A stretch of 64,000 bases of DNA from Alphaproteobacteria bacterium. GTDB lineage: Bacteria; Pseudomonadota; Alphaproteobacteria; SP197. The stretch lies in assembly GCA_964291265.2 (NCBI GenBank), contig OZ219747.1:2496001-2560000 (forward strand). The letters are read 5' to 3'. Positions 1 through 64,000 of the stretch are shown here, piece after piece. The translations under genes were made by a program, and so were the position numbers. The number at the start of each line of letters is the position of its first letter. Within the stretch, counting starts at the first letter, position 1. Under the pieces are notes generated by a model. It worked only from the letters and a program-made list of their open reading frames with translations, had not been told where the DNA came from and searched no databases.

Positions 1-758
1 AGGACACCTCTCCCGTCGCCCTTGACCGCGGTGGGCGCGTTGTCGGTCGTCAGACCTCCATCCGGTCTCACACCCTGGCCACCGCCGACGAGATCGCAGA
101 GGCGGCGCACGGTCACATGACAAGGAGTGTCGTCGGCACAGGCCCTTTCTGCGTCCGGCGCGCGTGCGCCAGAGATCCCCGATGAGTCTTCCGGATCCCG
201 TTTCAGATTGGCCAGTTCAACGTGACAGCCGAAATGATGGCGACGCGGAAAGTTGGGTTGTCCATTGCGTGCGCCTCCGTCGGCCGGACAATCGTGAGAC
301 GCAACAAGGCGTCAAGGCCGGCGATCAGGGCACGGGGAACGATCGGCTTGACTGGCATTGTCGCGTATGGCCCATGGCGAGGACGTGATTCGGGTCGGAG
401 GAGGCTCGGAGCGGGTCTCTCCGCGATTCCACATGGATCGGCATGTCCGCTCCGGAAGGTCGCAGGGATGATCGGTTTGCCCGAGCGCCTGCTTCTTCGC
501 CGGAATCGAGAAGACGACGATGTCTGCGAGAACAAACGCGAGCGCGACGAAGAGGCATTCGTCTGTGCTCCTCGGTTTTGTCGAGTGCCGCGGGGAATCC
601 CTGTATTTGCAAACGAAGGCGAGCAATGTCTGCAGGAAGTAGAAGGAACGGGGGGATCCAGAGCGGGATTGCAGAGATACCGCATCCGGGGCCGAGAGAC
701 AGCCTTGATTCCCGTTACGGCCGACCGATAGTGTCATTCACCACACCGGGGCACAGTC

Positions 759-1912
759 ATGCCGCTTCTTCACTTCCCCCGCCACGAATTCGATCGCCGT
801 CTCGCCAGGGCCGTGCCGCCATCGAGCGTCAAGGGCTTGATGGTCTGGTGCTGTTTCGCCAGGACAGCATGTACTATCTCACCGGCTATGACACGAGCGG
901 CTACTCCATGTTCCAGGGCATGTACCTCGGAACGGACGGTGCACTGGCACTGCTGACACGTTCGGCGGACCGAATCCAGTCCCGCGAAACGTCCATCGTC
1001 GAGGACATTCGCATCTGGCAGGATCGCGAGGATGCATCGCCTGGCGACGATCTGAGAGACATGCTCGAGGACCACGGGTGCCGTGGAAGGCGTCTCGGCG
1101 TCGAGTATCACGCCTACGGTCTCACCGGACAGCGCGCGAAGATGGTCGATGCTGCGCTCGACGGATTCTGCCAGACTATCGATGCTTCCGATCTCGTCCG
1201 CCTGCTCCGGCTCTTCAAGAGCGAGGCGGAACTCGCCTACGTGCGCAAGGCAGGATCGCTGTGCGACCGGATTCTTGATGTCAGCATGAAGCGCACAGTC
1301 CCGGGCGCCTCCGTGAAAGCGGTCTACGGGGCGATGATGCAGGCGTTGATGGAGGGTGGTGGCGATCCGACCGCTGGCCGCTGGCCCATGGGTGCCGGCG
1401 AGGCGGCCGTGTTCTGCCGCTATCACACCGGCGACGAGATCGTGGCAGAGCAGGATCAGGTCGTGTTCGAACCGGCTGCAGCCTTCCGCCACTACCACGC
1501 GGCCATGATGTACAACATTCTTGCCGGAACCCCGGATCACCGCCATGTGAGCATGAACCGCGCATGCGCCGATGCCATCGATGCCTGCCTGGAGACTCTG
1601 CGCCCGGGAAGGACGGTTGGCGACGTGTTCGACGCACACGCAACGACACTGGGCAAGGCCGGATTCGGCCATGCCCTGCTTGCTGCCTGCGGCTACACGA
1701 TGGGGGCGATGTATCCCCCGACATGGATGGACTGGCCGATGGTGTGGGCCGGGAATCCGCAGGTTCTGGAGCCCGGCATGGTGTTTTTCCTTCACATGAT
1801 CCTGCTCGACGACTCCACCGGACTGAGCATGTGCATCGGTGAGACCGCGATCGTGACCAAGGGCGAATGCGAACGCGTCAACCATGTCCCCCGGGAGCCT
1901 ATCGTCAACTGA
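759..1912 (+). pseudogene. M24 family Xaa-Pro peptidase / ectoine hydrolase-like protein with one frameshift near 812
   Basis: N-terminus MPLLHFPRHEFDRRLARA (ORF 759) continues in another frame as RAAIERQGLDGLVLFRQDSMYYLTGYD...KSEAELAYVRKA...LEPGMVFFLH...IGETAIVT. One missing base restores the frame, so this may be a sequencing error. Confidence 0.8.
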
Positions 1913-2126
1913 CACGGCATCGTCCCACCGTGCTTCCTGCGAAGAAAACGGGAAGGCTGATCGCAGGAGAGTCTTCGGGCGCCACGACAGCAGGCCTGCT
2001 GAGGGACCCGAAGTGGGCGGTGCACATGGAGATGGCATTGCTGCCGGAGGCGACGGGACGTGTGTACCGCATCAGACGTCGAGGAAGGCCGGGCGTCGCT
2101 TCCGTCCGCAACTGGATGCTCAACGG

Positions 2127-2732
2127 ATGACCGTCGGCGCCGGTCATCATGGCCCCCGGATCCGTTCGGCGCTGGAGCAGGACTTCGCCGACATTGCCTG
2201 GATCTATGCCTGGCACGTGTTGAATGGAACGGCATCGTTGGAAATCGATCCACCGGATGCCGGGGACATGATCGCGCGCTGGCGGGCAATCCGCGCACGT
2301 GGTCTCCCCTGGCTCGTTGCCGAAACGGCCGGCGCCATCACGGGATACGCGTGTGCCTCGCCCTGGCGGTCGCGGTCTGCCTACCGCCATTCGGTAGAGA
2401 ATTCGGTCTACGTGCGTCACGGGTACGACAGACGGGGAACGGGACACCTGCTGATGGAATCACTGATTCGGCAGTGCGCGGCCCTCGGATACAGGCAGAT
2501 GGTCGCTGTCATCGGGGGTTCCGCCAACCGGGCCTCTGTCGGCTTTCACGAACGGCTCGGCTTCCGTCATGTCGGTGTCCTGGAATCTGTCGGCCACAAG
2601 TTCGATCGCTGGGTGGATACGGTTCTCATGCAGCGTGCCCTTGGCGAGGGTGATGCATCGCCCCCCGGATCTCCCGATCTGCCGGGAGACTCCGATAGGC
2701 AGGAGGCCCGGTTGCGCCGCTGCGACGGCTGA
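2127..2732 (+). CDS. GNAT N-acetyltransferase, phosphinothricin acetyltransferase (YncA/Pat)-like
   Basis: Motifs GTASLEIDPP, GYACASPWRSRSAYRHSVENSVYV, N.AS..FHERLGF..VG, VGHKFDRWVD. Start placed at ATG 2127. Confidence 0.9.
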   Translation: MTVGAGHHGPRIRSALEQDFADIAWIYAWHVLNGTASLEIDPPDAGDMIARWRAIRARGLPWLVAETAGAITGYACASPWRSRSAYRHSVENSVYVRHGYDRRGTGHLLMESLIRQCAALGYRQMVAVIGGSANRASVGFHERLGFRHVGVLESVGHKFDRWVDTVLMQRALGEGDASPPGSPDLPGDSDRQEARLRRCDG

Positions 2733-2806
2733 ATGGACCGGTGATGCATGTCACGTCACGGTGATGGTATGGTGATCGGCGCTTCGACCGGAAATGGGAC
2801 ACAGTC

Positions 2807-4192
2807 ATGGAGAACTTTGAAAGCCAGAACCTGACCGACGAGATCCTGGCACTCGATGCCCATCTGGTTCATTCCTTCGCCAATCTCGACGGATTGAAGG
2901 CCGAGGGAGCACGCACCGTCATCGCCGAGGCAGACGGCGCCTTTGTCTATGATGCGGATGGCAACCGAATGCTGGACGGCATTGGCGGCCTGTGGTGCGT
3001 CAATGTCGGTCACGGGCGCCGCGAAATCATCGATGCGGTCGCCGCGCAGTTGCGCAAGCTCGATTACTATTCGACCTTCTACAACCTCACCCATCCCGAA
3101 GGTGCACGCCTCTCCCACAAGGTGGCCTCGTTGGCTCCGGGTTCGCTCAACCATGTCTATTTCGGCAATTCCGGCTCGGTGGCCAATGACAGCGCCGTGC
3201 GCATCCTCCACCACTACTTCAACCGACTCGGCGAGCCCTCGAGACGGATTATCCTCTCGAGGATCGGCGCCTACCATGGCTCGACGCACCTTTCGGTCGC
3301 CCTGACGACCCCGGCCTATCGAGCGGACTGGAATTCGGCCGAGGATCTCGTGCACCACCTCTCGTCGCCCTATCCCTACAGGCGGCCCGACGGCATGACG
3401 ATCGACGAATTCTCGGACTTTCTCATCCAGGAGATGGTCGAAGCCATCGAGAGGATGGGCGCCGAGAATATCGCCGGCTTCATTGCCGAACCGATCATGG
3501 GGGCCGGAGGCGTCATCGTGCCGCCCGACGGCTACCACAGGCGGACCAGGGAGGTATGCTCGACCTACGGCATCAAGTACATCTCCGACGAGGTGGTCAC
3601 AGCCTTCGGACGTCTCGGTCACTTTTTCTCGTCACGGGATGTGTTCGGCATCGAACCCGACATCATCACCTCGGCGAAAGGACTCACCTCGGGTTATCAG
3701 CCGCTCTCGGCGACGATCCTCTCGGAGGAGATCTACGATGTCATTGCCGCACCGGGAGCGATGTTCCTTCACGGCATGACCTATTCGAGTCACCCCGCCG
3801 CCTGCGCGGCCGCCCTGGCGAACATCGCCATCATGGAGAACGAGGACCTGTGCGGGCATGTCCGGACCACAGGACCGTTGTTCGAGGCAGCGCTCCATCG
3901 TCTTGGAGATCTCGATGCCGTGGGCGAGGTTCGGGGGAGCCACTTCATGCAGGGTATCGAGTTCGTCCGCGACCAGGCCACCGGAGAACTCCATGACGCG
4001 GAAGTGGATTTTGGCGGGCGCGTGGCACGCCATGCGCAGAGACGCGGACTCATCGTCAGACCTCTGGGCCACATGGCGGTGCTGTCACCTCCGCTCATCA
4101 TCGGAGAAAGGGAAATCGGCATCATCGAGGATGTCCTGCGCAAGAGCATCAAGGCAGCACTCGACGACATCGCGGCAATGGGTCAGGCCTGA
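2807..4192 (+). CDS. Class III PLP aminotransferase (omega-amine/putrescine type)
   Basis: LDGIGGLWCVNVGHGR, AFIAEPIMGAGGV-like segment, SDEVVTAFGRLG, PDIITSAKGLTSGY, HGMTYSSHP. Confidence 0.93.
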   Translation: MENFESQNLTDEILALDAHLVHSFANLDGLKAEGARTVIAEADGAFVYDADGNRMLDGIGGLWCVNVGHGRREIIDAVAAQLRKLDYYSTFYNLTHPEGARLSHKVASLAPGSLNHVYFGNSGSVANDSAVRILHHYFNRLGEPSRRIILSRIGAYHGSTHLSVALTTPAYRADWNSAEDLVHHLSSPYPYRRPDGMTIDEFSDFLIQEMVEAIERMGAENIAGFIAEPIMGAGGVIVPPDGYHRRTREVCSTYGIKYISDEVVTAFGRLGHFFSSRDVFGIEPDIITSAKGLTSGYQPLSATILSEEIYDVIAAPGAMFLHGMTYSSHPAACAAALANIAIMENEDLCGHVRTTGPLFEAALHRLGDLDAVGEVRGSHFMQGIEFVRDQATGELHDAEVDFGGRVARHAQRRGLIVRPLGHMAVLSPPLIIGEREIGIIEDVLRKSIKAALDDIAAMGQA

Positions 4193-4530
4193 TCGGGTCA
4201 GTCCCTCGGCACTTCTTCGGCACGAGCGCATCGGACAGTCGAGCACAATCGCCTAGTGCGCCATGTGTGAGGACTCACCGCCCCGCCCGCCGTTTGCACC
4301 CCGCAGCGAATTCTGTTGCGTTGACCGGGCGACAAGGCAGATCGGCTGCCGGCCGATCAGGTCTCGCCAGGCACTGCGACGTGGCGCGGTCCCTTGACGA
4401 TGACGCCGTGGAACCCCAGAGTGTGGTGCCCCTCCACCGGCCGGTCCAGGCGTCAGTCGGCCCTGGATTGTGGCCGCCGTCGATCAGGTCTAGATTGACA
4501 CGTCCAACGACACCGGCAAGAGAGTGATCC

Positions 4531-5010
4531 ATGAAGGGCAACCCTGAGGTCATCGGATTTCTGAACAGTGTTCTGAAGAACGAACTCACTGCGATCAATC
4601 AGTATTTTCTCCATTCGCGCATTCTCAAGGACTGGGGGGTGACCCGTCTGGCTGAACACAACTACCGGGAATCCCTGGAGGAAATGCAGCATGCCGACAG
4701 TCTGATCGAGCGTGTTCTCTTCCTCGAGGGCCTGCCCAATCTCCAGGAACTCGGCAAGCTGATGATCGGCGAGGACGTGAAGGAGATCCTCGAGTGCGAT
4801 CTCAGGCTCGAGTACGCCGCAGTGCCCGTGCTGCGTGACGGGATCGTCTGCTGCGAGAGCAACAGCGACTTCGTCAGCCGCAACCTGCTGCGCGACATCC
4901 TGATGGCCGAGGAAGAGCATGTCGACTGGCTCGAAACGCAACTCGGCCTCATCGAGAAAACCGGACTCGAGAACTACATCCAGCTGCAGAGTCAGCCTGC
5001 CGCCGGTTGA
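4531..5010 (+). CDS. bfr: Bacterioferritin
   Basis: MKGNPEVIGFLNSVLKNELTAINQYFLHSR...EEMQHADSLIERVLFLEGLPNLQ...EEEHVDWLETQL; ferroxidase residues and haem Met present. Confidence 0.97.
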   Translation: MKGNPEVIGFLNSVLKNELTAINQYFLHSRILKDWGVTRLAEHNYRESLEEMQHADSLIERVLFLEGLPNLQELGKLMIGEDVKEILECDLRLEYAAVPVLRDGIVCCESNSDFVSRNLLRDILMAEEEHVDWLETQLGLIEKTGLENYIQLQSQPAAG

Positions 5011-5011
5011 G

Positions 5012-5221
5012 TCATCCATCCAGGGGGCGTGGTTCCATGTGCCGTCGAGCCGGGTGACTGCCGTGGAAGAGGTCGATGAGCGCCTGGGCATCCTTCAGAC
5101 ACTGCCCGCACCGGGGGCCGGAGCCAAGCATGACATAGGCCTCGCGGGCGCAGTGAACGCCCGATTGCGCCATGCCGGCAATGTCGCATTCACGATAGGC
5201 GTTGCAGACGCAGATGAACAT
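5012..5221 (-). CDS. bfd: Bacterioferritin-associated [2Fe-2S] ferredoxin
   Basis: MFICVCNAY...GPRCGQC (CxC...CxxC), adjacent to bfr. Confidence 0.88.
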   Translation of the reverse strand: MFICVCNAYRECDIAGMAQSGVHCAREAYVMLGSGPRCGQCLKDAQALIDLFHGSHPARRHMEPRPLDG

Positions 5222-5249
5222 CGTGTGCCTCACCCCCGGGGACAGGTGG

Positions 5250-5283
5250 GATATGCTGACTGCAACTGCAAATGATTGTCAAT
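5250..5283 (-). promoter_or_regulatory. Putative sigma70 promoter of bfd overlapped by a Fur/RirA-like iron box
   Basis: Minus strand reads TTGACAATCATTTGCAGTTGCAGTCAGCATAT: a perfect -35 within an AT-rich TGCAAATGATTGTCAAT element, upstream of a gene that is typically iron-regulated. Confidence 0.5.
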
Positions 5284-5329
5284 CCCGAAATCGACTCTGG
5301 CCGGTCACTCATCGGCGAAGGGTGCGTCG

Positions 5330-5790
5330 AGGGGCCTTTCGATGGATTTCGGCGACATCGGCTTCGGGACAGGCCGGCAGGATCCGGTGACGCGTGCCGC
5401 CTTCCTCGGGAGGATGGCACATTGCGGCAACGGCCGTTCGTGCGGCAGGGCGAAGGGGATGACCGCAGGCACCGGTGCTTGATGGCCGCAAGGGCGATTG
5501 ACTTGCATGCCTGTTTCACGGCGAGGTCACAGCAACGGCCCCACACCGCTCGTTCCGCCCTGCCAGACGCGACCCGCGGTGCGAATCACGCGACGGCCGG
5601 GCAGATGCCAGCTGCCGGTCAGTTTGGCATGAGCGGTCTTGCAAAGCCCGTGCGGCGCTCCCTGAGCAGCCTGGGTCCTGCGGCCCGGTGATTGCCGCGG
5701 TCGACGCCACCGCCGCCGGGCAGCGCACGGTTGGCGATGGCATCGAAGGCGCGTGTGGTGATGTCGCCTTCGAACACCTCGATTAGCAAG
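5330..5790 (-). pseudogene. Decayed macrodomain (YmdB-like ADP-ribose hydrolase)
   Basis: Collinear fragments in shifting frames: IEVFEGDITTRAFDAIAN..LPGGGGVD..HRAAGPRLL; HLPGRRVIRTAGRVWQGG; DLAVKQACKSIALAAI; STGACGHPLRPAARTAVAA. Boundaries approximate. Confidence 0.8.
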
Positions 5791-6066
5791 CCGGGGGAGG
5801 CACAGCGGCTCGCCTGCGGAGGAGATCCTGGAAACGCTGCAGTCCGATCGCCATCAAGGGAGAGGCGAAGCGGTGTTCCGCCAACCCCTGTCGGTGCATG
5901 GCATGGCGCCAGGAGTGATCTCTCCACCTCCGGCATGCGCGACTGCCCATTGCGCCTTGACGGGATGCGTGGTTCGGCACTCCGGGAAGGGAGTGTGAGG
6001 ACATCGAGGAGCGGGTGCACCGGCAGTCCCTTGCCGGATCGTGAGTCGTGGCTGTAATGTCGGCTC

Positions 6067-7257
6067 ATGACACGCACGGACGCCATCAGGCTCCATCTCA
6101 GTGATTCGCGAGCGCGGGGCAGAGTCTATGATGAGCCCCAGGCGCGCGTGTTGTCTCGGACGACACGCCGTGCCGCAAGACAGGTGATTGCGCGCTGGCC
6201 GGACTATGCTCCCACACCGCTTGTCGATCTCCCCGGACTCGCCTCGCGCCTCGGCGTTGGCGGTCTCAGGATCAAGTGCGAAGGCCACCGTTTCGGTCTT
6301 GGAAGCTTCAAGGCCTTGGGCGGCGCCTACGGCGTGCTGCGGGTGCTGGCTCGGGAAACCGCTCGCACCATGGACGACATCATGGCCGGACGCGCCAGGG
6401 ACGCCGTTGCCGACGTCACGGTGTGCTGCGCCACGGACGGCAATCACGGACGGGCTGTGGCGTGGGGAGCAGGACTGGCGGGCGCCCGTTGCGTCGTCTA
6501 CCTCCATGACCATGTCAGTCAGGGTCGCGAAGACGCGATTGCGGCCTACGGCGCCGACATCATGCGCGTCAGGGGAACCTATGACGACTCGGTCCTGAAG
6601 GCTGCGGAGGATGCCGGGAGTCTCGGCCGGATCGTCCTCTCCGATACGTCATGGCCCGGTTACGAGGACATTCCCTCGTGGGTAATGCAAGGCTACACGG
6701 TGCTCACGGACGAGGCGATGGAGCAGATGGCCGGACGCCGGCCGAGCCACGTCTTCATCCAGGCAGGTGTCGGCGGGCTGGCAGCAGCGGTGGCCGGGCC
6801 CATGTGGGAGGAATGGGGGAGCGCGCGGCCCCTGACGGTGGTTGTCGAACCCCACGAAGCCGACTGCGTCTATCAGAGCGCCGTTCACGGCCGCCCGACG
6901 GAGGGAACGGGGTCTCTCGACACCGTCATGGCCTGCCTTTCTGCGGGAACGATGTCGCCGCTCGCCTGGGACATCCTGAAATACGGGGCCGACGCCTGCA
7001 TCACCATTGCCGACCGGTATTCCCCGCAAGCGATGGTGATGCTTGCGAACGACGCCGACGTGCCGCTTGTTGCAGGCGAGTCGGGCGCTGCCGGCCTGGC
7101 CGGCCTGGTGGCTGCGCTGCAGGAGAGCGATGTGCACCAGGCGCTGGGTCTTGATCGTGCGAGCGATGTCCTTCTGGTCGCCAGTGAGGGAGCGACGGAC
7201 CCTGGGATCTACACGAGGATTGTCGGACGGCGTCCGGAGGAGGTGTCGGATGGTTGA
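6067..7257 (+). CDS. Diaminopropionate ammonia-lyase (PLP, fold type II)
   Basis: YAPTPLVDL, RFGLGSFKALGGAY, CATDGNHGRAVAWGA, SDTSWPGYEDIP..VMQGY, HVFIQAGVGGLAA, GESGAAG, SEGATDP. Confidence 0.93.
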   Translation: MTRTDAIRLHLSDSRARGRVYDEPQARVLSRTTRRAARQVIARWPDYAPTPLVDLPGLASRLGVGGLRIKCEGHRFGLGSFKALGGAYGVLRVLARETARTMDDIMAGRARDAVADVTVCCATDGNHGRAVAWGAGLAGARCVVYLHDHVSQGREDAIAAYGADIMRVRGTYDDSVLKAAEDAGSLGRIVLSDTSWPGYEDIPSWVMQGYTVLTDEAMEQMAGRRPSHVFIQAGVGGLAAAVAGPMWEEWGSARPLTVVVEPHEADCVYQSAVHGRPTEGTGSLDTVMACLSAGTMSPLAWDILKYGADACITIADRYSPQAMVMLANDADVPLVAGESGAAGLAGLVAALQESDVHQALGLDRASDVLLVASEGATDPGIYTRIVGRRPEEVSDG

Positions 7258-7744
7258 CGGCAGGATCCGCTCATGTCTGACGGTGGTTCTGACACTCCTT
7301 GTCGCGACACCGGCCACGGGAGACGATCCCGCGATCATGGAGGCGCAGCAGGTCCTCCAGGTCATGGGCTACGATCCCGGTCCCGTCGATGGCGCCATGG
7401 GGGAGAACACCCGGCGTGCCGTGAAAGCGTTTCAGGGGGAGTTCGGCCTTGCTGTCGACGGCAGGATCGATGACGCGCTGCTCACGAGGCTTCGCGCCGA
7501 GTCTGTCCTCGATGCGGCGTCGCCGGAGAGGCGGCTGGCTCGCAGGGGGGTGCTGCGCAGCTATACGCGGGCGGTGCAGGATGGCCTCCATGATCTCGGG
7601 TTCAATCCTGGTCCCGTCGACGGGATTGTCGGTCCCTTGACGAGGAAGGCCGTGCGCGCCTTTGAGGCTGCGGCGAACGTGGATGTGACGGGGACGATCT
7701 CTCCGCAGCTCCTCCAGGCCATCAACGATGCGAGGGGCCTGTGA
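7250..7744 (+). CDS. Secreted protein with two peptidoglycan-binding (PG_binding_1) domains
   Basis: Signal-like N-terminus, then two repeats Q..L..(M/L)G(Y/F).PGPVDG..G..TR.AV.AF. Confidence 0.85.
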   Translation: MVDGRIRSCLTVVLTLLVATPATGDDPAIMEAQQVLQVMGYDPGPVDGAMGENTRRAVKAFQGEFGLAVDGRIDDALLTRLRAESVLDAASPERRLARRGVLRSYTRAVQDGLHDLGFNPGPVDGIVGPLTRKAVRAFEAAANVDVTGTISPQLLQAINDARGL

Positions 7745-8409
7745 CCTCCTCCTTCTACCCGGGTCTCTCTGCGGCGGACCGGGATGACCGGCTCCATGCA
7801 CCGGCGGCGGAGCGCAACTGCGGGCCCATCCTCGAAGTCCTCCAACGCTACTGCGCCAGCGGCACACAGGTGCTGGAAGTCGCCAGCGGTCCGGGTCAGC
7901 ACGTCGCCCGCTTCGCCACGGTCCTTCCTGACGTCCGCTGGCAACCCAGCGACCCGGACGACGCCATGCGGGCAAGCGCGTCCGCGTGGACAGATTCGCT
8001 GCCCAATGTCGCGCCTCCTCGTGCCCTCGATGTCCTTGACGAGACGTGGTGGGAGCAGCTTGACGGGGAGTTCGGTCTTGTCCTCTGCATCAACATGCTT
8101 CACTGCACGGAACGCGCCACGATTGAGGGGCTCGCTGCCGGTGCCGGCTGCCTGCTGCCGACCGGCGGCCATCTCCTGATTTACGGCCCCTTCACGTTCA
8201 ATGGCGAGTTTGGCGCCAGGAGCAACAGGAGTTTCGATGCCATGCTGCGCCAGCAGCATCCAGGGTGGGGATTGCGCGATGTCAACGACATTGCGGCCAC
8301 GGCGCACGATCATGGTCTCGAGTTCGAACACGCCATCGCGATGCCATCGAACAACCACATGCTGGTCTTCTCCCGCGGCCGAGTCACCAACCCGGGCAAG
8401 CCGGTATGA
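7741..8409 (+). CDS. DUF938 family SAM-dependent methyltransferase
   Basis: APAAERNCGPIL, VLEVASGPGQH, WQPSD, INMLH, YGPF, SNRSFDAML, WGLRD, MPSNN. Confidence 0.92.
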   Translation: MTSSFYPGLSAADRDDRLHAPAAERNCGPILEVLQRYCASGTQVLEVASGPGQHVARFATVLPDVRWQPSDPDDAMRASASAWTDSLPNVAPPRALDVLDETWWEQLDGEFGLVLCINMLHCTERATIEGLAAGAGCLLPTGGHLLIYGPFTFNGEFGARSNRSFDAMLRQQHPGWGLRDVNDIAATAHDHGLEFEHAIAMPSNNHMLVFSRGRVTNPGKPV

Positions 8410-8609
8410 CACCCGATGACAGGCCGGCGTGCGAGGTTATGGTGCTCTCAAGGGGCCGATGCCGGATCGCTTGAGCGTGGCGAAATTCGAACGTTTCGTT
8501 CCTGACGCGGAGTGCCACGAGGGGTGGCGGGCCGTCGAACAAGAGATGGCCTGGCGCGGGACCAATGACCGTTGCGGCGATGTCCTCTGGCCCGATGTCG
8601 AGGGGTGTT

Positions 8610-8818
8610 GACCAGGATCCAGGGCGCACCACGGTCTGCGGCAGGAAGCCGCGGTCGTCGGAACGAAGTGTGAAGATGACGACATCTTCGAGGAGGGAAT
8701 GGCGATCGGTGTCGAGGCCTTCTTCGGCCTCGCAAGCGCGGGTTTCGAGCAGAACATGCTTGTTGGCGGGACGGGCGCCGAGATCCTGTCGACACGGCCC
8801 ATGATCTGGTGGGACTGA
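8610..8818 (+). pseudogene. C-terminal remnant of an M24-like peptidase
   Basis: Hand translation (not in the ORF track): AHHGLRQEAAVVGTKCEDDDIFEEGMAIGVEAFFGLASAGFEQNMLVGGTGAEILSTRPMIWWD*, which resembles the M24 C-terminal pattern. Confidence 0.5.
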
Positions 8819-8828
8819 TCCGCCTCCG

Positions 8829-9860
8829 TCACGGTTCCTCACCGACATCGCGCCGCACCAGATCCTGGAACGCTGCGGTATGGCACTCCATGACGGGGGA
8901 AAGAACCCCTTCCGTGAAGGAGTGCGCCTCCAGATTGTGCTGAACCGATTCGCAGATGGCGAGGTCCTCCTCGACGATGGTTCTTGCCCAGGCGAAGCTG
9001 TCGGCGATGTCGTCCCCGCTCATGGCAGGATCGTACCATGCCCAGTTGATGGAGCGCAGGCCCGAGGGGCCTGCCGGTTCGATCCGCTCGACCTTGAATC
9101 CGGTGGCGCCCAGGACGCCCTGGAAACCGGGATAGCGCCAGAACCAGATGCCGTCACCACCCCGCAGGCTGGCGCCGTCCCCCCGATAGGTGACGTGAAA
9201 GACGACCAGGCGATGATCATCGTAGCTGCGGATGGTGACCGCCCGTGCATCGAGTGATTGCGCAAGGCGTTCGTGAACGAAGGAAAGGTGGTAGCCCTCC
9301 AGGGTGTTGTCGCAGTAGGTCTTCCAGTTGGCATGGCCCTCCACCGTGAAGTCTCCCCGGTATGTGAAGGCGGTCGTTTGCGGCCATGGTTCCGCGAGGG
9401 AGGGAAGGGAGCCCAGCCAGGCGCAGAGCGGCGGTGTGGCCGGGTCGATGGCGATGAAGAGACATCCCCGCCAGGTGGCCACGCGGACCGGCCGCAGAGT
9501 CATGGCGTCCTTGTCCAGCTTCTCACCGAACCGCGGAGCCAGGGCGAGAGTGCCGTCGAGCTCATAGGTCCAGCCGTGGTAGGGACAGACAAGCCGTGCC
9601 GGACAGGAGCCGGCGCCTTCGGGCATGAGGGCGGCGGCGCGGTGGCGGCAGTGGTTGTGGAAGGCACGCAGGTTCCCGTCGCCGTCTTTCAGCACGACAA
9701 CGGGCCAGCCGTTCACCTCGCGCGCCGCCCAGGTTGCCGGGCGCGCCACCTCATGTTCGGGCCCGAAGAGGGCCCAGTTGCGGGCAAAGATGCTGTCGCG
9801 TTCCCGGCGCGCCATCGTCGCTGACGTGTACCAGGAGGCGGGAAGTGTCGACTGCGCCAT
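8829..9860 (-). CDS. Rieske ring-hydroxylating oxygenase alpha subunit (choline monooxygenase/CntA-like)
   Basis: TLPASWY, NHCRHRA...CPYHGWTY Rieske motif, NWKTYCDNTLEGYH..FVH, EEDLAICESVQHNL. Confidence 0.92.
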   Translation of the reverse strand: MAQSTLPASWYTSATMARRERDSIFARNWALFGPEHEVARPATWAAREVNGWPVVVLKDGDGNLRAFHNHCRHRAAALMPEGAGSCPARLVCPYHGWTYELDGTLALAPRFGEKLDKDAMTLRPVRVATWRGCLFIAIDPATPPLCAWLGSLPSLAEPWPQTTAFTYRGDFTVEGHANWKTYCDNTLEGYHLSFVHERLAQSLDARAVTIRSYDDHRLVVFHVTYRGDGASLRGGDGIWFWRYPGFQGVLGATGFKVERIEPAGPSGLRSINWAWYDPAMSGDDIADSFAWARTIVEEDLAICESVQHNLEAHSFTEGVLSPVMECHTAAFQDLVRRDVGEEP

Positions 9861-9864
9861 GGCT

Positions 9865-10662
9865 TCAACCTGCGGGGCGGGCGGCGGCGGCCTCCCGGCA
9901 GGCGGTGCCGAAGGCGGTGAACAGCGCATGATCGCCGGTCCGCTCCCGAAACCGCCACTCGGGATGCCACTGCACGCCAAGCTGCATGACAGGAGCGTGC
10001 CGGACACTCACCGCCTCGATGAGTCCATCCGGGGCCGTCGCCTCGACATCGAGATCCGGCGCCAGACGAGAGATGCCCTGACCGTGCACCGAGTTGACGC
10101 GACAGCGTCCGAGGCCGGTGATGGCACGCAGCGTGCCGCCGTCAACGACCTCGATGTCGTGCAGCGGCAGGTACTGCTGATCGCGAGGCTTCGACTTGCC
10201 AACCCGGTGCGCCATCAGTCCGTCGACCTCCTCCAGAACCATGTGGAGAGTGCCGCCAAGCGCCACGTTGAGTTCCTGGAGTCCGCGGCAGACAGCCAGC
10301 AGCGGGATTTCGCGCTCGATGACGCGACGGATGAGCGGCAGCGCCAGCGTGTCGCGCTGGGTGTCCAGAATGGTGAATTCCCTCGGTTCCCCGTCACCGT
10401 AATGGCGCGGGTGCACATCACTCGGACTGCCGGGAAGGAAGATGCCGTCGACCTTGTCGAGAAGGTCGTCGATGGCGTAGAGGTCTTCCAGGGGTTCGAG
10501 GTCGCCGCCCCTGCCGAAGCAGGGGATCAGCATCGGTATCGCACCGGCGCCGTGGGCGACGGCATCGATGTACTTCTCACCCACTGCATGAAACGGGTGG
10601 ATGTCGATCGTGCGCACGTCACAGGGAATGCCGATGAGGGGCAGGGGATTCTTGTCCGCCAT
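9865..10662 (-). CDS. puuD: Gamma-glutamyl-GABA hydrolase family (PuuD, peptidase C26)
   Basis: FHAVGEKYIDAV, LPGSPSDVHP, AVCRGLQELNVALGGTL, VNSVHGQGI, GVQWHPEW. Confidence 0.88.
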   Translation of the reverse strand: MADKNPLPLIGIPCDVRTIDIHPFHAVGEKYIDAVAHGAGAIPMLIPCFGRGGDLEPLEDLYAIDDLLDKVDGIFLPGSPSDVHPRHYGDGEPREFTILDTQRDTLALPLIRRVIEREIPLLAVCRGLQELNVALGGTLHMVLEEVDGLMAHRVGKSKPRDQQYLPLHDIEVVDGGTLRAITGLGRCRVNSVHGQGISRLAPDLDVEATAPDGLIEAVSVRHAPVMQLGVQWHPEWRFRERTGDHALFTAFGTACREAAAARPAG

Positions 10663-10739
10663 GGAGGATCACCTTGCTGCTGTCGCGAACGACGCCACCC
10701 TATCAGGGGGGCATGACCACTGGAACCGGATCGCGCGAG

Positions 10740-12077
10740 TCATGGAGCCCGTGCGACGTCACGGACGAGGCCGGGGTAGTGACGCCACAAGGCGAGGGCC
10801 CGGACGATGAACAGGAGAGCGAGACCCAGCCACAGGCCGTCGTTGCCGAGCTCGGCGTGGAGCAGGTAGATCGCCGGCAGGTAGATGAAGACCGCAAGGA
10901 TCATCGCGTTCCTGATATCGCGGCCCCGGGCGGCTCCCGTGAAGATGCCGTCGAACTGGAAGGACCACACCCCGATGACGGGCATGAGGATGGCATAGTG
11001 CACATGGGCGAGGGCCTCGGCCCTTACCTCGGGAATGTCGGTGAAAGAGAACACCAGGAGATCTCCACCGAGAGCATATCCCAGGCAGACCACCACCGCC
11101 GTGAGTCCCGACCACAGGAAGGTCACCCTCACGGTCTCTTCGAGCATCCCGGGATCCCTGCGGCCGCAGGCTTCGCCGACGATGGCTTCACAGGCGTTGG
11201 CGAAACCATCCAGGGCAAAGGCGGCGAAGGTGAGGAACATCAAGAGGATTTCATTGGCCGCCAGGGTGGTGTCGCCGATCCGCGCCGAAAGGCTGATGAA
11301 GACGCCGAACGCGACGTTCAGAAGGAATGTGCGGATCAGGAGATCGCGGTTGAGCGCCAGAAGCGGACGATAGGGTTCCAGGATCCGGGCGGCGCCCAGG
11401 GGCCAGGGTTCCCGCCCCTCCGGCAGGGCACGAACGAGCGCCACCAGACCGGTTGCAAGGCCCATGGCCTCGGCGATGGCGGTGGCGGCCGCCAGACCTT
11501 CCACTCCCCAGCCGAGGACGGGAACGAAGAGGATGTCGAGAGCCACGTTGAGCGATGCGATGACGGCCTGCACGATGAGAGCCAGACCGGTTCTCTGAAG
11601 CCCGATCAGCGCGCCCGCGATGATGAAGTTGCCCATCACGGCAGGTGCCGCCCAGATCCGCACATCGAAGTAGAGTGCCGCCTGGTGCGACACCAGGGGG
11701 CCGGCCTCGACGAGGTTCAGCGCCAGCCAGCGCAAGGGATCCTGGAGGAGAACGAGGGCCAAGGCGATCACCAAAGCGATCACGGCGGCCCGGATGACGA
11801 TCGCCTTCAGCTCCTTTCGATCGCCGCGTCCGAAGGCCTGGGCGATGTAGCCGGTGGTCGACAGGCGCAGGAATCCGAATGTCCAGAAGACAAAGCTGAA
11901 GATGAGAGCCGCCACGCCCACGCCGCCGAGATACTCCGGTCCCGGCAGGTGTCCGGCCATGACGGTGTCGACCATGCCAACAATGGGCAAGGCCAGATTC
12001 GACACCATGATGGGTACCGCGGTCTTCCAGATTCGCCGGTGTCGTTCCGCCCGCATCGCCCCGCTGGAAGGCGTCAA
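10740..12077 (-). CDS. dinF: MATE family efflux protein, DinF-like
   Basis: PIVGMVDTVMAGHL, FGFLRLSTTGYIAQAFG, AFALDGFANACEA, FQFDGIFTGA, LGNDGLW. Confidence 0.88.
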   Translation of the reverse strand: MTPSSGAMRAERHRRIWKTAVPIMVSNLALPIVGMVDTVMAGHLPGPEYLGGVGVAALIFSFVFWTFGFLRLSTTGYIAQAFGRGDRKELKAIVIRAAVIALVIALALVLLQDPLRWLALNLVEAGPLVSHQAALYFDVRIWAAPAVMGNFIIAGALIGLQRTGLALIVQAVIASLNVALDILFVPVLGWGVEGLAAATAIAEAMGLATGLVALVRALPEGREPWPLGAARILEPYRPLLALNRDLLIRTFLLNVAFGVFISLSARIGDTTLAANEILLMFLTFAAFALDGFANACEAIVGEACGRRDPGMLEETVRVTFLWSGLTAVVVCLGYALGGDLLVFSFTDIPEVRAEALAHVHYAILMPVIGVWSFQFDGIFTGAARGRDIRNAMILAVFIYLPAIYLLHAELGNDGLWLGLALLFIVRALALWRHYPGLVRDVARAP

Positions 12078-14794
12078 TGCATCGTCGCCCGTGCCGTCTC
12101 GCCCGCTTCTATGGCACGGAACAGGTGAGTCCGCAGATTCCCGAGCCCTGCCTCGGAAGTGATCTTGCCGCCACTAGCGTCACACAGATAGAAGGCGTCG
12201 ACCGCCCGCTCTCCGAACGTGGCGACGCGTGCGGTGACAATCGACAGGTGGAGTTCGGCCACGGCTCGGGCGAGATCCGAGAGCAGACCCCGCCTGTCGC
12301 GCGCCGTGATCTCGACAAGCGTGTGGCGGGTCGAGACCCCGTTGTCCACCAGCACACGCGGCAGGACTGCAAGAACCGGACCGTTGTGCCAGCCCTTCCG
12401 GCGGCGGTTGACTTCGTCCGCGAGATCGAGGTCCCCGGCGAGCGTGCGCCGGATGATGCCACGCAGACGGTCCAGGCGTCTCCTGTCCCTGAATGCCGAC
12501 TGGTGTTCGTCCTGCACCCGGAAGGCATCGAGCGCCATGCCGTCGAGGGTCGTGAAAATCCGCGCATCGACGATGCTGGCGCCGGCTACCGCAATGGCGC
12601 CGGCGATCTCGGCGAACAGCCCGGGGCGGTCCGGTGCGAAGACGGTCACCTCCGTGATGTCCCGGGCATCGTCAATCTCGGTCGCCACCGTCACTTCGCC
12701 GTTGGGACCGGGTCGCATCAGCTCGGCATGTCGTACGTGGGCGGCGCTGTCGAAGGCAAGCCAGTAGGGTGTGACGAGGCGGGCGACATGGTTGTCGATC
12801 ATGGCGGATGGCCAGTCCTCCAGTGTTTCCCTGAGACGGTGCATGCGGGCCTCAACCCGCGCCTGTTTGGCGATCGCGGCGCCATGACCGCCGGAGATCA
12901 CCTCCTCCGCCCGGTAGTAGAGTTCCCTCAGGAGATCACCCTTCCAGTTGTTCCACACCCGTGGTCCTACGGCGCGGATATCGGCGACCGTCAGGACGAG
13001 CAACAGCCGCAGGCGCTCGATCGACTGGACGATCCGGGCGAAGCCGTCAATCGTGCGTGGCTCTTCAAGATCACGACGAAAGGCCGTGTTGGACATGATC
13101 AGGTGATGGCGTACCAGCCAGGATACGGTCTCGGTCTCCTCCGCGGTGAAACCGAGGCGCGGCGCCAGGTGGCTGGCAACCCCGGCGCCAAGTACGGAGT
13201 GATCCCCGCCGCGCCCCTTCGCGATGTCGTGGAGGAGAACGGCAAGGTAGAGAACGCGACGCTGCAGGATCAGCGGAAACACCTCGGTGGCCAGGGGCAG
13301 TTCGTCGGCGATGTCGCCACGCTCAATGGCGGCGAGGATCCCGATGGCCCTGATGGAGTGCTCATCGACGGTGTAGACGTGGTACATGTCGTGTTGCATC
13401 TGGGCGACGACACGTCCGAAATCCGGCAGGAACCGGCCCATCACACCGGCTTCGTTCATGCCATGGAGTGTTCCAAGGGGATCATCCCTGGCGGTCAGGA
13501 TGTCCATGAACTGGCTGTTGGCACGGGCGTCATGACGCAGCCTGTCGTCGATCCTCGCGAGGCTCTGGTTCATCAGCCACATGGCCCGGGGATGGATGTT
13601 GACGCGCCGCTCCTGGGAGACGTGGAACATGCGCACGAGATCGCCGGGCGACTCCTCGAAATGCCGGCGGTTTCGGATCGAGATCATGCCGCCGGAGACG
13701 GGAAAGCCGTCGATTTCCGCGGCATCCGTCACGTACCTGGAGCGCGGACGGCCGCCATGTTGTTCGGCGATGACGGCAGCGAAGATGCGGGACAGTCCGC
13801 CGACCTCCCGGGTGGCGAGGAAATAGCGTTTCATGAAGCGTTCGACAGCCCGCTGGTTTCGCGTATCGGAAAAGCCCATGCGGAGTGCGATGTCCGTTTG
13901 CAGATCGAACGTCAACCGCTCCTCGGCCCGGCCCGACAGGAAGTGGAGGTGGCACCGGACCCGGTTGAGAAAATCCGCCGCCCGGCGGAACCTCGAGAGT
14001 TCGGCGCGACTCAGAACCCCGCGCGACACCAGATCCTCGATGTGAGCAGTCGGGTAGAGATACCTGGCGATCCACACGAGGACATGGAGGTCTCTCAGTC
14101 CTCCCTTTCCTTCCTTGACATCGGGTTCCAGGACATGGCGTGAATCGCCCGTCTTGAGATGCCGCCGGTCACGTTCCTCGAGCTTGGCACGCACGAACGC
14201 CGTGTCGCTGCCGGCCACCACCCGCCGCTGGAAGCGGTTGCGGAACGTCCGGAACAGGCTTCGATCGCCGGCAAGCAGACGGGCCTCCAGGACCGCGGTA
14301 CGGATCGTCATGTCGCTGCGGGCACTGTCGATGGCCTCGTCAAGAGTGCGTGTGGCGTGACCGACCTTGAGACCGAGATCCCACAGACAATAGAGTACGC
14401 GGCTGATCACCGCTTCCTGACGGGCTGTCGCCGGCCCGGCGAGCAGGAAGAGGAGATCGAGATCGGAGTGTGGTGCGAGTTCGCCTCGTCCATAACCGCC
14501 GACCGCGACGAGGGCCATGCGGGCCTGATCATCGCCGCCGCTTTCTCCTTGCCGGACACGGGCAAACAGTTCCTTCAGCACCGTGTCGACAAGCCGGCTC
14601 ATCGAGGTGACAAGCGCGGTCCCCGATGCACCTCTGTCGAGGTGGCGGCGTAGCCGCGCCAGGCCTTCATCGAGCGTGCAGCGCAGCACGCCTTCGAGAC
14701 CTTCATTCGAGTTCGGCAGGGCGGCGAGTGTCCGGCGCAGGTGCCGCCGGTTCACGAGGCTGCCAGGTACGGGCCTTCCCCGGGGATCAGTCAC
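12074..14794 (-). CDS. glnD: [Protein-PII] uridylyltransferase
   Basis: AVGGYGRGELAPHSDLDLLFL, EPDVKEGKGGLRDL, HVYTVDEHS, LLHDIAKGRGGDHS, two C-terminal ACT domains. Confidence 0.97.
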   Translation of the reverse strand: MTDPRGRPVPGSLVNRRHLRRTLAALPNSNEGLEGVLRCTLDEGLARLRRHLDRGASGTALVTSMSRLVDTVLKELFARVRQGESGGDDQARMALVAVGGYGRGELAPHSDLDLLFLLAGPATARQEAVISRVLYCLWDLGLKVGHATRTLDEAIDSARSDMTIRTAVLEARLLAGDRSLFRTFRNRFQRRVVAGSDTAFVRAKLEERDRRHLKTGDSRHVLEPDVKEGKGGLRDLHVLVWIARYLYPTAHIEDLVSRGVLSRAELSRFRRAADFLNRVRCHLHFLSGRAEERLTFDLQTDIALRMGFSDTRNQRAVERFMKRYFLATREVGGLSRIFAAVIAEQHGGRPRSRYVTDAAEIDGFPVSGGMISIRNRRHFEESPGDLVRMFHVSQERRVNIHPRAMWLMNQSLARIDDRLRHDARANSQFMDILTARDDPLGTLHGMNEAGVMGRFLPDFGRVVAQMQHDMYHVYTVDEHSIRAIGILAAIERGDIADELPLATEVFPLILQRRVLYLAVLLHDIAKGRGGDHSVLGAGVASHLAPRLGFTAEETETVSWLVRHHLIMSNTAFRRDLEEPRTIDGFARIVQSIERLRLLLVLTVADIRAVGPRVWNNWKGDLLRELYYRAEEVISGGHGAAIAKQARVEARMHRLRETLEDWPSAMIDNHVARLVTPYWLAFDSAAHVRHAELMRPGPNGEVTVATEIDDARDITEVTVFAPDRPGLFAEIAGAIAVAGASIVDARIFTTLDGMALDAFRVQDEHQSAFRDRRRLDRLRGIIRRTLAGDLDLADEVNRRRKGWHNGPVLAVLPRVLVDNGVSTRHTLVEITARDRRGLLSDLARAVAELHLSIVTARVATFGERAVDAFYLCDASGGKITSEAGLGNLRTHLFRAIEAGETARATMH

Positions 14795-17453
14795 CCTCCT
14801 CCTCCGCCAGATCCTTCAGCCGGTAGACCAGGTCGAGCGCCTGGCGCGGCGAGAGCTGGTCGGGCATGACATCATCGACAGCCTGTCTGACGGCGGAGAC
14901 CGGCGCAACATCCCGTGTGTGCCTCTGCGCCACCTCGAAGAGGGGAAGATCATCGGCAAGCCGCGTCAGGGCGTTTGCGCCATCACCGGTTTCGATGGTC
15001 TCGAGCACGTCCTTCGCTCGTTCGATGACCGGCTGTGGAAGGCCGGCAAGGCGTGCGACATGGATGCCGTAGCTCCGGTTCGCCGCACCGCGCTCCACCT
15101 CGTAGAGAAACACGATGTCGTTCTTCCATTCCTTGACCCGCATGGAGTGCGGTCTCAGTTCAGCCAATGTTGCCGCAAGGGATGCCAGTTCGTGGTAGTG
15201 CGTGGCAAACAGCGCCCGGCACCGGTTCACATCGTGAAGGTGCTCGAGGACTGCCCAGGCGATGGAAAGGCCGTCGAAGGTTGCTGTTCCGCGGCCGATT
15301 TCGTCGAGTATGACGAGGGAGCGTTCTCCAGCCTGGTTGAGGATGGCCGCAGTTTCGACCATCTCCACCATGAAAGTCGATCGTCCCCGCGCAAGATCGT
15401 CCGCAGCGCCGACGCGGCTGAACAGCCGGTCCACGATACCAAGCCTGGCGGCGTTCGCCGGCACGTAACTCCCGGCCTGCGCCATGACGACGATCAGGGC
15501 ATTCTGGCGCAGGAACGTCGACTTTCCGGCCATGTTGGGACCGGTGAGCAACCACAGGCGGGCGTCGTCCTCGAGAACGCAGCCATTGGCGACAAACTCC
15601 ATCGATTCGCTGGCCAGGACTTCGACTACGGGGTGACGTCCGCCCTCGATTGCGAAGTCGAGGCCCGCTGTCACCGTCGGACGGATGTAGCGGCGTTCAA
15701 CGGCAAGCTCCGCGAGCGCCGCAGCCACGTCAATGACGGCAATCGCCCCGGCGGCAGCGGCTATGGCGGGCGCCTCTGCGAGCACATCGGCCGTGGCCTT
15801 GTGAAAGGCGTCGAGTTCGAGGGCGATGGCGCGGTCGGCGGCACGGGACATCTCCGTCTCGAGGTCGCCCAGCTCGACAGTCGTGAAGCGCATGGCATTC
15901 GCCATGGTCTGACGATGGATGAACGTTGCCTCATCAAGATCCGCCGCATGGTTGCGGTTGACCTCGACGTAGTATCCCAGGACATTGTTGTGGCGAATCC
16001 TGAGGGATGTGACGCCGGTCGCCTTCTGGTAGGCCCCCTGGAGTCCAGCCACAAGCTGCCGGCTGTTGTCGCGCAGCTCCCTCGCCTGGTCGAGGTCCTG
16101 GCTGTAGCCGGCGCGCACGAAACCGCCATCCCGGGCAAGTGGCGGCGGATTGTCGACGAGGAGGCAGGCAAGGTCACCGGCGAGTGGAGGGATGGCCTGA
16201 ATGGCGCTCCCCGCTTCGGCGAGTTCCCCTGGCAGATCATCATGGCTCTGCAGTCTGCCAGCCAGACGGCCGGCTGCCGTGAGGCCGTCACGTATGGCTG
16301 CAAGGTCGCGTGGGCCGCCTCGCGAAAGTGCGAGGCGTGCCAGGGCCCTTTCGAGATCGGGTGTCTGCGCGAGGGTGGCTCTGACATCGCCACGCAGATC
16401 CGGATACGCGGCGAGTATCTGGACAGCGTCCTGGCGCCTGGCGATGGCGTCGGTGTCGGTCAGAGGCGCGGTCAGTCTCTGTTCGAGCAGGCGGGCGCCA
16501 GCGCCCGTCACGGTGCGGTCCATGATGCCCAGGAGGCTTCCCCGGCGATGGCCGTCAAGTGTGCGCATGAGCTCGAGATTGCGCCGCGTGGCCTGGTCGA
16601 TCAGCATCGACTGTCCTGCCACCTGGCGCAGCGGTGGCGAAAGTCGGGGGAAGCGGCCTTTCTGGGTCAGTTCGACATAGCCCAGAAGTCCGCCCATGGC
16701 CGCCAGTTCGGCCCGCGTGAAGGAACCGAAACCGTCCAGTGAGGCGACTGCGTAGAGCTCGCGCAGACGCCGTTCTCCGGTACGGCTGTCGAACCTGCTG
16801 TCGGGCTCCCTGACCAGTCGCTCGCTCCACGGCGCCAGCACATCCTGGAACGCGACATCATTGCCGATCCGTTCCGCCACCACGAGTTCGGCCGGTGCGA
16901 CACGTTCCAGGAGAGCGTTGATGTCGGCTGTTGCGATACTTGTGACAGTGAAACTGCCTGTCGACATCTCGATCCAGGCAACCGCGGTGGTGGAGCCAGC
17001 CTGAGCCAGCGCCGCCAGGTGATTGGTGGAACGGGCATCGAGAAGCGTGTCCTCGACGAGCGTTCCGGGTGTGACGATGCGGATGACATCCCGCCTCACG
17101 ATGGCACTGCTGCCGCGCTTTCGTGCTTCGGCGGGATCCTCGACCTGCTCGCAGACCGCTACCCGGTAGCCCTTGTGAATGAGCCGATCGAGATAGCTGT
17201 CGGCGGAGACCACCGGCACACCGCACATCGGAACATCCTTGCCCTGGTGCTGTCCGCGCGTGGTCAGCGCGATGTCGAGCGCACCGGCTGCGGCGACGGC
17301 ATCGTCGAAGAAGAGTTCGTAGAAATCCCCCATGCGGAAAAGCAGGAGCGCCTCCCGGTGCTCTCCCTTGATCCGCCAGTACTGCTCCATCATCGGCGTG
17401 ACACGACCGCCGCGCTTCGATGCGGACACCGATGGCTCCTTTCTCCCTGTCAT
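14787..17453 (-). CDS. mutS: DNA mismatch repair protein MutS
   Basis: TPMMEQY, FRMGDFYELFFDDA, TGPNMAGKSTFLRQ, GRSTFMVEMVETA, DEIGRGTATFDG, FATHYHEL. Confidence 0.98.
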   Translation of the reverse strand: MTGRKEPSVSASKRGGRVTPMMEQYWRIKGEHREALLLFRMGDFYELFFDDAVAAAGALDIALTTRGQHQGKDVPMCGVPVVSADSYLDRLIHKGYRVAVCEQVEDPAEARKRGSSAIVRRDVIRIVTPGTLVEDTLLDARSTNHLAALAQAGSTTAVAWIEMSTGSFTVTSIATADINALLERVAPAELVVAERIGNDVAFQDVLAPWSERLVREPDSRFDSRTGERRLRELYAVASLDGFGSFTRAELAAMGGLLGYVELTQKGRFPRLSPPLRQVAGQSMLIDQATRRNLELMRTLDGHRRGSLLGIMDRTVTGAGARLLEQRLTAPLTDTDAIARRQDAVQILAAYPDLRGDVRATLAQTPDLERALARLALSRGGPRDLAAIRDGLTAAGRLAGRLQSHDDLPGELAEAGSAIQAIPPLAGDLACLLVDNPPPLARDGGFVRAGYSQDLDQARELRDNSRQLVAGLQGAYQKATGVTSLRIRHNNVLGYYVEVNRNHAADLDEATFIHRQTMANAMRFTTVELGDLETEMSRAADRAIALELDAFHKATADVLAEAPAIAAAAGAIAVIDVAAALAELAVERRYIRPTVTAGLDFAIEGGRHPVVEVLASESMEFVANGCVLEDDARLWLLTGPNMAGKSTFLRQNALIVVMAQAGSYVPANAARLGIVDRLFSRVGAADDLARGRSTFMVEMVETAAILNQAGERSLVILDEIGRGTATFDGLSIAWAVLEHLHDVNRCRALFATHYHELASLAATLAELRPHSMRVKEWKNDIVFLYEVERGAANRSYGIHVARLAGLPQPVIERAKDVLETIETGDGANALTRLADDLPLFEVAQRHTRDVAPVSAVRQAVDDVMPDQLSPRQALDLVYRLKDLAEEEGD

Positions 17454-17490
17454 CGGACCGCCGCCTTCTGCGTTGCTGCGGGCCGGGTCA

Positions 17491-18336
17491 TCACCCGGTG
17501 GCCGTGCGTTTCGCGTGTTCCCTTGCCAAGGCACACCAGGAAGCGATGTCGACGTCCTCGGCCCGTGCCCGGGGGTCCACACCGGCGGAAACAAGCAGAT
17601 CCTGCGGATCTCCAGAAACGGCGGCAAGAGCGTTGCGCAACACCTTGCGCCGCTGTCCGAAGCCTGCTTGCGTCAGTGTGCGCAGGACTGATTCGAGGGC
17701 TGGTGAAAGAGGCGCTTCTCGTGGTGTGATGCGGACCACGGCCGCATGCACCTTCGGTGCTGGAACGAAGGAGGCGGAGGCAATGTCGAAACACCGTTCG
17801 ACCCGGCACAAACGCTGCATGAGGACACTCAGCCTGCCGTACTGACGGGATCCAGGCACTGCGACAAGCCGCTCGGCCACCTCCTTCTGGAACATCAGGA
17901 TCATGCGATCGATGAGGTGGCGATGCTCGATGAGACGCATGGCAAGCCGCGTCGAACTGTTGAACGGGAGATTGCCCATGACCACGACCCCCGACTCCAG
18001 GACCTCGTGAAGGTCGCACTCCAGGGCATCGCCTTCGACAATGGTGAGTCTGCCCGCAGCGGCGTCACGAAGACCAAAGAGGGCAGCGCAGCATCGCGGG
18101 TCCATCTCGATGGCACGGATCCGGCGTGCCCCGGCTCTCAGCACGGCCCGCGTCAGGCCGCCTGGACCAGGGCCGATCTCGACGACGACGGCTCCCTCAA
18201 GGCAGCCGGCGCTGCGGGCGATGCGGTCGAGCACGTTTTCATCAAACAGGAAATTCTGTCCCAGCGACTTGCGCGCCCTGAGAGAGAATGCATCCGCGAC
18301 ATCCCTCAGACAGGGAAGGTCGTCGAGTGGGTTCAA
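17491..18336 (-). CDS. rsmA: 16S rRNA m6,2A dimethyltransferase
   Basis: KSLGQNFL, VVEIGPGPGGLT, GNLPFN, MFQKEVAERL, YGRLSV, FGQRRK.LRNAL. TTG start overlaps the surA stop. Confidence 0.95.
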   Translation of the reverse strand: MNPLDDLPCLRDVADAFSLRARKSLGQNFLFDENVLDRIARSAGCLEGAVVVEIGPGPGGLTRAVLRAGARRIRAIEMDPRCCAALFGLRDAAAGRLTIVEGDALECDLHEVLESGVVVMGNLPFNSSTRLAMRLIEHRHLIDRMILMFQKEVAERLVAVPGSRQYGRLSVLMQRLCRVERCFDIASASFVPAPKVHAAVVRITPREAPLSPALESVLRTLTQAGFGQRRKVLRNALAAVSGDPQDLLVSAGVDPRARAEDVDIASWCALAREHAKRTATG

Positions 18337-19604
18337 CGTGCTTCCTGGATGCGGATGTCGACGAACGCCTGGCGTCTGAGGTCGCGAAGATAGCTTCTCG
18401 CAATGGTGTCGTGCTGGCGTGCCTCCAGCGCGTTGCGGGCATCGCTGCGTGCCGGCAGGCCGTGTTCGACCCGTTCGCACAGCATCGTCACGCGCACTTC
18501 GCCAACGCTGACAACCGGAATGCCGGTCGTTCCCGGTTCCAGGCCTTCCACCTGGCGGCGCACGTCGTCGTGGAGGTCGGTCAGCCTTGCCGTCACGGGG
18601 TCGCTCACCTCCGGACCGCCGTCGGCTGCAGCGAGAGAGTCGAGGTCCTCGCACGAAGAGAGCAGGGAGACGGTGTCCGATACCCTCTGCACGGCATCCG
18701 TGGCGCCGTCGTCCACCGCGAAGACCGCCTGACGGATGGTGACCTCGATGTCTGCGTCACTGGTCTGATAGCCCGGACGGATCTCGCGCATCAGGATCAG
18801 GGTGTAGCCCCCGAGAGTGCGGATCGGTGGCGACAGGCGGCCGACAGGCAGTCTGGGAACAACCGCGGCGAGTTCCTCGGAGAGCTGGCTGTGACCGATC
18901 CAGCCGAGATCACCGCCATTTCTGGAACTGGCGCTCTGTGAGAACTGCTGGGCAAGAATGCCGAATCGGCCTCCTGAACGCAGGGCATCGGAGAGCCGCT
19001 CGATGTCCTCCCTCACGCGTGCTTCTTCCTCCGGGCTGTTCACGGAAAGGACAATCTCGGCGAGCAGGTAGTGGGGTTCGTGCGCGGCAGCGATCATGCG
19101 CTGGTACTCCTCCTCCACCTCCGCCTCGAAGACAGGCCGCTGACGCTGCCGGGCCCGGACGAGCTCACCCCAGACAACCTCAGCGGTCAGCTGATCGTCG
19201 AGGGAATTCAGGCTCAGGCTGCGCTCTTCCATGAAAGCGACGAGTTCTCCCGGACCAAGGCCAAGGCTGCGCTCGACGAAGCCGTAGGTCTCGTTGCGTT
19301 CGATGCGAAACGTGCCGAATCCCTGCCGGTCCCCTTCCTGCAGCTGCAGCTTTTCGTTGATCAGCATCGAGGTGACCTGCGGCAGGAGTTGCCGGCGACT
19401 CTCGGGTGTTTCGTCAATTCCCGACAGGGCGAGAACCAGGGACAGGCGCGCGTCCAGGTCCATTTCCGTGATCGCCTCGTCGTTGACGACCACGGCAATG
19501 CCAAGTGAGTCCTGGGTCCAGCCGGGCGCCGGGAGAGATGCCAGGACAAGGGCAAGAATCACCCGGACAGGCCGGAACCATGGCAGACGTCGGTTCATTG
19601 ACAT
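18333..19604 (-). CDS. surA: SurA-like periplasmic peptidyl-prolyl isomerase/chaperone
   Basis: Signal peptide, IAVVVNDEAIT, LAQQFSQSAS..NGGDLGWI, YLRDLRRQAFVD; downstream of lptD. Confidence 0.9.
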   Translation of the reverse strand: MSMNRRLPWFRPVRVILALVLASLPAPGWTQDSLGIAVVVNDEAITEMDLDARLSLVLALSGIDETPESRRQLLPQVTSMLINEKLQLQEGDRQGFGTFRIERNETYGFVERSLGLGPGELVAFMEERSLSLNSLDDQLTAEVVWGELVRARQRQRPVFEAEVEEEYQRMIAAAHEPHYLLAEIVLSVNSPEEEARVREDIERLSDALRSGGRFGILAQQFSQSASSRNGGDLGWIGHSQLSEELAAVVPRLPVGRLSPPIRTLGGYTLILMREIRPGYQTSDADIEVTIRQAVFAVDDGATDAVQRVSDTVSLLSSCEDLDSLAAADGGPEVSDPVTARLTDLHDDVRRQVEGLEPGTTGIPVVSVGEVRVTMLCERVEHGLPARSDARNALEARQHDTIARSYLRDLRRQAFVDIRIQEAR

Positions 19605-19668
19605 GCACTCTCCAGACAACCGCCAAGGTGCTGGAATCGAACGGGTGAATCAAGGAGACAGCGGGATT

Positions 19669-21801
19669 TCAACTCAGCGTCGCGAGCCGGATCCTGAAGA
19701 CGACCACGGTTTCCGGGTCGTCGTCCACGGTTCGGGTGAACCGCCTTTCTCCGCTCAGGCTCAGCTCCACGCATTCGTCCCGGTAGGCAAGGGTGCTGCC
19801 GTAGACGATGGAGTTGCCCTTGTCCACGTCGCCGCGCCAGTTTCCCTTGAGGGTCCAGTTGTCGATCAGCCTGAACATGGCGCTGCTGCTGATCTGTGCG
19901 CGTTCCGTGAGAGGGTAGATGACGGGGTCGGTTTCCTCGTCGAGCCTGACGAAGCTGACTTCGAGATTCGCGTCGTCGGTGCCGACATTCACGCCGAGTT
20001 CCGAGCGGTAGAGGGATTCGAATTCGTCAGACACGCGGAACCGGTAGAGCATGTCGAAGTAGGGAAAGGGGTTGATCTGCAGGCGCCCGACATAGTCGGA
20101 AAAGTGTCCAGAGAGACCCTGGCTCTCGTCAAAGGTGCTGTCGTCGCGTGCTCGCCACACCTGACCGAGGAAAAGCTCGTAGCGGCCGGAATCATGGCCG
20201 TACTGACCGAGACGCAGGCCATAGTTGATCCGCAGGCCACCCTCGACCCTGTCGAGACCGGGGAACCGGTTGGTCGAGAAGAGGTTGACGTCGTCGAATT
20301 CGAAGTCCAGCCCGTCCTCGTTGGGAATCGTCCGGGGATTGCCGCCGTTGGGGCTCCACACGGCCATCGCCATCGGTTCGAGGAACTGGTGGGAGGGGCC
20401 GCTCATCCGGGCGAAGGGGTAGCGCCACTCGACGAGGGCTTCGGGAATGAACCGGTTGGCAAATCCGGATGTCCTGCGATCATCCAGGGGAACATCGGAG
20501 GCATGGTAGGCGTCGCCGCGCATCGACAGCCGCGTCCTGACGTGCTGGCCGTCTGCCGTCAGGAACGGAGCCTGCCAGGCGAAACCGGTGGAGAACCGGC
20601 GGCTGTCGGTGCCGTCGCCTCGTGTCAGAACGAGAAGGCTGGCATCGACGCTGGCAGACGATCCGGTCTTCGACGGAGGCGTGATGTAGCTGTATGTGAT
20701 GAGCGGAGCGACAAGGGGAATCTGGCCAGGGTCGTCATTCGGTCTCAGTCCCTGGTAGAGGTATCCGGAGGCACCGGAATAGGAGCGATCGTCGAAGTGC
20801 TCGACAAAGACATCCGAGACGAGCGTGTCGAGATCCGTGATACCGAATCGCGACAGGTAGGAGTCGTCGGATGAGCGGTGTACGTCGGCGCCGATGTGCG
20901 TGCTGGAATCGGCCATCCAGATGCCGTTGGCCTTGAGATGCCAGCGGGTATCGCGCCCCCCCTTGAGGTGGCCGCCGTTGTGGCGGGCCTTGGCGCGGAC
21001 GACGGAGCCTTCCACCAGAACGTCACCGGTCGCCAGGAACTCCCGATACTCGGCGGAAAGAACGGGACCTTCCTCGCGGGTGATGATGGGCGTCACCGTG
21101 AGGTCGCTCTCAGGCGAAAGTTCGAAGTAGTAGGGAACACTCGCGTAGGCGCCGAGCGTGCTGCTGCTTCCGTAGTCCGGCACCAGGAATCCGGTGCGCC
21201 GGTTCACGGTCGGGTCCGGATGACTGAGGAAGGGCGAATACGCGACCGGGACTCCGAAGACTTCGAGGGTCACGTTCCGGTATGTGATGTCGCTCGTCTC
21301 CTCGTCATGGGTCACGCTCTTGGCCTTCAATTGCCAGAGCGGCAGACCGTCGGGATCGTCCGGGCACAGTTCGCACGGACTGTAGACGGCACGCTCCATG
21401 ACCGTGATACGGCCATCGCTGCGCTCGGCTCTGGATGCAGCCAGTCTGGCGCCGTTGCCGAGCAGCAGCCGGATGCCTTCGATGACGCCTTCACGCAGGT
21501 CTCCGGTCACTTCCATATGGTCGGAATGAAGTGTCTGTCCCCGGCTGTCGACAACGACGACGCTGCCGGATGCCGTGACGCGATTGCCGGGCCGGTCGTA
21601 GACGAGTCTGTCGGCCTCCAGGACATAGCCTTCGGTGGTCAGGGTGACGGCGCCCAGGGCCGTGGTCACTCCGGTCTGGCTGTCGTGTGTGATCTCGTTG
21701 GCCTGCAGGGCAGCCGGGTCGGCATCGTGACCGTCCGCTGCCACCGGGCTGGCGAGGAACGCAAACACGAAAGCGGCCACCAGGCCGGTCGACCGGACCA
21801 T
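19669..21801 (-). CDS. lptD: LPS-assembly protein LptD
   Basis: YSPCELC...PLWQLKA, RRTGFLVP, NRFPGLDRVEGG, YRDEC; operon context. Confidence 0.95.
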   Translation of the reverse strand: MVRSTGLVAAFVFAFLASPVAADGHDADPAALQANEITHDSQTGVTTALGAVTLTTEGYVLEADRLVYDRPGNRVTASGSVVVVDSRGQTLHSDHMEVTGDLREGVIEGIRLLLGNGARLAASRAERSDGRITVMERAVYSPCELCPDDPDGLPLWQLKAKSVTHDEETSDITYRNVTLEVFGVPVAYSPFLSHPDPTVNRRTGFLVPDYGSSSTLGAYASVPYYFELSPESDLTVTPIITREEGPVLSAEYREFLATGDVLVEGSVVRAKARHNGGHLKGGRDTRWHLKANGIWMADSSTHIGADVHRSSDDSYLSRFGITDLDTLVSDVFVEHFDDRSYSGASGYLYQGLRPNDDPGQIPLVAPLITYSYITPPSKTGSSASVDASLLVLTRGDGTDSRRFSTGFAWQAPFLTADGQHVRTRLSMRGDAYHASDVPLDDRRTSGFANRFIPEALVEWRYPFARMSGPSHQFLEPMAMAVWSPNGGNPRTIPNEDGLDFEFDDVNLFSTNRFPGLDRVEGGLRINYGLRLGQYGHDSGRYELFLGQVWRARDDSTFDESQGLSGHFSDYVGRLQINPFPYFDMLYRFRVSDEFESLYRSELGVNVGTDDANLEVSFVRLDEETDPVIYPLTERAQISSSAMFRLIDNWTLKGNWRGDVDKGNSIVYGSTLAYRDECVELSLSGERRFTRTVDDDPETVVVFRIRLATLS

Positions 21802-22896
21802 CTATCCGTCTTCCGTATGGAGAAGCATGGTGCTCCCGATCGAAGTGACAATGGCGACAGGCCCCCACACGGCGAGCAGGACCGGGAGATTGCCAGACAT
21901 CCCATAGGCGGCGAAGATATCCGATACCACGTAGACGACAAACCCGAATCCCAGTCCAGAAACGACGAAGAGACTGACATTGCCCTGACGCGTCAAGCGC
22001 AGCGAGAATGCGGCCGCCACCAGCACCATCGAAGCCAGGAACAGCGGCATGGCGAGCACGGCATGCCAGTGAATGCGGTGCTGCAGAGCAGAAAAGCCGG
22101 CACTTTCCATGACCTCGATGAAGCCGGGAAGATCCCAGAACGAGATGGTCTCGGGCGATGCGAAGGCTGCCTGCAGCCGATCGAGGGACAATTCTGTTGG
22201 CACCTCGATTGCGCTGACGCTCGCAGTGCGCTCATCGGGACGGCTGATCAGAACCTCCTCCATCTCCCAGTGATGGTCACCGAGGGTGGCCCGCTTCGCA
22301 TCGTAGCGCTCCATGAACCGGTCGTTCTCGCCGAACACAAGGATGATGACGTCCTCGAGTTCGGTGCCGCTGGCCGATATCTTGTGAGCGTGAATCACCG
22401 ACTGGCGCGTGCCGTCGCCTTCCCTGATCCACATGTTGCCGGGCGCGACTGCGAGAATGTTGGCCTGGCTTCTGACATTGCGGTTCTCGAGCTGTTCGAA
22501 GCGGGAGATCAGGGCCGACGCGACAGGGTTGAACACTGTGATGGTGACAATGCCGAGGGCGATCGTGATGGCGAGTGCCGGCAACAGGAACTGCCACACC
22601 GACACACCCGTGGCCCGCATGACAACCAGTTCGTGGGTCCTGGTGAGCCAGACATAGGTCAGCAAGGTGCCGAACAGGACGGCGAACGGGAGGATCTTCA
22701 CCACGAAGTAGGGGATGCGCAGCAATGCCATCTCCAGCACCAGGGCGAGATCTGCGTTGTCCCGCGAGGCAGCCCGACCACCCAGATTCACGATGTCGAC
22801 GAGAAAGGTGACGGCCACCATGATGACGAGAACCAGCATGACCGACATGAAGAATCGCCGGGCAATGTACTTCGACAGGACGAGCGAGAGATGCAT
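21802..22896 (-). CDS. lptG: LPS export ABC permease LptG
   Basis: YjgP/Q-type topology, ELVVMRATGVSVWQF, PETISFWDLP, LLHTEDG C-terminus. Confidence 0.93.
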   Translation of the reverse strand: MHLSLVLSKYIARRFFMSVMLVLVIMVAVTFLVDIVNLGGRAASRDNADLALVLEMALLRIPYFVVKILPFAVLFGTLLTYVWLTRTHELVVMRATGVSVWQFLLPALAITIALGIVTITVFNPVASALISRFEQLENRNVRSQANILAVAPGNMWIREGDGTRQSVIHAHKISASGTELEDVIILVFGENDRFMERYDAKRATLGDHHWEMEEVLISRPDERTASVSAIEVPTELSLDRLQAAFASPETISFWDLPGFIEVMESAGFSALQHRIHWHAVLAMPLFLASMVLVAAAFSLRLTRQGNVSLFVVSGLGFGFVVYVVSDIFAAYGMSGNLPVLLAVWGPVAIVTSIGSTMLLHTEDG

Positions 22897-22900
22897 GACG

Positions 22901-24034
22901 CTACGTGCCTGACCTGAGGCCGCCGGACGCCGGGAACGGCAGAACGAAACGATGCTGCGTCATCGCCCAGACGGCGAGCCAGAACACGATGACAGGCAGT
23001 GCGTAGAGAGGAACGATGAGGAGCGTGTTCCTGACCATCAGGCTGACGAGAGAAAACGAGATCCCGAGATAGAGCAGGCCGAGGAACAGTCCGCTGGCAA
23101 TCCTCGGCCACTGGTGGCGGCGGTCGAATTCTCCGGCAGTCATCGCGGCAAAGCTGATGAGCGCCATGACGAGAGATGCCAGCGGCAGCACCAGACGTCT
23201 GTGGGCCTCCGCCAGGAACTCGCCCCGGTGGATGTCGTCGATGGCGGTGAACGGTCCGCTGACCAGTTCATGGAGATATCGCTCCTTGGGTTCCCTGTTG
23301 CGTGACGGAGGGGCACCCGAAAGCTGAGCGAGATCAAGGGCGTAGCTGTCGAAATAGAGCATGCGCAAGGAGCGCTCGTTGCCGGCGATCTCCTGGCGCG
23401 TACCGTTTGCGAGCACCAGCTGCAGGCCGCCGTCCTCCGCGACCAGCGATCCCCACTGCGCCAACATGGTGACCTTGCGGTCCGGATCGCGGGTATCGTG
23501 GATGAGAATTCCGCGGAAACGGCCTTCCCTGTCCTCATCCCGGTAATAGATCATGAACCCCGGAATGAGCTGGCTGAACGTTCCCTTGCGCAAGAGCAGG
23601 TGATGGAAGTCGCTTCTCAGGTGCGCCTGTTCATCCTTGAACTCCCTGAATCCCGCAGGTGACAGCCACAGGGTCAACACCCAGCCCAGAACGGCGACGA
23701 GAACGCCGAGGATGATCACGGACCGGGCCATCTCCCAGGGACTGAGTCCGGCGGACCGCATGACCACCAGTTCACGGTCGACCGTGAGCCGGTTGAAGGT
23801 GTAGATCACGGCACACAGCACGGCGACCGGCAGCGTCACCGGAAGGATCGACGGCATCAGGAGCAGCGTGATTTCAAGGAAAGCGAGGATCGAAAGGCCG
23901 CGGTTGATGATGAAGTCGAGGAACCTCAGGGACTGGGTGAGCCAGATCACGCTCACCAGCACCGCAGCGATGGTGAGAGTCGTCAACAGCAGTTGCAGGA
24001 GAATGTAGGACGTGTGCCTGCGGAACATCGGCAT
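22901..24034 (-). CDS. lptF: LPS export ABC permease LptF
   Basis: IWLTQSLRFLDFIINRG, DRELVVMRSAGLSP, AEAHRRL; first gene of lptFGD. Confidence 0.93.
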   Translation of the reverse strand: MPMFRRHTSYILLQLLLTTLTIAAVLVSVIWLTQSLRFLDFIINRGLSILAFLEITLLLMPSILPVTLPVAVLCAVIYTFNRLTVDRELVVMRSAGLSPWEMARSVIILGVLVAVLGWVLTLWLSPAGFREFKDEQAHLRSDFHHLLLRKGTFSQLIPGFMIYYRDEDREGRFRGILIHDTRDPDRKVTMLAQWGSLVAEDGGLQLVLANGTRQEIAGNERSLRMLYFDSYALDLAQLSGAPPSRNREPKERYLHELVSGPFTAIDDIHRGEFLAEAHRRLVLPLASLVMALISFAAMTAGEFDRRHQWPRIASGLFLGLLYLGISFSLVSLMVRNTLLIVPLYALPVIVFWLAVWAMTQHRFVLPFPASGGLRSGT

Positions 24035-24279
24035 CGATCGTGCGTTGCTTACCCTCTCCCTGCGATATACAGCGGAAACGATGCCGAGTCACTCGCCCCA
24101 CCGGACACCGGCGAGACCTTCGATTGCGAGGCCGGCGACACGGTTGCTCATCGATCTTCAGCCGCCGGGGCGCCAGTATCGTCGGGCCCGGTTTCGCAAG
24201 GGCGCAGGCGCCGTGTCCTCCTGGCCCACGATCTCCACCGGAGTGACTTGCCGGAACCCGAGGCTCTGGTCCTTTCAAT

Positions 24280-26200
24280 GACACGCTGCCGTCTCGATCC
24301 TGGCGTGCCCGCGCGCGGCGCGGTAGCGGGAACGGCCGGCACGACAATGCCTCCGACCCGCTGGCGTGCCCGCGCGCGGCGCGGTAGCTCTCGGTGAAGA
24401 GCGACAGGATCAGGTGTCCTTCGCAGGTCTTGTGAGCGCCCGGCATTGACCTGGCGCCTCGACGGGATGAATCCGGCGAGACGCCCGGTGTTGACGGCGA
24501 ACTCCGCGATCGCCTGATCCGGGTCGGGCGGGTCGCGCTGCTGGCGGTGATTCGGCTTCGACATGCAGGCGGCGAGCACGCGGATCTCGTCCTCGTGGAC
24601 GACCTCCGCGCGAGGCGCTCGACGGACATGACGGTGCATGCGGTCATGGCGTCGAAGGCGAGACGACTGCGCAGGTCGGTGATGGCCATGGGGCTGCGGT
24701 CCCTGATTCGCGTCCCGGTCCTGACGGTGAGCGAACCACTCTTCGTTCATCCGGCGTTTCTCGACGATGCGGAGTACGTTATCCTGCTTAGGGCTCAGCC
24801 TTCGGTGGTCAGGAGCAGCCAGTCGAGCCGGTCCCTGCCCGCCGGCGGCGTCTTCTCCAGGACGCGCACCGCGAGCATGCCGAGCGGGGCCGCGTCCTTC
24901 GACAGGTCGGCCGGCGGGGCGAGGTCGACGAGACCGGCCCGCCGCTCCAGCTTGACGTCCTTGCGCATCCGGGAGCCGCCACAAGGCCGCGATGTCGATC
25001 GTCTTCCCGCGACGACGTCCAGTTCGGCCGCGTGCGCGAACAGCTCCTTGACCCTGCCGTGACGGCCCGCCGCCGTCCGACAGGAGAGACCACATGTCGC
25101 CTTCACGGTCGCAGATGGCCACCACGCGGACTCGCGGCAGGCAGGCCGCCGCCAGCTCGGCGGACTTGGCGAAGGCCTCCGTCCAGCGTCCGCTTTCCTC
25201 GCCCTCCAGCGCCGTCGCCTTGTCCTCCGCGCGGAAGCCTCCATCAAGGCTGAATACCCCCAGTGCGCAACCGCCCTCGCTGAACGCAACGCCGGCATGA
25301 GCCGCGATCCCCTTGCTTCCAGAGCTGCTGCCGCCGATGTCGACAAGGCCCTGCGTCGCCTCCAGGCCGCTGTCGTTCAGCATCGTCGTGTCCTGAACCG
25401 CAAGCACGACAGACTGCCTGCGGCAACGCTCGACCATCGCCCCCTGATGCGGTTCAGGGATGTCTTGCATGTCGATCCTCAGGGTTCGACAGGAACCTGA
25501 CTCCGTCTCGGCGCACATCCCCTTCCGCCACGAGAGACGGGCCGCCGCCGATCAGCGGGTCCGGCGCGTTCCCGAGAGCCTCCGCAACCGTACGCCAGAT
25601 CCAGATCGACACCGTAGTGTTCCTTCCAGTCGTCCGCAACGCGACCGTGGAACAGCGACAGCGCCACGGACGCAAGCCCGCGGACGCCGGGAACGAGGTG
25701 AACGTCACGGGCTCCCCGGGACCAGCGGATGAAATCGCGCGCCTTCTGGTGCCAACTCGCCGCACCGAACACCAGGCCGCCGAGGCGACCGTGGCGCGAC
25801 GAGGTGATCCAGGTGCTCACCCGGGTGCGCCGGCCTCGCTCGCGGGATACCAGGTCGCCATCATCGACCGGGCCAGACGCTTGTCCTTGCCGTCGCCGAC
25901 CGCCTCCAAGGGTGACCTCGTCAAGGCCCTCGAGGGCGCAGGCCAGTGGCGTGTCGGGACAGTCCCGCTCAAGGATGCCGGTGTCGAGGGCGCGAGGCCC
26001 TGGTGCTGGAAGGACGATGTCGAGCGACGAGGCAAGACCAGGCAGGGCGGCACGCGCCGAGGTCAGGTACAGGGCGCCCTTCGCCTTGCGCCAGTGTCCT
26101 CGCGCTCGCATAATCCCCGCGCCAGGGACGAGCGCATGCTGCCCTCGCCAACCGACGCTTTCAGCCAGTCAACCGCCTCGCAGGCATGATGTCGCGAGCC
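24280..26200 (-). pseudogene. Degraded IS4 (IS50/Tn5 group) transposase with N-terminal DUF4338 (DruA-like) domain
   Basis: Fragments GRLGGLVFGAASWHQKARDFIRWS (DUF4338-like), VLAVQDTTMLN, AICDREGDMW, LDWLLLTTE, TGRLAGFIPSRRQ; many frameshifts; ends not resolved. Confidence 0.8.
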
Positions 26201-26354
26201 TATCCTCATGCAACCGAGCCTGCGGCTTCAGCTGATTCGGGTTGACAGTGTCCGGTTGAGAGGCCCGGGGAGTCGCATGACGGGCGCCGGTGACGATCTC
26301 GCTTGGCCCGGTTTCGCCGTGTAGGCTGCCGCCGACAGGAAAGGGCACCGCACC

Positions 26355-27194
26355 ATGCCGCAATTCGACCGCGCCGGCGAGGATGTCGGCAACATCGTCG
26401 CGCTGGAACACGTCAATGTCCGTGTGCCGGACCAGGCGCGCGCGACGGACTTCTACATCACCGCGCTTGGTCTCACCCGCGACCCCTATCAGATGACGGG
26501 AACGGACAACATGTGGGTCAACGTCGGGCAGAACCAGTTTCACCTTCCGACAGGAGAGCCGCAGCGCCTCCGTGGCCGCACGGGCCTTGTCATGCCCGAC
26601 CTGGATGCACTCGAAATCCGGCTCACAGCTGTCGGCGTCCCCTGCGAGCGGCAGAGTGGCCATGTCGACACGGCCTGTCCCTGGGGCAACCGCATTCGCA
26701 TACACGGGCCCGGAGACGGACGAGCGCTCGCCATGGCCTACGTGTCCTTCGATGTGCCCGAGGGAACGGCCCGGGCGATCGCAGCCTTCTACCGCGAGGT
26801 GTGGAAGACAGGCGCATGGGTCGACCGGGAGGGCGTGGCCCATGTCCGGGTCGGGCACGGACAGGAGCTGCTCTTTGTCGAGTCCGCCGGGCCTCTGCCC
26901 GGCTATGATGGCCACCATGTCGCGGTCTACGTGGCCGATTTTTCCGGGCCTCACCGCTGGCTGGACGAGAGGGGTCTCGTCTCCGAGGAAAGCAACCAGT
27001 GGCAGTACCGCTTTCTCGATATCGTCGATCCCGGCACCAGCGAGCCCGTGTTCCGCATCGAGCATGAGGTTCGATCGATGACCCACCCCTTCTACGGGCG
27101 CTCCCTGGTCAACCGCAGTCCGGACGCGACCAGCAGTTCCTTCGCCACGGGCCACGAATCCCTCGCCTCAAGGGTTCCTCCCGGCCCATGCTGA
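26355..27194 (+). CDS. VOC/glyoxalase-superfamily-like hypothetical protein
   Basis: LEHVNVRVPD...DFYITALGL, QFHLP, HHVAVYVADF, EHEVRS paired VOC-like motifs. Confidence 0.75.
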   Translation: MPQFDRAGEDVGNIVALEHVNVRVPDQARATDFYITALGLTRDPYQMTGTDNMWVNVGQNQFHLPTGEPQRLRGRTGLVMPDLDALEIRLTAVGVPCERQSGHVDTACPWGNRIRIHGPGDGRALAMAYVSFDVPEGTARAIAAFYREVWKTGAWVDREGVAHVRVGHGQELLFVESAGPLPGYDGHHVAVYVADFSGPHRWLDERGLVSEESNQWQYRFLDIVDPGTSEPVFRIEHEVRSMTHPFYGRSLVNRSPDATSSSFATGHESLASRVPPGPC

Positions 27195-27297
27195 CCCTTT
27201 TACGCTCCCTGCTGTCGTGGAAATGTCGGGTTCCTGTCGTGGTCTCCAGTGGCAATGGGAGTCATGTTGGCTTGCCTGAACGGCGGGAGCGACACTG

Positions 27298-27795
27298 ATG
27301 ATCGTCCGCAAGCTGCGCCTCGAGCGGGGACTCTCCCAGGAGCAACTCGCATCGATGGCGGGTGTCAGCGTACGCACCCTGCAACGCATAGAGCGTGGCG
27401 CGACTCCGAGTGCCGAGACCCTCAAGTGCCTTGCCGCTGTTCTGGACACCGACTTTTCCACTCTGCGCAAGGAGCATGACATGACCGCCGCATCAGACAC
27501 GCCGAACCTCTCCGAAGAGGAACAGAATGCTATGGAGTACATCCGGGACATTCGGGGCTTCTACATCCACGCCGTCCAGTATGTCGTCATCATCGCCGTT
27601 CTTGCGGTGATCAACCTTGTTACCTACCCGGACTATCTCTGGTTTCTCTGGGCTGCGCTCGGCTGGGGAATCGGCGTCGCCGTCCACGGCCTCAGCGTGT
27701 TCGAGATCGTCAACCTGTTCGGCGACGAGTGGGAAAGGCGGCAGGTCGCAAAGCGGCTCGCCAGGGCCCGCCCGGACCGCAACAGGGGCTTCTGA
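27298..27795 (+). CDS. XRE-family HTH regulator with C-terminal 2TM domain
   Basis: LRLERGLSQEQLASMAGVSVRTLQRIERG; GFYIH...WFLWAALGWGIGVAVHG...WERRQ. Confidence 0.9.
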   Translation: MIVRKLRLERGLSQEQLASMAGVSVRTLQRIERGATPSAETLKCLAAVLDTDFSTLRKEHDMTAASDTPNLSEEEQNAMEYIRDIRGFYIHAVQYVVIIAVLAVINLVTYPDYLWFLWAALGWGIGVAVHGLSVFEIVNLFGDEWERRQVAKRLARARPDRNRGF

Positions 27796-28958
27796 CCCGC
27801 AGGTTCCGGACGACAGCAACGCGCCACCGACTCCGGTCCGATGGGCACCGATGGCCGTCTTCAGCCAGATGTCGCCAGCGTCCGTTGCAGACAGCGGGGC
27901 CCGGGCTCCGCCTGCGGCGGTGACGACAGCGAAGCGGGCGTGGAAGGCCCGGTCGACGCAGTCGGCGGATTCGGGACCCTCAACTTCGCCGGGTCGGACA
28001 CGAAGACCCGAACGATGGAACCCGGATCCGTCATCTGCCTTGCTGCCGCGCCGGCGTGATTCCGCTGGAACGCTTACTAGTCCGAAGTTCCGGACGATTT
28101 CAGCGCTATAACCACACCAACTAGTTGATCTTACTGATAAAAGTGTACAGAGACAACATGCAGAAGTTCCCATGTAACGGTGAAACACCCTGTTGACACA
28201 GGCGGCCTTTGCCCCCATGTACTTGGACATCGTCCCCAACCGCATGAGCCCCCCGCCACCAGTCTCTCCTCCTGGCCCATGGAGAACGTCGAAACCCTGC
28301 GGCCCTTCCAGGTCACCACGCGGCCCACGCCGCTCCATAAAAAGGGCCCTGAACCACCTCGGCGTGCGCCTCTAGCGTTCCCAGTAGCGCCACACTCGAT
28401 TCCATCAAACGTCAATACATTCATAACGATACGTCTGAACGGTGCTGGAACTTCGGGCTAGTCGATTCCGAAAGCCTCGAGGATCGCGGCCGCATCCGGT
28501 CCGGCGAGGGCCGACCACTCGGCGGACATGGTGGCGCCGATGGCGGCGAGATCGGCAGCGAGTTGCTGGCCGGGGGCACGAACGACCATGCCGTTGGCCG
28601 CGAGTTGCGCCCGGTACCAGTCGGTCAGCGCCCGCGCTCTTGCGGTGCCAGCCACTTCCGCCAGCAGCGCGGCGGCACGCAGGCAGTTTCGGGCATGGTC
28701 ACCCAGGGCATCGAACCCGTCCTGGTTCACGAGCATGTAGTTGCGCGGCAACCAGCCCTGGACATCGTAGAAATAACTCAGGTGTTCCCAGACCTTCCGG
28801 TCGAAACCGGTTGCGGCGGACGAGACGAAGGCTTCCGCCCTTCCGGTCGTCAGCGCCTGGATGAGTTCGGTTGCTTCGATCCGCACCGGCACCATGCCTG
28901 CCAGTTCGGCCAGTTGCGAGGTGGCGGCGTTGTACGTGCGGAACCTGATCCCTGCCAT
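27660..28958 (+). repeat. Segmental duplication, copy 1 (3' end of the XRE-2TM gene, spacer, IS site, 3' half of dctP); copy 2 is ~32826-35702
   Basis: 27661-28075 is near-identical to 32827-33241, and 28458-28958 is near-identical to 35199-35702. Confidence 0.92.
28082..28456 (+). mobile_element. MITE-like internally deleted IS1634 relative (375 bp)
   Basis: TIRs CCGAAGTTCC...GGAACTTCGG; retains MYLDIVPNR and PFQVTTRPTPL pieces of the transposase; flanks ACTAGT/GCTAGT. Confidence 0.9.
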
Positions 28959-28963
28959 CAACA

Positions 28964-29554
28964 CCCTGCACTCATCGGAGCAATACACATGCCCCCGGTC
29001 ACACGACCGGCAGAGAACAACCTGCTGTTGGCAACGCCTGCAGTTGAACAGTCGTCCTGTCGTGCACACCGTCCGTCTCGAGAGCGGGGGTGGACCCGGA
29101 CGCAAAATGGCTCGACAATACACGGGAGTTCGGTCCCCCGTGACCGACTCGTCCGGGTGCTGCGCCGGGGGTCGTCGGTAAAACTCTGCCCGGCGCCGCA
29201 TCGCTCTTTCTTTCGATGCCGATCTAGCATCCACCCGGGGCGGCGGCAAAGACGCCGCCCCGGGACCGGACAACGCGACCCAGACCACAGGGAAAACAGA
29301 CGATCCCGCGAGTGCCTCGGAACCGAAACCCTCCCGGCAACCGTCACCAAGACCGAAGCAGAGGCCGACGGAACAATCCGAACCGGACCAAAACGACAAT
29401 AGGAAAAGACGGCGACGCTCGGGGAGACAATCAACCGAACACTCAAACCACGACAACAGGACGTGACAATAGGACCTGACAACAGGGAAGAAACACGACC
29501 CTGACAAAGCGCGGCAAATCGCCGAAATCCCGCCGTTCTATGCAGCCATCAACA
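28964..29554 (-). mobile_element. Truncated left end of the IS21-primase element (relative of 40839-41420)
   Basis: Reverse complement starts TGTTGATGGCTGCATAGAACGGCGGGATTTCGG exactly as at 40839 and includes the 5' part of the Zn-finger ORF. Confidence 0.92.
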
Positions 29555-29670
29555 ACTGCGTCGCCGCCTACAGGCGCCGCGCACGTGCGTTCAGAACCGG
29601 CCGCAACATCACAAACTTGGCTCGCAGCGTATCGACCATCGCTTCCATGACATCATCGATAGCAAATCCA
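29555..29670 (-). pseudogene. 5' remnant of an ISAzo13-family transposase
   Basis: Translates MEAMVDTLRAKFVMLRPVLNARARRL*AAT, homologous to MEAIVNTLRSKFVVLRPFLNERARRLWAAT of the element at 59.3-62.7 kb. Confidence 0.82.
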
Positions 29671-29892
29671 CCGAAAAACAGTCTGTTTTGGCGAGAATCC
29701 TTGCGAGAAACTGCCCTCATGCGCGCGCGCAACGTTACAAACGCCTGACGTCAATGAGGAACCAAGCGGAATCCAGCGTGGGATCGTCTTGGTTCTGGGT
29801 CGTTTGCAGTGGCTGCCGGTACGGAATAAACTCTCGGCTCGGTATGCCTTCAGGCCCTGCCATGGAGACCCATCCATCGAGGAGTGAGCGCG

Positions 29893-32520
29893 ATGACACA
29901 GCATGTTTCCCGGACCGGCGGTGCGGACAACGACACCCTGACGGGCGGCCTCGGCGACGATACGCTGACCGGCGGCCTCGGCGACGACATCCTGACCGGC
30001 GGCGCCGGGGACGACACGCTGACGGGCGGAACCGCAAGCCCGGGTACCGACGCGAGCTTTCTTGCCATGAACCCCGGCAGTTCGGACGATGACACACTGG
30101 ACGGCGGTGCGGGCGACGACACGCTGGACGGCGGCGAGGGCGCCGACACGCTCACCGGCGGCGCCGGGGCGGACACACTCTATGGCGGCAACGGTGACGA
30201 CACGCTCGACGGGGGTGACGGCATCGACAGCCTGTTCGGCGGTCAGGGCGGCGACCGGCTGACGGGCGGCCGAGGCAACGACTACCTCTATGGTGGCCTG
30301 GGGGCCGATGTCTTCGTCTTCGCGGTGGGGGACGGGGCCGACACCATGACCGGTTTCGAGGCGGGCGAGATCATCGAGATTGCCGGCGTGTCCGGCGGCT
30401 TCGGGGACCTGGTGATCGAGCAGCAAGGCTCCAATACCGTCATCCGCTACGGTGACGGCGACACGATCACGCTGGAGAACGTGACGGCGTCCACCTTGGG
30501 CGCAGACAACTTCCGGTTCCTTCCCGTCGAGGCGTCCTCGCCGGAGGGCGGCGGCGAGGACGCTCTTGCACAGGGTGCACCGCCGGACGGCAATGATGAC
30601 GGCGACGATGATGACTTGAGCGGCGGGTCTGCCGGCGGGAAGGTGCTGAAGGGTGGCAAGGGCGCCGACACGCTGACCGGCGGGGCTGACGACGACACCC
30701 TGCGTGGCAACGGAGGCGCCGACACGCTGACCGGCGGGGCTGGCGACGACACCCTGCGTGGCAACGGAGGCGCCGACACGCTGACCGGCGGGGCTGGCGA
30801 CGACACCCTGAAGGGTGGCAAGGGCGCCGACACGCTGGCCGGCGGTGCTGGCGACGACACCCTGAAGGGCGGCAAGGGCGACGACACGCTGGCCGGCGGT
30901 GCTGGCGACGACACCCTGAAGGGCGGCAAGGGCGACGACACGCTGGCCGGCGGTGCTGGCGACGACACCCTGCGTGGCGACAGGGGCGCTGACACGCTCA
31001 ATGGCGGAGCGGGCTCCGACACGCTCACCGGCGGCAAGGGCGCCGACACCTTCGTGTTCGCGGCGGGAGACGGCAACGACACCATTGCCGACTTCGGGGG
31101 TGGCGACAGGATTCGCCTGGATGGCGTATCCGGCGGGTTTGAGGCACTGGTCATCGAGCAGGACGGCGCCGATGCCGTCATCCGCTACGGCGACGGCGAC
31201 ACGATCAGGCTGTCGGGCGTCTCGGCTGACAGCCTGGACGCGGACGACTTCATCCGGCCGGCCGGCGCAGGCGGCGGTGAAACGGTCGTGTACGGCGCCA
31301 GTACGAGAGACGATGACAACGACAACGACGGCGGCGACCCGAATGCCAACAACGACGGTGGCGCTCCGAATGCCAAGGACGACGGCGGCAAGGACACGAT
31401 CCCGGGCACTTCGGGCGATGAGTCGCTCGACATGGGCAAGCCTGCGGATCCGTCGGCCCGCAACGGCGTCACCTTCAACGGTGGGTCCGGCGTCGACTGC
31501 TACATCAGCGGCGAGGGCAACGACACCCTGAACGGCGGCGGAGGCGACGATGTGCTCTTCGGTCGCGGAGGCGACGACACCCTCAACGGCGATGCAGGCA
31601 ACGACGACCTCGCTGGTGGGGACGGCGACGACATCCTGAACGGCGGGGACGGCGATGATGACCTCTTTGGCTGGAGTGGCAACGACACCCTCAACGGCGG
31701 CGCGGGCGACGATGATCTCCACGGCGCGGGCGGCGACGATATCCTCAACGGCGGCGACGGCCGCGATCTCTTCGACGGTAGCACCGGAAACGACACGCTG
31801 ACGGGCGGCGGGGGTGCTGACACCTTCCGGTTCGAAGCGGGAGACGGGCATGACACGATTACCGACTTCGGGGGAGGCGACAGGATCGAAATCATGGGTG
31901 TGTCCCCCCGCAGGTTTGCGGCGCTGGTAATTGAGCAGGACGGCACCGATGCCGTCATCCACCACGGCGATGGCGACACGATCACCCTGTTGGACGTTGC
32001 GGCGGACTCCCTGGACCGAAACGACTTCATCGTCCGGCCCGGCGTACTCAACTACTTTGCCAACGGCGACTTGGGCGGCACCCTCAATGGCAGCGGCCGC
32101 GGTGACGCGCTCTACGGCGGAGCTGGCGACGACATCCTCTACGCCGGGAACGGCAACGATTGGCTCAACGACTACGGCGGCGGCGACGACATCCTCCGAG
32201 GCGGGAGCGGCGACGACACACTCTACGCCGGGGCCGGCGACGACACGCTGGTGGGCGGCAAGGGCACCGACACGCTGATGGGTGGCAAGGGCGCCGACCG
32301 GTTCGTTTTCGACAACGAATCCGATACCGACCGCATCCGCGACTTCGAGGACGGGCAGGACATCATCGTTATCAGGGGTGGCCTGCAATTCTCCGATCTC
32401 GATATCAAGCAAAGCGGCGACGACACCGTGATCGGTGACCCTGCCAACTCCTTCTCGATCGTGGTCGAGGGAATCCGGGCGGCGCAGCTGACCGAGGCCG
32501 ATTTCGACTTCTTCGGCTGA
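29893..32520 (+). CDS. RTX (hemolysin-type Ca-binding repeat) protein, probable T1SS substrate
   Basis: Dozens of GGxGxDxLx nonapeptides, three internal D.F.F..GDG.DT...F blocks, C-terminus ...LTEADFDFFG; GGAG-like RBS upstream. Confidence 0.93.
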   Translation: MTQHVSRTGGADNDTLTGGLGDDTLTGGLGDDILTGGAGDDTLTGGTASPGTDASFLAMNPGSSDDDTLDGGAGDDTLDGGEGADTLTGGAGADTLYGGNGDDTLDGGDGIDSLFGGQGGDRLTGGRGNDYLYGGLGADVFVFAVGDGADTMTGFEAGEIIEIAGVSGGFGDLVIEQQGSNTVIRYGDGDTITLENVTASTLGADNFRFLPVEASSPEGGGEDALAQGAPPDGNDDGDDDDLSGGSAGGKVLKGGKGADTLTGGADDDTLRGNGGADTLTGGAGDDTLRGNGGADTLTGGAGDDTLKGGKGADTLAGGAGDDTLKGGKGDDTLAGGAGDDTLKGGKGDDTLAGGAGDDTLRGDRGADTLNGGAGSDTLTGGKGADTFVFAAGDGNDTIADFGGGDRIRLDGVSGGFEALVIEQDGADAVIRYGDGDTIRLSGVSADSLDADDFIRPAGAGGGETVVYGASTRDDDNDNDGGDPNANNDGGAPNAKDDGGKDTIPGTSGDESLDMGKPADPSARNGVTFNGGSGVDCYISGEGNDTLNGGGGDDVLFGRGGDDTLNGDAGNDDLAGGDGDDILNGGDGDDDLFGWSGNDTLNGGAGDDDLHGAGGDDILNGGDGRDLFDGSTGNDTLTGGGGADTFRFEAGDGHDTITDFGGGDRIEIMGVSPRRFAALVIEQDGTDAVIHHGDGDTITLLDVAADSLDRNDFIVRPGVLNYFANGDLGGTLNGSGRGDALYGGAGDDILYAGNGNDWLNDYGGGDDILRGGSGDDTLYAGAGDDTLVGGKGTDTLMGGKGADRFVFDNESDTDRIRDFEDGQDIIVIRGGLQFSDLDIKQSGDDTVIGDPANSFSIVVEGIRAAQLTEADFDFFG

Positions 32521-32589
32521 GATGCATGGCCGCGAAGGCCGTCCTGCTGACGCGCCGTCCCGTCTTTCGGGGCATCGGCGAGGTTGCGC

Positions 32590-32660
32590 CGCCGGCTGGA
32601 GCGAGGGTCCTTGCCCTGCAGGACACCACGGCGCTGAATTCCAACGGAAACCGCAGGCCA
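32590..32660 (+). pseudogene. Tiny IS4/Tn5-type transposase remnant
   Basis: RVLALQDTTALN matches the first catalytic Asp motif seen in the other IS4 copies. Confidence 0.5.
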
Positions 32661-33247
32661 GGAGGTTGGGGAATCTCGGCGGATAATGTGTTCGGTCACA
32701 AGGTGATTGTTGGCGATTGTCATCGGTTGAGGATGTGTTTCCAGTGCTTGGCAGAGTGAGCTAAGGCTGCCTCGAGCTTCCTCGCTGACTGAGCAAGTCC
32801 CGTTCTCCATCAACCGGGCCGAGCGGGGCTGGGGAATCGGCGTCGCCGTCCATGGCTTCAGCGTGTTCGAGATCGTCAACCTGTTCGGCGACGAGTGGGA
32901 AAGGCGGCAGGTCGCGAAGCGGCTCGCCAGGGCCCGTCCGGACCGCAACAGGGGCTCCTGACCCGCAGGTTCCGGACGACAGCAGTGCGTCACCGACTCC
33001 GGTCCGATGGGCACCGATGGCCGTCTTCAGCCAGATGTCGTCAGCGTCCGTTGCAGACAGCGGGGCCCGGGCTCCGCCTGCGGCGGTGACGACGGCGAAG
33101 CGGGCGCGGAAGGCTCGGTGGACGCAGTCGGCGGGTTCGTGACCCTCGACTTCTCCGTGTCGGACACGAAGACCCGAACAATGGAACCCGGATCCGTCAT
33201 CTGCCTTGCTGCCGCGCCGACGTGATCACGCCGGAACGCTTGCTAGT

Positions 33248-35197
33248 CCGAAGTTCCGGACGATTTCAGCGGCAGAGTCACGATAACCGGTTGATTGTGT
33301 TGGCAAAATAGCGCGATGATGGCGCGAGAATGTTCCCATGTAACGGCGAAGTTTTCCCTTGACACGGTGGGCTTACGCCCCCATATACGTTGCCATGTAC
33401 GTAGACATCGTCCCCAACCGTAACTCACCCCCCGCCGTCCTCCTGCGAGAGGGATGGCGCGAGAACGGCAAGGTCAAGAAGCGCACCATCGCCAATCTCT
33501 CCTCCTGGCCCATGGAAAAGGTCGAGACCCTGCGGCGGTTCTTGAAGAACGAACCCCTCGTCGGTCGTGACGACGCCTTCGACATCGTCCGCTCCCTACC
33601 CCATGGGCATGTCGCCGCGGTGCTGGGAACCCTGAAGAAGCTGGGACTGGACAGGTTGATCGACCCGAAGCCCTCGCCTGAGCGCGATCAGGTCCTGGCC
33701 ATGATCGTGGCACGCATCCTCGAGCCCGCCTCGAAGCTGGCCACGGCCAGGGGGCTGGCCGAGGCCACGGCGGTCAGCACCCTGGGCGAGGTCCTCGATG
33801 CGGAGATGGACGAGGACGCCCTCTACGGCGCCATGGACTGGCTCCTGGAGCGTCAGGAGAGGATCGAGCGGTCCCTGGCGAAGCGGCGCCTCGAAGAGGG
33901 CTGCCTGGTGCTCTATGACCTGACCTCGGTATGGATGGAGGGGAGAGCGTGTCCCCTGGCCAGGAGGGGTCATTCCCGGGATGGCAAGAAGGGCAAGCTG
34001 CAGATCGAGTTCGGCCTTCTGTGCGATCGGGACGGCTGTCCAGTGTCGGTGGAAGTGTTCCCCGGCAACACGGCGGACCCCGGGACGGTGGCATCACAGA
34101 TCACCACGCTGCAGGAGCGCTTCTCCCTGGCGAAGGTGGTGCTGGTGGGAGACCGGGGGATGCTGACCGAGGCGCGCATACGCGAGGAGGTGAAGCCTGC
34201 GGGCCTGGACTGGATCAGCGCCTTGAGGGGACCGGCCATCCGCGCCCTTGTGGAGGCCGGCGACGTCGAGATGTCGCTCTTCGACGAGAGGGACCTGGTG
34301 GAGATCACCAGCGATGCGTATCCCGGCGAACGCCTCATGGTCTGCCGCAACCCCCTGCTGGCCGAGGACCGGGCCCGCAAGCGCCAGGAACTGCTCGAGG
34401 CCACCGAGGCCCTGCTTGAACCGATCGCAGCAGCGACACGGCGCGACAAGCGCCGTCTCAAGGGTGCCGACAAGATCGGGGAGCGGGTCGGCAAGGTCAT
34501 CGGTAAATACAAGATGGCGAAGCACTTCACGTGGTCCATCGACGACGAGGGTGTCTTCACCTATGGGCGCGATGAGGCTGCCATCGCCGCCGAGGCCAGG
34601 CTCGACGGCCTCTACGTGATCCGCACCAGCCTGCCGCAGAGCGAGCTCGACGGTCCCGGCACGGTGCGCGCCTACAAGCGGTTGAGTTCGGTGGAACGGG
34701 CCTTCCGCAGCCTGAAGACCGTGGATCTGAAGGTCCGTCCCGTCTACCACCGCACCGAACCCCGGGTCCGCGCCCATGTCTTCCTGTGCATGCTCGCCTA
34801 CTACGTGGAATGGCACATGCGCCAGAAACTGAAGCCCATGCTGTTCGACGACGAGGATGCCGAAGGCGCCGAGGCCCGGCGGCCGTCCGTCGTGGCGCCG
34901 GCAGAAGTCTCGGCGAGCGCCCGGGCCAAGGCGGCAACGAAGAGGACGCCCGGGGGTGATCCGGTGCACAGTTTCCGCACCCTCCTCGATGATCTCGCGA
35001 CCATCACCCGCAACACCGTGGCGCCCCGCCTTGCGGGCGCCCAACCCTTCCAGGTCACCACGCGGCCCACGCCGCTCCAGAAAAAGGCCCTGGACTACCT
35101 CGGCATACGCCTGCAGCGTTCCCAGTAGCAACACACCCGATTTTTTCAAACGTCAATACATTCATAACGATACGTCTGATCGGTTCTGGAACTTCGG
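33248..35197 (+). mobile_element. IS1634-family element, copy 1 (1950 bp)
   Basis: TIR CCGAAGTTCC; 6-bp TSD GCTAGT at 33242-33247 and 35198-35203. Confidence 0.95.
33395..35128 (+). CDS. IS1634-family DDE transposase
   Basis: VLYDLTSVWMEG, GHSRDGK, VGDRGM, DGLYVIRTS, YKRLSSVERAFRSLK, RVRAHVFLCMLAYY. Confidence 0.95.
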   Translation: MYVDIVPNRNSPPAVLLREGWRENGKVKKRTIANLSSWPMEKVETLRRFLKNEPLVGRDDAFDIVRSLPHGHVAAVLGTLKKLGLDRLIDPKPSPERDQVLAMIVARILEPASKLATARGLAEATAVSTLGEVLDAEMDEDALYGAMDWLLERQERIERSLAKRRLEEGCLVLYDLTSVWMEGRACPLARRGHSRDGKKGKLQIEFGLLCDRDGCPVSVEVFPGNTADPGTVASQITTLQERFSLAKVVLVGDRGMLTEARIREEVKPAGLDWISALRGPAIRALVEAGDVEMSLFDERDLVEITSDAYPGERLMVCRNPLLAEDRARKRQELLEATEALLEPIAAATRRDKRRLKGADKIGERVGKVIGKYKMAKHFTWSIDDEGVFTYGRDEAAIAAEARLDGLYVIRTSLPQSELDGPGTVRAYKRLSSVERAFRSLKTVDLKVRPVYHRTEPRVRAHVFLCMLAYYVEWHMRQKLKPMLFDDEDAEGAEARRPSVVAPAEVSASARAKAATKRTPGGDPVHSFRTLLDDLATITRNTVAPRLAGAQPFQVTTRPTPLQKKALDYLGIRLQRSQ

Positions 35198-35198
35198 G

Positions 35199-36035
35199 CT
35201 AGTCGATTCCGAAAGCCTTGAGGATCGCGGCCGCATCCGGTCCGGCGAGGGCCGACCACTCGGCGGACATGGTGGCGCCGATGGCGGCGAGATCGGCAGC
35301 GAGTTGCTGGCCGGGGGCACGAACGACCATGCCGTTGGCCGCGAGTTGCGCCCGGTACCAGTCGGTCAGCTCCCGCGCTCTTGCGGTGCCAGCCACTTCC
35401 GCCAGCAGCGTGGCGGCACGCAGGCAGTTTCGGGCATGGTCACCCAGGGCATCGAACCCGTCCTGGTTCACGAGCATGTAGTTGCGCGGTAACCAGCCCT
35501 GAACATCGTAGAAATAACTCAGGTGTTCCCAGACCTTCCGACAGTCGAAACCGGTTGCGGCGGACGAGACGAAGGCTTCCGCCCTTCCGGTCGTCAGCGC
35601 CTGGATGAGTTCGGTTGCTTCGATCCGCACCGGCACCATGCCTGCCAGTTCGGCCAGTTGCGAGGTGGCGGCGTTGTACGTGCGGAACCTGATCCCTGCC
35701 ATGTCAGGGATACCGGTGACTTCCCTGTTGAAATAGAGACCCTGTGGCGGCCACGGCACCGCATAGAGCAGGATCATGTTCTGCTCGGAGAGAACCTCTT
35801 CAAGCTTGTCCCTGGCAGCCCTCCACAGCCGATCGGATGCCTCGAACGACGAGGCCAGGAATGGCACCGAATCGAATCCGAACAGCGGATTCTCGTCCTG
35901 GTGGGCGCTCAGCAGGCGTTCGCCGATGGGCACCTGGCCGGTCTGCACGGCCTGCTTGATCTCGTTGCCCTTGAAGAGCGAACCGCCGCCGTGAACGACG
36001 ATCTCGAGTTCGCCGCCTGTGCACACACCCACGGC
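35199..36035 (-). pseudogene. dctP: TRAP transporter substrate-binding protein DctP, 3' part (5' part at 54370-54505)
   Basis: GGELEIVVHGGGSLFKGNEIKQAVQTGQVPIGERLLS, YAVPWPPQGLY, FRTYNAAT; rejoining across the 8-bp TSD gives ...AEAVGVCTGG... Confidence 0.9.
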
Positions 36036-36060
36036 CTGCCCATCGGACACATTTCGCGCT

Positions 36061-38154
36061 CAGGGCTTTTCTTTTGTCGTCCCGGCGCTCGGCGCACGCA
36101 GGATTCTGGGGGTGGACATCCCGTTTTCGCTGTGGCAGTGTGCCGGCATGACGACGCTTGCGACCCCGGATTCCCCTATCGACCTTCGCGAGGTGACGGT
36201 GCGCCCGACCCGTGGCGCACGTGAGCACCGGCTCTGGGATCGTCTGGTCAAGGAGCATCACTACCTGCGGTTTCACGGCATCATCGGCAAGGGCCTGCGC
36301 CATGTCGCCCTGCACGGCGAGACCTGGGTGGCGCTGGTTGGCTGGCAGCCGGGCTCGTTCAAGCTTGCTGCACGCGACCGCTGGATTGGCTGGACTGCGG
36401 AGCAGCAGTTCCGCCGCCTGCATCTGATCGCGAACAATTCCCGGTTCGTCATTCTTGGCCCGAGAGGGGTGCCGAACCTGGCGTCCCGCGTGCTCGGCCT
36501 GAGCCTTCGGCGGCTGTCCGCCGACATCGAGGCCGCGCACGGATACCCAGTGTTCCTCGCGGAGACGTTCGTCGACATCAAGCGCTTCGCCGGAACCTGC
36601 TATCGCGCGGCGAACTGGCGCTCGCTGGGATTGACGCGCGGCTTCGGTCGCAAGCCCGGCGGCGCCGCACGCTTCCGTCACCACGGCCAGCCCAAGGAGA
36701 TCTTCATGTACGAACTGACCGACGGCGCCGCCGAGGCGCTGAGCCGGGACGCGATCCCGGAGAGCTGGAACGCGGAGCAGCACGACCAAGCCGGACCGAT
36801 GGCCGCGTCCGGGCTGCGCAGTCTGTTCGCCTGCCTGGGCGAGGTGCCCGAGTGCCGCAAGCCCCGGGGCAAGCGCTATCCGCTGAGAACCATTCTCGCG
36901 ATCGCCGTCGCAGCCCGGCTCGCCGGCTACCGCGGCGTGAGCGCATTCGCTCAGTTCGCCGCCCTGCTCACCCAGGAACAGCTGGCGGCGGTGGGTGCGT
37001 TCTACAGCCCGTCGAAGAAGCGCTACACGGCGCCCACGTCCACAACCTTCCACAGCATCCTCGCCAACCTGCCGCCCGAGACCCTGGACCACGCCATCGG
37101 CCTGTGGACGGCCCAGCAGGCCGGTGCAGACACACCGCTCGCCATGGACGGCAAGGACATCCGCGGCGCCTCCAAGCAGACCAAAAACGGGCGGCGGATG
37201 ATGGTCGCAGCGGTCGAGCACGGAACCGGCATGGTCCTCGGCCAGGTCGAGGTCGACGCGAAGAGCAACGAGATCCCCGCCGTGCGGGACCTCGCCAGCA
37301 GCATCGACGTCACGGGCCGCATCGTCACCCTGGACGCGATGCACGCTCAGCACGAGACCGCGCAACGGCTTCTCGAGCGCCGCGCCGACTATGTCATCAC
37401 GGCGATCAAGGATAACCAGGAGACCATGCTCGACGACCTCAAGGCCATCGACTTCAAGGGCGCGGCTTCGTTCGAGACACTCGACAAGGGGCACGGACGC
37501 ATCGAGCGCCGCCGCTGTGCCGTGGTCGACATCTCCGGCGCCGAGTGGGACGGCTACGCCGCTCTCCACGGTCGCCACCAAGCCATCCGCATCGAGCGCG
37601 AACGCGAGATCTGCAAGACCAAAGAACGCAGTGTCGAGACCACCTGGTGCCTCACCTCGCTCGCTCCCGAACGCGCCGGACCCGAGATGCTTCTGGCCCT
37701 CGTGCGCGACCACTGGGTCATCGAAAATCGACTCCACTACGTACGCGACTTCACCTACGACGAGGACCGCTGCAGGGTCCATGTGCGCCATCTGCCACGC
37801 AACCTCTCCTGCCTGACAAACGCCGCCATCGCCATCGTGCGCTGCGGCGGACATTTCGACTATATGCCCGAAGCCAACCGGCACTACGCCGCTCGCGCCC
37901 AGGACGCGCTCGACGCTATCCTCATCCCGCCCGGCGGATGAACCTTCGCTCCTGACCCCGCGCCACAAGCCGGGAACGCGCCGCCTGACGGCGCAACAGG
38001 ACAGTTCTGCTCGCACACTCGAAAAAACGTGCCTGCGAGCCCTGATGCACCAGCAGTGCCCACTGAAACCAGCCCACAGTGAACCCGGGCGCCTCAGTCA
38101 TGCCAGGTCCCTGTCACATCAACAATCCACAGGACTGAAAAAAGAATGGTCCTG
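36061..38154 (+). mobile_element. ISAs1-family element, copy 1
   Basis: TIRs CAGGGCTTTTCTTTT / CAGGACCATTCTTTT; 10-bp TSD ATTTCGCGCT at 36051-36060 and 38155-38164. Confidence 0.95.
36148..37941 (+). CDS. DUF4338 (DruA-like)-ISAs1 transposase fusion
   Basis: N-terminal HHYLRF, RDRWIGW, NNSRFVIL, NLASRVL, ETFVD, GTCYRAANW; C-terminal AMDGK, KSNEIPA, VTLDAMHAQ, IKDNQ, HWVIENRLH. Confidence 0.93.
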   Translation: MTTLATPDSPIDLREVTVRPTRGAREHRLWDRLVKEHHYLRFHGIIGKGLRHVALHGETWVALVGWQPGSFKLAARDRWIGWTAEQQFRRLHLIANNSRFVILGPRGVPNLASRVLGLSLRRLSADIEAAHGYPVFLAETFVDIKRFAGTCYRAANWRSLGLTRGFGRKPGGAARFRHHGQPKEIFMYELTDGAAEALSRDAIPESWNAEQHDQAGPMAASGLRSLFACLGEVPECRKPRGKRYPLRTILAIAVAARLAGYRGVSAFAQFAALLTQEQLAAVGAFYSPSKKRYTAPTSTTFHSILANLPPETLDHAIGLWTAQQAGADTPLAMDGKDIRGASKQTKNGRRMMVAAVEHGTGMVLGQVEVDAKSNEIPAVRDLASSIDVTGRIVTLDAMHAQHETAQRLLERRADYVITAIKDNQETMLDDLKAIDFKGAASFETLDKGHGRIERRRCAVVDISGAEWDGYAALHGRHQAIRIEREREICKTKERSVETTWCLTSLAPERAGPEMLLALVRDHWVIENRLHYVRDFTYDEDRCRVHVRHLPRNLSCLTNAAIAIVRCGGHFDYMPEANRHYAARAQDALDAILIPPGG

Positions 38155-38199
38155 ATTTCGCGCTCGACTCGCTGATTCCTTCGCGCTATGGTCGGCCGC

Positions 38200-38781
38200 A
38201 TGGACGACCCTGTTTCGATTCCCAGCGCGCTTTCCTCGCCACAAGGCATGGCGAAGTTGTCGCGGATTCTGGCGCAGCCGGAGGTCTCACGTGCCGAGAT
38301 CGGCCGCAGGGTATGCGACGCTTTCGGCTTTGTTGACTTTCGCGGGTGACCGCAGGTCACGAGTTGCCTTTGTTGCCCTTCGCCGTCTTGAGCGGGCGGG
38401 CAGGATCGTTCTTCCTTCGCCCCGCCGTGGCGGCGGCCGGGGTGCCGTGGCTCGCAGGGAGGTGGCGGTTGCCGAGCCTGTGGGCCTTCCGGCGAGTGCC
38501 GGTGCGGCCTGAGGGCCTTGAGCTTGTCCGGGTCGAGGGATCGGAGCTTCGTCTGATCTTCAACGAGCTGATGGCGTCGGAGCATCCGCGCAGCGCCCGT
38601 CTTCACGTCGGCCGTCAGCTGCGCTACCTGATCGGATCGTCGCATGGCTGGCTCGGCGGGTTCCTGTTTGCTCCGGCGACGCGGGTCCTGGCGGCGCGGG
38701 ATGCCTGGCTTGGCTGGGACGATGCGAGCCGCGAGCGGCATCTCGACGAGGTGATCGGTCTGGCGCGATTCCTGATCCGTC
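38200..38781 (+). pseudogene. 5' part (DUF4338 domain) of the IS4 transposase
   Basis: SRAEIGRRVCDAFGF, NELMASEHP, GRQLRYLIGSSHGWLGG, ARDAWLGWD, ARFLIRP; one internal stop plus frameshifts; continues at 52601. Confidence 0.85.
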
Positions 38782-39036
38782 CGTAGATGCCATCATAACA
38801 CCCCATCTCGCTTCAGGGTTGATTTATAACGATTTTCCATTTCGCCTCCTGTGTCAACGGCGTTTTGCCCCGCGTTTTTGCCCCGGTTCGCGGAAGATCG
38901 TCCTTCCCGATGTCTGCCGGCCCCCATGTCTGGCAAGGTTTTTGCGGGTATTCGGGGTGATGTGTTCTGTGGTTGTCCACGTGCGGTCCGAGGTTCCGCC
39001 TTGCCCTGCGAGCGAGGCGACATGCAGCCTGTGGTT

Positions 39037-39258
39037 CCGGCGGCATGAGCGGGTTGCCGTCCATTGACCACGGTAACGTTACCGATGAGTGCGGCCACCT
39101 TGCCGCCAGCGTTCCCGGGCATGGTAACGTTACCGTGGTCAAGGGGGTTCCAGGTGTCATGTGTCCCGGCGGCATGAGCGGGGCCACCTTGCCGCCCAGC
39201 GTCCCCGGGCATGGTAACGTTACCGTGGTCAAGGTGGTCCCAGGTGCCATGGGTCCCG
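39037..39258. repeat. Palindrome array: GGTAACGTTACC x3 within a ~90-bp tandem unit
   Basis: The 20-mer GGTAACGTTACCGTGGTCAA occurs at 39123-39142 and 39213-39232, and inverted at 39064-39083. Confidence 0.95.
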
Positions 39259-39262
39259 TCCA

Positions 39263-39574
39263 CTAGCCGCGCGGCGGTTCGATGTCCTCAAGGGCCTCGA
39301 TGTCGGCCTCGACGATGATCTGCAGACGTTCTCCGCCAGCCGTGTCGCGCAGGGAGTCGGGGAGACTGTCGAGACAGTCCTGATCATGCTCCTGCCATGC
39401 ACCGAGCTCGGCCACCGCATCGCGCCAGCGTTGCGCACGGGAGCGGCACTCGCAGGACTTTCGCTGGTGGACGGCAGGGATGCCGTATCTCTCGGCCTGC
39501 TCCGGATCACGGGGATGGAACCCGGTCATGCAAGCCGTTGCACGGGCGGCCATGCAGCCTCGCAGGGCGGTCAC
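39263..39574 (-). CDS. Small hypothetical protein (RSR.QRW.DAVAEL...IEPPRG family), possibly decayed
   Basis: Start overlaps the LSR stop; clear homology to 44924-45214. Confidence 0.65.
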   Translation of the reverse strand: MTALRGCMAARATACMTGFHPRDPEQAERYGIPAVHQRKSCECRSRAQRWRDAVAELGAWQEHDQDCLDSLPDSLRDTAGGERLQIIVEADIEALEDIEPPRG

Positions 39575-40587
39575 AACTCGAACTCGCCCTGGTTCGGGTC
39601 CGCGTCGGCGACGCTCCGGCAGCCGGACAGCGCCGCGACGACCCGAGGGGCCTCGAGATCCGCCGCTGCGATGGCCCAGGGCGCCCCGGTGCAGACCTGC
39701 CGTGCGGGCAGGATGCCCGTCCGGATCAGCCGGCGCACGACCGAGGGATCGACGCCGAGCTGCGCCGAGGCCTCGCCGAGGGACAGTTCGCCGCGCTCCT
39801 GGCGTTCGCCCTCGCGGTATCCCGGAATGCCGCGACGGGAACGGAAGACGCGCACCCGAACCCGGTTCCAGCCGTTGCCCTTGGTCGTCTTGCGGCCCAT
39901 GAGGTTGAGAAGCCGGGCCATCTGCTCGTCGGGCAGCTGCCGGGCCAGTCCGGCGACCAGGTCCTCGACCTCCTTGTCGGACGTATAGCGATGCTCGCCG
40001 GTACGGAAGCGCTTCACCTCGATCTCGGTATGGTCGCCGCCGCGCCAGTGCAGAAGCAGGTGCACCGTGTCCTGTCGCATGCTGGCGGTGATCTCCACCA
40101 GGGCCGCGCGCAGGATGTTCTTGCGCAGCTGCGGCGTTGCGGCCTCATGGGACCATGCGCGCTCCAGGTCGGCCCCCAGAGCCAGAAAGGCGTCACGGTC
40201 TGCGCACCCCGCTTCTCGCGCCTCGCGGGTCGCCTCGAGCGCCCGAAGCTGCTCCTCGCGCTCGCAGACCTCGGCCAGGCAGGCCTCCCACCGCGCCGCC
40301 AGGTTGTGGAGAATGTTGTGGTTGCCGGGATCAACCGCGTCGAACTGTGCCTGCGCACGACCGGCCTTGTACCGGGCTTCCTCCAGCGCCGAGGCGGCGA
40401 GTCTGATCCGTGCCGACGTATCGTCGCCGCGCCGCTCGAACGCCTCCAGCGCGGCAGCCACGCCAAGGGGCTGCGCCGCAGCGAGAACGGCCGCGCTCAC
40501 GGCCCCGTCGACCCGTACGCCGCCGAAGCCAATGCAGGTGCTGCCCCCCGTGACGACGTCACCCGGACATTGGTAGCGGTGCGACGT
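39571..40587 (-). pseudogene. Large serine recombinase, C-terminal part
   Basis: SHRYQC...CIGFGGVRVD (Zn ribbon), coiled coil, QFDAVDPGN, LHWRGGDHTE, C-terminal HTH LPARQVCTGAPWAI. Confidence 0.9.
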
Positions 40588-41262
40588 TAAGCGTTTGCGC
40601 GATTTTTGACGTGGATTCCGTCGGTTTTGCTTGAATTGTCTGCTGGTCTGGGGTGATTGCCCCTCGACCGACTTGCAAGAAGTCGGCCGAGGGGCTTGTC
40701 TCCGTGACGGTGAGATCACCGGAGGCCAGTCAATGTCGCACGTTTCCTTCCCGGGTCCCATACTTTCCTGCGCTCATGTCTGGCCTCTCCTTGAGAGGAT
40801 TGATGCGGCCGAGGCGGAGCGCTGCCGCCTGGAGGGATTGTTGATGGCTGCATAGAACGGCGGGATTTCGGCGATTTGCCGCGCTTTGTCAGGGTCGTGT
40901 TTCTTCCCTGTTGTCAGGTCCTATTGTCACGTCCTGTTGTCGTGGTTTGAGTGTTCGGCTGGTTGTCTCCCCGAGCGCCGCCGTCTTTTCCTATTGTCGT
41001 TTTGGTCCGGTTCGGGTTCCGTCGACCTCTGCTTCGGTCTTGGTGACGGTTGCCGGGAGGGTTCCGGTTCCGAGGCACTCGCGGGATTGTTTGTCTTCCC
41101 TGTGGGCGGGTCGCGTTGTCCGGTCCCGGGGCGGCGTTTTTGCCGCCGCCCCGGGTGGATGCTAGATCGGCATCAAGAGAAAGAGCGATGCGATGCCGGG
41201 CGGAGTTGTGACGCCCCCCGGCGCAGCACCCGGACGAGCCGGTCACGGGGGACCGAACTCCC

Positions 41263-41793
41263 GTGTATTGTCGAGCCATTTTGCGTCCGGGTCCACCCCC
41301 GCTCTCGAGACGGATCGTGTGCACGACGGGACGACTGTTCAACTGCAAGCGGTGTCAGCGGCAGGTTGTTCTCTGCCGGTCGTGTGACCGGGGGCATGTG
41401 TATTGCTCCAAGGAGTGCAGGGAATCGTCCCGGATCGAGCGGCGCCGCGCGTCGCGTCGTCGCTACCAGAGCACGCTGAAGGGCCGTGAGACGGGCCGTC
41501 ACCGCCAGCGGCGTTATCGGCTCCGCAAGGCGGAGGAGGCGCGTGCGTTGAAGGCCAGGGCGGCGATGGTTGCCGAGATCATGGGCACGCAGACGTCTGC
41601 TGTGGTGCTGCTTGGCGACGTTCCGGCGGTGTCTGGAGACGCCGGTTCTGAAGAAATCGTTACGGACCACCCTTCCCGACTGCTGCCGACCTCCCTACCT
41701 GCGGTTGTGAAGGCGCGAGAGCGGCGCGAATCGCCGCTTCGGTGCGCCCGGTGCGGACGGGTCGTGACGCATGTGGTGCTGAGGGACCTGTGA
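41263..41793 (+). CDS. Cys-rich Zn-finger, Arg-rich accessory protein upstream of istA
   Basis: CKRC...CRSCDRGHVYCSKEC, basic helix, terminal CARCG; the true start may be ~50 nt downstream. Confidence 0.75.
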   Translation: MYCRAILRPGPPPLSRRIVCTTGRLFNCKRCQRQVVLCRSCDRGHVYCSKECRESSRIERRRASRRRYQSTLKGRETGRHRQRRYRLRKAEEARALKARAAMVAEIMGTQTSAVVLLGDVPAVSGDAGSEEIVTDHPSRLLPTSLPAVVKARERRESPLRCARCGRVVTHVVLRDL

Positions 41794-41825
41794 TGCGGCG
41801 TTGAGGAACCAAAGGGAGGGAGTTC

Positions 41826-43319
41826 ATGGCGATCGACGAGGACACGCGGGCGACGATCGTGCGGCTGTCGCGGGCCGAGGGCTGGGCTGTGGGGACGATT
41901 GCCCGGCATCTCGGCGTGCACCACGGCACGGTGACGCGGGCGCTCAAGGCGTCGGGGCAGGAGCGGCGGCCGCGGGCCAAGCTCATCGACCCCTTCGTTG
42001 CCTTCCTCGGGGAGCGTCTTGAGGCGTCGCCGGACCTTCCGGCCAGCACGCTCTGGCGACAGGTCGTGGCTCTGGGCTACCGCGGCGGCGAGGATCACTT
42101 CCGTCACGACCTGCGCCGCCTCGGGCTGAGGCCGGTGAAGAGGCCCGAGCCGTCGCTGCGGCTGAGCTTCCTTCCGGGCGAGCAGGCGCAGGTTGACTGG
42201 GCCGAGTTCGGGAAGGTCCGCATTGGCCGGGCGGAGCGCAGGCTCATGGGGCTTCTCGTCACCCTCAGCTACTCGCGCCAGACTGTCCTGAGCCTGTTCC
42301 ACGACGCGCGGATGGCCAGCTTCCTGCAAGGCCATGTCGAGGCTTTCGCGGCATTCGGGGGTGTGCCGCGGAGGCTTCTGTACGACAACCTGAAGAGTGC
42401 CGTGGTGACGCGCCGCGGCAAGGCGGTCACCTATCATCCGATGCTGCTCGGCCTCGCGGCCCACTATGCCTTCGAACCGAGCGCCGCCTGGCCCAGGAGC
42501 CCGCAGGAGAAGGGCCGCGTGGAACGCCGTGTGCGCTTCGCGCGCACCGGGTTCTTCGCCGGGCGCGACATCACGGTCCCGCTCGGCGAGCTCAACGCCG
42601 CAGTTCGGGAGTGGTGCTTCGGCGCCGCCGCGGAGCGGCCCTGGCCGGACGACGACAGTCTCCTGGTGCGGGACGCCTTCGCCCGGGAGAGGGAGCACCT
42701 GATCGTCCTTCCCGCCGATCCCTTCCCGCATCACGAGGTCCGCCCGGTGCGCATCGACAAGACCTGCCACGCCCGCTTCGACACCAACGACTACAGCGTT
42801 CCGGGTAGCTTCTCCAAGGCCCTGCTGACGCTGGTCGCCGACCGCGACGAGGTTCGCATCCTCGACGGCGCCGACGAGGTCGCGCGCCACCGACGCTCCT
42901 ACGACAGGAAGCAGGCCGTCACCGATCCGGAGCATGCCAGGGCGATCGCCGCGGGCAAGCGGCGGGCCCGCTCCATGAGCGTCCGCGACCGGGTCCTGCG
43001 CACCGTGCCGCGGGCCGAGGAGATGCTGGCGCGCGCCGGGACCAACGGGCGCAACGTGGCCTCCTGCGCCCGGATGCTGGAGACGCTTCTCAACGCGCAC
43101 GGCGCCGACGCTCTCGACCGGGCTGTCGCCACGGCGCTGGAGCGCGGCTCGTGCCACCCCGAAACCGTGCGCGTCATCATCGAGGAGCGCCGCCGGGAGC
43201 AGGGCCTGCCGCCCCTCAGCATCGCCGACGACGGCCGCGGCGGCCGTGGCACGACGCCGCGGGGGACCGCTCTCGACGCCTACGACAGGCCCGAAGCCAG
43301 CGCCAGGAACAAGACATGA
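41826..43319 (+). CDS. istA: IS21 transposase IstA
   Basis: PGEQAQVDWAEFG, TLSYSR, FGGVPRRLLYDNLKSAV, PQEKGRVER, FDTNDYSVP. Confidence 0.95.
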   Translation: MAIDEDTRATIVRLSRAEGWAVGTIARHLGVHHGTVTRALKASGQERRPRAKLIDPFVAFLGERLEASPDLPASTLWRQVVALGYRGGEDHFRHDLRRLGLRPVKRPEPSLRLSFLPGEQAQVDWAEFGKVRIGRAERRLMGLLVTLSYSRQTVLSLFHDARMASFLQGHVEAFAAFGGVPRRLLYDNLKSAVVTRRGKAVTYHPMLLGLAAHYAFEPSAAWPRSPQEKGRVERRVRFARTGFFAGRDITVPLGELNAAVREWCFGAAAERPWPDDDSLLVRDAFAREREHLIVLPADPFPHHEVRPVRIDKTCHARFDTNDYSVPGSFSKALLTLVADRDEVRILDGADEVARHRRSYDRKQAVTDPEHARAIAAGKRRARSMSVRDRVLRTVPRAEEMLARAGTNGRNVASCARMLETLLNAHGADALDRAVATALERGSCHPETVRVIIEERRREQGLPPLSIADDGRGGRGTTPRGTALDAYDRPEASARNKT

Positions 43320-44017
43320 GCGAGCTCAGGGAGCGTGCCCGGGCGCTCGGCCTCCACGGGCTCGTCGAACGCTGGGACGAGGTCGCCGGGACCGCATGGA
43401 TCGAGGAGGTGGTCAGCGGCGAGGAACAGGCCCGCAGGGCCCGCAGCCACGAGCGCCGCCGCGCCGCGGCGCGGCTGCCCGCCTTCAAGCCCCTGGCGGA
43501 CTTCGACTGGACATGGCCGCGCGACATCAGCCGGGCTCATGTCGAAGCGCTCCTCGGCCTCGGCTTCGTCGACCGTGCGGACAACGCCGTGCTCGTCGGC
43601 GGGCAGGGCACCGGAAAGACCATGATCGCCGCCAACGTGGCTCACCAGGCCCTGCTGCACGGCCACACCGTCCGCTTCGAGAAGGCGCCGGAACTGCTCG
43701 AGGCACTCGCCGAGACCGTCTCGCGCAGCGAGCTGCGCCGCCGCCTCGCGATCCTCGCCAGGCCCCGCCTGCTCGTCCTCGACGAAATCGGCTACGTGAC
43801 CCTCGAAAGCCACCATGCCGACATCCTCTACGCCATCGTCTCGCGGCGCTATCAGCGCCGCTCGACCATGGTCACGACAAGCCTCGCCTTCGCCCAGTGG
43901 GACCGCGTCTTCCCCAGCGCCTCCGGCATCGCCGGCACCGTCGACCGGCTCATGCACGACGCAACCCTCATCTCCATCGACAGCGACTCCTGGCGGCTCA
44001 GGCGTGAAACCCGATAA
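43316..44017 (+). CDS. istB: IS21 helper ATPase IstB
   Basis: LADFDW.WP, GGQGTGKT, LLVLDEIGY, RRYQRRST, VDRLMH; ATGA overlap with istA. Confidence 0.94.
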   Translation: MSELRERARALGLHGLVERWDEVAGTAWIEEVVSGEEQARRARSHERRRAAARLPAFKPLADFDWTWPRDISRAHVEALLGLGFVDRADNAVLVGGQGTGKTMIAANVAHQALLHGHTVRFEKAPELLEALAETVSRSELRRRLAILARPRLLVLDEIGYVTLESHHADILYAIVSRRYQRRSTMVTTSLAFAQWDRVFPSASGIAGTVDRLMHDATLISIDSDSWRLRRETR

Positions 44018-44897
44018 ACCCCGCCGCGTCGACTTCGACGCCGTCAAGCGCATGCCGTTCGAACGCATCGCCGCCGACTGGGGATACGTCCGCGACGAAC
44101 AGGCCTCGACACGCGCCAACCCCGTCCTGTGCGCACCCGGCCTGCCGAAGCTCGTCACGAAGTGCCTCAACAACGGACACTGGGTCTACTTCAACACCCA
44201 GAACGATGAAGACAACGGAACCGTCATCGACTTCATGCTCAACCGCGGACTGGCCTTCGCCGACATCTGCACCCGCTTCGCAGCACCCGACGCCGCGCCA
44301 CGCGACTTCCGCAGCCTCTGGGCCGCGGCAACGCCCGATGCGGCCCCGGACTGGCTCACCGGGCGCGGCATCCTCCCGGAGACCCTCGACACCTGCCGCC
44401 CCCTGGTCCGCCGCGACCACAACGGACGCGTCCTCTTCGCCCATCGCAACAGGAAGCGAAAGCTCACCGGCTTCGAGATCGGTCCCCCCGACGGACCGAA
44501 ACGCTTCGCCACCGGTGGAACCCGAAGCCTGTTCGCCGTCCGCGCCGGAACCGCCGCGGACCTCGAGGCCCTCGTCATCACCGAAAGCGCCGTCGACGCC
44601 CTCAGCCTGGCCCAGATCGACCAATGTCCCCCCAGCCACGCCTTCCTCTCCACCGCCGGGGCACCCTCGCGAAGACAGCACGAACAGATCAGCCTCGCCG
44701 CAAGCAGCCTGCCCAACGTCAGGACCATCGTCCTCGCCCAGGACCACGACGAGGCCGGAGAGCGACAGGCCGAAACCCTGCGCAAAAAGATGAAGCTCCC
44801 CTCCCACGTCTCGTTCCACAGACGCAGACCGCCGGAAAACGCCGACTGGAACGACGTCGTCAACGCCAGGACCAAAGAACCACAAGCGAGATCATGA
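44004..44897 (+). CDS. DUF3991/Toprim primase-like protein
   Basis: HWVYFN...DNGTVIDF N-terminal domain; Toprim motifs ITESAVDALS, FLSTAG, LAQDHDEAG, ADWND; GTG start overlaps istB. Confidence 0.85.
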   Translation: MKPDKPRRVDFDAVKRMPFERIAADWGYVRDEQASTRANPVLCAPGLPKLVTKCLNNGHWVYFNTQNDEDNGTVIDFMLNRGLAFADICTRFAAPDAAPRDFRSLWAAATPDAAPDWLTGRGILPETLDTCRPLVRRDHNGRVLFAHRNRKRKLTGFEIGPPDGPKRFATGGTRSLFAVRAGTAADLEALVITESAVDALSLAQIDQCPPSHAFLSTAGAPSRRQHEQISLAASSLPNVRTIVLAQDHDEAGERQAETLRKKMKLPSHVSFHRRRPPENADWNDVVNARTKEPQARS

Positions 44898-44923
44898 CCA
44901 CGTCCGTCACAAGGAGACCACTC

Positions 44924-45214
44924 ATGCCCCTCACGCCCGCCGAAAAGCAGCGGTGATACCGGGAACGGCGCAAGGCCGGCATCCCTCCCGTCCACACCCC
45001 AAAGCACCGTGACCGGCGCTCGCGACCGCAACGCTGGAACGACGCCGTGGCCGAACTGCGCTCCCTGCAGGACGAATGGCGTGACCACCTCGACAGCATC
45101 CCCGAAAGCCTCCGTGACACGCCTTACGGAGAACGCCTGCAGAGCGTCGCCGATGCCGACATCGAGGCCCTCGAGGACATCGAACCGCCACGCGGCTACG
45201 GAAGGGATACGTGA
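44924..45214 (+). pseudogene. Small basic protein MPLTPAEKQR*YRERRK...RSRPQRWNDAVAEL...IEPPRGYGRDT with a premature TGA
   Basis: AGGAG RBS; single in-frame TGA at 44954; homologous to 39263-39574. Confidence 0.75.
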
Positions 45215-45808
45215 TCCCGCAAGACCCTTGAACGCGGTCACGCGTTACCATCCAGGAATGAGAACGTCTCACCCCGACGCGCCGCTCAGCCTCCCCGGGA
45301 AACACCCGGGCCGTCCAAACGACACCGCATCACGAGACTGCCGCAGCCTCTGAGCCGCAGCGACGCCCGATCCGCCGCCGGGCTGGCTCACAGGTCGCAG
45401 CATCCGCCCGAAAACACTCGACGCCTGCCGCACCCTGCAGGACGAATGGCGTGACCGCCTCGACAGCATCCCCGAAACCCTCCGTGACACGCCTTACGGA
45501 GAACGCCTGCAGAGCGTCGCCGATGCCGACATCGAGGCTCTCGAGGACATCGAACCGCCACGCGGCTACGGAAGGGACACGTAATCTCGCAAGACCCTTG
45601 AACGCGGTCACGCGTTACCATCCAGGAATGAGAACGTCTCACCCCGACGCGCCGCTCAGCCTCCCCGGGAAACCCCCGGGCCGTCCAAACGACACCACAT
45701 CACGAGACTGCCGCAGCCGCTGAGCCGCAGCAACGCCCGATCCGCCGCCGGACTGGCTCACAGGTCGCAGCATCCGCCCGAAAACACTCGACGCCTGCCG
45801 CACCCTGC
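45063..45808 (+). repeat. 370-bp tandem duplication, followed by a decayed primase copy to ~46030
   Basis: 45063-45432 ~ 45433-45802; the second half of each unit resembles 44300-44405; 45700-46030 resembles parts of 44300-44870. Confidence 0.9.
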
Positions 45809-46718
45809 GCCGCCGCAACCGCAACGCACGCAGCCTCTTCGCCCAGCGCAACAGAAACCGTCAGCTCTCCAGCCTCGAGATCGTCCCGCCCGACGAACCA
45901 CGACGAGGACGGAGAACGCCAGAACGAAACCACGCGCAAAAGCCTGAAGCTCCCCTCCCACATCACGTTCCACAAACGCCGAACGCCAGAAAACGCCGAC
46001 CGGAACGACATCGTCAACGTCAATGCAAGACCAATGGGATCCAACAATAGGCAGAAAACAAAGACCGGGCGGACCTTCGTCCAATGCCGCACGTTCTCCT
46101 GTCGTGGTCACCCACTCACACGATCAGCGCCCAAAAGAGCGGTTCTCCGCCAATATCCCGCCGTTCTAAATCGCCGCCGACAGGGATGCCCGCATTGCGG
46201 CGGTCGTCTTCACAGCGCGCGGTATCCGCGCAAGCCGCACGCGCTTGCGCCTGCTCTTCGCGGCGACAACCGCCGTTTCAGCTTCTGCTGTGCTGAGTGC
46301 AGGAGCCGGACGACTCCGCCCTCGGTGCGCTTCTTCGGCCGGAGGTTCCGTGCGGCGCCGGTATACCTGGCTGCGAGCCTCCTGGTTCTGTGCGGCAGTG
46401 TTCCCCTGGCGAAGGCGAGCCGCATGTCTGGCATCCCGGAGAGGACGCTTGGCCGGTGGCGTCGATGGTGGCGGGAGAGGTTCCCGGCGACGGCGGCGTG
46501 GCGCTGGAAGCGTGGCGATCTGGCGGTGGAGGCGGACGAGCCTCCGCTTGTGGCCCTGGTGCGCTTGATGCGCGGCGGATCGTTTCGATCGCGCCTTCTG
46601 CGGAGCCTGGTCTGGCTCATGCCGTGGACCGGCTTCTGCAGGATCGTCGATGGTCTGTCGCCGCCCGCAGAGAGTGCCTGTAGTGCGATGACATAGGACC
46701 GTATAGGGCCTTCCTCCC

Positions 46719-48236
46719 ATGGGACGACGAGGGAGGAAGGCCGTCGTGGTGACGAAGGACGAAGCGGACGCCGGGGACGCCTGGACGCGGCTGCGCTTTG
46801 CGGTGGTTGGCCCGCTGCTGGCGTCGCCGCCGCCGAAGGGGGGTCTGCGGGCCGAGCTTCAACGGCTGTCGCGGCGGGACTGGGAGCATCCCGTCAGGGG
46901 CGGCACGATCCGCTTCTCGGTGTCGACGATCGAGCGCTGGTACTACAAGGCGCGGTCGGCCGACCGGGATCCGGTGCGGGCGCTGCGCCGTCGGGTGCGC
47001 TGCGACGCCGGTCGTGCGCGGAGCGTCTCGCCCCTGCTGATGGCGGCCTTGCGCGACCAGTACAGGGCGCACCCCACGTGGTCGGTTCAGCTCCACCACG
47101 ACAACCTTTGCGCGCTGGTCGAGGCCGACCCTTCGCTCGGGCCGATGCCGTCCTATGCGACGCTGACCCGGGTCATGCGTTCGGCGGGCCTGGAGCGGCG
47201 GCGGCGGCAGCGGAAGTTCGGTGGTGAAGCGGAGCGGCCTGCGGTCGAGGGGCGCGAGGTGCTGAGCTACGAGGTCTCGCGCAGCCATGCCCTGTGGCAC
47301 GCCGACTTCCACCATGCGCGGACCTGTCGCGTGCTGACGCCGTCCGGGGAGTGGAGGACGCCGATCCTGCTCAGCTTCATCGACGACCACTCGCGTCTCG
47401 TCTGCCACATGCAGTGGTATCTCGGGGAGACCACGGAGATCTTCGTTCACGGCATCAGCCAGGCCTTCATGAAGCGAGGGCTGCCGCGGTCCCTTCTGAC
47501 CGACAACGGATCGGCGATGACGGCCGGGGAGGTGCAGGAGGGACTGCACGCCCTCGGCGTGCTGCACCACCACACGCTTGTCCGCAGCCCGTACCAGAAC
47601 GGCAAGCAGGAGGTGCTGTTCGCCCAGGTCGAGGGCCGCCTGATGGCGATGCTCGAGAACGTCGAGACCCTGACCCTGCAGGACCTGAACGACGCCACCG
47701 TCATCTGGGTCGAGCGCGAGTATCACCGCCGCGTACACCGCGAGACGGGGGTCACGCCGCTCAGGCGCGTGATCGACAGCGAGGACGCCTCGCGGACATG
47801 CCCGGACAGCAGCGAACTCCGGGCCGCCTTCCGCATCAAGGTGCGTCGCAAGGTGCGACGCTCCGACGCCACGGTGACGGTGGCGAGTGTCCGCTATCAA
47901 CTGCCGGCGCCGTGGCGCCACCTGCGCGAGATCGACCTGCGCGTCGCCCGCTGGGACCTCTCCGGCATCGACATGGTCGACGGCCGCACCGGGGACCGCA
48001 TCTCGACCCTGCGTCCGGTGGACAAGTCTCGCAACGCCGAGGGGCTCCGCCGCCGGACCGGGCGCCGGAGAGAAGACGACGAGGTGAAGCCACAGACCGG
48101 GCCGGCGCCGCTGCTCAAGCGCCTGCGCGACGAGCAGGACGCCACCGGCCTGCCCCCGGCATGGTTGCCCTTCGGCAAGGATGCCGGCCCGAACGACGAA
48201 GGCAAGGACAACAACGATCAGGGAGACATGTCATGA
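46719..48236 (+). CDS. Mu/TnsB/IS481-like DDE (rve) transposase
   Basis: LWHADFHH, FIDDHSR, RGLPRSLLTDNGSAM, PYQNGKQE, YHRRVHRETGVTP, RKVRRSDATV; start may be GTG ~46746-46749. Confidence 0.92.
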   Translation: MGRRGRKAVVVTKDEADAGDAWTRLRFAVVGPLLASPPPKGGLRAELQRLSRRDWEHPVRGGTIRFSVSTIERWYYKARSADRDPVRALRRRVRCDAGRARSVSPLLMAALRDQYRAHPTWSVQLHHDNLCALVEADPSLGPMPSYATLTRVMRSAGLERRRRQRKFGGEAERPAVEGREVLSYEVSRSHALWHADFHHARTCRVLTPSGEWRTPILLSFIDDHSRLVCHMQWYLGETTEIFVHGISQAFMKRGLPRSLLTDNGSAMTAGEVQEGLHALGVLHHHTLVRSPYQNGKQEVLFAQVEGRLMAMLENVETLTLQDLNDATVIWVEREYHRRVHRETGVTPLRRVIDSEDASRTCPDSSELRAAFRIKVRRKVRRSDATVTVASVRYQLPAPWRHLREIDLRVARWDLSGIDMVDGRTGDRISTLRPVDKSRNAEGLRRRTGRRREDDEVKPQTGPAPLLKRLRDEQDATGLPPAWLPFGKDAGPNDEGKDNNDQGDMS

Positions 48237-49063
48237 ACCGCCAACACCTCACCCATTACGGCCTCAAGTGGAACCCCTTCGCCGCCGACCTGCCGGTCGA
48301 GGGCCTTCTCGCAACGCCCGCGATCGACAGCTTCTGCCGCAGGATCGAGCGTCAGCTCGTGCGCCAGGGCGGCTTCGCCGTGGTGGCCGGCGAGCATGGC
48401 ACCGGCAAGAGCGTCGCCCTGCGCCTGCTCGACGAGCGTCTCGAGACCGCGGAGGGCCTCGACGTCGCCGTGCTCGCCCATCCCTCGTCGAGCACCGCAG
48501 ACTTCTACCGCGAGATGACCGACCTCTTCGGCATCACGACACTGCGCCGGAACCTCTGGGCCGGCTTCAAGGCCCTGCGCGAGTGCTGGCTCACCCATCT
48601 CGAGGACACCCGCATGCGCCCGGTCCTGCTCGTCGACGAGGCCCAGGAGATGCCGCAGGCCGTGCTCACCGAACTGCGCCTGCTCGCCTCCACGGAGTTC
48701 GACTCGCGCGCCATCCTCAGCGTCGTCCTGGCCGGCGACAGCCGCCTGCTCGCCAAGCTGCACAGCCCCGACCTGCAAGCCGTCGCCTCGCGGGTCCGTC
48801 AACGCCTCGTCATGACGCGCTGCGAACCCGACGAACTGCTCCGCCTGCTCGACCACCTGCTCGACGCCGCCGGCAATCCAGGCCTCATGACCCCCGGCCT
48901 CAAGGAGACCCTCGTCGTCCATGCAGACGGCAATCCGCGCTCCCTGACCATCCTCGCCGACAACCTCCTCGCTGTCGCCCTCGACACCGACCGCGAGGTG
49001 CTCGACGAAAAGCTCTTCCTCGAAACCTGGGGCGAACCCATCCCGCCGAGGCGCACACGATGA
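48233..49063 (+). CDS. ExeA/TnsC/MuB-like AAA+ ATPase
   Basis: YGLKWNPF, GEHGTGKS, LLVDEAQEM, VLAGD, SRVRQRL, GNPRSL; ATGA-coupled to the transposase. Confidence 0.92.
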   Translation: MNRQHLTHYGLKWNPFAADLPVEGLLATPAIDSFCRRIERQLVRQGGFAVVAGEHGTGKSVALRLLDERLETAEGLDVAVLAHPSSSTADFYREMTDLFGITTLRRNLWAGFKALRECWLTHLEDTRMRPVLLVDEAQEMPQAVLTELRLLASTEFDSRAILSVVLAGDSRLLAKLHSPDLQAVASRVRQRLVMTRCEPDELLRLLDHLLDAAGNPGLMTPGLKETLVVHADGNPRSLTILADNLLAVALDTDREVLDEKLFLETWGEPIPPRRTR

Positions 49064-50007
49064 TCGGCCTGCCAACCCGCAGCCCGGCCGAACTCGAGGA
49101 CCGGCCAACCGAGGGGCAGTGGCTCGTCGACAGCCTGTGGGGCCGCGAGGCCGTCGGCATCATCGGCGGCGAACCCAAGTGCGGAAAGTCCTTCCTCGCC
49201 CTCGATCTCGCCGTCGCCGTCGCCGCCGGCGTCCCCTGCCTGCGCCGCTTCCCGGCCATGCACCCCGGACCGGTGCTCATGTTCGCCGCCGAGGACGCCG
49301 GCCACATCGTGCGACGCCGCCTCCAGGGCATCGCCGCCGCAGCCGGCGCCGACTTCGACACCCTCGACATCGCCGTCATCGACGTCCCCGCACTGCGCCT
49401 CGACCACCCAACCGACCGCCAGCGCCTGCTCGAGACCGTCGAGCGTCACGGCTCCCGCCTGCTCATCCTCGACCCCCTCGTCCGCCTGCACGGCGTCGAT
49501 GAAAACGCCGTCGCCGAGATCGCGCCGATCCTCGGCTTCCTGCGCGACGTGCAGCGACACTCCGGCGCCGCCGTGCTGCTCGTCCACCACGCACGCAAGA
49601 GCGCCGCCAGCCGGCCCGGACAGGCCCTGCGCGGAAGCAGCGAGCTGCACGCATGGGGCGACAGCAACCTCTACCTGCGGCGCCGCCACGAAACCATCCT
49701 CATGACCGTCGAACACCGCGCCGCACCCGGACTCGCCGATCTCGACATCGAACTCACCGACAGCGGCAACGGAGCCGCCCTGCAGCTGCGGCAACAGGAA
49801 CCCGACGGCGCCAGGCCGCAGCCGCCAACCCCCGAACAGCGCATCGTCCAGGTCCTCGCCGACGCCGATGCCCCGCTCTCGCTGCGCCAGGTCCGGGACC
49901 GCGTCCCAACACGGAACACGACCGTCGCCACGCTTCTAGCCAAGCTCGTCCAGGAAGGACGTGTCGCACAGGACGGTCCCGGTGCCTATCGCGTCGCCAA
50001 AGCCTGA
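49060..50007 (+). CDS. AAA_25 / RepA-like (SF4) helicase with C-terminal wHTH
   Basis: WLVDSLW, GGEPKCGKSF, FAAED, LLILDPL, VHHARK, ALRGSSEL; ATGA-coupled to the ATPase. Confidence 0.88.
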   Translation: MIGLPTRSPAELEDRPTEGQWLVDSLWGREAVGIIGGEPKCGKSFLALDLAVAVAAGVPCLRRFPAMHPGPVLMFAAEDAGHIVRRRLQGIAAAAGADFDTLDIAVIDVPALRLDHPTDRQRLLETVERHGSRLLILDPLVRLHGVDENAVAEIAPILGFLRDVQRHSGAAVLLVHHARKSAASRPGQALRGSSELHAWGDSNLYLRRRHETILMTVEHRAAPGLADLDIELTDSGNGAALQLRQQEPDGARPQPPTPEQRIVQVLADADAPLSLRQVRDRVPTRNTTVATLLAKLVQEGRVAQDGPGAYRVAKA

Positions 50008-50041
50008 CCGCAACAACCAGGCGCAAAACGCCCCGACGCCA

Positions 50042-50106
50042 GGCGGTTCCCGGTTCCCGGTTCCCGTTCACCCTGGGAGTTCAGGTGGGAACCGCCAACG
50101 GGAACC
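50042..50106. repeat. Iteron-like GGTTCCC x3 with two inverted GGGAACC copies
   Basis: GGTTCCC at 50045, 50052, 50059; GGGAACC at 50087, 50100; 10-bp IR GGCGGTTCCC/GGGAACCGCC. Confidence 0.85.
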
Positions 50107-50141
50107 ACCCCCCGTCCACCACGCAGGAGGCTCGACAGACC

Positions 50142-51005
50142 ATGATCCGGTCCTGGGACAATCAGCATCTCGATGACATCCGCAACCAGCCCCTCGAACC
50201 ACTCGCCCTGCGGCTCGGCTACCGAAGAGACCCGCGCGACCCGCGACGCTTCAAGCGCCACGGATCCGTCATCAGCGTCAACCGACAACGCTGGTTCGAC
50301 CACATCACCCAGTCCGGCGGTGGCGGCGCCATCGATCTCGTCATGCATGCACACCGCTGCAGCTTCAACGACGCCGTCGCACTCCTCACCGCACGCTCCG
50401 GCGGCAAGGGGCCGAGAACACCAACGCACTGCGAGGAAACCTGGCACGCCGTACGCCACTACCTCGCCCATGACCGCCGCCTGCCAGACCGTTGCCTGGA
50501 CGCTTGCCGACAGCACGGCCTCGTCGCCGCCGACGAACGCAGAAACGCCGTCTTCACATGCACCAACGCACGAAGAGACGTCTCCGGCGCCGAGATCGTC
50601 GGTACCGTCCCCAACGCAGACGGAAAGCAGTACAGAGCCATGGCGCGTGGATCACGCAAGGCCGCCGGCAGCTTCTGGATCCCCGTGGACCGCTCCATGC
50701 CACGCACCATCATCATCACCGAAAGCGCCATCGACGCCCTCTCCGCATGGTGCCTCAAGGAATGTCGGCAATCCGCTACCGTGATCCTGTCAACCGCCGG
50801 CATCGCTTACCGTCTCCCAACATGGGCCGAAGCCTGGACGCCAAAGCGCATCCTCGTCGCCTTCGACGCCGATCCCGTCGGAGAACAGGCCGCCGAGCGC
50901 CTCGTCAGCCAAGACCCAAGAGCTCTCCGCATGAGACCCCCAGACGGACACAAAGACTGGAACGACGTCCTCAAGGCACGAACACCAGCCTTCCCTTCCA
51001 AGTAG
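50142..51005 (+). CDS. DUF3991/Toprim primase-like protein
   Basis: AGGAGG RBS; WFDH...GGGGAIDLVMH...F.DAV; ITESAIDALS, LSTAG, VAFDADPVG, KDWNDVL. Confidence 0.88.
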   Translation: MIRSWDNQHLDDIRNQPLEPLALRLGYRRDPRDPRRFKRHGSVISVNRQRWFDHITQSGGGGAIDLVMHAHRCSFNDAVALLTARSGGKGPRTPTHCEETWHAVRHYLAHDRRLPDRCLDACRQHGLVAADERRNAVFTCTNARRDVSGAEIVGTVPNADGKQYRAMARGSRKAAGSFWIPVDRSMPRTIIITESAIDALSAWCLKECRQSATVILSTAGIAYRLPTWAEAWTPKRILVAFDADPVGEQAAERLVSQDPRALRMRPPDGHKDWNDVLKARTPAFPSK

Positions 51006-51096
51006 CCTTCAAGAACCGCAAACCAAGCGCAGCGCGAAAGCTCATGTCCACTAAATTGCCCGATCAACGCATCATCAATCTGCCTGAAGGCGCTCA

Positions 51097-52139
51097 GACG
51101 TGCCGTTGTCCGCAATCTGCATCCGCCGGCCGCAGCAGCCGCAGCGCAGAAGGCCGGCCAGAAGCGCCTTGCCGGCCCGCGGCGCCCCCCGGTTCCCCAC
51201 GGTGTTCGCCTCGATCACCCTCCGGTTCCTCTCGTACTCGTCCCAGCCGATGTAGCCCTCGTGGCGGTCGCGCAACAGAACCGACCATGCGGCCTCGGGC
51301 TTCATGATCCCTCGGCGTACCTTCCTGGTCCCGCCAGCGTCAACCGTCACCTCCTGGCGCCGGCGCCCGTACACATAGGCGCCGGCGTAGAGCGGGTTGC
51401 TGAGCATCAAGGCCAGCGTCGAGTTCTGCGGCACCCGCCACGCGATCCCGCCACCCTTGGGGTCGCGAACCGGGATCCTGATGTCGCGCTTGCGGAACCA
51501 GAGATGGACCTGACGGATGCTGCGCAGTTCGCGGAACTTCCGGAACACCAGGTCGATCGCGTCGCGCTGGTGCTGGTCCGGCGTCTTCTCGATGCCGTGA
51601 CGGTCGACCTTCTCGAAGCCGGCCGGCAGGTGCAGGAACAACTCCCCGCGCTCGGCCAGCGCCTGGCGGCTCTCCAGGGACCGCTGGCGGAACACCGCAA
51701 GCTCCATGTCCGCAAACTGGCCCTTGAGACCCAGAAAGGCCCGGTCGTCGACCATCGCCGGATCGTGGATCCGCTCGCGGTCGCCGACCAGGCAGCCGAC
51801 GACGGCGCAGATCTCCAGAAGCGCGTGCCAGTCCCGACCATTGCGCGCCAGACGCGAGGCCTCAAGGGCCAGGACAAGGCCGACCGTGCCGCTGCACACG
51901 GCCTGCAGAAGGCGCTCGAAGCCCGGACGCCTCACCCCGCCGCCCGAAACGCCAAGATCGTCGTCGATCACCTCGACCTTCGCAAAGCCCAGCCCCCGGG
52001 CATGATCCTCGAGGGCGTACTGCAGCTTGCGCCGCTCGACGTGGTTGCGCACCTGCATCTCGCTCGACTGACGGATGTACACGATCGCCGAGCGCGCCAG
52101 GTGGCCGGCGGTCAGCCGCGCGTCACGCATCACCGTCAT
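51097..52139 (-). pseudogene. Large serine recombinase, N-terminal part (684 aa when rejoined)
   Basis: AIVYIRQSS, VIDDDLGVSG, RPGFERL, EASRLARN, LSNPLYAGAYVYG, HEGYI, LLAGLLRCGCCGRRM. Confidence 0.93.
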
Positions 52140-52211
52140 CGCCCGCCCCCTCCCGCAACGCCGCCATCACATGTTCGATCAGCGCCGCGACTGCCGGCTG
52201 CAGGGCCCGCC

Positions 52212-52595
52212 TCAGGTGCGGCCTGTGCCAGGCCAGTGGCGTCTCCTGGAACAGGTCCGTCCGGAACACCAGCGAGATTGTCCTTCATCGAGTTCCTCCT
52301 CTGTCTTCCGCAAGGAACCCAGGAAGGATGTCGCGAGATCATGCAGGTCCGCCAGCGCCTCCAGGGACAGCCTCGGTGCCGCGCGAAGCTCGTAGCGCGC
52401 GGACTCCGGCGACGTCATCCATTCCGCAATCCGGTGCCGCGTACCCTGGGAATCAACGACTACGAGAACCGGACGACCGTGAAGCGACCGCCTCACCCGG
52501 CATGTCACGCGCTGCCCGGCCAGAGGATGAAAGCGGTAATGCACCGTGATCTCCGCGCCAGGCGCAATGTGGGGATTCGCCAGGTAGCCAGCCAT
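52212..52595 (-). CDS. Small hypothetical protein upstream of the LSR (VHYRFHPLAG motif)
   Basis: ITVHYRFHPLAGQ...IAEWMT...PRLSLEALADL; the ATG overlaps the att core. Confidence 0.6.
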   Translation of the reverse strand: MAGYLANPHIAPGAEITVHYRFHPLAGQRVTCRVRRSLHGRPVLVVVDSQGTRHRIAEWMTSPESARYELRAAPRLSLEALADLHDLATSFLGSLRKTEEELDEGQSRWCSGRTCSRRRHWPGTGRT

Positions 52596-52600
52596 CCGTC

Positions 52601-54341
52601 TGTGTACGTTATCTTGCGTCGCGGGTCCTGGGCATGGCGGCCCGGCGCTTAGGTGGTGACTTTGCGGCGGCCTATGGCATCCGTCCGGTTCTGGCCCTTG
52701 ACCTTTGTCGCGCCGGAGTATCGGGGCAGTTGCTTCCTGGCGGCCGGCTGGCGCTGTGTCGGTGAGACCACCGGGCGCCGGCTTCGTGACGGCGTGGCGG
52801 AACCGGCGAAGCGCATCCTTCTGCTGCCTCTGGCCTCGGACTGGGACACCTGCCTGGAGGCGCGGCGCGTCCTGGCGCCCGGGGACGGCCTTGACAGCGC
52901 GGCTTGGGCAGAGAACGAATTCGGCGCCGCGCCCTCAGGAGACGCCCGCCTGACGCAGCGGCTTGTGCGCAGTGCCGAGGTTCAGGCCCGGTCACCGACG
53001 AAGACATTCTTCGCTGCGGCGGCTGGCTGCGGAGCGACGGTGAAGGGATACGACAGGATGATCGAGCATCCGGACTACGACGCGGTCTGTGCGTCCACCA
53101 TCATCGGGGGGCATCGCGAACGGACCCTGCGGCGGATGCAGGGCCAGGCGCTGTCGCTTCTGGTGCAGGACGGCACGGACCTCAACTTCGCGACCCGCCA
53201 GGGTTGCGAAGGCCTCGGGATGATCGGCCGCAACACGGGGTCTTCGGGGACGTCGGGCCTGCACCTGCACACGACCTTTGCCGTGAGCGGCGACGGGGTT
53301 CCCCTCGGCGTTGTCAACCTTGAGTTCGACGCCCCGGACGGCGGGGACGACCGGGATCGTCCGGTGGAGGAGCGCAAGACCGGACGGTGGCTGCGCGGCC
53401 TTCGCCACAGCATCGCGGCGGCGAAGGAACTGGACGGGGTGAAGGCCGTGGCGGTGATGGACCGCGAAGGGGACGCGTTCGATGTGCTCCACGAACACCG
53501 TGCGGCGGGCTGCCGCCGTCTGGCGCTGCTGGTGCGGGCGCGTCATGACCGCAGCTTCGGCCGCGGCCGGCCCAAGCTGTTCGAGCGTGTGCGCACGGCG
53601 CCGGAAGGCGGACAGTTCTCCCTCACGGTGGAGCGGCTGTCGGGGCGACGTTCGACAGGGGCGCAGAAGGCCTCCGTCGGGCGGGCGAGGCGCCAGGCGC
53701 AGGTGAGCCTGCGCTGGCTGACACTCGAGATCCCGCCGCCTGCACACACAAGGGCGCGCTTCGGAGCGCAGCCGGTGGTGCTGACCGCGATCCATGCCGG
53801 GGAGGTGGACAGGCCCGACGACGGGTCACAACCGGTGTCGTGGACCCTGCTCACGACCCTGCCTGTCACGAGCCTGCACCAAGCCCGCGAGGTGGTGCGG
53901 TTCTACGGGTTGAGGTGGTGGATCGAGGACTGGCACAGGATCCTCAAGTCGGGCTGCAAGGTGGAGACGATCGCGCATCGAACCGGGGGACGCATCGAAC
54001 GGGCCGTGGCCATCAACGCGGTGATTGCCTGGCGCATCGCCGCTCTCACCCACCTGGCGCGAACGGAACCGGAGCTTCCGGCAAGGACCGCATTCACCGA
54101 CATCGAACTGGCGCTGCTGAAAGACTTCGCGCATGTCCGCAAGCTGCCGCCGCCTGAGGATCTCTCAGCGGCATTCCGCCTCGTGGCGACGATGGGCGGA
54201 GACCTGAACCGCAGCAAGGACGGCCCGCCCGGCGCGGAGATCACCTGGAACGGCCAGGCTGCGCTGTCGTTCACGGCGTGGATGCTGGGTCACAGTGTCG
54301 ATGCCGGGGACGACAGCGCCGTGCGGCAACACATCAGCTAG
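52601..54341 (+). pseudogene. 3' part of the DUF4338-IS4 (Tn5-like) transposase
   Basis: LASRVLG, GSCFLAAGWRCVGET, WAENEFG...GDARL, VQDGTDLN, VMDREGD, WTLLTT, IEDWHRILKSGC. Confidence 0.9.
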
Positions 54342-54369
54342 CCAGACGGTATTTGTGGGCAATGGGCAG

Positions 54370-54505
54370 CCCACGGCCTCGGCGAACCGATTGCCGTGTG
54401 ATAGTTCGAATCCGCGTAAGCCATCGGCAGGTCCCATTGTTCCGCTGCCAAGGTCGGGACGGCCGAGAGCATCGACAACGCGGCGACCCCGATCGACAAA
54501 CGCAT
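54370..54505 (-). pseudogene. dctP: 5' part of dctP (signal peptide and N-terminus)
   Basis: MRLSIGVAALSMLSAVPTLAAEQWDLPMAYADSNYHT, then a frameshift to RFAEAVG. Confidence 0.85.
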
Positions 54506-54827
54506 GGTCCTGTCTCCCATCCATGAGGTCCGCACCGTCGCGGCAAACGATCCGGTCAACGCAAGCGCGAGTCAACCTGCTGGCCATCCCCGGTGACCCG
54601 TGAAATCGACGTCATCGGCTCGCGGTACGCCATCGGCAGCGTTCCACCGACGGCCCGGGAAGCGACCGACGCCATTGACGGTCCCAACTCGCCAACGCTC
54701 GCAAAGACGATCTTCCGCAGGTCTCTCTCGTCGTGGTATAGGATTGCCCCGACGTGCTGCATGGGCAGCACATGATTCAACCACAAGTCGCAGCCAGGTC
54801 AGTCAGGATGACCGGAGGATCCTCGTG

Positions 54828-56300
54828 ATGCGTGTCGAATTTGCCCCGTCCATTCCCGATGATACCGATACCATCGTCGTGGCGACCCAGGAGGATGGTC
54901 AGCTCTTTGCCTCGGCGGAAGCCATTGACCGTGCCTCCGGCGGAGCCATCACCCGCGCCATGGAGGTCTCGGCGCGGTTTTCCGGCAAGAAGGGCCAGAT
55001 CCTCGACATCGTCGCCCCGGAGACCATGGATGCCAGTCACATCGTCGTGGTCGGCACCGGTGACTACGCGACCTTCACCCCCCTTGATCGCCAGAACCTC
55101 GGTGGTGGCGCCTACCGCCATCTCGACAGGCTGGGGGCGCGAAACGTCGCCATTCCGTCAGGACACCCCCTGAACGTCTGCGAGTTCGTTCACGGCATGA
55201 CGTTGCGCAGCTATCGCTTCGACAGCTACCGCACGGTGGTGAAGGAGGAGGCCAGACCGACCGTCGAGAGGGTCACCGTGGTTACCCAAGACGCCGTGGC
55301 GAGCGAGGAGAAGGCGACGCGCCTGAAGTGCGTGGCCGACGGCGTCTTCCTGACCCGGGATCTAGTGAGCGAACCGGCCAACACGCTTCATCCCGAAGAG
55401 TTTGCCCGCCGTGCCACGGCGTTGCGAGATCTTGGCGTCAGCGTCACCGTTCTTGGCGAGGACGAGATGGCGGAACTCGGCATGGGGGCGCTCCTCGGTG
55501 TCGGTCAGGGCAGCGAGCGCGAGAGCCAGCTGGTTGTCATGAGGTGGAAGGGAGCCGGCGACGATGATCCGTGGCTCGCCGTGGTCGGCAAGGGCGTGTG
55601 TTTCGACACCGGCGGCATTTCGCTCAAGCCCGGCGCCGGTATGGAGGACATGAAGTTCGACATGGCCGGAGCGGGCTGCGTCACCGGGCTCATGCATGCA
55701 CTGGCCTCGCGCGGGGCCCGCGCCAACGTTGCCGGTGTCATCGGCTGCGTCGAGAACATGCCTTCCCACAACGCGCAGCGCCCTGGCGATGTGGTGAAGA
55801 CCATGTCGGGCCAGACCATAGAGGTGATCAACACCGACGCCGAGGGGCGTCTCGTGCTTGCCGATGCGCTCTACTGGACCGTGCAGAACATCAAGCCGGA
55901 CCAGGTGATCGACCTGGCGACGCTGACCGGCGCCATCATCATCGCCCTCGGCACCTACCGGGCGGGATTGTTCAGCAACGATGACGATCTCGCAAGGGCC
56001 CTGGAGGCCGCCGGCCAGGCGACCGGTGAGGAACTGTGGCGCATGCCGCTTGGCGAGCGTTACAGCGAGGACATCAATTCGCACATCGCCGACATGAAGA
56101 ATGTCGGCAAGAAGCGCGAGGCGGGGTCCACCGCCGGGGCGGTACTTCTCCAGAGATTCGTCGGCGACACCCCCTGGGCCCATCTCGACATCGCCGGCAC
56201 GGCGTGGGCCCATTCGGACGAGGCTCTGACGCCGCGGGGAGCCACCGGATTCGGCGTCCGCCTGCTCGACCGCTTCGTTGCCGACACCAGGGAAACATGA
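54828..56300 (+). CDS. pepA: Leucyl aminopeptidase
   Basis: VGKGVCFDTGGISLKP, MKFDMAG, NTDAEGRLVLAD, DLATLTGA, WAHLDIAG; GGAGG RBS. Confidence 0.97.
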   Translation: MRVEFAPSIPDDTDTIVVATQEDGQLFASAEAIDRASGGAITRAMEVSARFSGKKGQILDIVAPETMDASHIVVVGTGDYATFTPLDRQNLGGGAYRHLDRLGARNVAIPSGHPLNVCEFVHGMTLRSYRFDSYRTVVKEEARPTVERVTVVTQDAVASEEKATRLKCVADGVFLTRDLVSEPANTLHPEEFARRATALRDLGVSVTVLGEDEMAELGMGALLGVGQGSERESQLVVMRWKGAGDDDPWLAVVGKGVCFDTGGISLKPGAGMEDMKFDMAGAGCVTGLMHALASRGARANVAGVIGCVENMPSHNAQRPGDVVKTMSGQTIEVINTDAEGRLVLADALYWTVQNIKPDQVIDLATLTGAIIIALGTYRAGLFSNDDDLARALEAAGQATGEELWRMPLGERYSEDINSHIADMKNVGKKREAGSTAGAVLLQRFVGDTPWAHLDIAGTAWAHSDEALTPRGATGFGVRLLDRFVADTRET

Positions 56301-56761
56301 CCCGGGTCGACTTCTATCACCTGCTCTCGTCCCCTCTCGAGACCGCACTTCCCCAGCTCCTGGAGAAGGCGCTGGAGAAAGACATGCGGGCCGTCGTGAT
56401 GACGGTCTCGCGTGAACGGGCCGTCCACCTCGACAGCGCCCTGTGGACCTATAGGAACGAGAGTTTCCTGCCCCATGGCTGTGTCGGGCAGGCCCGGAAT
56501 GCGGAACATCAGCCTGTCTGGATTACCGACACCGACGAAAACCCGAACGACGCCAACCTCCTGGTGCTGGTCGATCGTGCCGATTGCGCCGATGTCAACG
56601 TCTTCGAGCGTGTTGTCGACATGTTTGATGGCCATGATAGCGAGGCCGTCGCCGCGGCGCGCCGCCGCTGGAAGGCGCGCCGCGATGCCGGACACGTCCT
56701 GAATTACTGGAAGCAGACGCCGCGAGGGATGTGGGAGAAAAAGGCGTCGACCGCCGCGTGA
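56297..56761 (+). CDS. holC: DNA polymerase III chi subunit
   Basis: MTRVDFYHL...LPQLLEK, LD.ALWTY..ESFLPHG, AARRRWK, YWKQ; follows pepA. Confidence 0.95.
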   Translation: MTRVDFYHLLSSPLETALPQLLEKALEKDMRAVVMTVSRERAVHLDSALWTYRNESFLPHGCVGQARNAEHQPVWITDTDENPNDANLLVLVDRADCADVNVFERVVDMFDGHDSEAVAAARRRWKARRDAGHVLNYWKQTPRGMWEKKASTAA

Positions 56762-56765
56762 CACG

Positions 56766-57173
56766 ATGGCGCGAATCGTTCCCTGGGATGTGGATCGGCT
56801 GGCCCTGGCCGGCGGACATGCTCCGGAACTGGCGACGCTGGAACGTCTGCGGCGCGACCTCGGTCCGGACCTGACCGTCTTCCACTCCGTCCACTGGACG
56901 CGTGAGTCGGGTGATCGAACATCCTGGGGCGAAGCCGACTTCATCATCGTCAACCGCGCCGGCAGGATTCTCGTGATCGAACAGAAGAACGGTTCCCTGG
57001 ATGAGACGGCCGCCGGACTTGTCAAGCGGTACCGTGACGGCGCATCCGACCCCGTCTTCCAGGTGCGGCGCTCGGTCGACAACATCAAGGGCAAGTTCCG
57101 CAGGGTGCACGGGCGCGAGGCCGCTCTTGCACAAACGGTGGGCGTACCGCCGCGCCGCTCTGCGTCCTCATGA
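56766..57173 (+). pseudogene. NERD nuclease-domain protein, apparently C-terminally truncated
   Basis: VFHSVHW...GEADFIIV...LVIEQKNG...DPVFQ; plausible sequence ends shortly before the IS1634. Confidence 0.7.
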
Positions 57174-57382
57174 CATCAGACTGTCGTCCACAGCCCTCCA
57201 GAACCCCATGCCAGGGCGACCGCACGCGTCCCGCAGGCCCGACATCCTTCGTCATATAAGGCCGAACATCACGCTCCGACGTCGGACAACACGCATCCTC
57301 GCGCGTCCGTAAACAACACCTCCTTCACACTTTCTGCATGTCGACACCGGGGCGGCGCGGCCTTCGTCCAAACCCGCTTAGT

Positions 57383-59332
57383 CCGAAGTTCCAGAACCGA
57401 TCAGACGTATCGTTATGAATGTATTGACGTTTGAAAAAATCGGGTGTGTCGCTACTGGGAACGCTGCAGGCGTATGCCGAGGTAGTCCAGGGCCTTTTTC
57501 TGGAGCGGCGTGGGCCGCGTGGTGACCTGGAAGGGTTGGGCGCCCGCAAGGCGGGGCGCCACGGTGTTGCGGGTGATGGTCGCGAGATCATCGAGGAGGG
57601 TGCGGAAACTGTGCACCGGATCACCCCCGGGCGTCCTCTTCGTTGCCGCCTTGGCCCGGGCGCTCGCCGAGACTTCTGCCGGCGCCACGACGGACGGCCG
57701 CCGGGCCTCGGCGCCTTCGGCATCCTCGTCGTCGAACAGCATGGGCTTCAGTTTCTGGCGCATGTGCCATTCCACGTAGTAGGCGAGCATGCACAGGAAG
57801 ACATGGGCGCGGACCCGGGGTTCGGTGCGGTGGTAGACGGGACGGACCTTCAGATCCACGGTCTTCAGGCTGCGGAAGGCCCGTTCCACCGAACTCAACC
57901 GCTTGTAGGCGCGCACCGTGCCGGGACCGTCGAGTGCGCTTTGCGGCAGGCTGGTGCGGATCACGCAGAGGCCGTCGAGCCTGGCCTCGGCGGCGATGGC
58001 AGCCTCATCGCGCCCATAGGTGAAGACACCGTCGTCGTCGATGGACCACGTGAAGTGCTTCGCCATCTTGTACTTGCCGATGACCTTGCCGACCCGCTCC
58101 CCGATCTTGTCGGCACCCTTGAGACGGCGCTTGTCGCGCCGTGTCGCTGCTGCGATCGGTTCAAGCAGGGCCTCGGTGGCCTCGAGCAGTTCCTGGCGCT
58201 TGCGGGCCCGGTCCTCGGCCAGCAGGGGGTTGCGGCAGACCATGAGGCGTTCGCCGGGATACGCATCGCTGGTGATCTCCACCAGGTCCCTCTCGTCGAA
58301 GAGCGACATCTCGACGTCGCCGGCCTCCACAAGGGCGCGGATGGCCGGTCCCCTCAAGGCGCTGATCCAGTCCAGGCCCGCAGGCTTCACCTCCTCGCGT
58401 ATGCGCGCCTCGGTCAGCATCCCCCGGTCTCCCACCAGCACCACCTTCGCCAGGGAGAAGCGCTCCTGCAGCGTGGTGATCTGTGATGCCACCGTCCCGG
58501 GGTCCGCCGTGTTGCCGGGGAACACTTCCACCGACACTGGACAGCCGTCCCGATCGCACAGAAGGCCGAACTCGATCTGCAGCTTGCCCTTCTTGCCATC
58601 CCGGGAATGACCCCTCCTGGCCAGGGGACACGCTCTCCCCTCCATCCATACCGAGGTCAGGTCATAGAGCACCAGGCAGCCCTCTTCGAGGCGCCGCTTC
58701 GCCAGGGACCGCTCGATCCTCTCCTGACGCTCCAGGAGCCAGTCCATGGCGCCATAGAGGGCGTCCTCGTCCATCTCCGCATCGAGGACCTCGCCCAGGG
58801 TGCTGACCGCCGTGGCCTCGGCCAGCCCCCTGGCCGTGGCCAGCTTCGAGGCGGGCTCGAGGATGCGTGCCACGATCATGGCCAGGACCTGATCGCGCTC
58901 AGGCGAGGGCTTCGGGTCGATCAACCTGTCCAGTCCCAGCTTCTTCAGGGTTCCCAGCACTGCGGCGACATGCCCATGGGGTAGGGAGCGGACGATGTCG
59001 AAGGCGTCGTCACGACCGACGAGGGGTTCGTTCTTCAAGAACCGCCGCAGGGTCTCGACCTTTTCCATGGGCCAGGAGGAGAGATTGGCGATGGTGCGCT
59101 TCTTGACCTTGCCGTTCTCGCGCCATCCCTCTCGCAGGAGGACGGCGGGGGGTGAGTTACGGTTGGGGACGATGTCTACGTACATGGCAACGTATATGGG
59201 GGCGTAAGCCCACCGTGTCAAGGGAAAACTTCGCCGTTACATGGGAACCTTCTCGCGCCATCATCGCGCTATTTTGCCAACACAATCAACCGGTTATCGT
59301 GACTCTGCCGCTGAAATCGTCCGGAACTTCGG
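57383..59332 (-). mobile_element. IS1634-family element, copy 2 (transposase 57452-59185)
   Basis: Near-identical to copy 1, with the same 1950-bp length; flanks CTTAGT/TTTAGG do not fully match. Confidence 0.95.
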
Positions 59333-59335
59333 TTT

Positions 59336-62300
59336 AGGACTCTAGCCAAAATAAGTTGATTATTATGCCCGTGGCGTAAGGGTGTAGTTCCACTCGCCGT
59401 GGAACGGGTCTCTGCGGATAGCGAGGCCGTCCATCTGATCGTCGCTGACCTTGACCCCGAGCGGATAGCTGTTCTCGTCGAGGTCCGAGCGTATGGTGAG
59501 GCCGGCGCCGGTGGTGGTCGCGGCGATCAGCTCGACGATCACCTGGTGGCTGACGAGAGGCCGGCCGCGCCAGTTCTGGGTGATATGACAGAACATCCGG
59601 TGCTCGATCTTGTTCCACTTGCTGGTTCCGGGCGGGAAGTGGGCCACCGACACCTGCAACCCGAGTTCGTCGGCGAGGCGCTGCAGTTCCAGTTTCCACA
59701 GCCGGTTGCGGCTGCTGTTGGAGCCGCCGCCGTCGGCGGTGATCAGCAGGCGCCTGGCATCGGGATAGAGTAGCTGGCCCATCTGTCGCCACCAACGGCG
59801 CAGGGTCTCGACCGCAAACGCCGCCGTGTCGTGATCAATCCCGACGCTGACCCAGTCAGCATTGGCGGTGAGATCGTAGACCCCATAGGGGATCGCCTTG
59901 CCGAGCTCCGGATCGGGGAAGTCATGCACGTTGACGGCTTCAGGGTCGCCCTTGGGGCGCCATTCCCGGCCGCCATTGCGGTACTGGCCAACGATTTCCT
60001 TCTTCTTGGTGTCGACCGACACCACAGGCTGGCCCAGCCTCTGGAACGCGCGCACCCGGCGGTCAATGCGTCGGAACTGCGCATCCCGATCCGGATGCTG
60101 GCGGCCTTCCAACGTCTTGCGATTGGCCTGAAGGCTCATACCCCAGATCGTGGAGCAGCCGGTTCACCGTGCGCTCGCTGACACGATGGCCCTTGACCGC
60201 AAGACGGTCCGCCAGCCGTGCGGCACTGTGACACGTCCAGCGCAGCGGACTCTCCGGATCGCCGCGCGTCATCGGTTCAAGCTCGCACTCCAGCGCCGCC
60301 ACCAAACCAGGATCCACATCCGTCACCCGCTTGCGCCCGCCGCCGGGGCGACGCAAACGCCCTGAAGGAATCTCACTCGAAGACCCCGAGACCGCGTCCG
60401 ATCCGAGCTCCTTCAGCCCGGCGCGAACGGTGCTACGCGACATCCCCGTCGCCTCGGCCACTCGCTCAATGCCTCCGCGCCCGATGGCACGGGCCTCCGT
60501 CGCCGCCCACAGGCGCCGCGCACGTTCGTTCAGAAACGGACGCAACACCACAAATTTGGATCGTAGCGTATTGACAACAGGGCTTTTCTTTTGTCGTCCC
60601 GGCGCTCGGCGCACGCAGGATTCTGGGGGTGGACATCCCGTTTTCGCTGTGGCAGTGTGCCGGCATGACGACGCTTGCGACCCCAGATTCCCCTATCGAC
60701 CTTCGCGAGGTGACGGTGCGCCCGACCCGTGGCGCACGTGAGCACCGGCTCTGGGATCGTCTGGTCAAGGAGCATCACTACCTGCGGTTTCACGGCATCA
60801 TCGGCAAGGGCCTGCGCCATGTCGCCCTGCACGGCGAGACCTGGGTGGCGCTGGTCGGCTGGCAGCCGGGCGCGTTCAAGCTTGCTGCACGCGACCGCTG
60901 GATCGGCTGGACTGCGGAGCAGCAGTTCCGCCGCCTGCATCTGATCGCGAACAATTCCCGGTTCGTCATTCTTGGCCCGAGAGGGGTGCCGAACCTGGCG
61001 TCCCGCGTGCTCGGCCTGAGCCTTCGGCGGCTGTCCGCCGACATTGAGGCTGCGCACGGATACCCAGTGTTCCTCGCGGAGACGTTCGTCGACATCAAGC
61101 GCTTCGCCGGAACCTGCTATCGCGCGGCGAACTGGCGCTCGCTGGGCTTGACGCGCGGCTTCGGTCGCAAGCCCGGCGGCACCGCACGCTTCCGTCACCA
61201 CGGCCAGCCCAAGGAGATCTTCATGTACGAACTGACCGACGGCGCCGCCGAGGCGCTGAGCCGGGACGCGATCCCGGAGAGCTGGAACGCGGAGCAGCAC
61301 GACCAAGCCGGACCGATGGCCGCATCCGGGCTGCGCAGTCTGTTCGCCTGCCTGGGCGAGGTGCTCGAGTGCCGCAAGGCCCGGGGCAAGCGCTATCCGC
61401 TGAGAACCATTCTCGCGATCGCCGTCGCAGCCCGGCTCGCCGGCTACCGCGGCGTGAGCGCATTCGCTCAGTTCGCCGCCCTGCTCACCCAGGAACAGCT
61501 GGCGGCGGTGGGTGCGTTCTACAGCCCGTCGAAGAAGCGCTACACGGCGCCCACGTCCACAACCTTCCACAGCATCCTCGCCAACCTGCCGCCCGAGACC
61601 CTGGACCACGCCATCGGCCTGTGGACGGCCCAGCAGGCCGGTGCAGACACACCGCTCGCCATGGACGGCAAGGACATCCGCGGCGCCTCCAAGCAGACCA
61701 AAAACGGGCGGCGGATGATGGTCGCAGCGGTCGAGCACGGAACCGGCATGGTCCTCGGCCAGGTCGAGGTCGACGCGAAGAGCAACGAGATCCCCGCCGT
61801 GCGGGACCTCGCCAGCAGCATCGACGTCACGGGCCGCATCGTCACCCTGGACGCGATGCACGCTCAGCACGAGACCGCGCAACGGCTTCTCGAGCGCCGC
61901 GCCGATTATGTCATCACGGCGATCAAGGATAACCAGGAGACCATGCTCGACGACCTCAAGGCCATCGACTTCAAGGGCGCGGCTTCGTTCGAGACGCTCG
62001 ACAAGGGGCACGGACGCATCGAGCGCCGCCGCTGTGCCGTGGTCGACATCTCCGGCGCCGAGTGGGACGGCTACGCCGCTCTCCACGGTCGCCACCAAGC
62101 CATCCGCATCGAGCGCGAACGCGAGATCTGCAAGACCAAAGAACGCAGTGTCGAGACCACCTGGTGCCTCACCTCGCTCGCTCCCGAACGCGCCGGACCC
62201 GAGATGCTTCTGGCCCTCGTGCGCGACCACTGGGTCATCGAAAATCGACTCCACTACGTACGCGACTTCACCTACGACGAGGACCGCTGCAGGGTCCATG

Positions 62301-62725
62301 TGCGCCATCTGCCACGCAACCTCTCCTGCCTGACAAACGCCGCCATCGCCATCGTGCGCTGCGGCGGACATTTCGACTATATGCCCGAAGCCAACCGGCA
62401 CTACGCCGCTCGCGCCCAGGACGCGCTCGACGCTATCCTCATCCCGCCCGGCGGATGAACCTTCGCTCCTGACCCCGCGCCACAAGCCGGGAACGCGCCG
62501 CCTGACGGCGCAACAGGACAGTTCTGCTCGCACACTCGAAAAAACGTGCCTGCGAGCCCTGATGCACCAGCAGTGCCCACTGAAACCAGCCCACAGTGAA
62601 CCCGGGCGCCTCAACCATGCCGGTCCCTGTCACATCAACAATCCACAGGACTGAAAAAAGAATGGTCCTGGTATTGACAATCGCTTCCATGACGTCATTG
62701 ATAGCAGATTCTGAGAGGACACCTC
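59336..62725 (-). mobile_element. ISAzo13-family element, frameshifted and interrupted by ISAs1
   Basis: ATG at 62690 rejoins as MEAIVNTLRSKF...RGDPESPLRWT; frameshift near 60137; SVDTKKKE, ITADGGGSN, PPGTSKWNKIEHR, FHGEWNY. Ends approximate. Confidence 0.9.
60578..62670 (+). mobile_element. ISAs1-family element, copy 2 (DUF4338-transposase fusion 60665-62458)
   Basis: Near-identical to copy 1; 10-bp TSD GTATTGACAA at 60568-60577 and 62671-62680. Confidence 0.95.
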
Positions 62726-62728
62726 GAC

Positions 62729-63928
62729 ATGGGCACACGCAGAGGAAACGACGGCAACAACCATCTCCACGGCGGCGGCGGCAACGACAAGCTCTACGGC
62801 GGCGGCGGCGGCGACCATCTCTACGGCGGCGGCGGCAACAACAAGCTCTACGGCGGCGGCGGCCGCGACCATCTCTACGGCGGCGGCGGCAACAACAAGC
62901 TCTACGGCGGCGGCGGCCGCGACCATCTCTACGGCGGCGGCGGCAACAACAAGCTCTACGGCGGCGGCGGCGTTGACCACCTCTACGCCGGCGCCGGCGA
63001 CGACACGCTCGACGGCGGCGACGGCGATGACACGCTCTACGGCGGCGACGGCAACGACACGCTCTACGGCGGCGCTGGCAACGACGGGCTTTCTGGCGGC
63101 GCTGGCGACGACAGACTTTACGGCGGCGCTGGCAACGACGGGCTTTCTGGCGGCGCTGGCGACGACAGACTTTACGGCGGCGCTGGCAACGACGGGCTTT
63201 CTGGCGGCGCTGGCGACGACGGGCTTTCTGGCGGCGCTGGCGACGACAGACTTTACGGCGGCGCTGGCGACGACACGCTCCGGGGCGGCGACGGCAACGA
63301 CACGCTCCGGGGCGACGACGACTTCTTCGTGCGGATCTTCGGCGACGACAAGCTCTACGGCGGCGCTGGCGACGACAAGCTCTACGGCGGCGCTGGCGAC
63401 GACAAGCTCTACGGCGGCGCTGGCGACGACACGCTCTACGGCGACTACTTCTTCTTCGGCATTGTCAACGTGCGGATCTTCGGCGACGACAAGCTCTACG
63501 GCGGCGATGGCGACGACAAGCTCTACGGCGGCGCTGGCAACGACAGGCTCTACGGCGGCGCTGGCAACGACAGGCTCTACGGCGGCGACGGCAACGACAG
63601 GCTCTGGGGCGGCACGGACAACGACACGCTCTACGGCACCGACGGCCACGACCAGCTCCACGGCGGGAAGGGCAACGACACGCTCCGGGGCGGCACCGGC
63701 AACGACCGCTTCATCTTCAACGCCGAAAGCGACCACGACACCATCGAGGACTTCGGCGACGGCGACGATACCATCGTGTTCAAGCAGAAGCTGGCCTACG
63801 CCGACATCATCATCAAGGACCGCGCCGGCAACGCCGTCATCACCGGCCCGAACGATGACTGGTCCATCACGCTTGAAGGCGTGACCGCCTCGGATCTCAC
63901 CGAAAGCGACTTTGAGTTTCTGGGATAG
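62729..63928 (+). CDS. RTX repeat protein (almost pure GGxGxDxLY repeats plus C-terminal T1SS-type domain)
   Basis: About 30 nonapeptides; C-terminus ...LTESDFEFLG aligns with that of 29893-32520. Confidence 0.92.
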   Translation: MGTRRGNDGNNHLHGGGGNDKLYGGGGGDHLYGGGGNNKLYGGGGRDHLYGGGGNNKLYGGGGRDHLYGGGGNNKLYGGGGVDHLYAGAGDDTLDGGDGDDTLYGGDGNDTLYGGAGNDGLSGGAGDDRLYGGAGNDGLSGGAGDDRLYGGAGNDGLSGGAGDDGLSGGAGDDRLYGGAGDDTLRGGDGNDTLRGDDDFFVRIFGDDKLYGGAGDDKLYGGAGDDKLYGGAGDDTLYGDYFFFGIVNVRIFGDDKLYGGDGDDKLYGGAGNDRLYGGAGNDRLYGGDGNDRLWGGTDNDTLYGTDGHDQLHGGKGNDTLRGGTGNDRFIFNAESDHDTIEDFGDGDDTIVFKQKLAYADIIIKDRAGNAVITGPNDDWSITLEGVTASDLTESDFEFLG

Positions 63929-64000
63929 CTCGCGGCGTAGTCCTCGCTCGCAAGCTCGCATTGTCCCACCCCGCGAGCACCCTAACGAACCGGGCGAGAG

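Follow-up and report, generated by a model that had tools for sequence, protein, structure and literature searches.

A Tn6049-type transposon with a predicted helicase, an inverted repeat array and a primase-like gene as a candidate replication module

Transposons that move by replicative or copy-out routes are commonly assumed to use replication forks of the host. Tn6049, known from Cupriavidus metallidurans CH34 and Pseudomonas aeruginosa pHS87a, is a 3.5-kb element whose last gene is a 71-aa ORF; according to the available portions of its descriptions, it is multicopy, makes 4-5 bp duplications (PMC2864759, PMC4739549), and attains 12 copies without a helicase, array and primase module (PMC2864759). 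IS21 elements encode a transposase and an AAA+ ATPase between TG..CA-type ends with repeated sites, and the accessible text of PMC3942029 describes a circular intermediate for them; the same text reports the TnGBS elements, DDE elements with conjugation genes, a plasmid replicase and a transposase of the Mutator-like kind, whose circular form replicates in the manner of a plasmid and which thus offer a precedent. SaPIs are integrase-based phage satellites whose Reps, as far as the sections at hand describe them, combine an ATPase with a C-terminal winged helix, with opposed penta- or hexanucleotide iterons just downstream (PMC9371898) and a primase adjacent to Rep and the origin (PMC9371898; bioRxiv 10.64898/2026.10.17.759575).

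The DNA analysed here (the window) is a stretch of 64,000 nucleotides from an alphaproteobacterium. It contains an outer element, A, which interrupts a recombinase gene and is itself interrupted by a nested element, B. The boundaries of A are as follows.

40588..51096, outer element A, a 10.5-kb span holding two nested elements; A is 5,160 bp when empty
40583..40587, plus strand, left target duplication of A (GACGT)
51097..51101, plus strand, right target duplication of A (GACGT)
40588..40680, plus strand, left end of A (TAAGCG..., varying from the TGAGCG of the family), boundary identical in six copies
51040..51096, plus strand, right end of A (..CGCTCA), carrying a pair of GATG-type motifs spaced by about 24 nt, a feature shared with Tn6049
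51097..52139 (5' part) and 39571-40582 (3' part), minus strand, interrupted large serine recombinase, identified by Pfam and allele comparison

A preliminary description of this DNA had proposed a unit of about 5.2 kb, bounded by a 5-bp target duplication, the removal of which restores a recombinase frame. The duplication is present on both sides, and excision of A together with one GACGT copy gave an open 684-aa serine recombinase, equal in length to the uninterrupted allele at G000:C2:3297985; the empty joint, that is, the recombinase without A, is also present in public contigs. The proposed size holds once the nested 5,344-bp element B is removed, but not for the span as it stands. That the unit is more than a chance arrangement is borne out by six copies in the source genome, each with its own 5-bp duplication. 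All six are simple insertions, as are 53 of 61 family copies, in which the duplication varies between 4 and 5 bp; unmatched flanks were seen in 8 of the 61. The TG...CA ends claimed for the unit are found in relatives (TGAG/TGAA..CTCA), whereas the studied locus has TA..CA. No TnsA, TniQ/TnsD or resolvase gene lies between the ends, nor does any relaxase or packaging gene, in keeping with the earlier statement on TniQ and relaxase, and a promoter scan of an intact copy returned 0 sites. A is a real, recently active transposon of the Tn6049 type.

The genes of A and the intergenic array are listed below.

40733..40838, plus strand, DUF6431-like gene, 5' part; the 204-aa Cys-rich/HTH product is uninterrupted in other copies
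46188..46696, plus strand, DUF6431-like gene, 3' part
46719..48236, plus strand, DDE transposase, 505 aa; D196, D262 and E298 invariant; 47.5-50% identity to the Tn6049 transposase
48233..49063, plus strand, ExeA-like AAA_22 ATPase, 276 aa; 53% identity to the Tn6049 ATPase
49060..50007, plus strand, RepA-like predicted helicase (AAA_25, RecA fold), with a C-terminal winged helix at about residues 258-312
50044..50107, no strand assigned, inverted repeat array, candidate origin; GTTCC at 50046, 50053 and 50060, GGAAC at 50088 and 50101
50142..51005, plus strand, DUF3991/Toprim predicted primase, 287 aa; E194, D198, D242 and D244 invariant

All five genes named in the preliminary description were confirmed by Pfam, and the coupling it noted of transposase, ATPase and helicase is seen in ATGA overlaps at 48233 (transposase/ATPase) and 49060 (ATPase/helicase). 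The first gene matched Atlas DUF6431 clusters at 0.96-0.97; among the 25 of 89 literature matches listed, none mentions DUF6431. Three core genes and their order are common to A and Tn6049 (46%, 50% and 53% identity), and so are short imperfect terminal repeats of the TG..CA form (TA on the left in A) with two GATG motifs and a 4-5 bp duplication. Where Tn6049 has its terminal ORF, A has the helicase, the repeat array and the primase instead, and the 3.5-kb size of Tn6049 is not that of A. The core is, by these comparisons, of the little-studied Tn6049 type, and the claim that the unit belongs to no named family has to be given up; a published description of the whole architecture of A was not found in the openly searchable literature. 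Nor is a Mu/Tn7-like assignment in the narrow sense supported: a profile search of its transposase against solved structures gave no match to MuA or TnsB, only retroviral-type integrase cores, the genes for TnsA, TniQ/TnsD and a resolvase are absent, and the duplications are 4 or 5 bp. Mu-transpos_C did not match this transposase; it does match those of a second family (see below). The score against the IS481 model NF033577 was 110 bits, under the cut-off of 224, and although A resembles IS21 in gene content and ends, its transposase and ATPase do not score as IstA and IstB. The catalytic motifs of the A proteins are kept, and comparison with one relative, L003, indicated purifying selection, with dN/dS values of 0.27 (transposase), 0.26 (helicase) and 0.35 (primase).

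Element B splits the first gene of A and consists of the following features.

40839..46182, plus strand, nested element B, IS21-like, with TG..CA ends; 5,344 bp, 5-bp duplication GGGAT
40853-40887 and 46134-46168, inverted repeats of B
41826..43319, plus strand, IstA transposase (NF033546, 222.8 bits, over the cut-off)
43316..44017, plus strand, IstB ATPase (PF01695, E 3.6e-50)
44004..44897, plus strand, DUF3991/Toprim primase-like gene, 33% identical to the primase of A over 179 aa

With IstA, IstB and TG..CA ends, B is assigned by its sequence to the IS21 family, the score against NF038214 being just under the cut-off (191 against 200). The genome holds 30 full copies of it.

The closest solved relative of the helicase is RepA of RSF1010 (1g8y, E 2.6e-13), from the IncQ replicon RepA/RepB'/RepC. 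SF4 motifs are recognizable at Walker A K43, the catalytic glutamate E78, Walker B D138, the H3 histidine at H176-H177 and RGSS at R191-S194, all of them invariant among 22 close sequences and aligned also to RepA. A structure model was of low confidence (pLDDT 58), and a fold search with it returned RecA, RAD51 and DnaB alike, so that a helicase cannot be singled out by fold. A full-length relative was not found among 72,556 plasmids (none of 42 records covered 80% of the helicase); viral contigs gave five weak matches.

The iteron-like repeats noted in the preliminary description correspond to the array at 50044-50107, the arms of which are separated by 23 nt with 39% AT; in relatives the spacers are mostly 22-28 nt with 19-44% AT. 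Of 5000 genome windows drawn at random, 2 contained an array built in this way. The array lies after the helicase gene, and in L079 and L093 it lies after the primase gene. We therefore rejected the array as an operator of the primase; it also persists where the primase is absent. At N286, the start of the predicted recognition helix, the residue matches the repeat core at all 30 readable loci (N or H with GGAAC at 18, P or T with GTAAC at 9, A or M with GAAAC at 3), a match which may reflect only 3-4 independent changes, since winged helix and array are adjacent and inherited together. The layout mirrors that of SaPI Rep, origin and primase in that an ATPase with a winged helix is followed directly 3' of its gene by opposed 5-6 nt iterons, with a primase nearby. 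However, SaPI Reps, in the text at hand, are SF3/SF6 AAA+ proteins that read bases with the wing, whereas the A protein is RepA-like with a RecA fold and covaries at the recognition helix; the SaPI origin has an AT-rich core, which the candidate origin of about 65 bp lacks; and the module of A resides in a DDE transposon.

The predicted primase, of the T7/DnaG type, matched the T7 gp4 primase in a profile search (1nui, E 5.3e-5), with which its Toprim residues E194, D198, D242 and D244 align; an N-terminal zinc-binding domain was not found, there being neither a CHC2 match nor a conserved Cys set. In G050 and G158 an unlike primase with an intact CHC2 finger occupies the same slot. A conserved hairpin block is present in this slot in 9 of 17 primase-less representatives and in 0 of 16 primase-bearing ones. 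Its motifs GAAGCGG and TAGCG are, we presume, a lead to a pas/sso role; support for such a role was not found in a literature search, and Rfam gave no match on 7 loci. Distant members of the primase family adjoin relaxases, coupling proteins and Rep genes, and in a quickly built, long-branched tree of the primases, plasmid and transposon contexts are intermingled (5 changes).

The helicase gene follows the ATPase gene in all of the 80 best transposase relatives, which come from 20 genomes. Among 10 matches from 1,050 evenly drawn genomes it does so in 9; these reach down to 42-45% identity and fall into two transposase families only 25-27% alike. Unbiased transposase searches found it after the core in only 2 of 5 scorable matches, and L001 and L002 are also without it. 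Conversely, at most 1 of 10 unbiased matches places a member of the helicase clade outside transposons of this kind, and that one is a distant longer protein. The primase is present at 19 of the 80 close loci. Family-2 helicases nest within those of family 1, and the helicase and transposase trees are incongruent, which the preliminary description had named as a sign of chance cargo; the disagreement is, from these trees, one of swaps between transposon families and not of random capture. These comparisons support the view that such transposons carry helicase and array as conserved components rather than as chance cargo. The module is nevertheless optional: Tn6049 does without it, and most close relatives lack the primase.

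The end-joined circles and raised coverage sought on the basis of the preliminary description were not seen in contigs. No end-to-end junction of A was present in G000 or among the 15 of 19 contig joints listed, contigs being prone to drop rare forms. Five multi-copy genomes had none either, their 8 pattern matches being 7 unrelated sequences and 1 ordinary left end; two small contigs made up mostly of the element (L051 and L052) had no terminal repeat. The contig depths in run X1, which may be the source sample, were 314 for A, about 2000 for B and 104 for the two-copy recombinase; each value agrees with some 52 for every integrated copy, so that amplification is not visible by this measure, a weak one. 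We also rejected a role of the module in making up for absent host functions, since G000 has intact priA and dnaG.

We consider the chances about even, judging from sequence and from the analogous systems, that the helicase, the inverted array and the primase jointly form a small private replication origin with which the element is copied out as a circle for re-insertion. A circular intermediate would arise when transposase and ATPase join the ends, and the same two proteins would later insert it, as described for IS21-type elements. The winged helix of the helicase likely binds the 5-mers on both array arms, so that the protein would load itself like SaPI Reps; the primase would then prime synthesis by the host polymerase, and relatives that have no primase would instead use a hairpin in the same slot that the host reads as a priming signal. 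The circle would thereby be released or multiplied without relying on host helicase loading, the module being an accessory gain with no absolute need for it. Unlike the TnGBS ICEs, A would do this with an rve/IS481-like transposase, an ATPase, a helicase and a primase, in 5 kb and with no transfer genes.

A different use of a circle can be envisaged, in which the module turns it into a short-lived mini-plasmid able to persist on entering a new and distantly related host, and has no part in copy-out within a genome. The kinship with RepA, a member of a plasmid-encoded set in the available text of PMC8567376, and the plasmid-type neighbours of distant primases point this way, as does the spread of Tn6049 in one genome without the module. 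A further point in its favour is that alphaproteobacterial elements share 84-86% DNA identity with elements binned as Chloroflexota and Actinomycetota, though the latter lie on 3-7 kb contigs and may be misbinned. Because A has no gene for mobilization by relaxase or for packaging, the plasmids searched yielded no full-length helicase relative, and no excess depth was seen, we regard this use as unlikely. Somewhat more doubtful still is a reading in which the RepA-like ATPase binds its array but serves no origin there: it might carry out branch migration on the first strand-transfer intermediate or resolve it, strip the transpososome, or act in autoregulation. RAD51/RadA-type proteins rank as high as DnaB in the fold search, the array has no AT-rich melting region, and the primase is often absent; on the other hand, by sequence the protein is matched best by a replicative helicase, primases of two unlike kinds are found immediately after it, and the array can lie behind the primase.

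Replication at the strand-transfer fork, the other option raised in the preliminary description, would have helicase and primase build a fork on a Shapiro intermediate and so yield cointegrates, as in Mu. A DDE transposase with an AAA+ ATPase, 5-bp duplications, the lack of a TnsA-like gene and the few unmatched flanks would fit; this option is disfavoured by the simple insertions in the family and the source genome and by the lack of a resolvase, and the variable duplication length and the want of a MuA/TnsB match also tell against it, which leaves it quite improbable. We give the lowest credence to a selfish replicon remnant that hitch-hikes on transposons with no benefit to them. It would explain the nesting of family-2 helicases and the mixed contexts in the primase tree, yet the helicase holds a fixed position, overlapping or closely trailing the ATPase gene, is under purifying selection equal to that on the transposase, and is hardly found outside such transposons.

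If the private-origin reading is true, an element of 4.4-5.2 kb would have its own initiator-helicase, origin and primase, and would show that small transposons are able to initiate replication on their own. The 65-bp candidate origin comes with a predicted residue-to-base rule that is testable by one mutation, and Tn6049, helicase-only and helicase-plus-primase elements are natural pairs with and without the module, fit to probe the step that needs replication. Their abundance is evident from 68 helicase matches in G405 and from 452 clusters at 50% identity (E up to 1e-30). More tentatively, they may represent a class of IS-sized transposons with a complete, swappable replication start kit, consisting of a self-loading RepA-type helicase with a one-residue repeat code, an origin, and a primase or host priming signal. 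With it they would drive the replication step when they transpose, with no need of helicase loading by the host; DDE transposons assisted by an ATPase, namely two Tn6049-like families and IS21, would have recruited primases to this end more than once.

The span 40588-51096, taken in the preliminary description for a single unit of about 5.2 kb, consists of two mobile elements, one nested in the other:

40588-40838 and 46183-51096: element A, the outer transposon
40839-46182: element B, the inner, IS21-like element

The size of 5.2 kb holds for uninterrupted copies of A, but not for the whole span, since B lies within it. The genome contains six full copies of A: four are uninterrupted and measure 5,160 bp, B lies inside the other two, and each of the six has its own 5-bp duplication. 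As had been proposed for the GACGT target duplication, removal of A with one GACGT copy restores a serine recombinase frame; at 684 aa it has the same length as a second, uninterrupted allele, and the empty joint is present in public contigs. The ends of A are TA..CA, and those of multi-copy relatives are TGAG or TGAA..CTCA. B, which besides IstA and IstB encodes a DUF3991/Toprim protein of its own, is present in 30 end-to-end copies, of which 26 show a duplication of at least 5 bp.

B was also found inserted into B itself, and its right arm (44913-45808) contains a 370-bp tandem duplication with primase remnants, and a small ORF resembling the one that follows the recombinase gene of the surrounding element (39263-39574). 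Two B copies in the bacterium's genome (G000:C2:4237410-4258495) have one common outer 5-bp duplication across ~21 kb and may therefore form a composite transposon. In the window, 38155-54341 is built of four layers, one inside another. The outermost is a Tn5-like transposase gene with a DruA domain (38155-38782, which in other copies runs straight on into the sequence from 52592); a serine-recombinase element (about 38770-52593) interrupts this gene, A interrupts that element, and B interrupts A. An N-terminal Druantia DruA-like domain (PF14236) occurs on two unrelated transposase types, at 36019-37941 (E = 1e-20) and 38346-38786 (E = 3.5e-12).

The first three genes of A encode a 204-aa Cys-rich/HTH protein, a 505-aa rve transposase in which D196, D262 and E298 are invariant, and an ExeA-like AAA_22 ATPase. 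The clusters nearest to the 204-aa protein offer DUF6431 as a lead, this family being found on 32-44% of their members. Although no named family had been recognized initially, Tn6049 of Cupriavidus metallidurans matches all three genes at 46-53% in identical order, and terminal motifs are common to both. Tn6049, a 3.5-kb element in 12 copies, is described as encoding a secretion-type ATPase; its repeats are 12 bp long and its duplication 4 bp, and the available parts of the two papers give no mechanism for it (PMC2864759; PMC4739549). The A transposase profile, searched against solved structures, matched neither MuA nor TnsB, so the label "Mu/Tn7-like" applies only loosely. A is a variant of the named but little-known Tn6049 kind, with a well-supported module that is a candidate origin. 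Our search of largely open-access literature found no account of a helicase/primase-bearing transposon architecture.

The module begins with the fourth gene, encoding a 315-aa AAA_25 protein whose best solved match is RSF1010 RepA (E = 2.6e-13); its C-terminal winged helix was modelled with good confidence (pLDDT 68-88 by block), the rest of the model being poor. Z-DNA-binding Zalpha domains gave a weak match to the winged helix (49831-50000; E = 0.057), which probably reflects no more than a common fold. The last gene encodes a 287-aa DUF3991/Toprim protein with a profile match to T7 gp4 primase (E = 5.3e-5); this predicted primase keeps the acidic residues and has no zinc finger.

The best 80 of at least 570 confirmed transposase-anchored loci (20 genomes) all have the helicase gene directly behind the ATPase gene, some truncated or interrupted, and 19, spread over 9 genomes, have the primase as well. 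Elements with the helicase alone are 4.35-4.43 kb long, against 5.16-5.19 kb for those that also have the primase. When 1,050 evenly drawn genomes from three phyla were searched with the helicase, matches were obtained in 10 genomes (centres excluded). In eight the gene is the immediate downstream neighbour of an ExeA-type ATPase gene, in one the two are 0.7 kb apart, and in the tenth the match (33-37%) falls within a longer protein in an unrelated context. Several carry a family-2 transposase, 25-27% alike to the family-1 enzyme of A, and in two genomes (G050, G158) the last slot is taken by another kind of primase, one whose CHC2 finger is intact. In an unbiased transposase-anchored set (750 drawn genomes, six matches), the helicase was next in two and absent in three, and in one the contig end was too near. 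Two plasmid copies likewise lack it. These helicase-free cases argue against the module being necessary for the family. For transposase, ATPase, helicase and primase, dN/dS was 0.27, 0.31, 0.26 and 0.35 against the related locus L003, and 0.26, 0.49, 0.30 and 0.33 in a second pair. In the helicase-core tree, family-2 elements are nested among family-1, one in a starred clade with the window's protein; the helicase and transposase trees are therefore incongruent, but the position of the module is constant, which argues that it was swapped between transposon families and kept the same place. A multi-copy 8.08-kb form (L075-L077:9790-13510) has its helicase gene split by a 3.7-kb insert, and its separate copies have their own duplications.

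Directly 3' of the helicase gene are two to three copies of GTTCC, separated from two of GGAAC by a 23-nt spacer; such an array was found in 2 of 5000 random genome windows. Of 33 representative loci, picked by hand so that each genome contributed one for each family, 30 gave both a readable winged helix and an array, the exceptions being one apparent frameshift and two without a visible array. In all 30, the first residue of the predicted recognition helix agreed with the repeat core: N/H with GGAAC (18), P/T with GTAAC (9) and A/M with GAAAC (3). The repeats change in concert, alike on both arms, and in some arrays the strict 5-mer is present only once on one arm. Since helicase gene and array are adjacent, the 30 agreements are not independent, and perhaps three to four changes lie behind them. 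The array lies behind the primase gene in L079 and L093, ruling it out as that gene's operator. SaPI Reps are described, in the available parts of the sources, as self-loading ATPases with a C-terminal winged helix on opposed iterons just downstream (PMC9371898; bioRxiv 10.64898/2026.10.17.759575), a layout common to A; however, SaPI origins span ~300 bp around an AT-rich core and are read by the wing, whereas the spacer of the A array is 39% AT.

A conserved hairpin-rich block occupies the primase slot in 9 of 17 primase-less and 0 of 16 primase-bearing representatives. It is found in both transposase families (for example L012:10421-10560, after the array) and matched no Rfam family; that it may act as a priming signal is a lead.

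Both ends were present in 61 of 65 family copies surveyed, and the printed flanks gave duplications of 5 bp in 36, 4 bp in 17 and none in 8. These simple insertions, with no resolvase encoded, argue against Mu-like cointegrates, and a role of the module at a cointegrate fork is improbable. They fit the pasting-in of a circle, a route reported for IS21 and for TnGBS; the circles of TnGBS replicate, according to the part of the source available (PMC3942029). By this analogy, the helicase would bind the array and open it, and together with the primase would initiate DNA synthesis, by which a circular copy would be released or multiplied; we rate the chances of this as about even. No end-joined circle was seen among the 15 of 19 public-contig joints listed, in G000 or in five multi-copy genomes, and depths in sequencing run X1 fit integrated copy numbers, contig depth being a weak measure and X1 possibly the source sample. 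The host genome has priA and dnaG. It is unlikely, though conceivable, that the module lets the element exist briefly as a plasmid when it enters new hosts, and rather doubtful that the helicase-like ATPase acts in a non-origin step; that the module is a hitch-hiker seems very improbable.

A search of metagenomes with the primase gave 393 loci. In the best 80, the primase gene comes after the helicase gene in four of the closest and immediately after that of IstB in 12; of 42 further loci with scanned neighbours, 13 have genes for a relaxase, coupling protein, Rep, Par or topoisomerase nearby. Toprim primase genes placed immediately after istB, with no helicase gene, turn up repeatedly in IS21-like elements of unrelated metagenomes (L099, L107, L140, L149, L154, L162, L164-L168 and L174; window copy 40839-46182). 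The primase tree, a quick one with long branches and unsure deep joins, suggests that ATPase-assisted transposons may have recruited primases several separate times from plasmid-type stock, and B, located inside A, would be one such case.

Follow-up and report, generated by a model that had tools for sequence, protein, structure and literature searches.

Organization of the element

The window, the whole 64,000-nucleotide stretch of DNA that was analysed, contains an IS21-family element nested in a larger transposon:

28964..29555, minus strand: fragment from the left end of this IS21 (94%), limited to the terminal repeat and the beginning of the leader gene
40588..51096, plus strand: host transposon, 5-bp duplication GACGT, 6 genome copies, its leader gene split by the IS21
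40834..40838: target-site duplication GGGAT, left copy
40839..46182: IS21 element, 5,344 bp, TGT...ACA ends, 5-bp duplication GGGAT
40839..40888, plus strand: imperfect terminal inverted repeat at the left end, about 50 bp (TGT...)
41263..41793, plus strand: Cys-rich leader gene, 176 aa; C28, C31, C38, C41, C48, C52, a basic helix, C161, C164
41826..43319, plus strand: istA, DDE transposase, 497 aa; D124, D187, E233
43316..44017, plus strand: istB, AAA+ ATPase, 233 aa; start overlaps the istA stop
44007..44897, plus strand: DUF3991/Toprim primase-like gene, 296 aa; E193, D197, D246, D248, D280 intact
44924..45214, plus strand: small basic ORF, 96 aa when intact, prematurely stopped in the copy at 40839-46182
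45215..46022, plus strand: non-coding tail, a 370-bp near-perfect duplication and decayed Toprim fragments
46133..46182, minus strand: right terminal inverted repeat (...ACA)
46183..46187: target-site duplication GGGAT, right copy
46719-48236: rve integrase of the host transposon
48233-49063: ExeA-like ATPase of the host transposon
49063-50007: AAA_25 gene of the host transposon
50145-51005: DUF3991/Toprim gene of the host transposon

The inverted repeats, the GGGAT duplication, the coordinates 40839..46182 and the gene order had been proposed in an earlier, sequence-only reading and are all borne out. The match between the two repeats is incomplete, at 26 of their first 35 nucleotides with a perfect core of 14, and they end 5'-TG...CA-3', as expected of the IS21 family. 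The Toprim gene overlaps istB, its GTG start sitting within the last 11 nucleotides of that gene, and the Toprim remnants that lie with the 370-bp duplication in the ~0.8 kb ahead of the right end are 81-83% identical to the gene. The small basic ORF is present, as that reading had it, but is cut short by a premature TGA here and in 2 further copies (of the 30 copies in the genome, 27 have it intact); it is common to other mobile elements of the same genome, and is a passenger. The relative noted at 28964-29554 comprises only a left end and the start of the leader.

IstA matches NF033546 at 222.8 bits (cut-off 160), with D124, D187 and E233 invariant across 48 aligned sequences. IstB, in which both Walker A and Walker B are found, matches PF01695 (E 3.6e-50) and, at 191.4 bits, falls just below the cut-off of 200 for NF038214. 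With a DDE IstA, an adjoining IstB, TG...CA repeats and a duplication of about 5 bp, the element is a member of the IS21 family. Described members (IS21, IS5376) are two-ORF elements in the sections of the literature drawn on here (PMC10122671, PMC11208146). The present element is like them in the overlap of its AAA+ IstB with IstA, its mostly 5-bp duplication and its weak target specificity, and unlike them in its Cys-rich leader, coupled primase-like gene, small passenger ORF and length of 5.3 kb. Since it has five ORFs between its repeats, it is a variant of the family and not a canonical member.

The leader is a predicted Zn-binding protein. It has no match worth citing in Pfam, NCBIfam or PDB sequences, its sole match being a weak one to an HNH PHROG (E 0.018). 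Of 80 loci, 79 have the leader gene ahead of istA. Among 54 distinct related elements, 53 have the leader and 9 the Toprim gene, which the other 45 lack. These frequencies, and the failure of the host transposon's leader to match the IS21 leader profile (E 2.1), speak against the suggestion that the two transposons converged on a paired Zn-finger and primase. A complex prediction for IstA 1-455, IstB and Toprim 5-290 returned no verdict (score 0.00).

Copies in the genome

Thirty full-length copies of the element are present in the genome, at 97.7-100% identity. A target duplication of 5-7 bp flanks 26 of them (5 bp in 21, 6 bp in 4 and 7 bp in 1), the first 8 nucleotides are identical in 29, and the empty-site join is seen in three sequencing runs (one study); the element is therefore not a product of chance. 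The Toprim frame is intact in 29 of the 30 copies. (This constancy says little, because all 30 also retain the ~0.8 kb of decayed sequence; nor can selection among the copies be judged, since the Toprim variants, 2 synonymous and 4 non-synonymous, are too few.) The assembly has 47 left and 42 right ends, none of which takes part in an end-to-end circle or tandem junction. The assembled contigs of the three runs of one study show no circle junction either, contigs being a form of the data that drops rare forms. The genome as a whole is full of recent IS copies.

The Toprim protein

The protein matches Toprim_2 with an E-value of 3.5e-13 and DUF3991 weakly (E 5.5e-4). In its predicted structure (pLDDT 92), residues 96-291 superpose on the T7 gp4 primase with a Z of 15.3 and an rmsd of 3.3-3.4 Å over 177-179 residues, and on DnaG cores with a Z of 12-13; Toprim cores of topoisomerases score lower (Z up to 10.5, about 90 residues). 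T7 residues E157, D161, D207 and D209 fall on E193, D197, D246 and D248. On this modelling, the protein is predicted to have a primase core of the T7/DnaG type with its acidic residues intact. There is also an N-terminal domain (the top Foldseek match, with the whole model as query, is an Aquifex zinc-plus-polymerase fragment), and in this it differs from T7 gp4 and DnaG: none of the Cys ligands of the DnaG zinc domain is conserved in the alignment, and neither a helicase nor a helicase-binding domain is found in the 296 residues.

The Toprim protein of the host transposon had been thought to have a different N-terminus. The two N-termini are in fact homologous, and merely diverged: homology extends over the whole length (hhalign 99.9%, 268 columns) at 28% identity. 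That low identity and the placement of the two proteins in the tree uphold the companion claim that the IS21 gene is not a recent copy of its host's.

Capture and distribution

In other genomes the Toprim gene is found inside the terminal repeats of elements whose IstA is down to 48% identical. The gene is a genuine and conserved component of the element. The refuting condition set by the sequence-only reading, that close IS21 relatives lack the primase, applies in part: the closest relatives all retain the gene, but most of the wider subgroup are without it. Three IS21 lineages have a Toprim gene behind istB (this one, a catalytically dead one and a distant one that carries ParB), in all three in the same position and orientation and coupled to istB. 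The distant lineage was met in a metagenome scan with host-type Toprims, in which istB lies directly upstream in 40 of 80 loci; a scan queried with the window Toprim alone yielded no relative.

In the Toprim tree (all trees are "quick" IQ-TREE runs) the clade of this element sits among the C-terminal domains of MOBP relaxases, and long relatives of the protein match the Relaxase family in 12 of 12 scanned, 8 of them over the cut-off. The gene was likely captured from the relaxase of a conjugative plasmid. The tree does not allow a single origin for this clade and the second Toprim clade of IS21 (p-AU 1.8e-7): IS21 lineages gained primase-like genes more than once, in at least two captures. The IstA tree is not used to claim separate gains, because with L034 included the test does not reject one shared origin for both clades that have a Toprim gene (p-AU 0.11; without L034, a member of that clade, p is 0.005); replacement within one position therefore fits as well as two gains. 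Relatives of the Toprim protein are fused to relaxases or adjoin conjugation genes. The literature search found no paper on this element (ISfinder and TnCentral entries lay outside that search) and no biochemical study of DUF3991/Toprim proteins.

The position behind istB

Where the Toprim gene is absent, the position behind istB is often occupied by something else. One family of small proteins fills it in 21 of 40 Toprim-less relatives (the profile was built from members and recovered 21 elements) and is present in none of the 55 Toprim-bearing loci. Its C-termini end in F in 20 of 21 cases and in PF in 15, against 6 of the genome's 6,329 long frames, and many members bear an acidic-PF tail like that of SSB (the SSB of this genome ends in DFDDGIPF). 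The SSB tail binds primase, according to the portion of PMC5872125 used here. Other occupants include a helical protein of 100-130 residues (L030, L038, L050, L068; model pLDDT 93), which matches the DnaD domain at a Z of 5.3, tied with unrelated AAA+ lid domains, and a winged-helix protein (L035, L053) with weak matches to HTH_36 (E 0.015) and to a replication-initiation PHROG (E 0.0098).

A bolder reading, somewhat less likely than not, is that IS21-like elements own a dedicated third gene position, behind istB, that takes care of the replication step of their transposition, and that it has been filled repeatedly by a captured plasmid primase (self-priming), by a dead primase or by a protein that imitates the SSB tail and recruits the primosome of the host.

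A proposed role in copy-out transposition

IS21 has been proposed, in the passages relied on here, to transpose by copy-out/paste-in (PMC11208146, PMC7780238, PMC9333248): IstA nicks one strand, and replication converts the resulting figure-eight to a double-stranded circle. The 3'-OH of the flank would prime the first strand; the displaced single-stranded circle would require a new primer, and copy-out would in that case need priming de novo. The reading that we favour, at a little under even confidence, is that the Toprim protein is a primase, likely derived from a plasmid relaxase, that serves this DNA synthesis step, laying the primer much as a relaxase-linked primase does on transferred plasmid DNA. 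The position behind istB would then be a swappable site for replication helpers, and the small SSB-like-tailed protein of many relatives would instead recruit replication proteins of the host. Since canonical IS21 works without a Toprim gene, the gene would be an enhancer and not a requirement.

The relaxase-DUF3991-Toprim fusions of MOBP and MOBV type have the same module, and the C-terminal domains of MOBP relaxases are its nearest kin. The R1162 primase, a relaxase-linked one that has been tested, reportedly has another fold. Compared with the MOBQ MobA-primase, as far as it is described in the part of PMC12857230 considered here, the Toprim of this element is free-standing and belongs to a DDE element that has no relaxase. 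A primase-type protein that acts on a copy-out/paste-in IS at the replication step has a precedent in the IS-excision enhancer IEE (bioRxiv 10.1101/2023.06.07.543989, in the part consulted), the corresponding role being a proposal for the present protein. IEE is an AEP PrimPol-helicase that is encoded outside the IS and promotes excision, while the Toprim-fold protein is encoded inside it. (A PrimPol helper of the IEE type is ruled out for this gene by its Toprim fold, its 296 residues and the lack of a helicase domain.)

IS21 is structurally well studied and is described as a two-gene system, and the literature, in the parts drawn on, leaves the hand-over of the nicked donor complex to replication to unnamed host machinery. 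At least two acquisitions of a primase-like gene, and its alternation in one coupled position with a protein whose tail resembles that of SSB, direct attention to just that hand-over, which becomes testable by swapping one small gene. If priming is its role, we would have here a DDE insertion sequence that is self-priming, and a case of a plasmid conjugation domain co-opted by a DDE transposon; the family would offer a direct handle on the replication of copy-out/paste-in intermediates.

Other readings of the Toprim gene

The primase fold might instead help without catalysis: by binding a replication protein of the host, or else DNA that is single-stranded or forked, it could protect the intermediate or direct insertion towards DNA that is being replicated or has newly been transferred. 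The catalytic Glu and the second Asp of the DxD motif are missing from 7 of 7 Toprims of the second IS21 clade, and selection on these is purifying all the same (NG86 0.28-0.67), so something besides catalysis is conserved; D197 is replaced by N in 17 of 36 close homologues (G021 has such a natural D197N homologue); and the alternative occupant of the position, with its SSB-like tail, is not an enzyme. Against this, E193, D246 and D248 are invariant in 36 of 36 close homologues, and all five acidic residues are kept in 21 of the 21 istB-linked Toprims examined of the distant lineage. We consider a non-catalytic helper somewhat unlikely.

Less probable is a plasmid gene acquired at the right end and simply carried along. 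Its kinship with plasmid relaxases is clear, it is absent from most relatives, the element tolerates junk and a shared passenger ORF, and recent IS copies abound in the genome. However, the gene is under purifying selection close to that on IstA: dN/dS (NG86, 7 pairs) is 0.21-0.66 for Toprim and 0.27-0.40 for IstA, Toprim being somewhat the higher in distant pairs. It has also been kept across IstA divergence to 48%, and three lineages, which drew on at least two sources, have it in the same istB-coupled position and orientation.

Selection for spread between cells or for an effect on the host (for example the priming of plasmid DNA that enters as a single strand with the element on it, or a Toprim nuclease) earns slightly less credence still. 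Relatives fused to relaxases or beside conjugation genes would fit it, as would the finding, in the part of PMC12857230 considered, that some MOBQ plasmids cannot be transferred without a relaxase-linked primase; but the element has no relaxase, 29 of its 30 copies are on the large contig, and the predicted fold fits the complete polymerase domain of primases far better than the cores of RNase M5 or topoisomerases.

That the helicase-less IS21 targets or exploits its helicase-bearing host, as had been suggested, is very improbable: 2 of the 30 copies do lie in the 6 copies of the host transposon, whose length would predict about 0.2 (P 0.016), but 15 lie in repeated DNA of any kind (19% background; P 1.6e-4), 4-5 of these in copies of the IS21 itself, so that the 2 fall within a general bias for repeated DNA, and no host-element gene occurs in 54 Toprim-bearing loci of other genomes (many contigs of the distant lineage being almost flankless). 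The host integrase is found in 3 of 400 other genomes of the class, on short contigs, and the constancy of the host primase gene rests on L111 and G021; in G021 the nesting is reversed.

Architecture and nesting of the element

The element at window 40839-46182 is real: it has the transposase, ATPase, ends and target duplication of the IS21 family, without the two-gene layout. The sequence-only reading had described an IS21 with a Zn-finger-type leader, istA, istB, an overlapping Toprim gene, a small ORF and a GGGAT duplication, and this is borne out by the ends (which match at 26 of the first 35 nt) and by domain matches.

window 40839-46182: IS21 element, TGT...ACA ends, GGGAT duplication
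within it, in order: leader, 176 aa, Cys-rich
istA, NF033546 score above cut-off
istB, PF01695 match
DUF3991/Toprim gene, 296 aa, start overlapping istB by 11 nt
window 44924-45214: small basic ORF, ending EPPRGYGRD
window 40588-51096: host transposon, 5.2 kb, 6 copies, 5-bp duplications

The small ORF is present but stopped at codon 11 in the window copy, as in 2 others, and intact in 27 of 30 (contigs of all three sequencing runs have a sense codon at the stop position). The final 0.8 kb of the element is made up of a 370-bp duplication plus decayed fragments of Toprim.

The insertion point is the leader gene of the host transposon, which also carries an rve integrase, an ExeA-like ATPase, a helicase-like AAA_25 gene and a DUF3991/Toprim gene that is intact. 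This transposon is unusual in itself: no NCBIfam transposase family matches it at cut-off, and locus L111 has the same five genes. It in turn splits a large serine recombinase gene (intact copy at G000:C2:3295931-3297985 in the source genome), making three levels of nesting (window 39263-40587 and 51075-52595). Beside the recombinase gene lie a DUF5372 gene and an ORF homologous to the small one of the IS21. The small ORF is common to the IS21, the recombinase element (window 39263-39574) and a four-copy element (G000:C2:3033246-3034510) whose transposase is IS110-like, as assigned by eye from its N-terminus; within the IS21 clade it is detected only in the window element and L002-L012.

The Toprim protein

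The AlphaFold2 model of the Toprim protein (52-row alignment) has a pLDDT of 92, and its top Foldseek matches are the DnaG, Twinkle and T7 primases. T7 gp4 primase aligns with residues 96-291 at Z 15.3 (topoisomerase cores reach at most 10.5) and is the sole match in a profile search of PDB sequences. Its E157, D161, D207 and D209 pair with E193, D197, D246 and D248. E193, D246 and D248 are present in 36/36 close homologues and D280 in 34/36; position 197 is N in 17/36. The N-terminal domain has no conserved Cys. A different N-terminus from that of the host Toprim had been claimed, but the two proteins are homologous end to end (28% identity), so that their N-termini have merely diverged.

Distribution among relatives

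Scanning GTDB genomes with IstA yielded 546 confirmed stretches, of which the best 80 loci represent 54 distinct elements (this sample and the metagenome sample below were taken by similarity rank, and neither amounts to a census). Among these 80, the leader lies upstream of istA in 79 loci (53 elements) and a Toprim gene behind istB in 26 (9 elements), within the terminal repeats wherever repeats are reliably called. Two clades bear it. Clade T comprises the window element, L001, L002-L012 and three same-genus genomes (32 relatives searched), with IstA down to 48% identity. In clade H (7 elements) the Toprim is nearer the host's, and 7/7 have lost both the catalytic Glu and the second Asp of DxD.

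The best 80 of 487 loci from a metagenome scan with host-type Toprims include 40 with istB directly upstream, 21 with Toprim fused behind a long N-terminal part (among scanned fusions, MobV relaxases in 14 of 16, TrwC in 1, a helicase in 1), 2 host-like, 11 too short and 6 other. The 40 istB-linked loci constitute a distant IS21-like lineage, W, with a Cys-containing ORF of ~160 aa, a ParB-like gene, istA, istB, Toprim and long repeats. Five acidic residues are kept in all 21 lineage W Toprims examined, a conservation not forced by the search, since their motif lies outside its catalytic-motif pattern. These elements (L117, L147, L158, L165 and 36 more loci) are ~4.8 kb long and occur in many metagenome samples; their leader matches the window leader family weakly (best E 4.6e-5).

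The position behind istB

This position was read in 40 Toprim-less elements, 5 others without a usable istB end being left out. In 21 it is filled by a family of small proteins, mostly 60-80 aa, that end in F (20/21) or PF (15/21), with F and at least two acidic residues in the last eight in 17/21 (such as DDEIPF or DDDIPF). PF ends 6 of 6,329 long frames in the genome. The source genome's SSB terminates in DFDDGIPF, and primase is among the replication proteins bound by the SSB tail DDDIPF (excerpt of PMC5872125). None of 55 Toprim-bearing loci yielded a member of this tail family. The remaining slots hold a helical protein in four, a winged-helix protein in two and otherwise nothing clear; both are only candidates for a link to replication.

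L050:3238-3564, also L038, L030, L068: helical family, 100-130 aa, 138 homologues, DnaD-like at best weakly
L035:7241-7699, also L053: winged-helix family, behind istB

A non-SSB frame at G000:C2:2748539-2749552 (-) also has an SSB-like tail, EDDEEIPF.

Searches of the openly available literature, by title and abstract start, returned no account of a primase, Toprim or SSB-tail gene carried by an IS21; 'toprim' is absent from the IS21/istA/istB literature among the matches listed, and DUF3991 occurs, by title, only in works on plasmid or conjugative DNA.

A possible role in priming

Copy-out/paste-in is the route proposed for IS21 (excerpt of PMC11208146), a figure-eight being converted into a circle by replication (excerpts of PMC7780238, PMC9333248). 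The displaced strand of the IS21 intermediate would need a new primer, which the window element may supply through its own predicted primase and tail-bearing relatives by recruiting host proteins; this reading is quite plausible, and is preferred tentatively. Its main rival, that the Toprim protein acts non-catalytically, is rather unlikely; dead clade H and D197N speak for it, the acidic residues kept in lineage W against it.

NG86 dN/dS in clade T is 0.21-0.66 for Toprim (7 pairs), 0.27-0.40 for IstA, 0.12-0.42 for IstB and 0.46-0.73 for the leader; the dead Toprims of clade H give 0.28-0.67, against 0.21-0.24 for their own IstA. With these values in view, a Toprim gene that is a passenger is improbable.

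On the Toprim tree, MOBP relaxase C-terminal domains surround T, H groups with the host's gene and W stands apart; a single T+H clade is rejected (p-AU 1.8e-7), as is T+H+W (2.8e-4). T, H and W are also separate on the IstA tree, where a joint T+H clade is not rejected (p 0.11), so that the trees are as compatible with one replacement as with two gains. Relaxase kinship might suggest a part in cell-to-cell spread or an effect on the host, which is more doubtful still; plasmid searches give DUF3991/Toprim genes and relaxase fusions only at 22-38% identity among the matches listed.

Copies and target sites

The 4.83-Mb genome holds 30 full copies of the IS21 (97.7-100% identity), 26 with a target duplication of 5-7 bp; all have full-length leader, IstA and IstB, and 29 the full Toprim frame. 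The relative at 28964-29555, singled out earlier to be checked for the primase, is a left-end stub. Both flanks are multicopy DNA in 15/30 copies, whereas 1,500 randomly drawn sites give 19% (P 1.6e-4). Four copies lie wholly, and one partly, inside the element's own copies; the host element contains two (P 0.016 if length alone is considered). In other genomes, 54 Toprim-bearing loci yielded no gene of the host element (many of the 21 distant-lineage contigs being short on flank). The insertion excess therefore reflects a preference for repeated DNA in general, and the earlier suggestion that a helicase-less IS21 exploits its host element is very improbable. The reverse nesting is seen in L198 (G021:C2:251000-264000, another genome), where a truncated T-type Toprim of an IS21 copy is followed by host-type ExeA and AAA_25 genes.

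Other features of the window

Transposase-like ORFs at window 36019-37941, 38346-38786 and 60629-62458 (two near-identical copies and one fragment) have a DruA (Druantia) N-terminal domain fused to DDE_Tnp_1. Proteins encoded at window 29884-32520 and 62630-63961 contain many 9-residue glycine/aspartate repeats (27-nt period), which we take to resemble calcium-binding RTX-type repeats.
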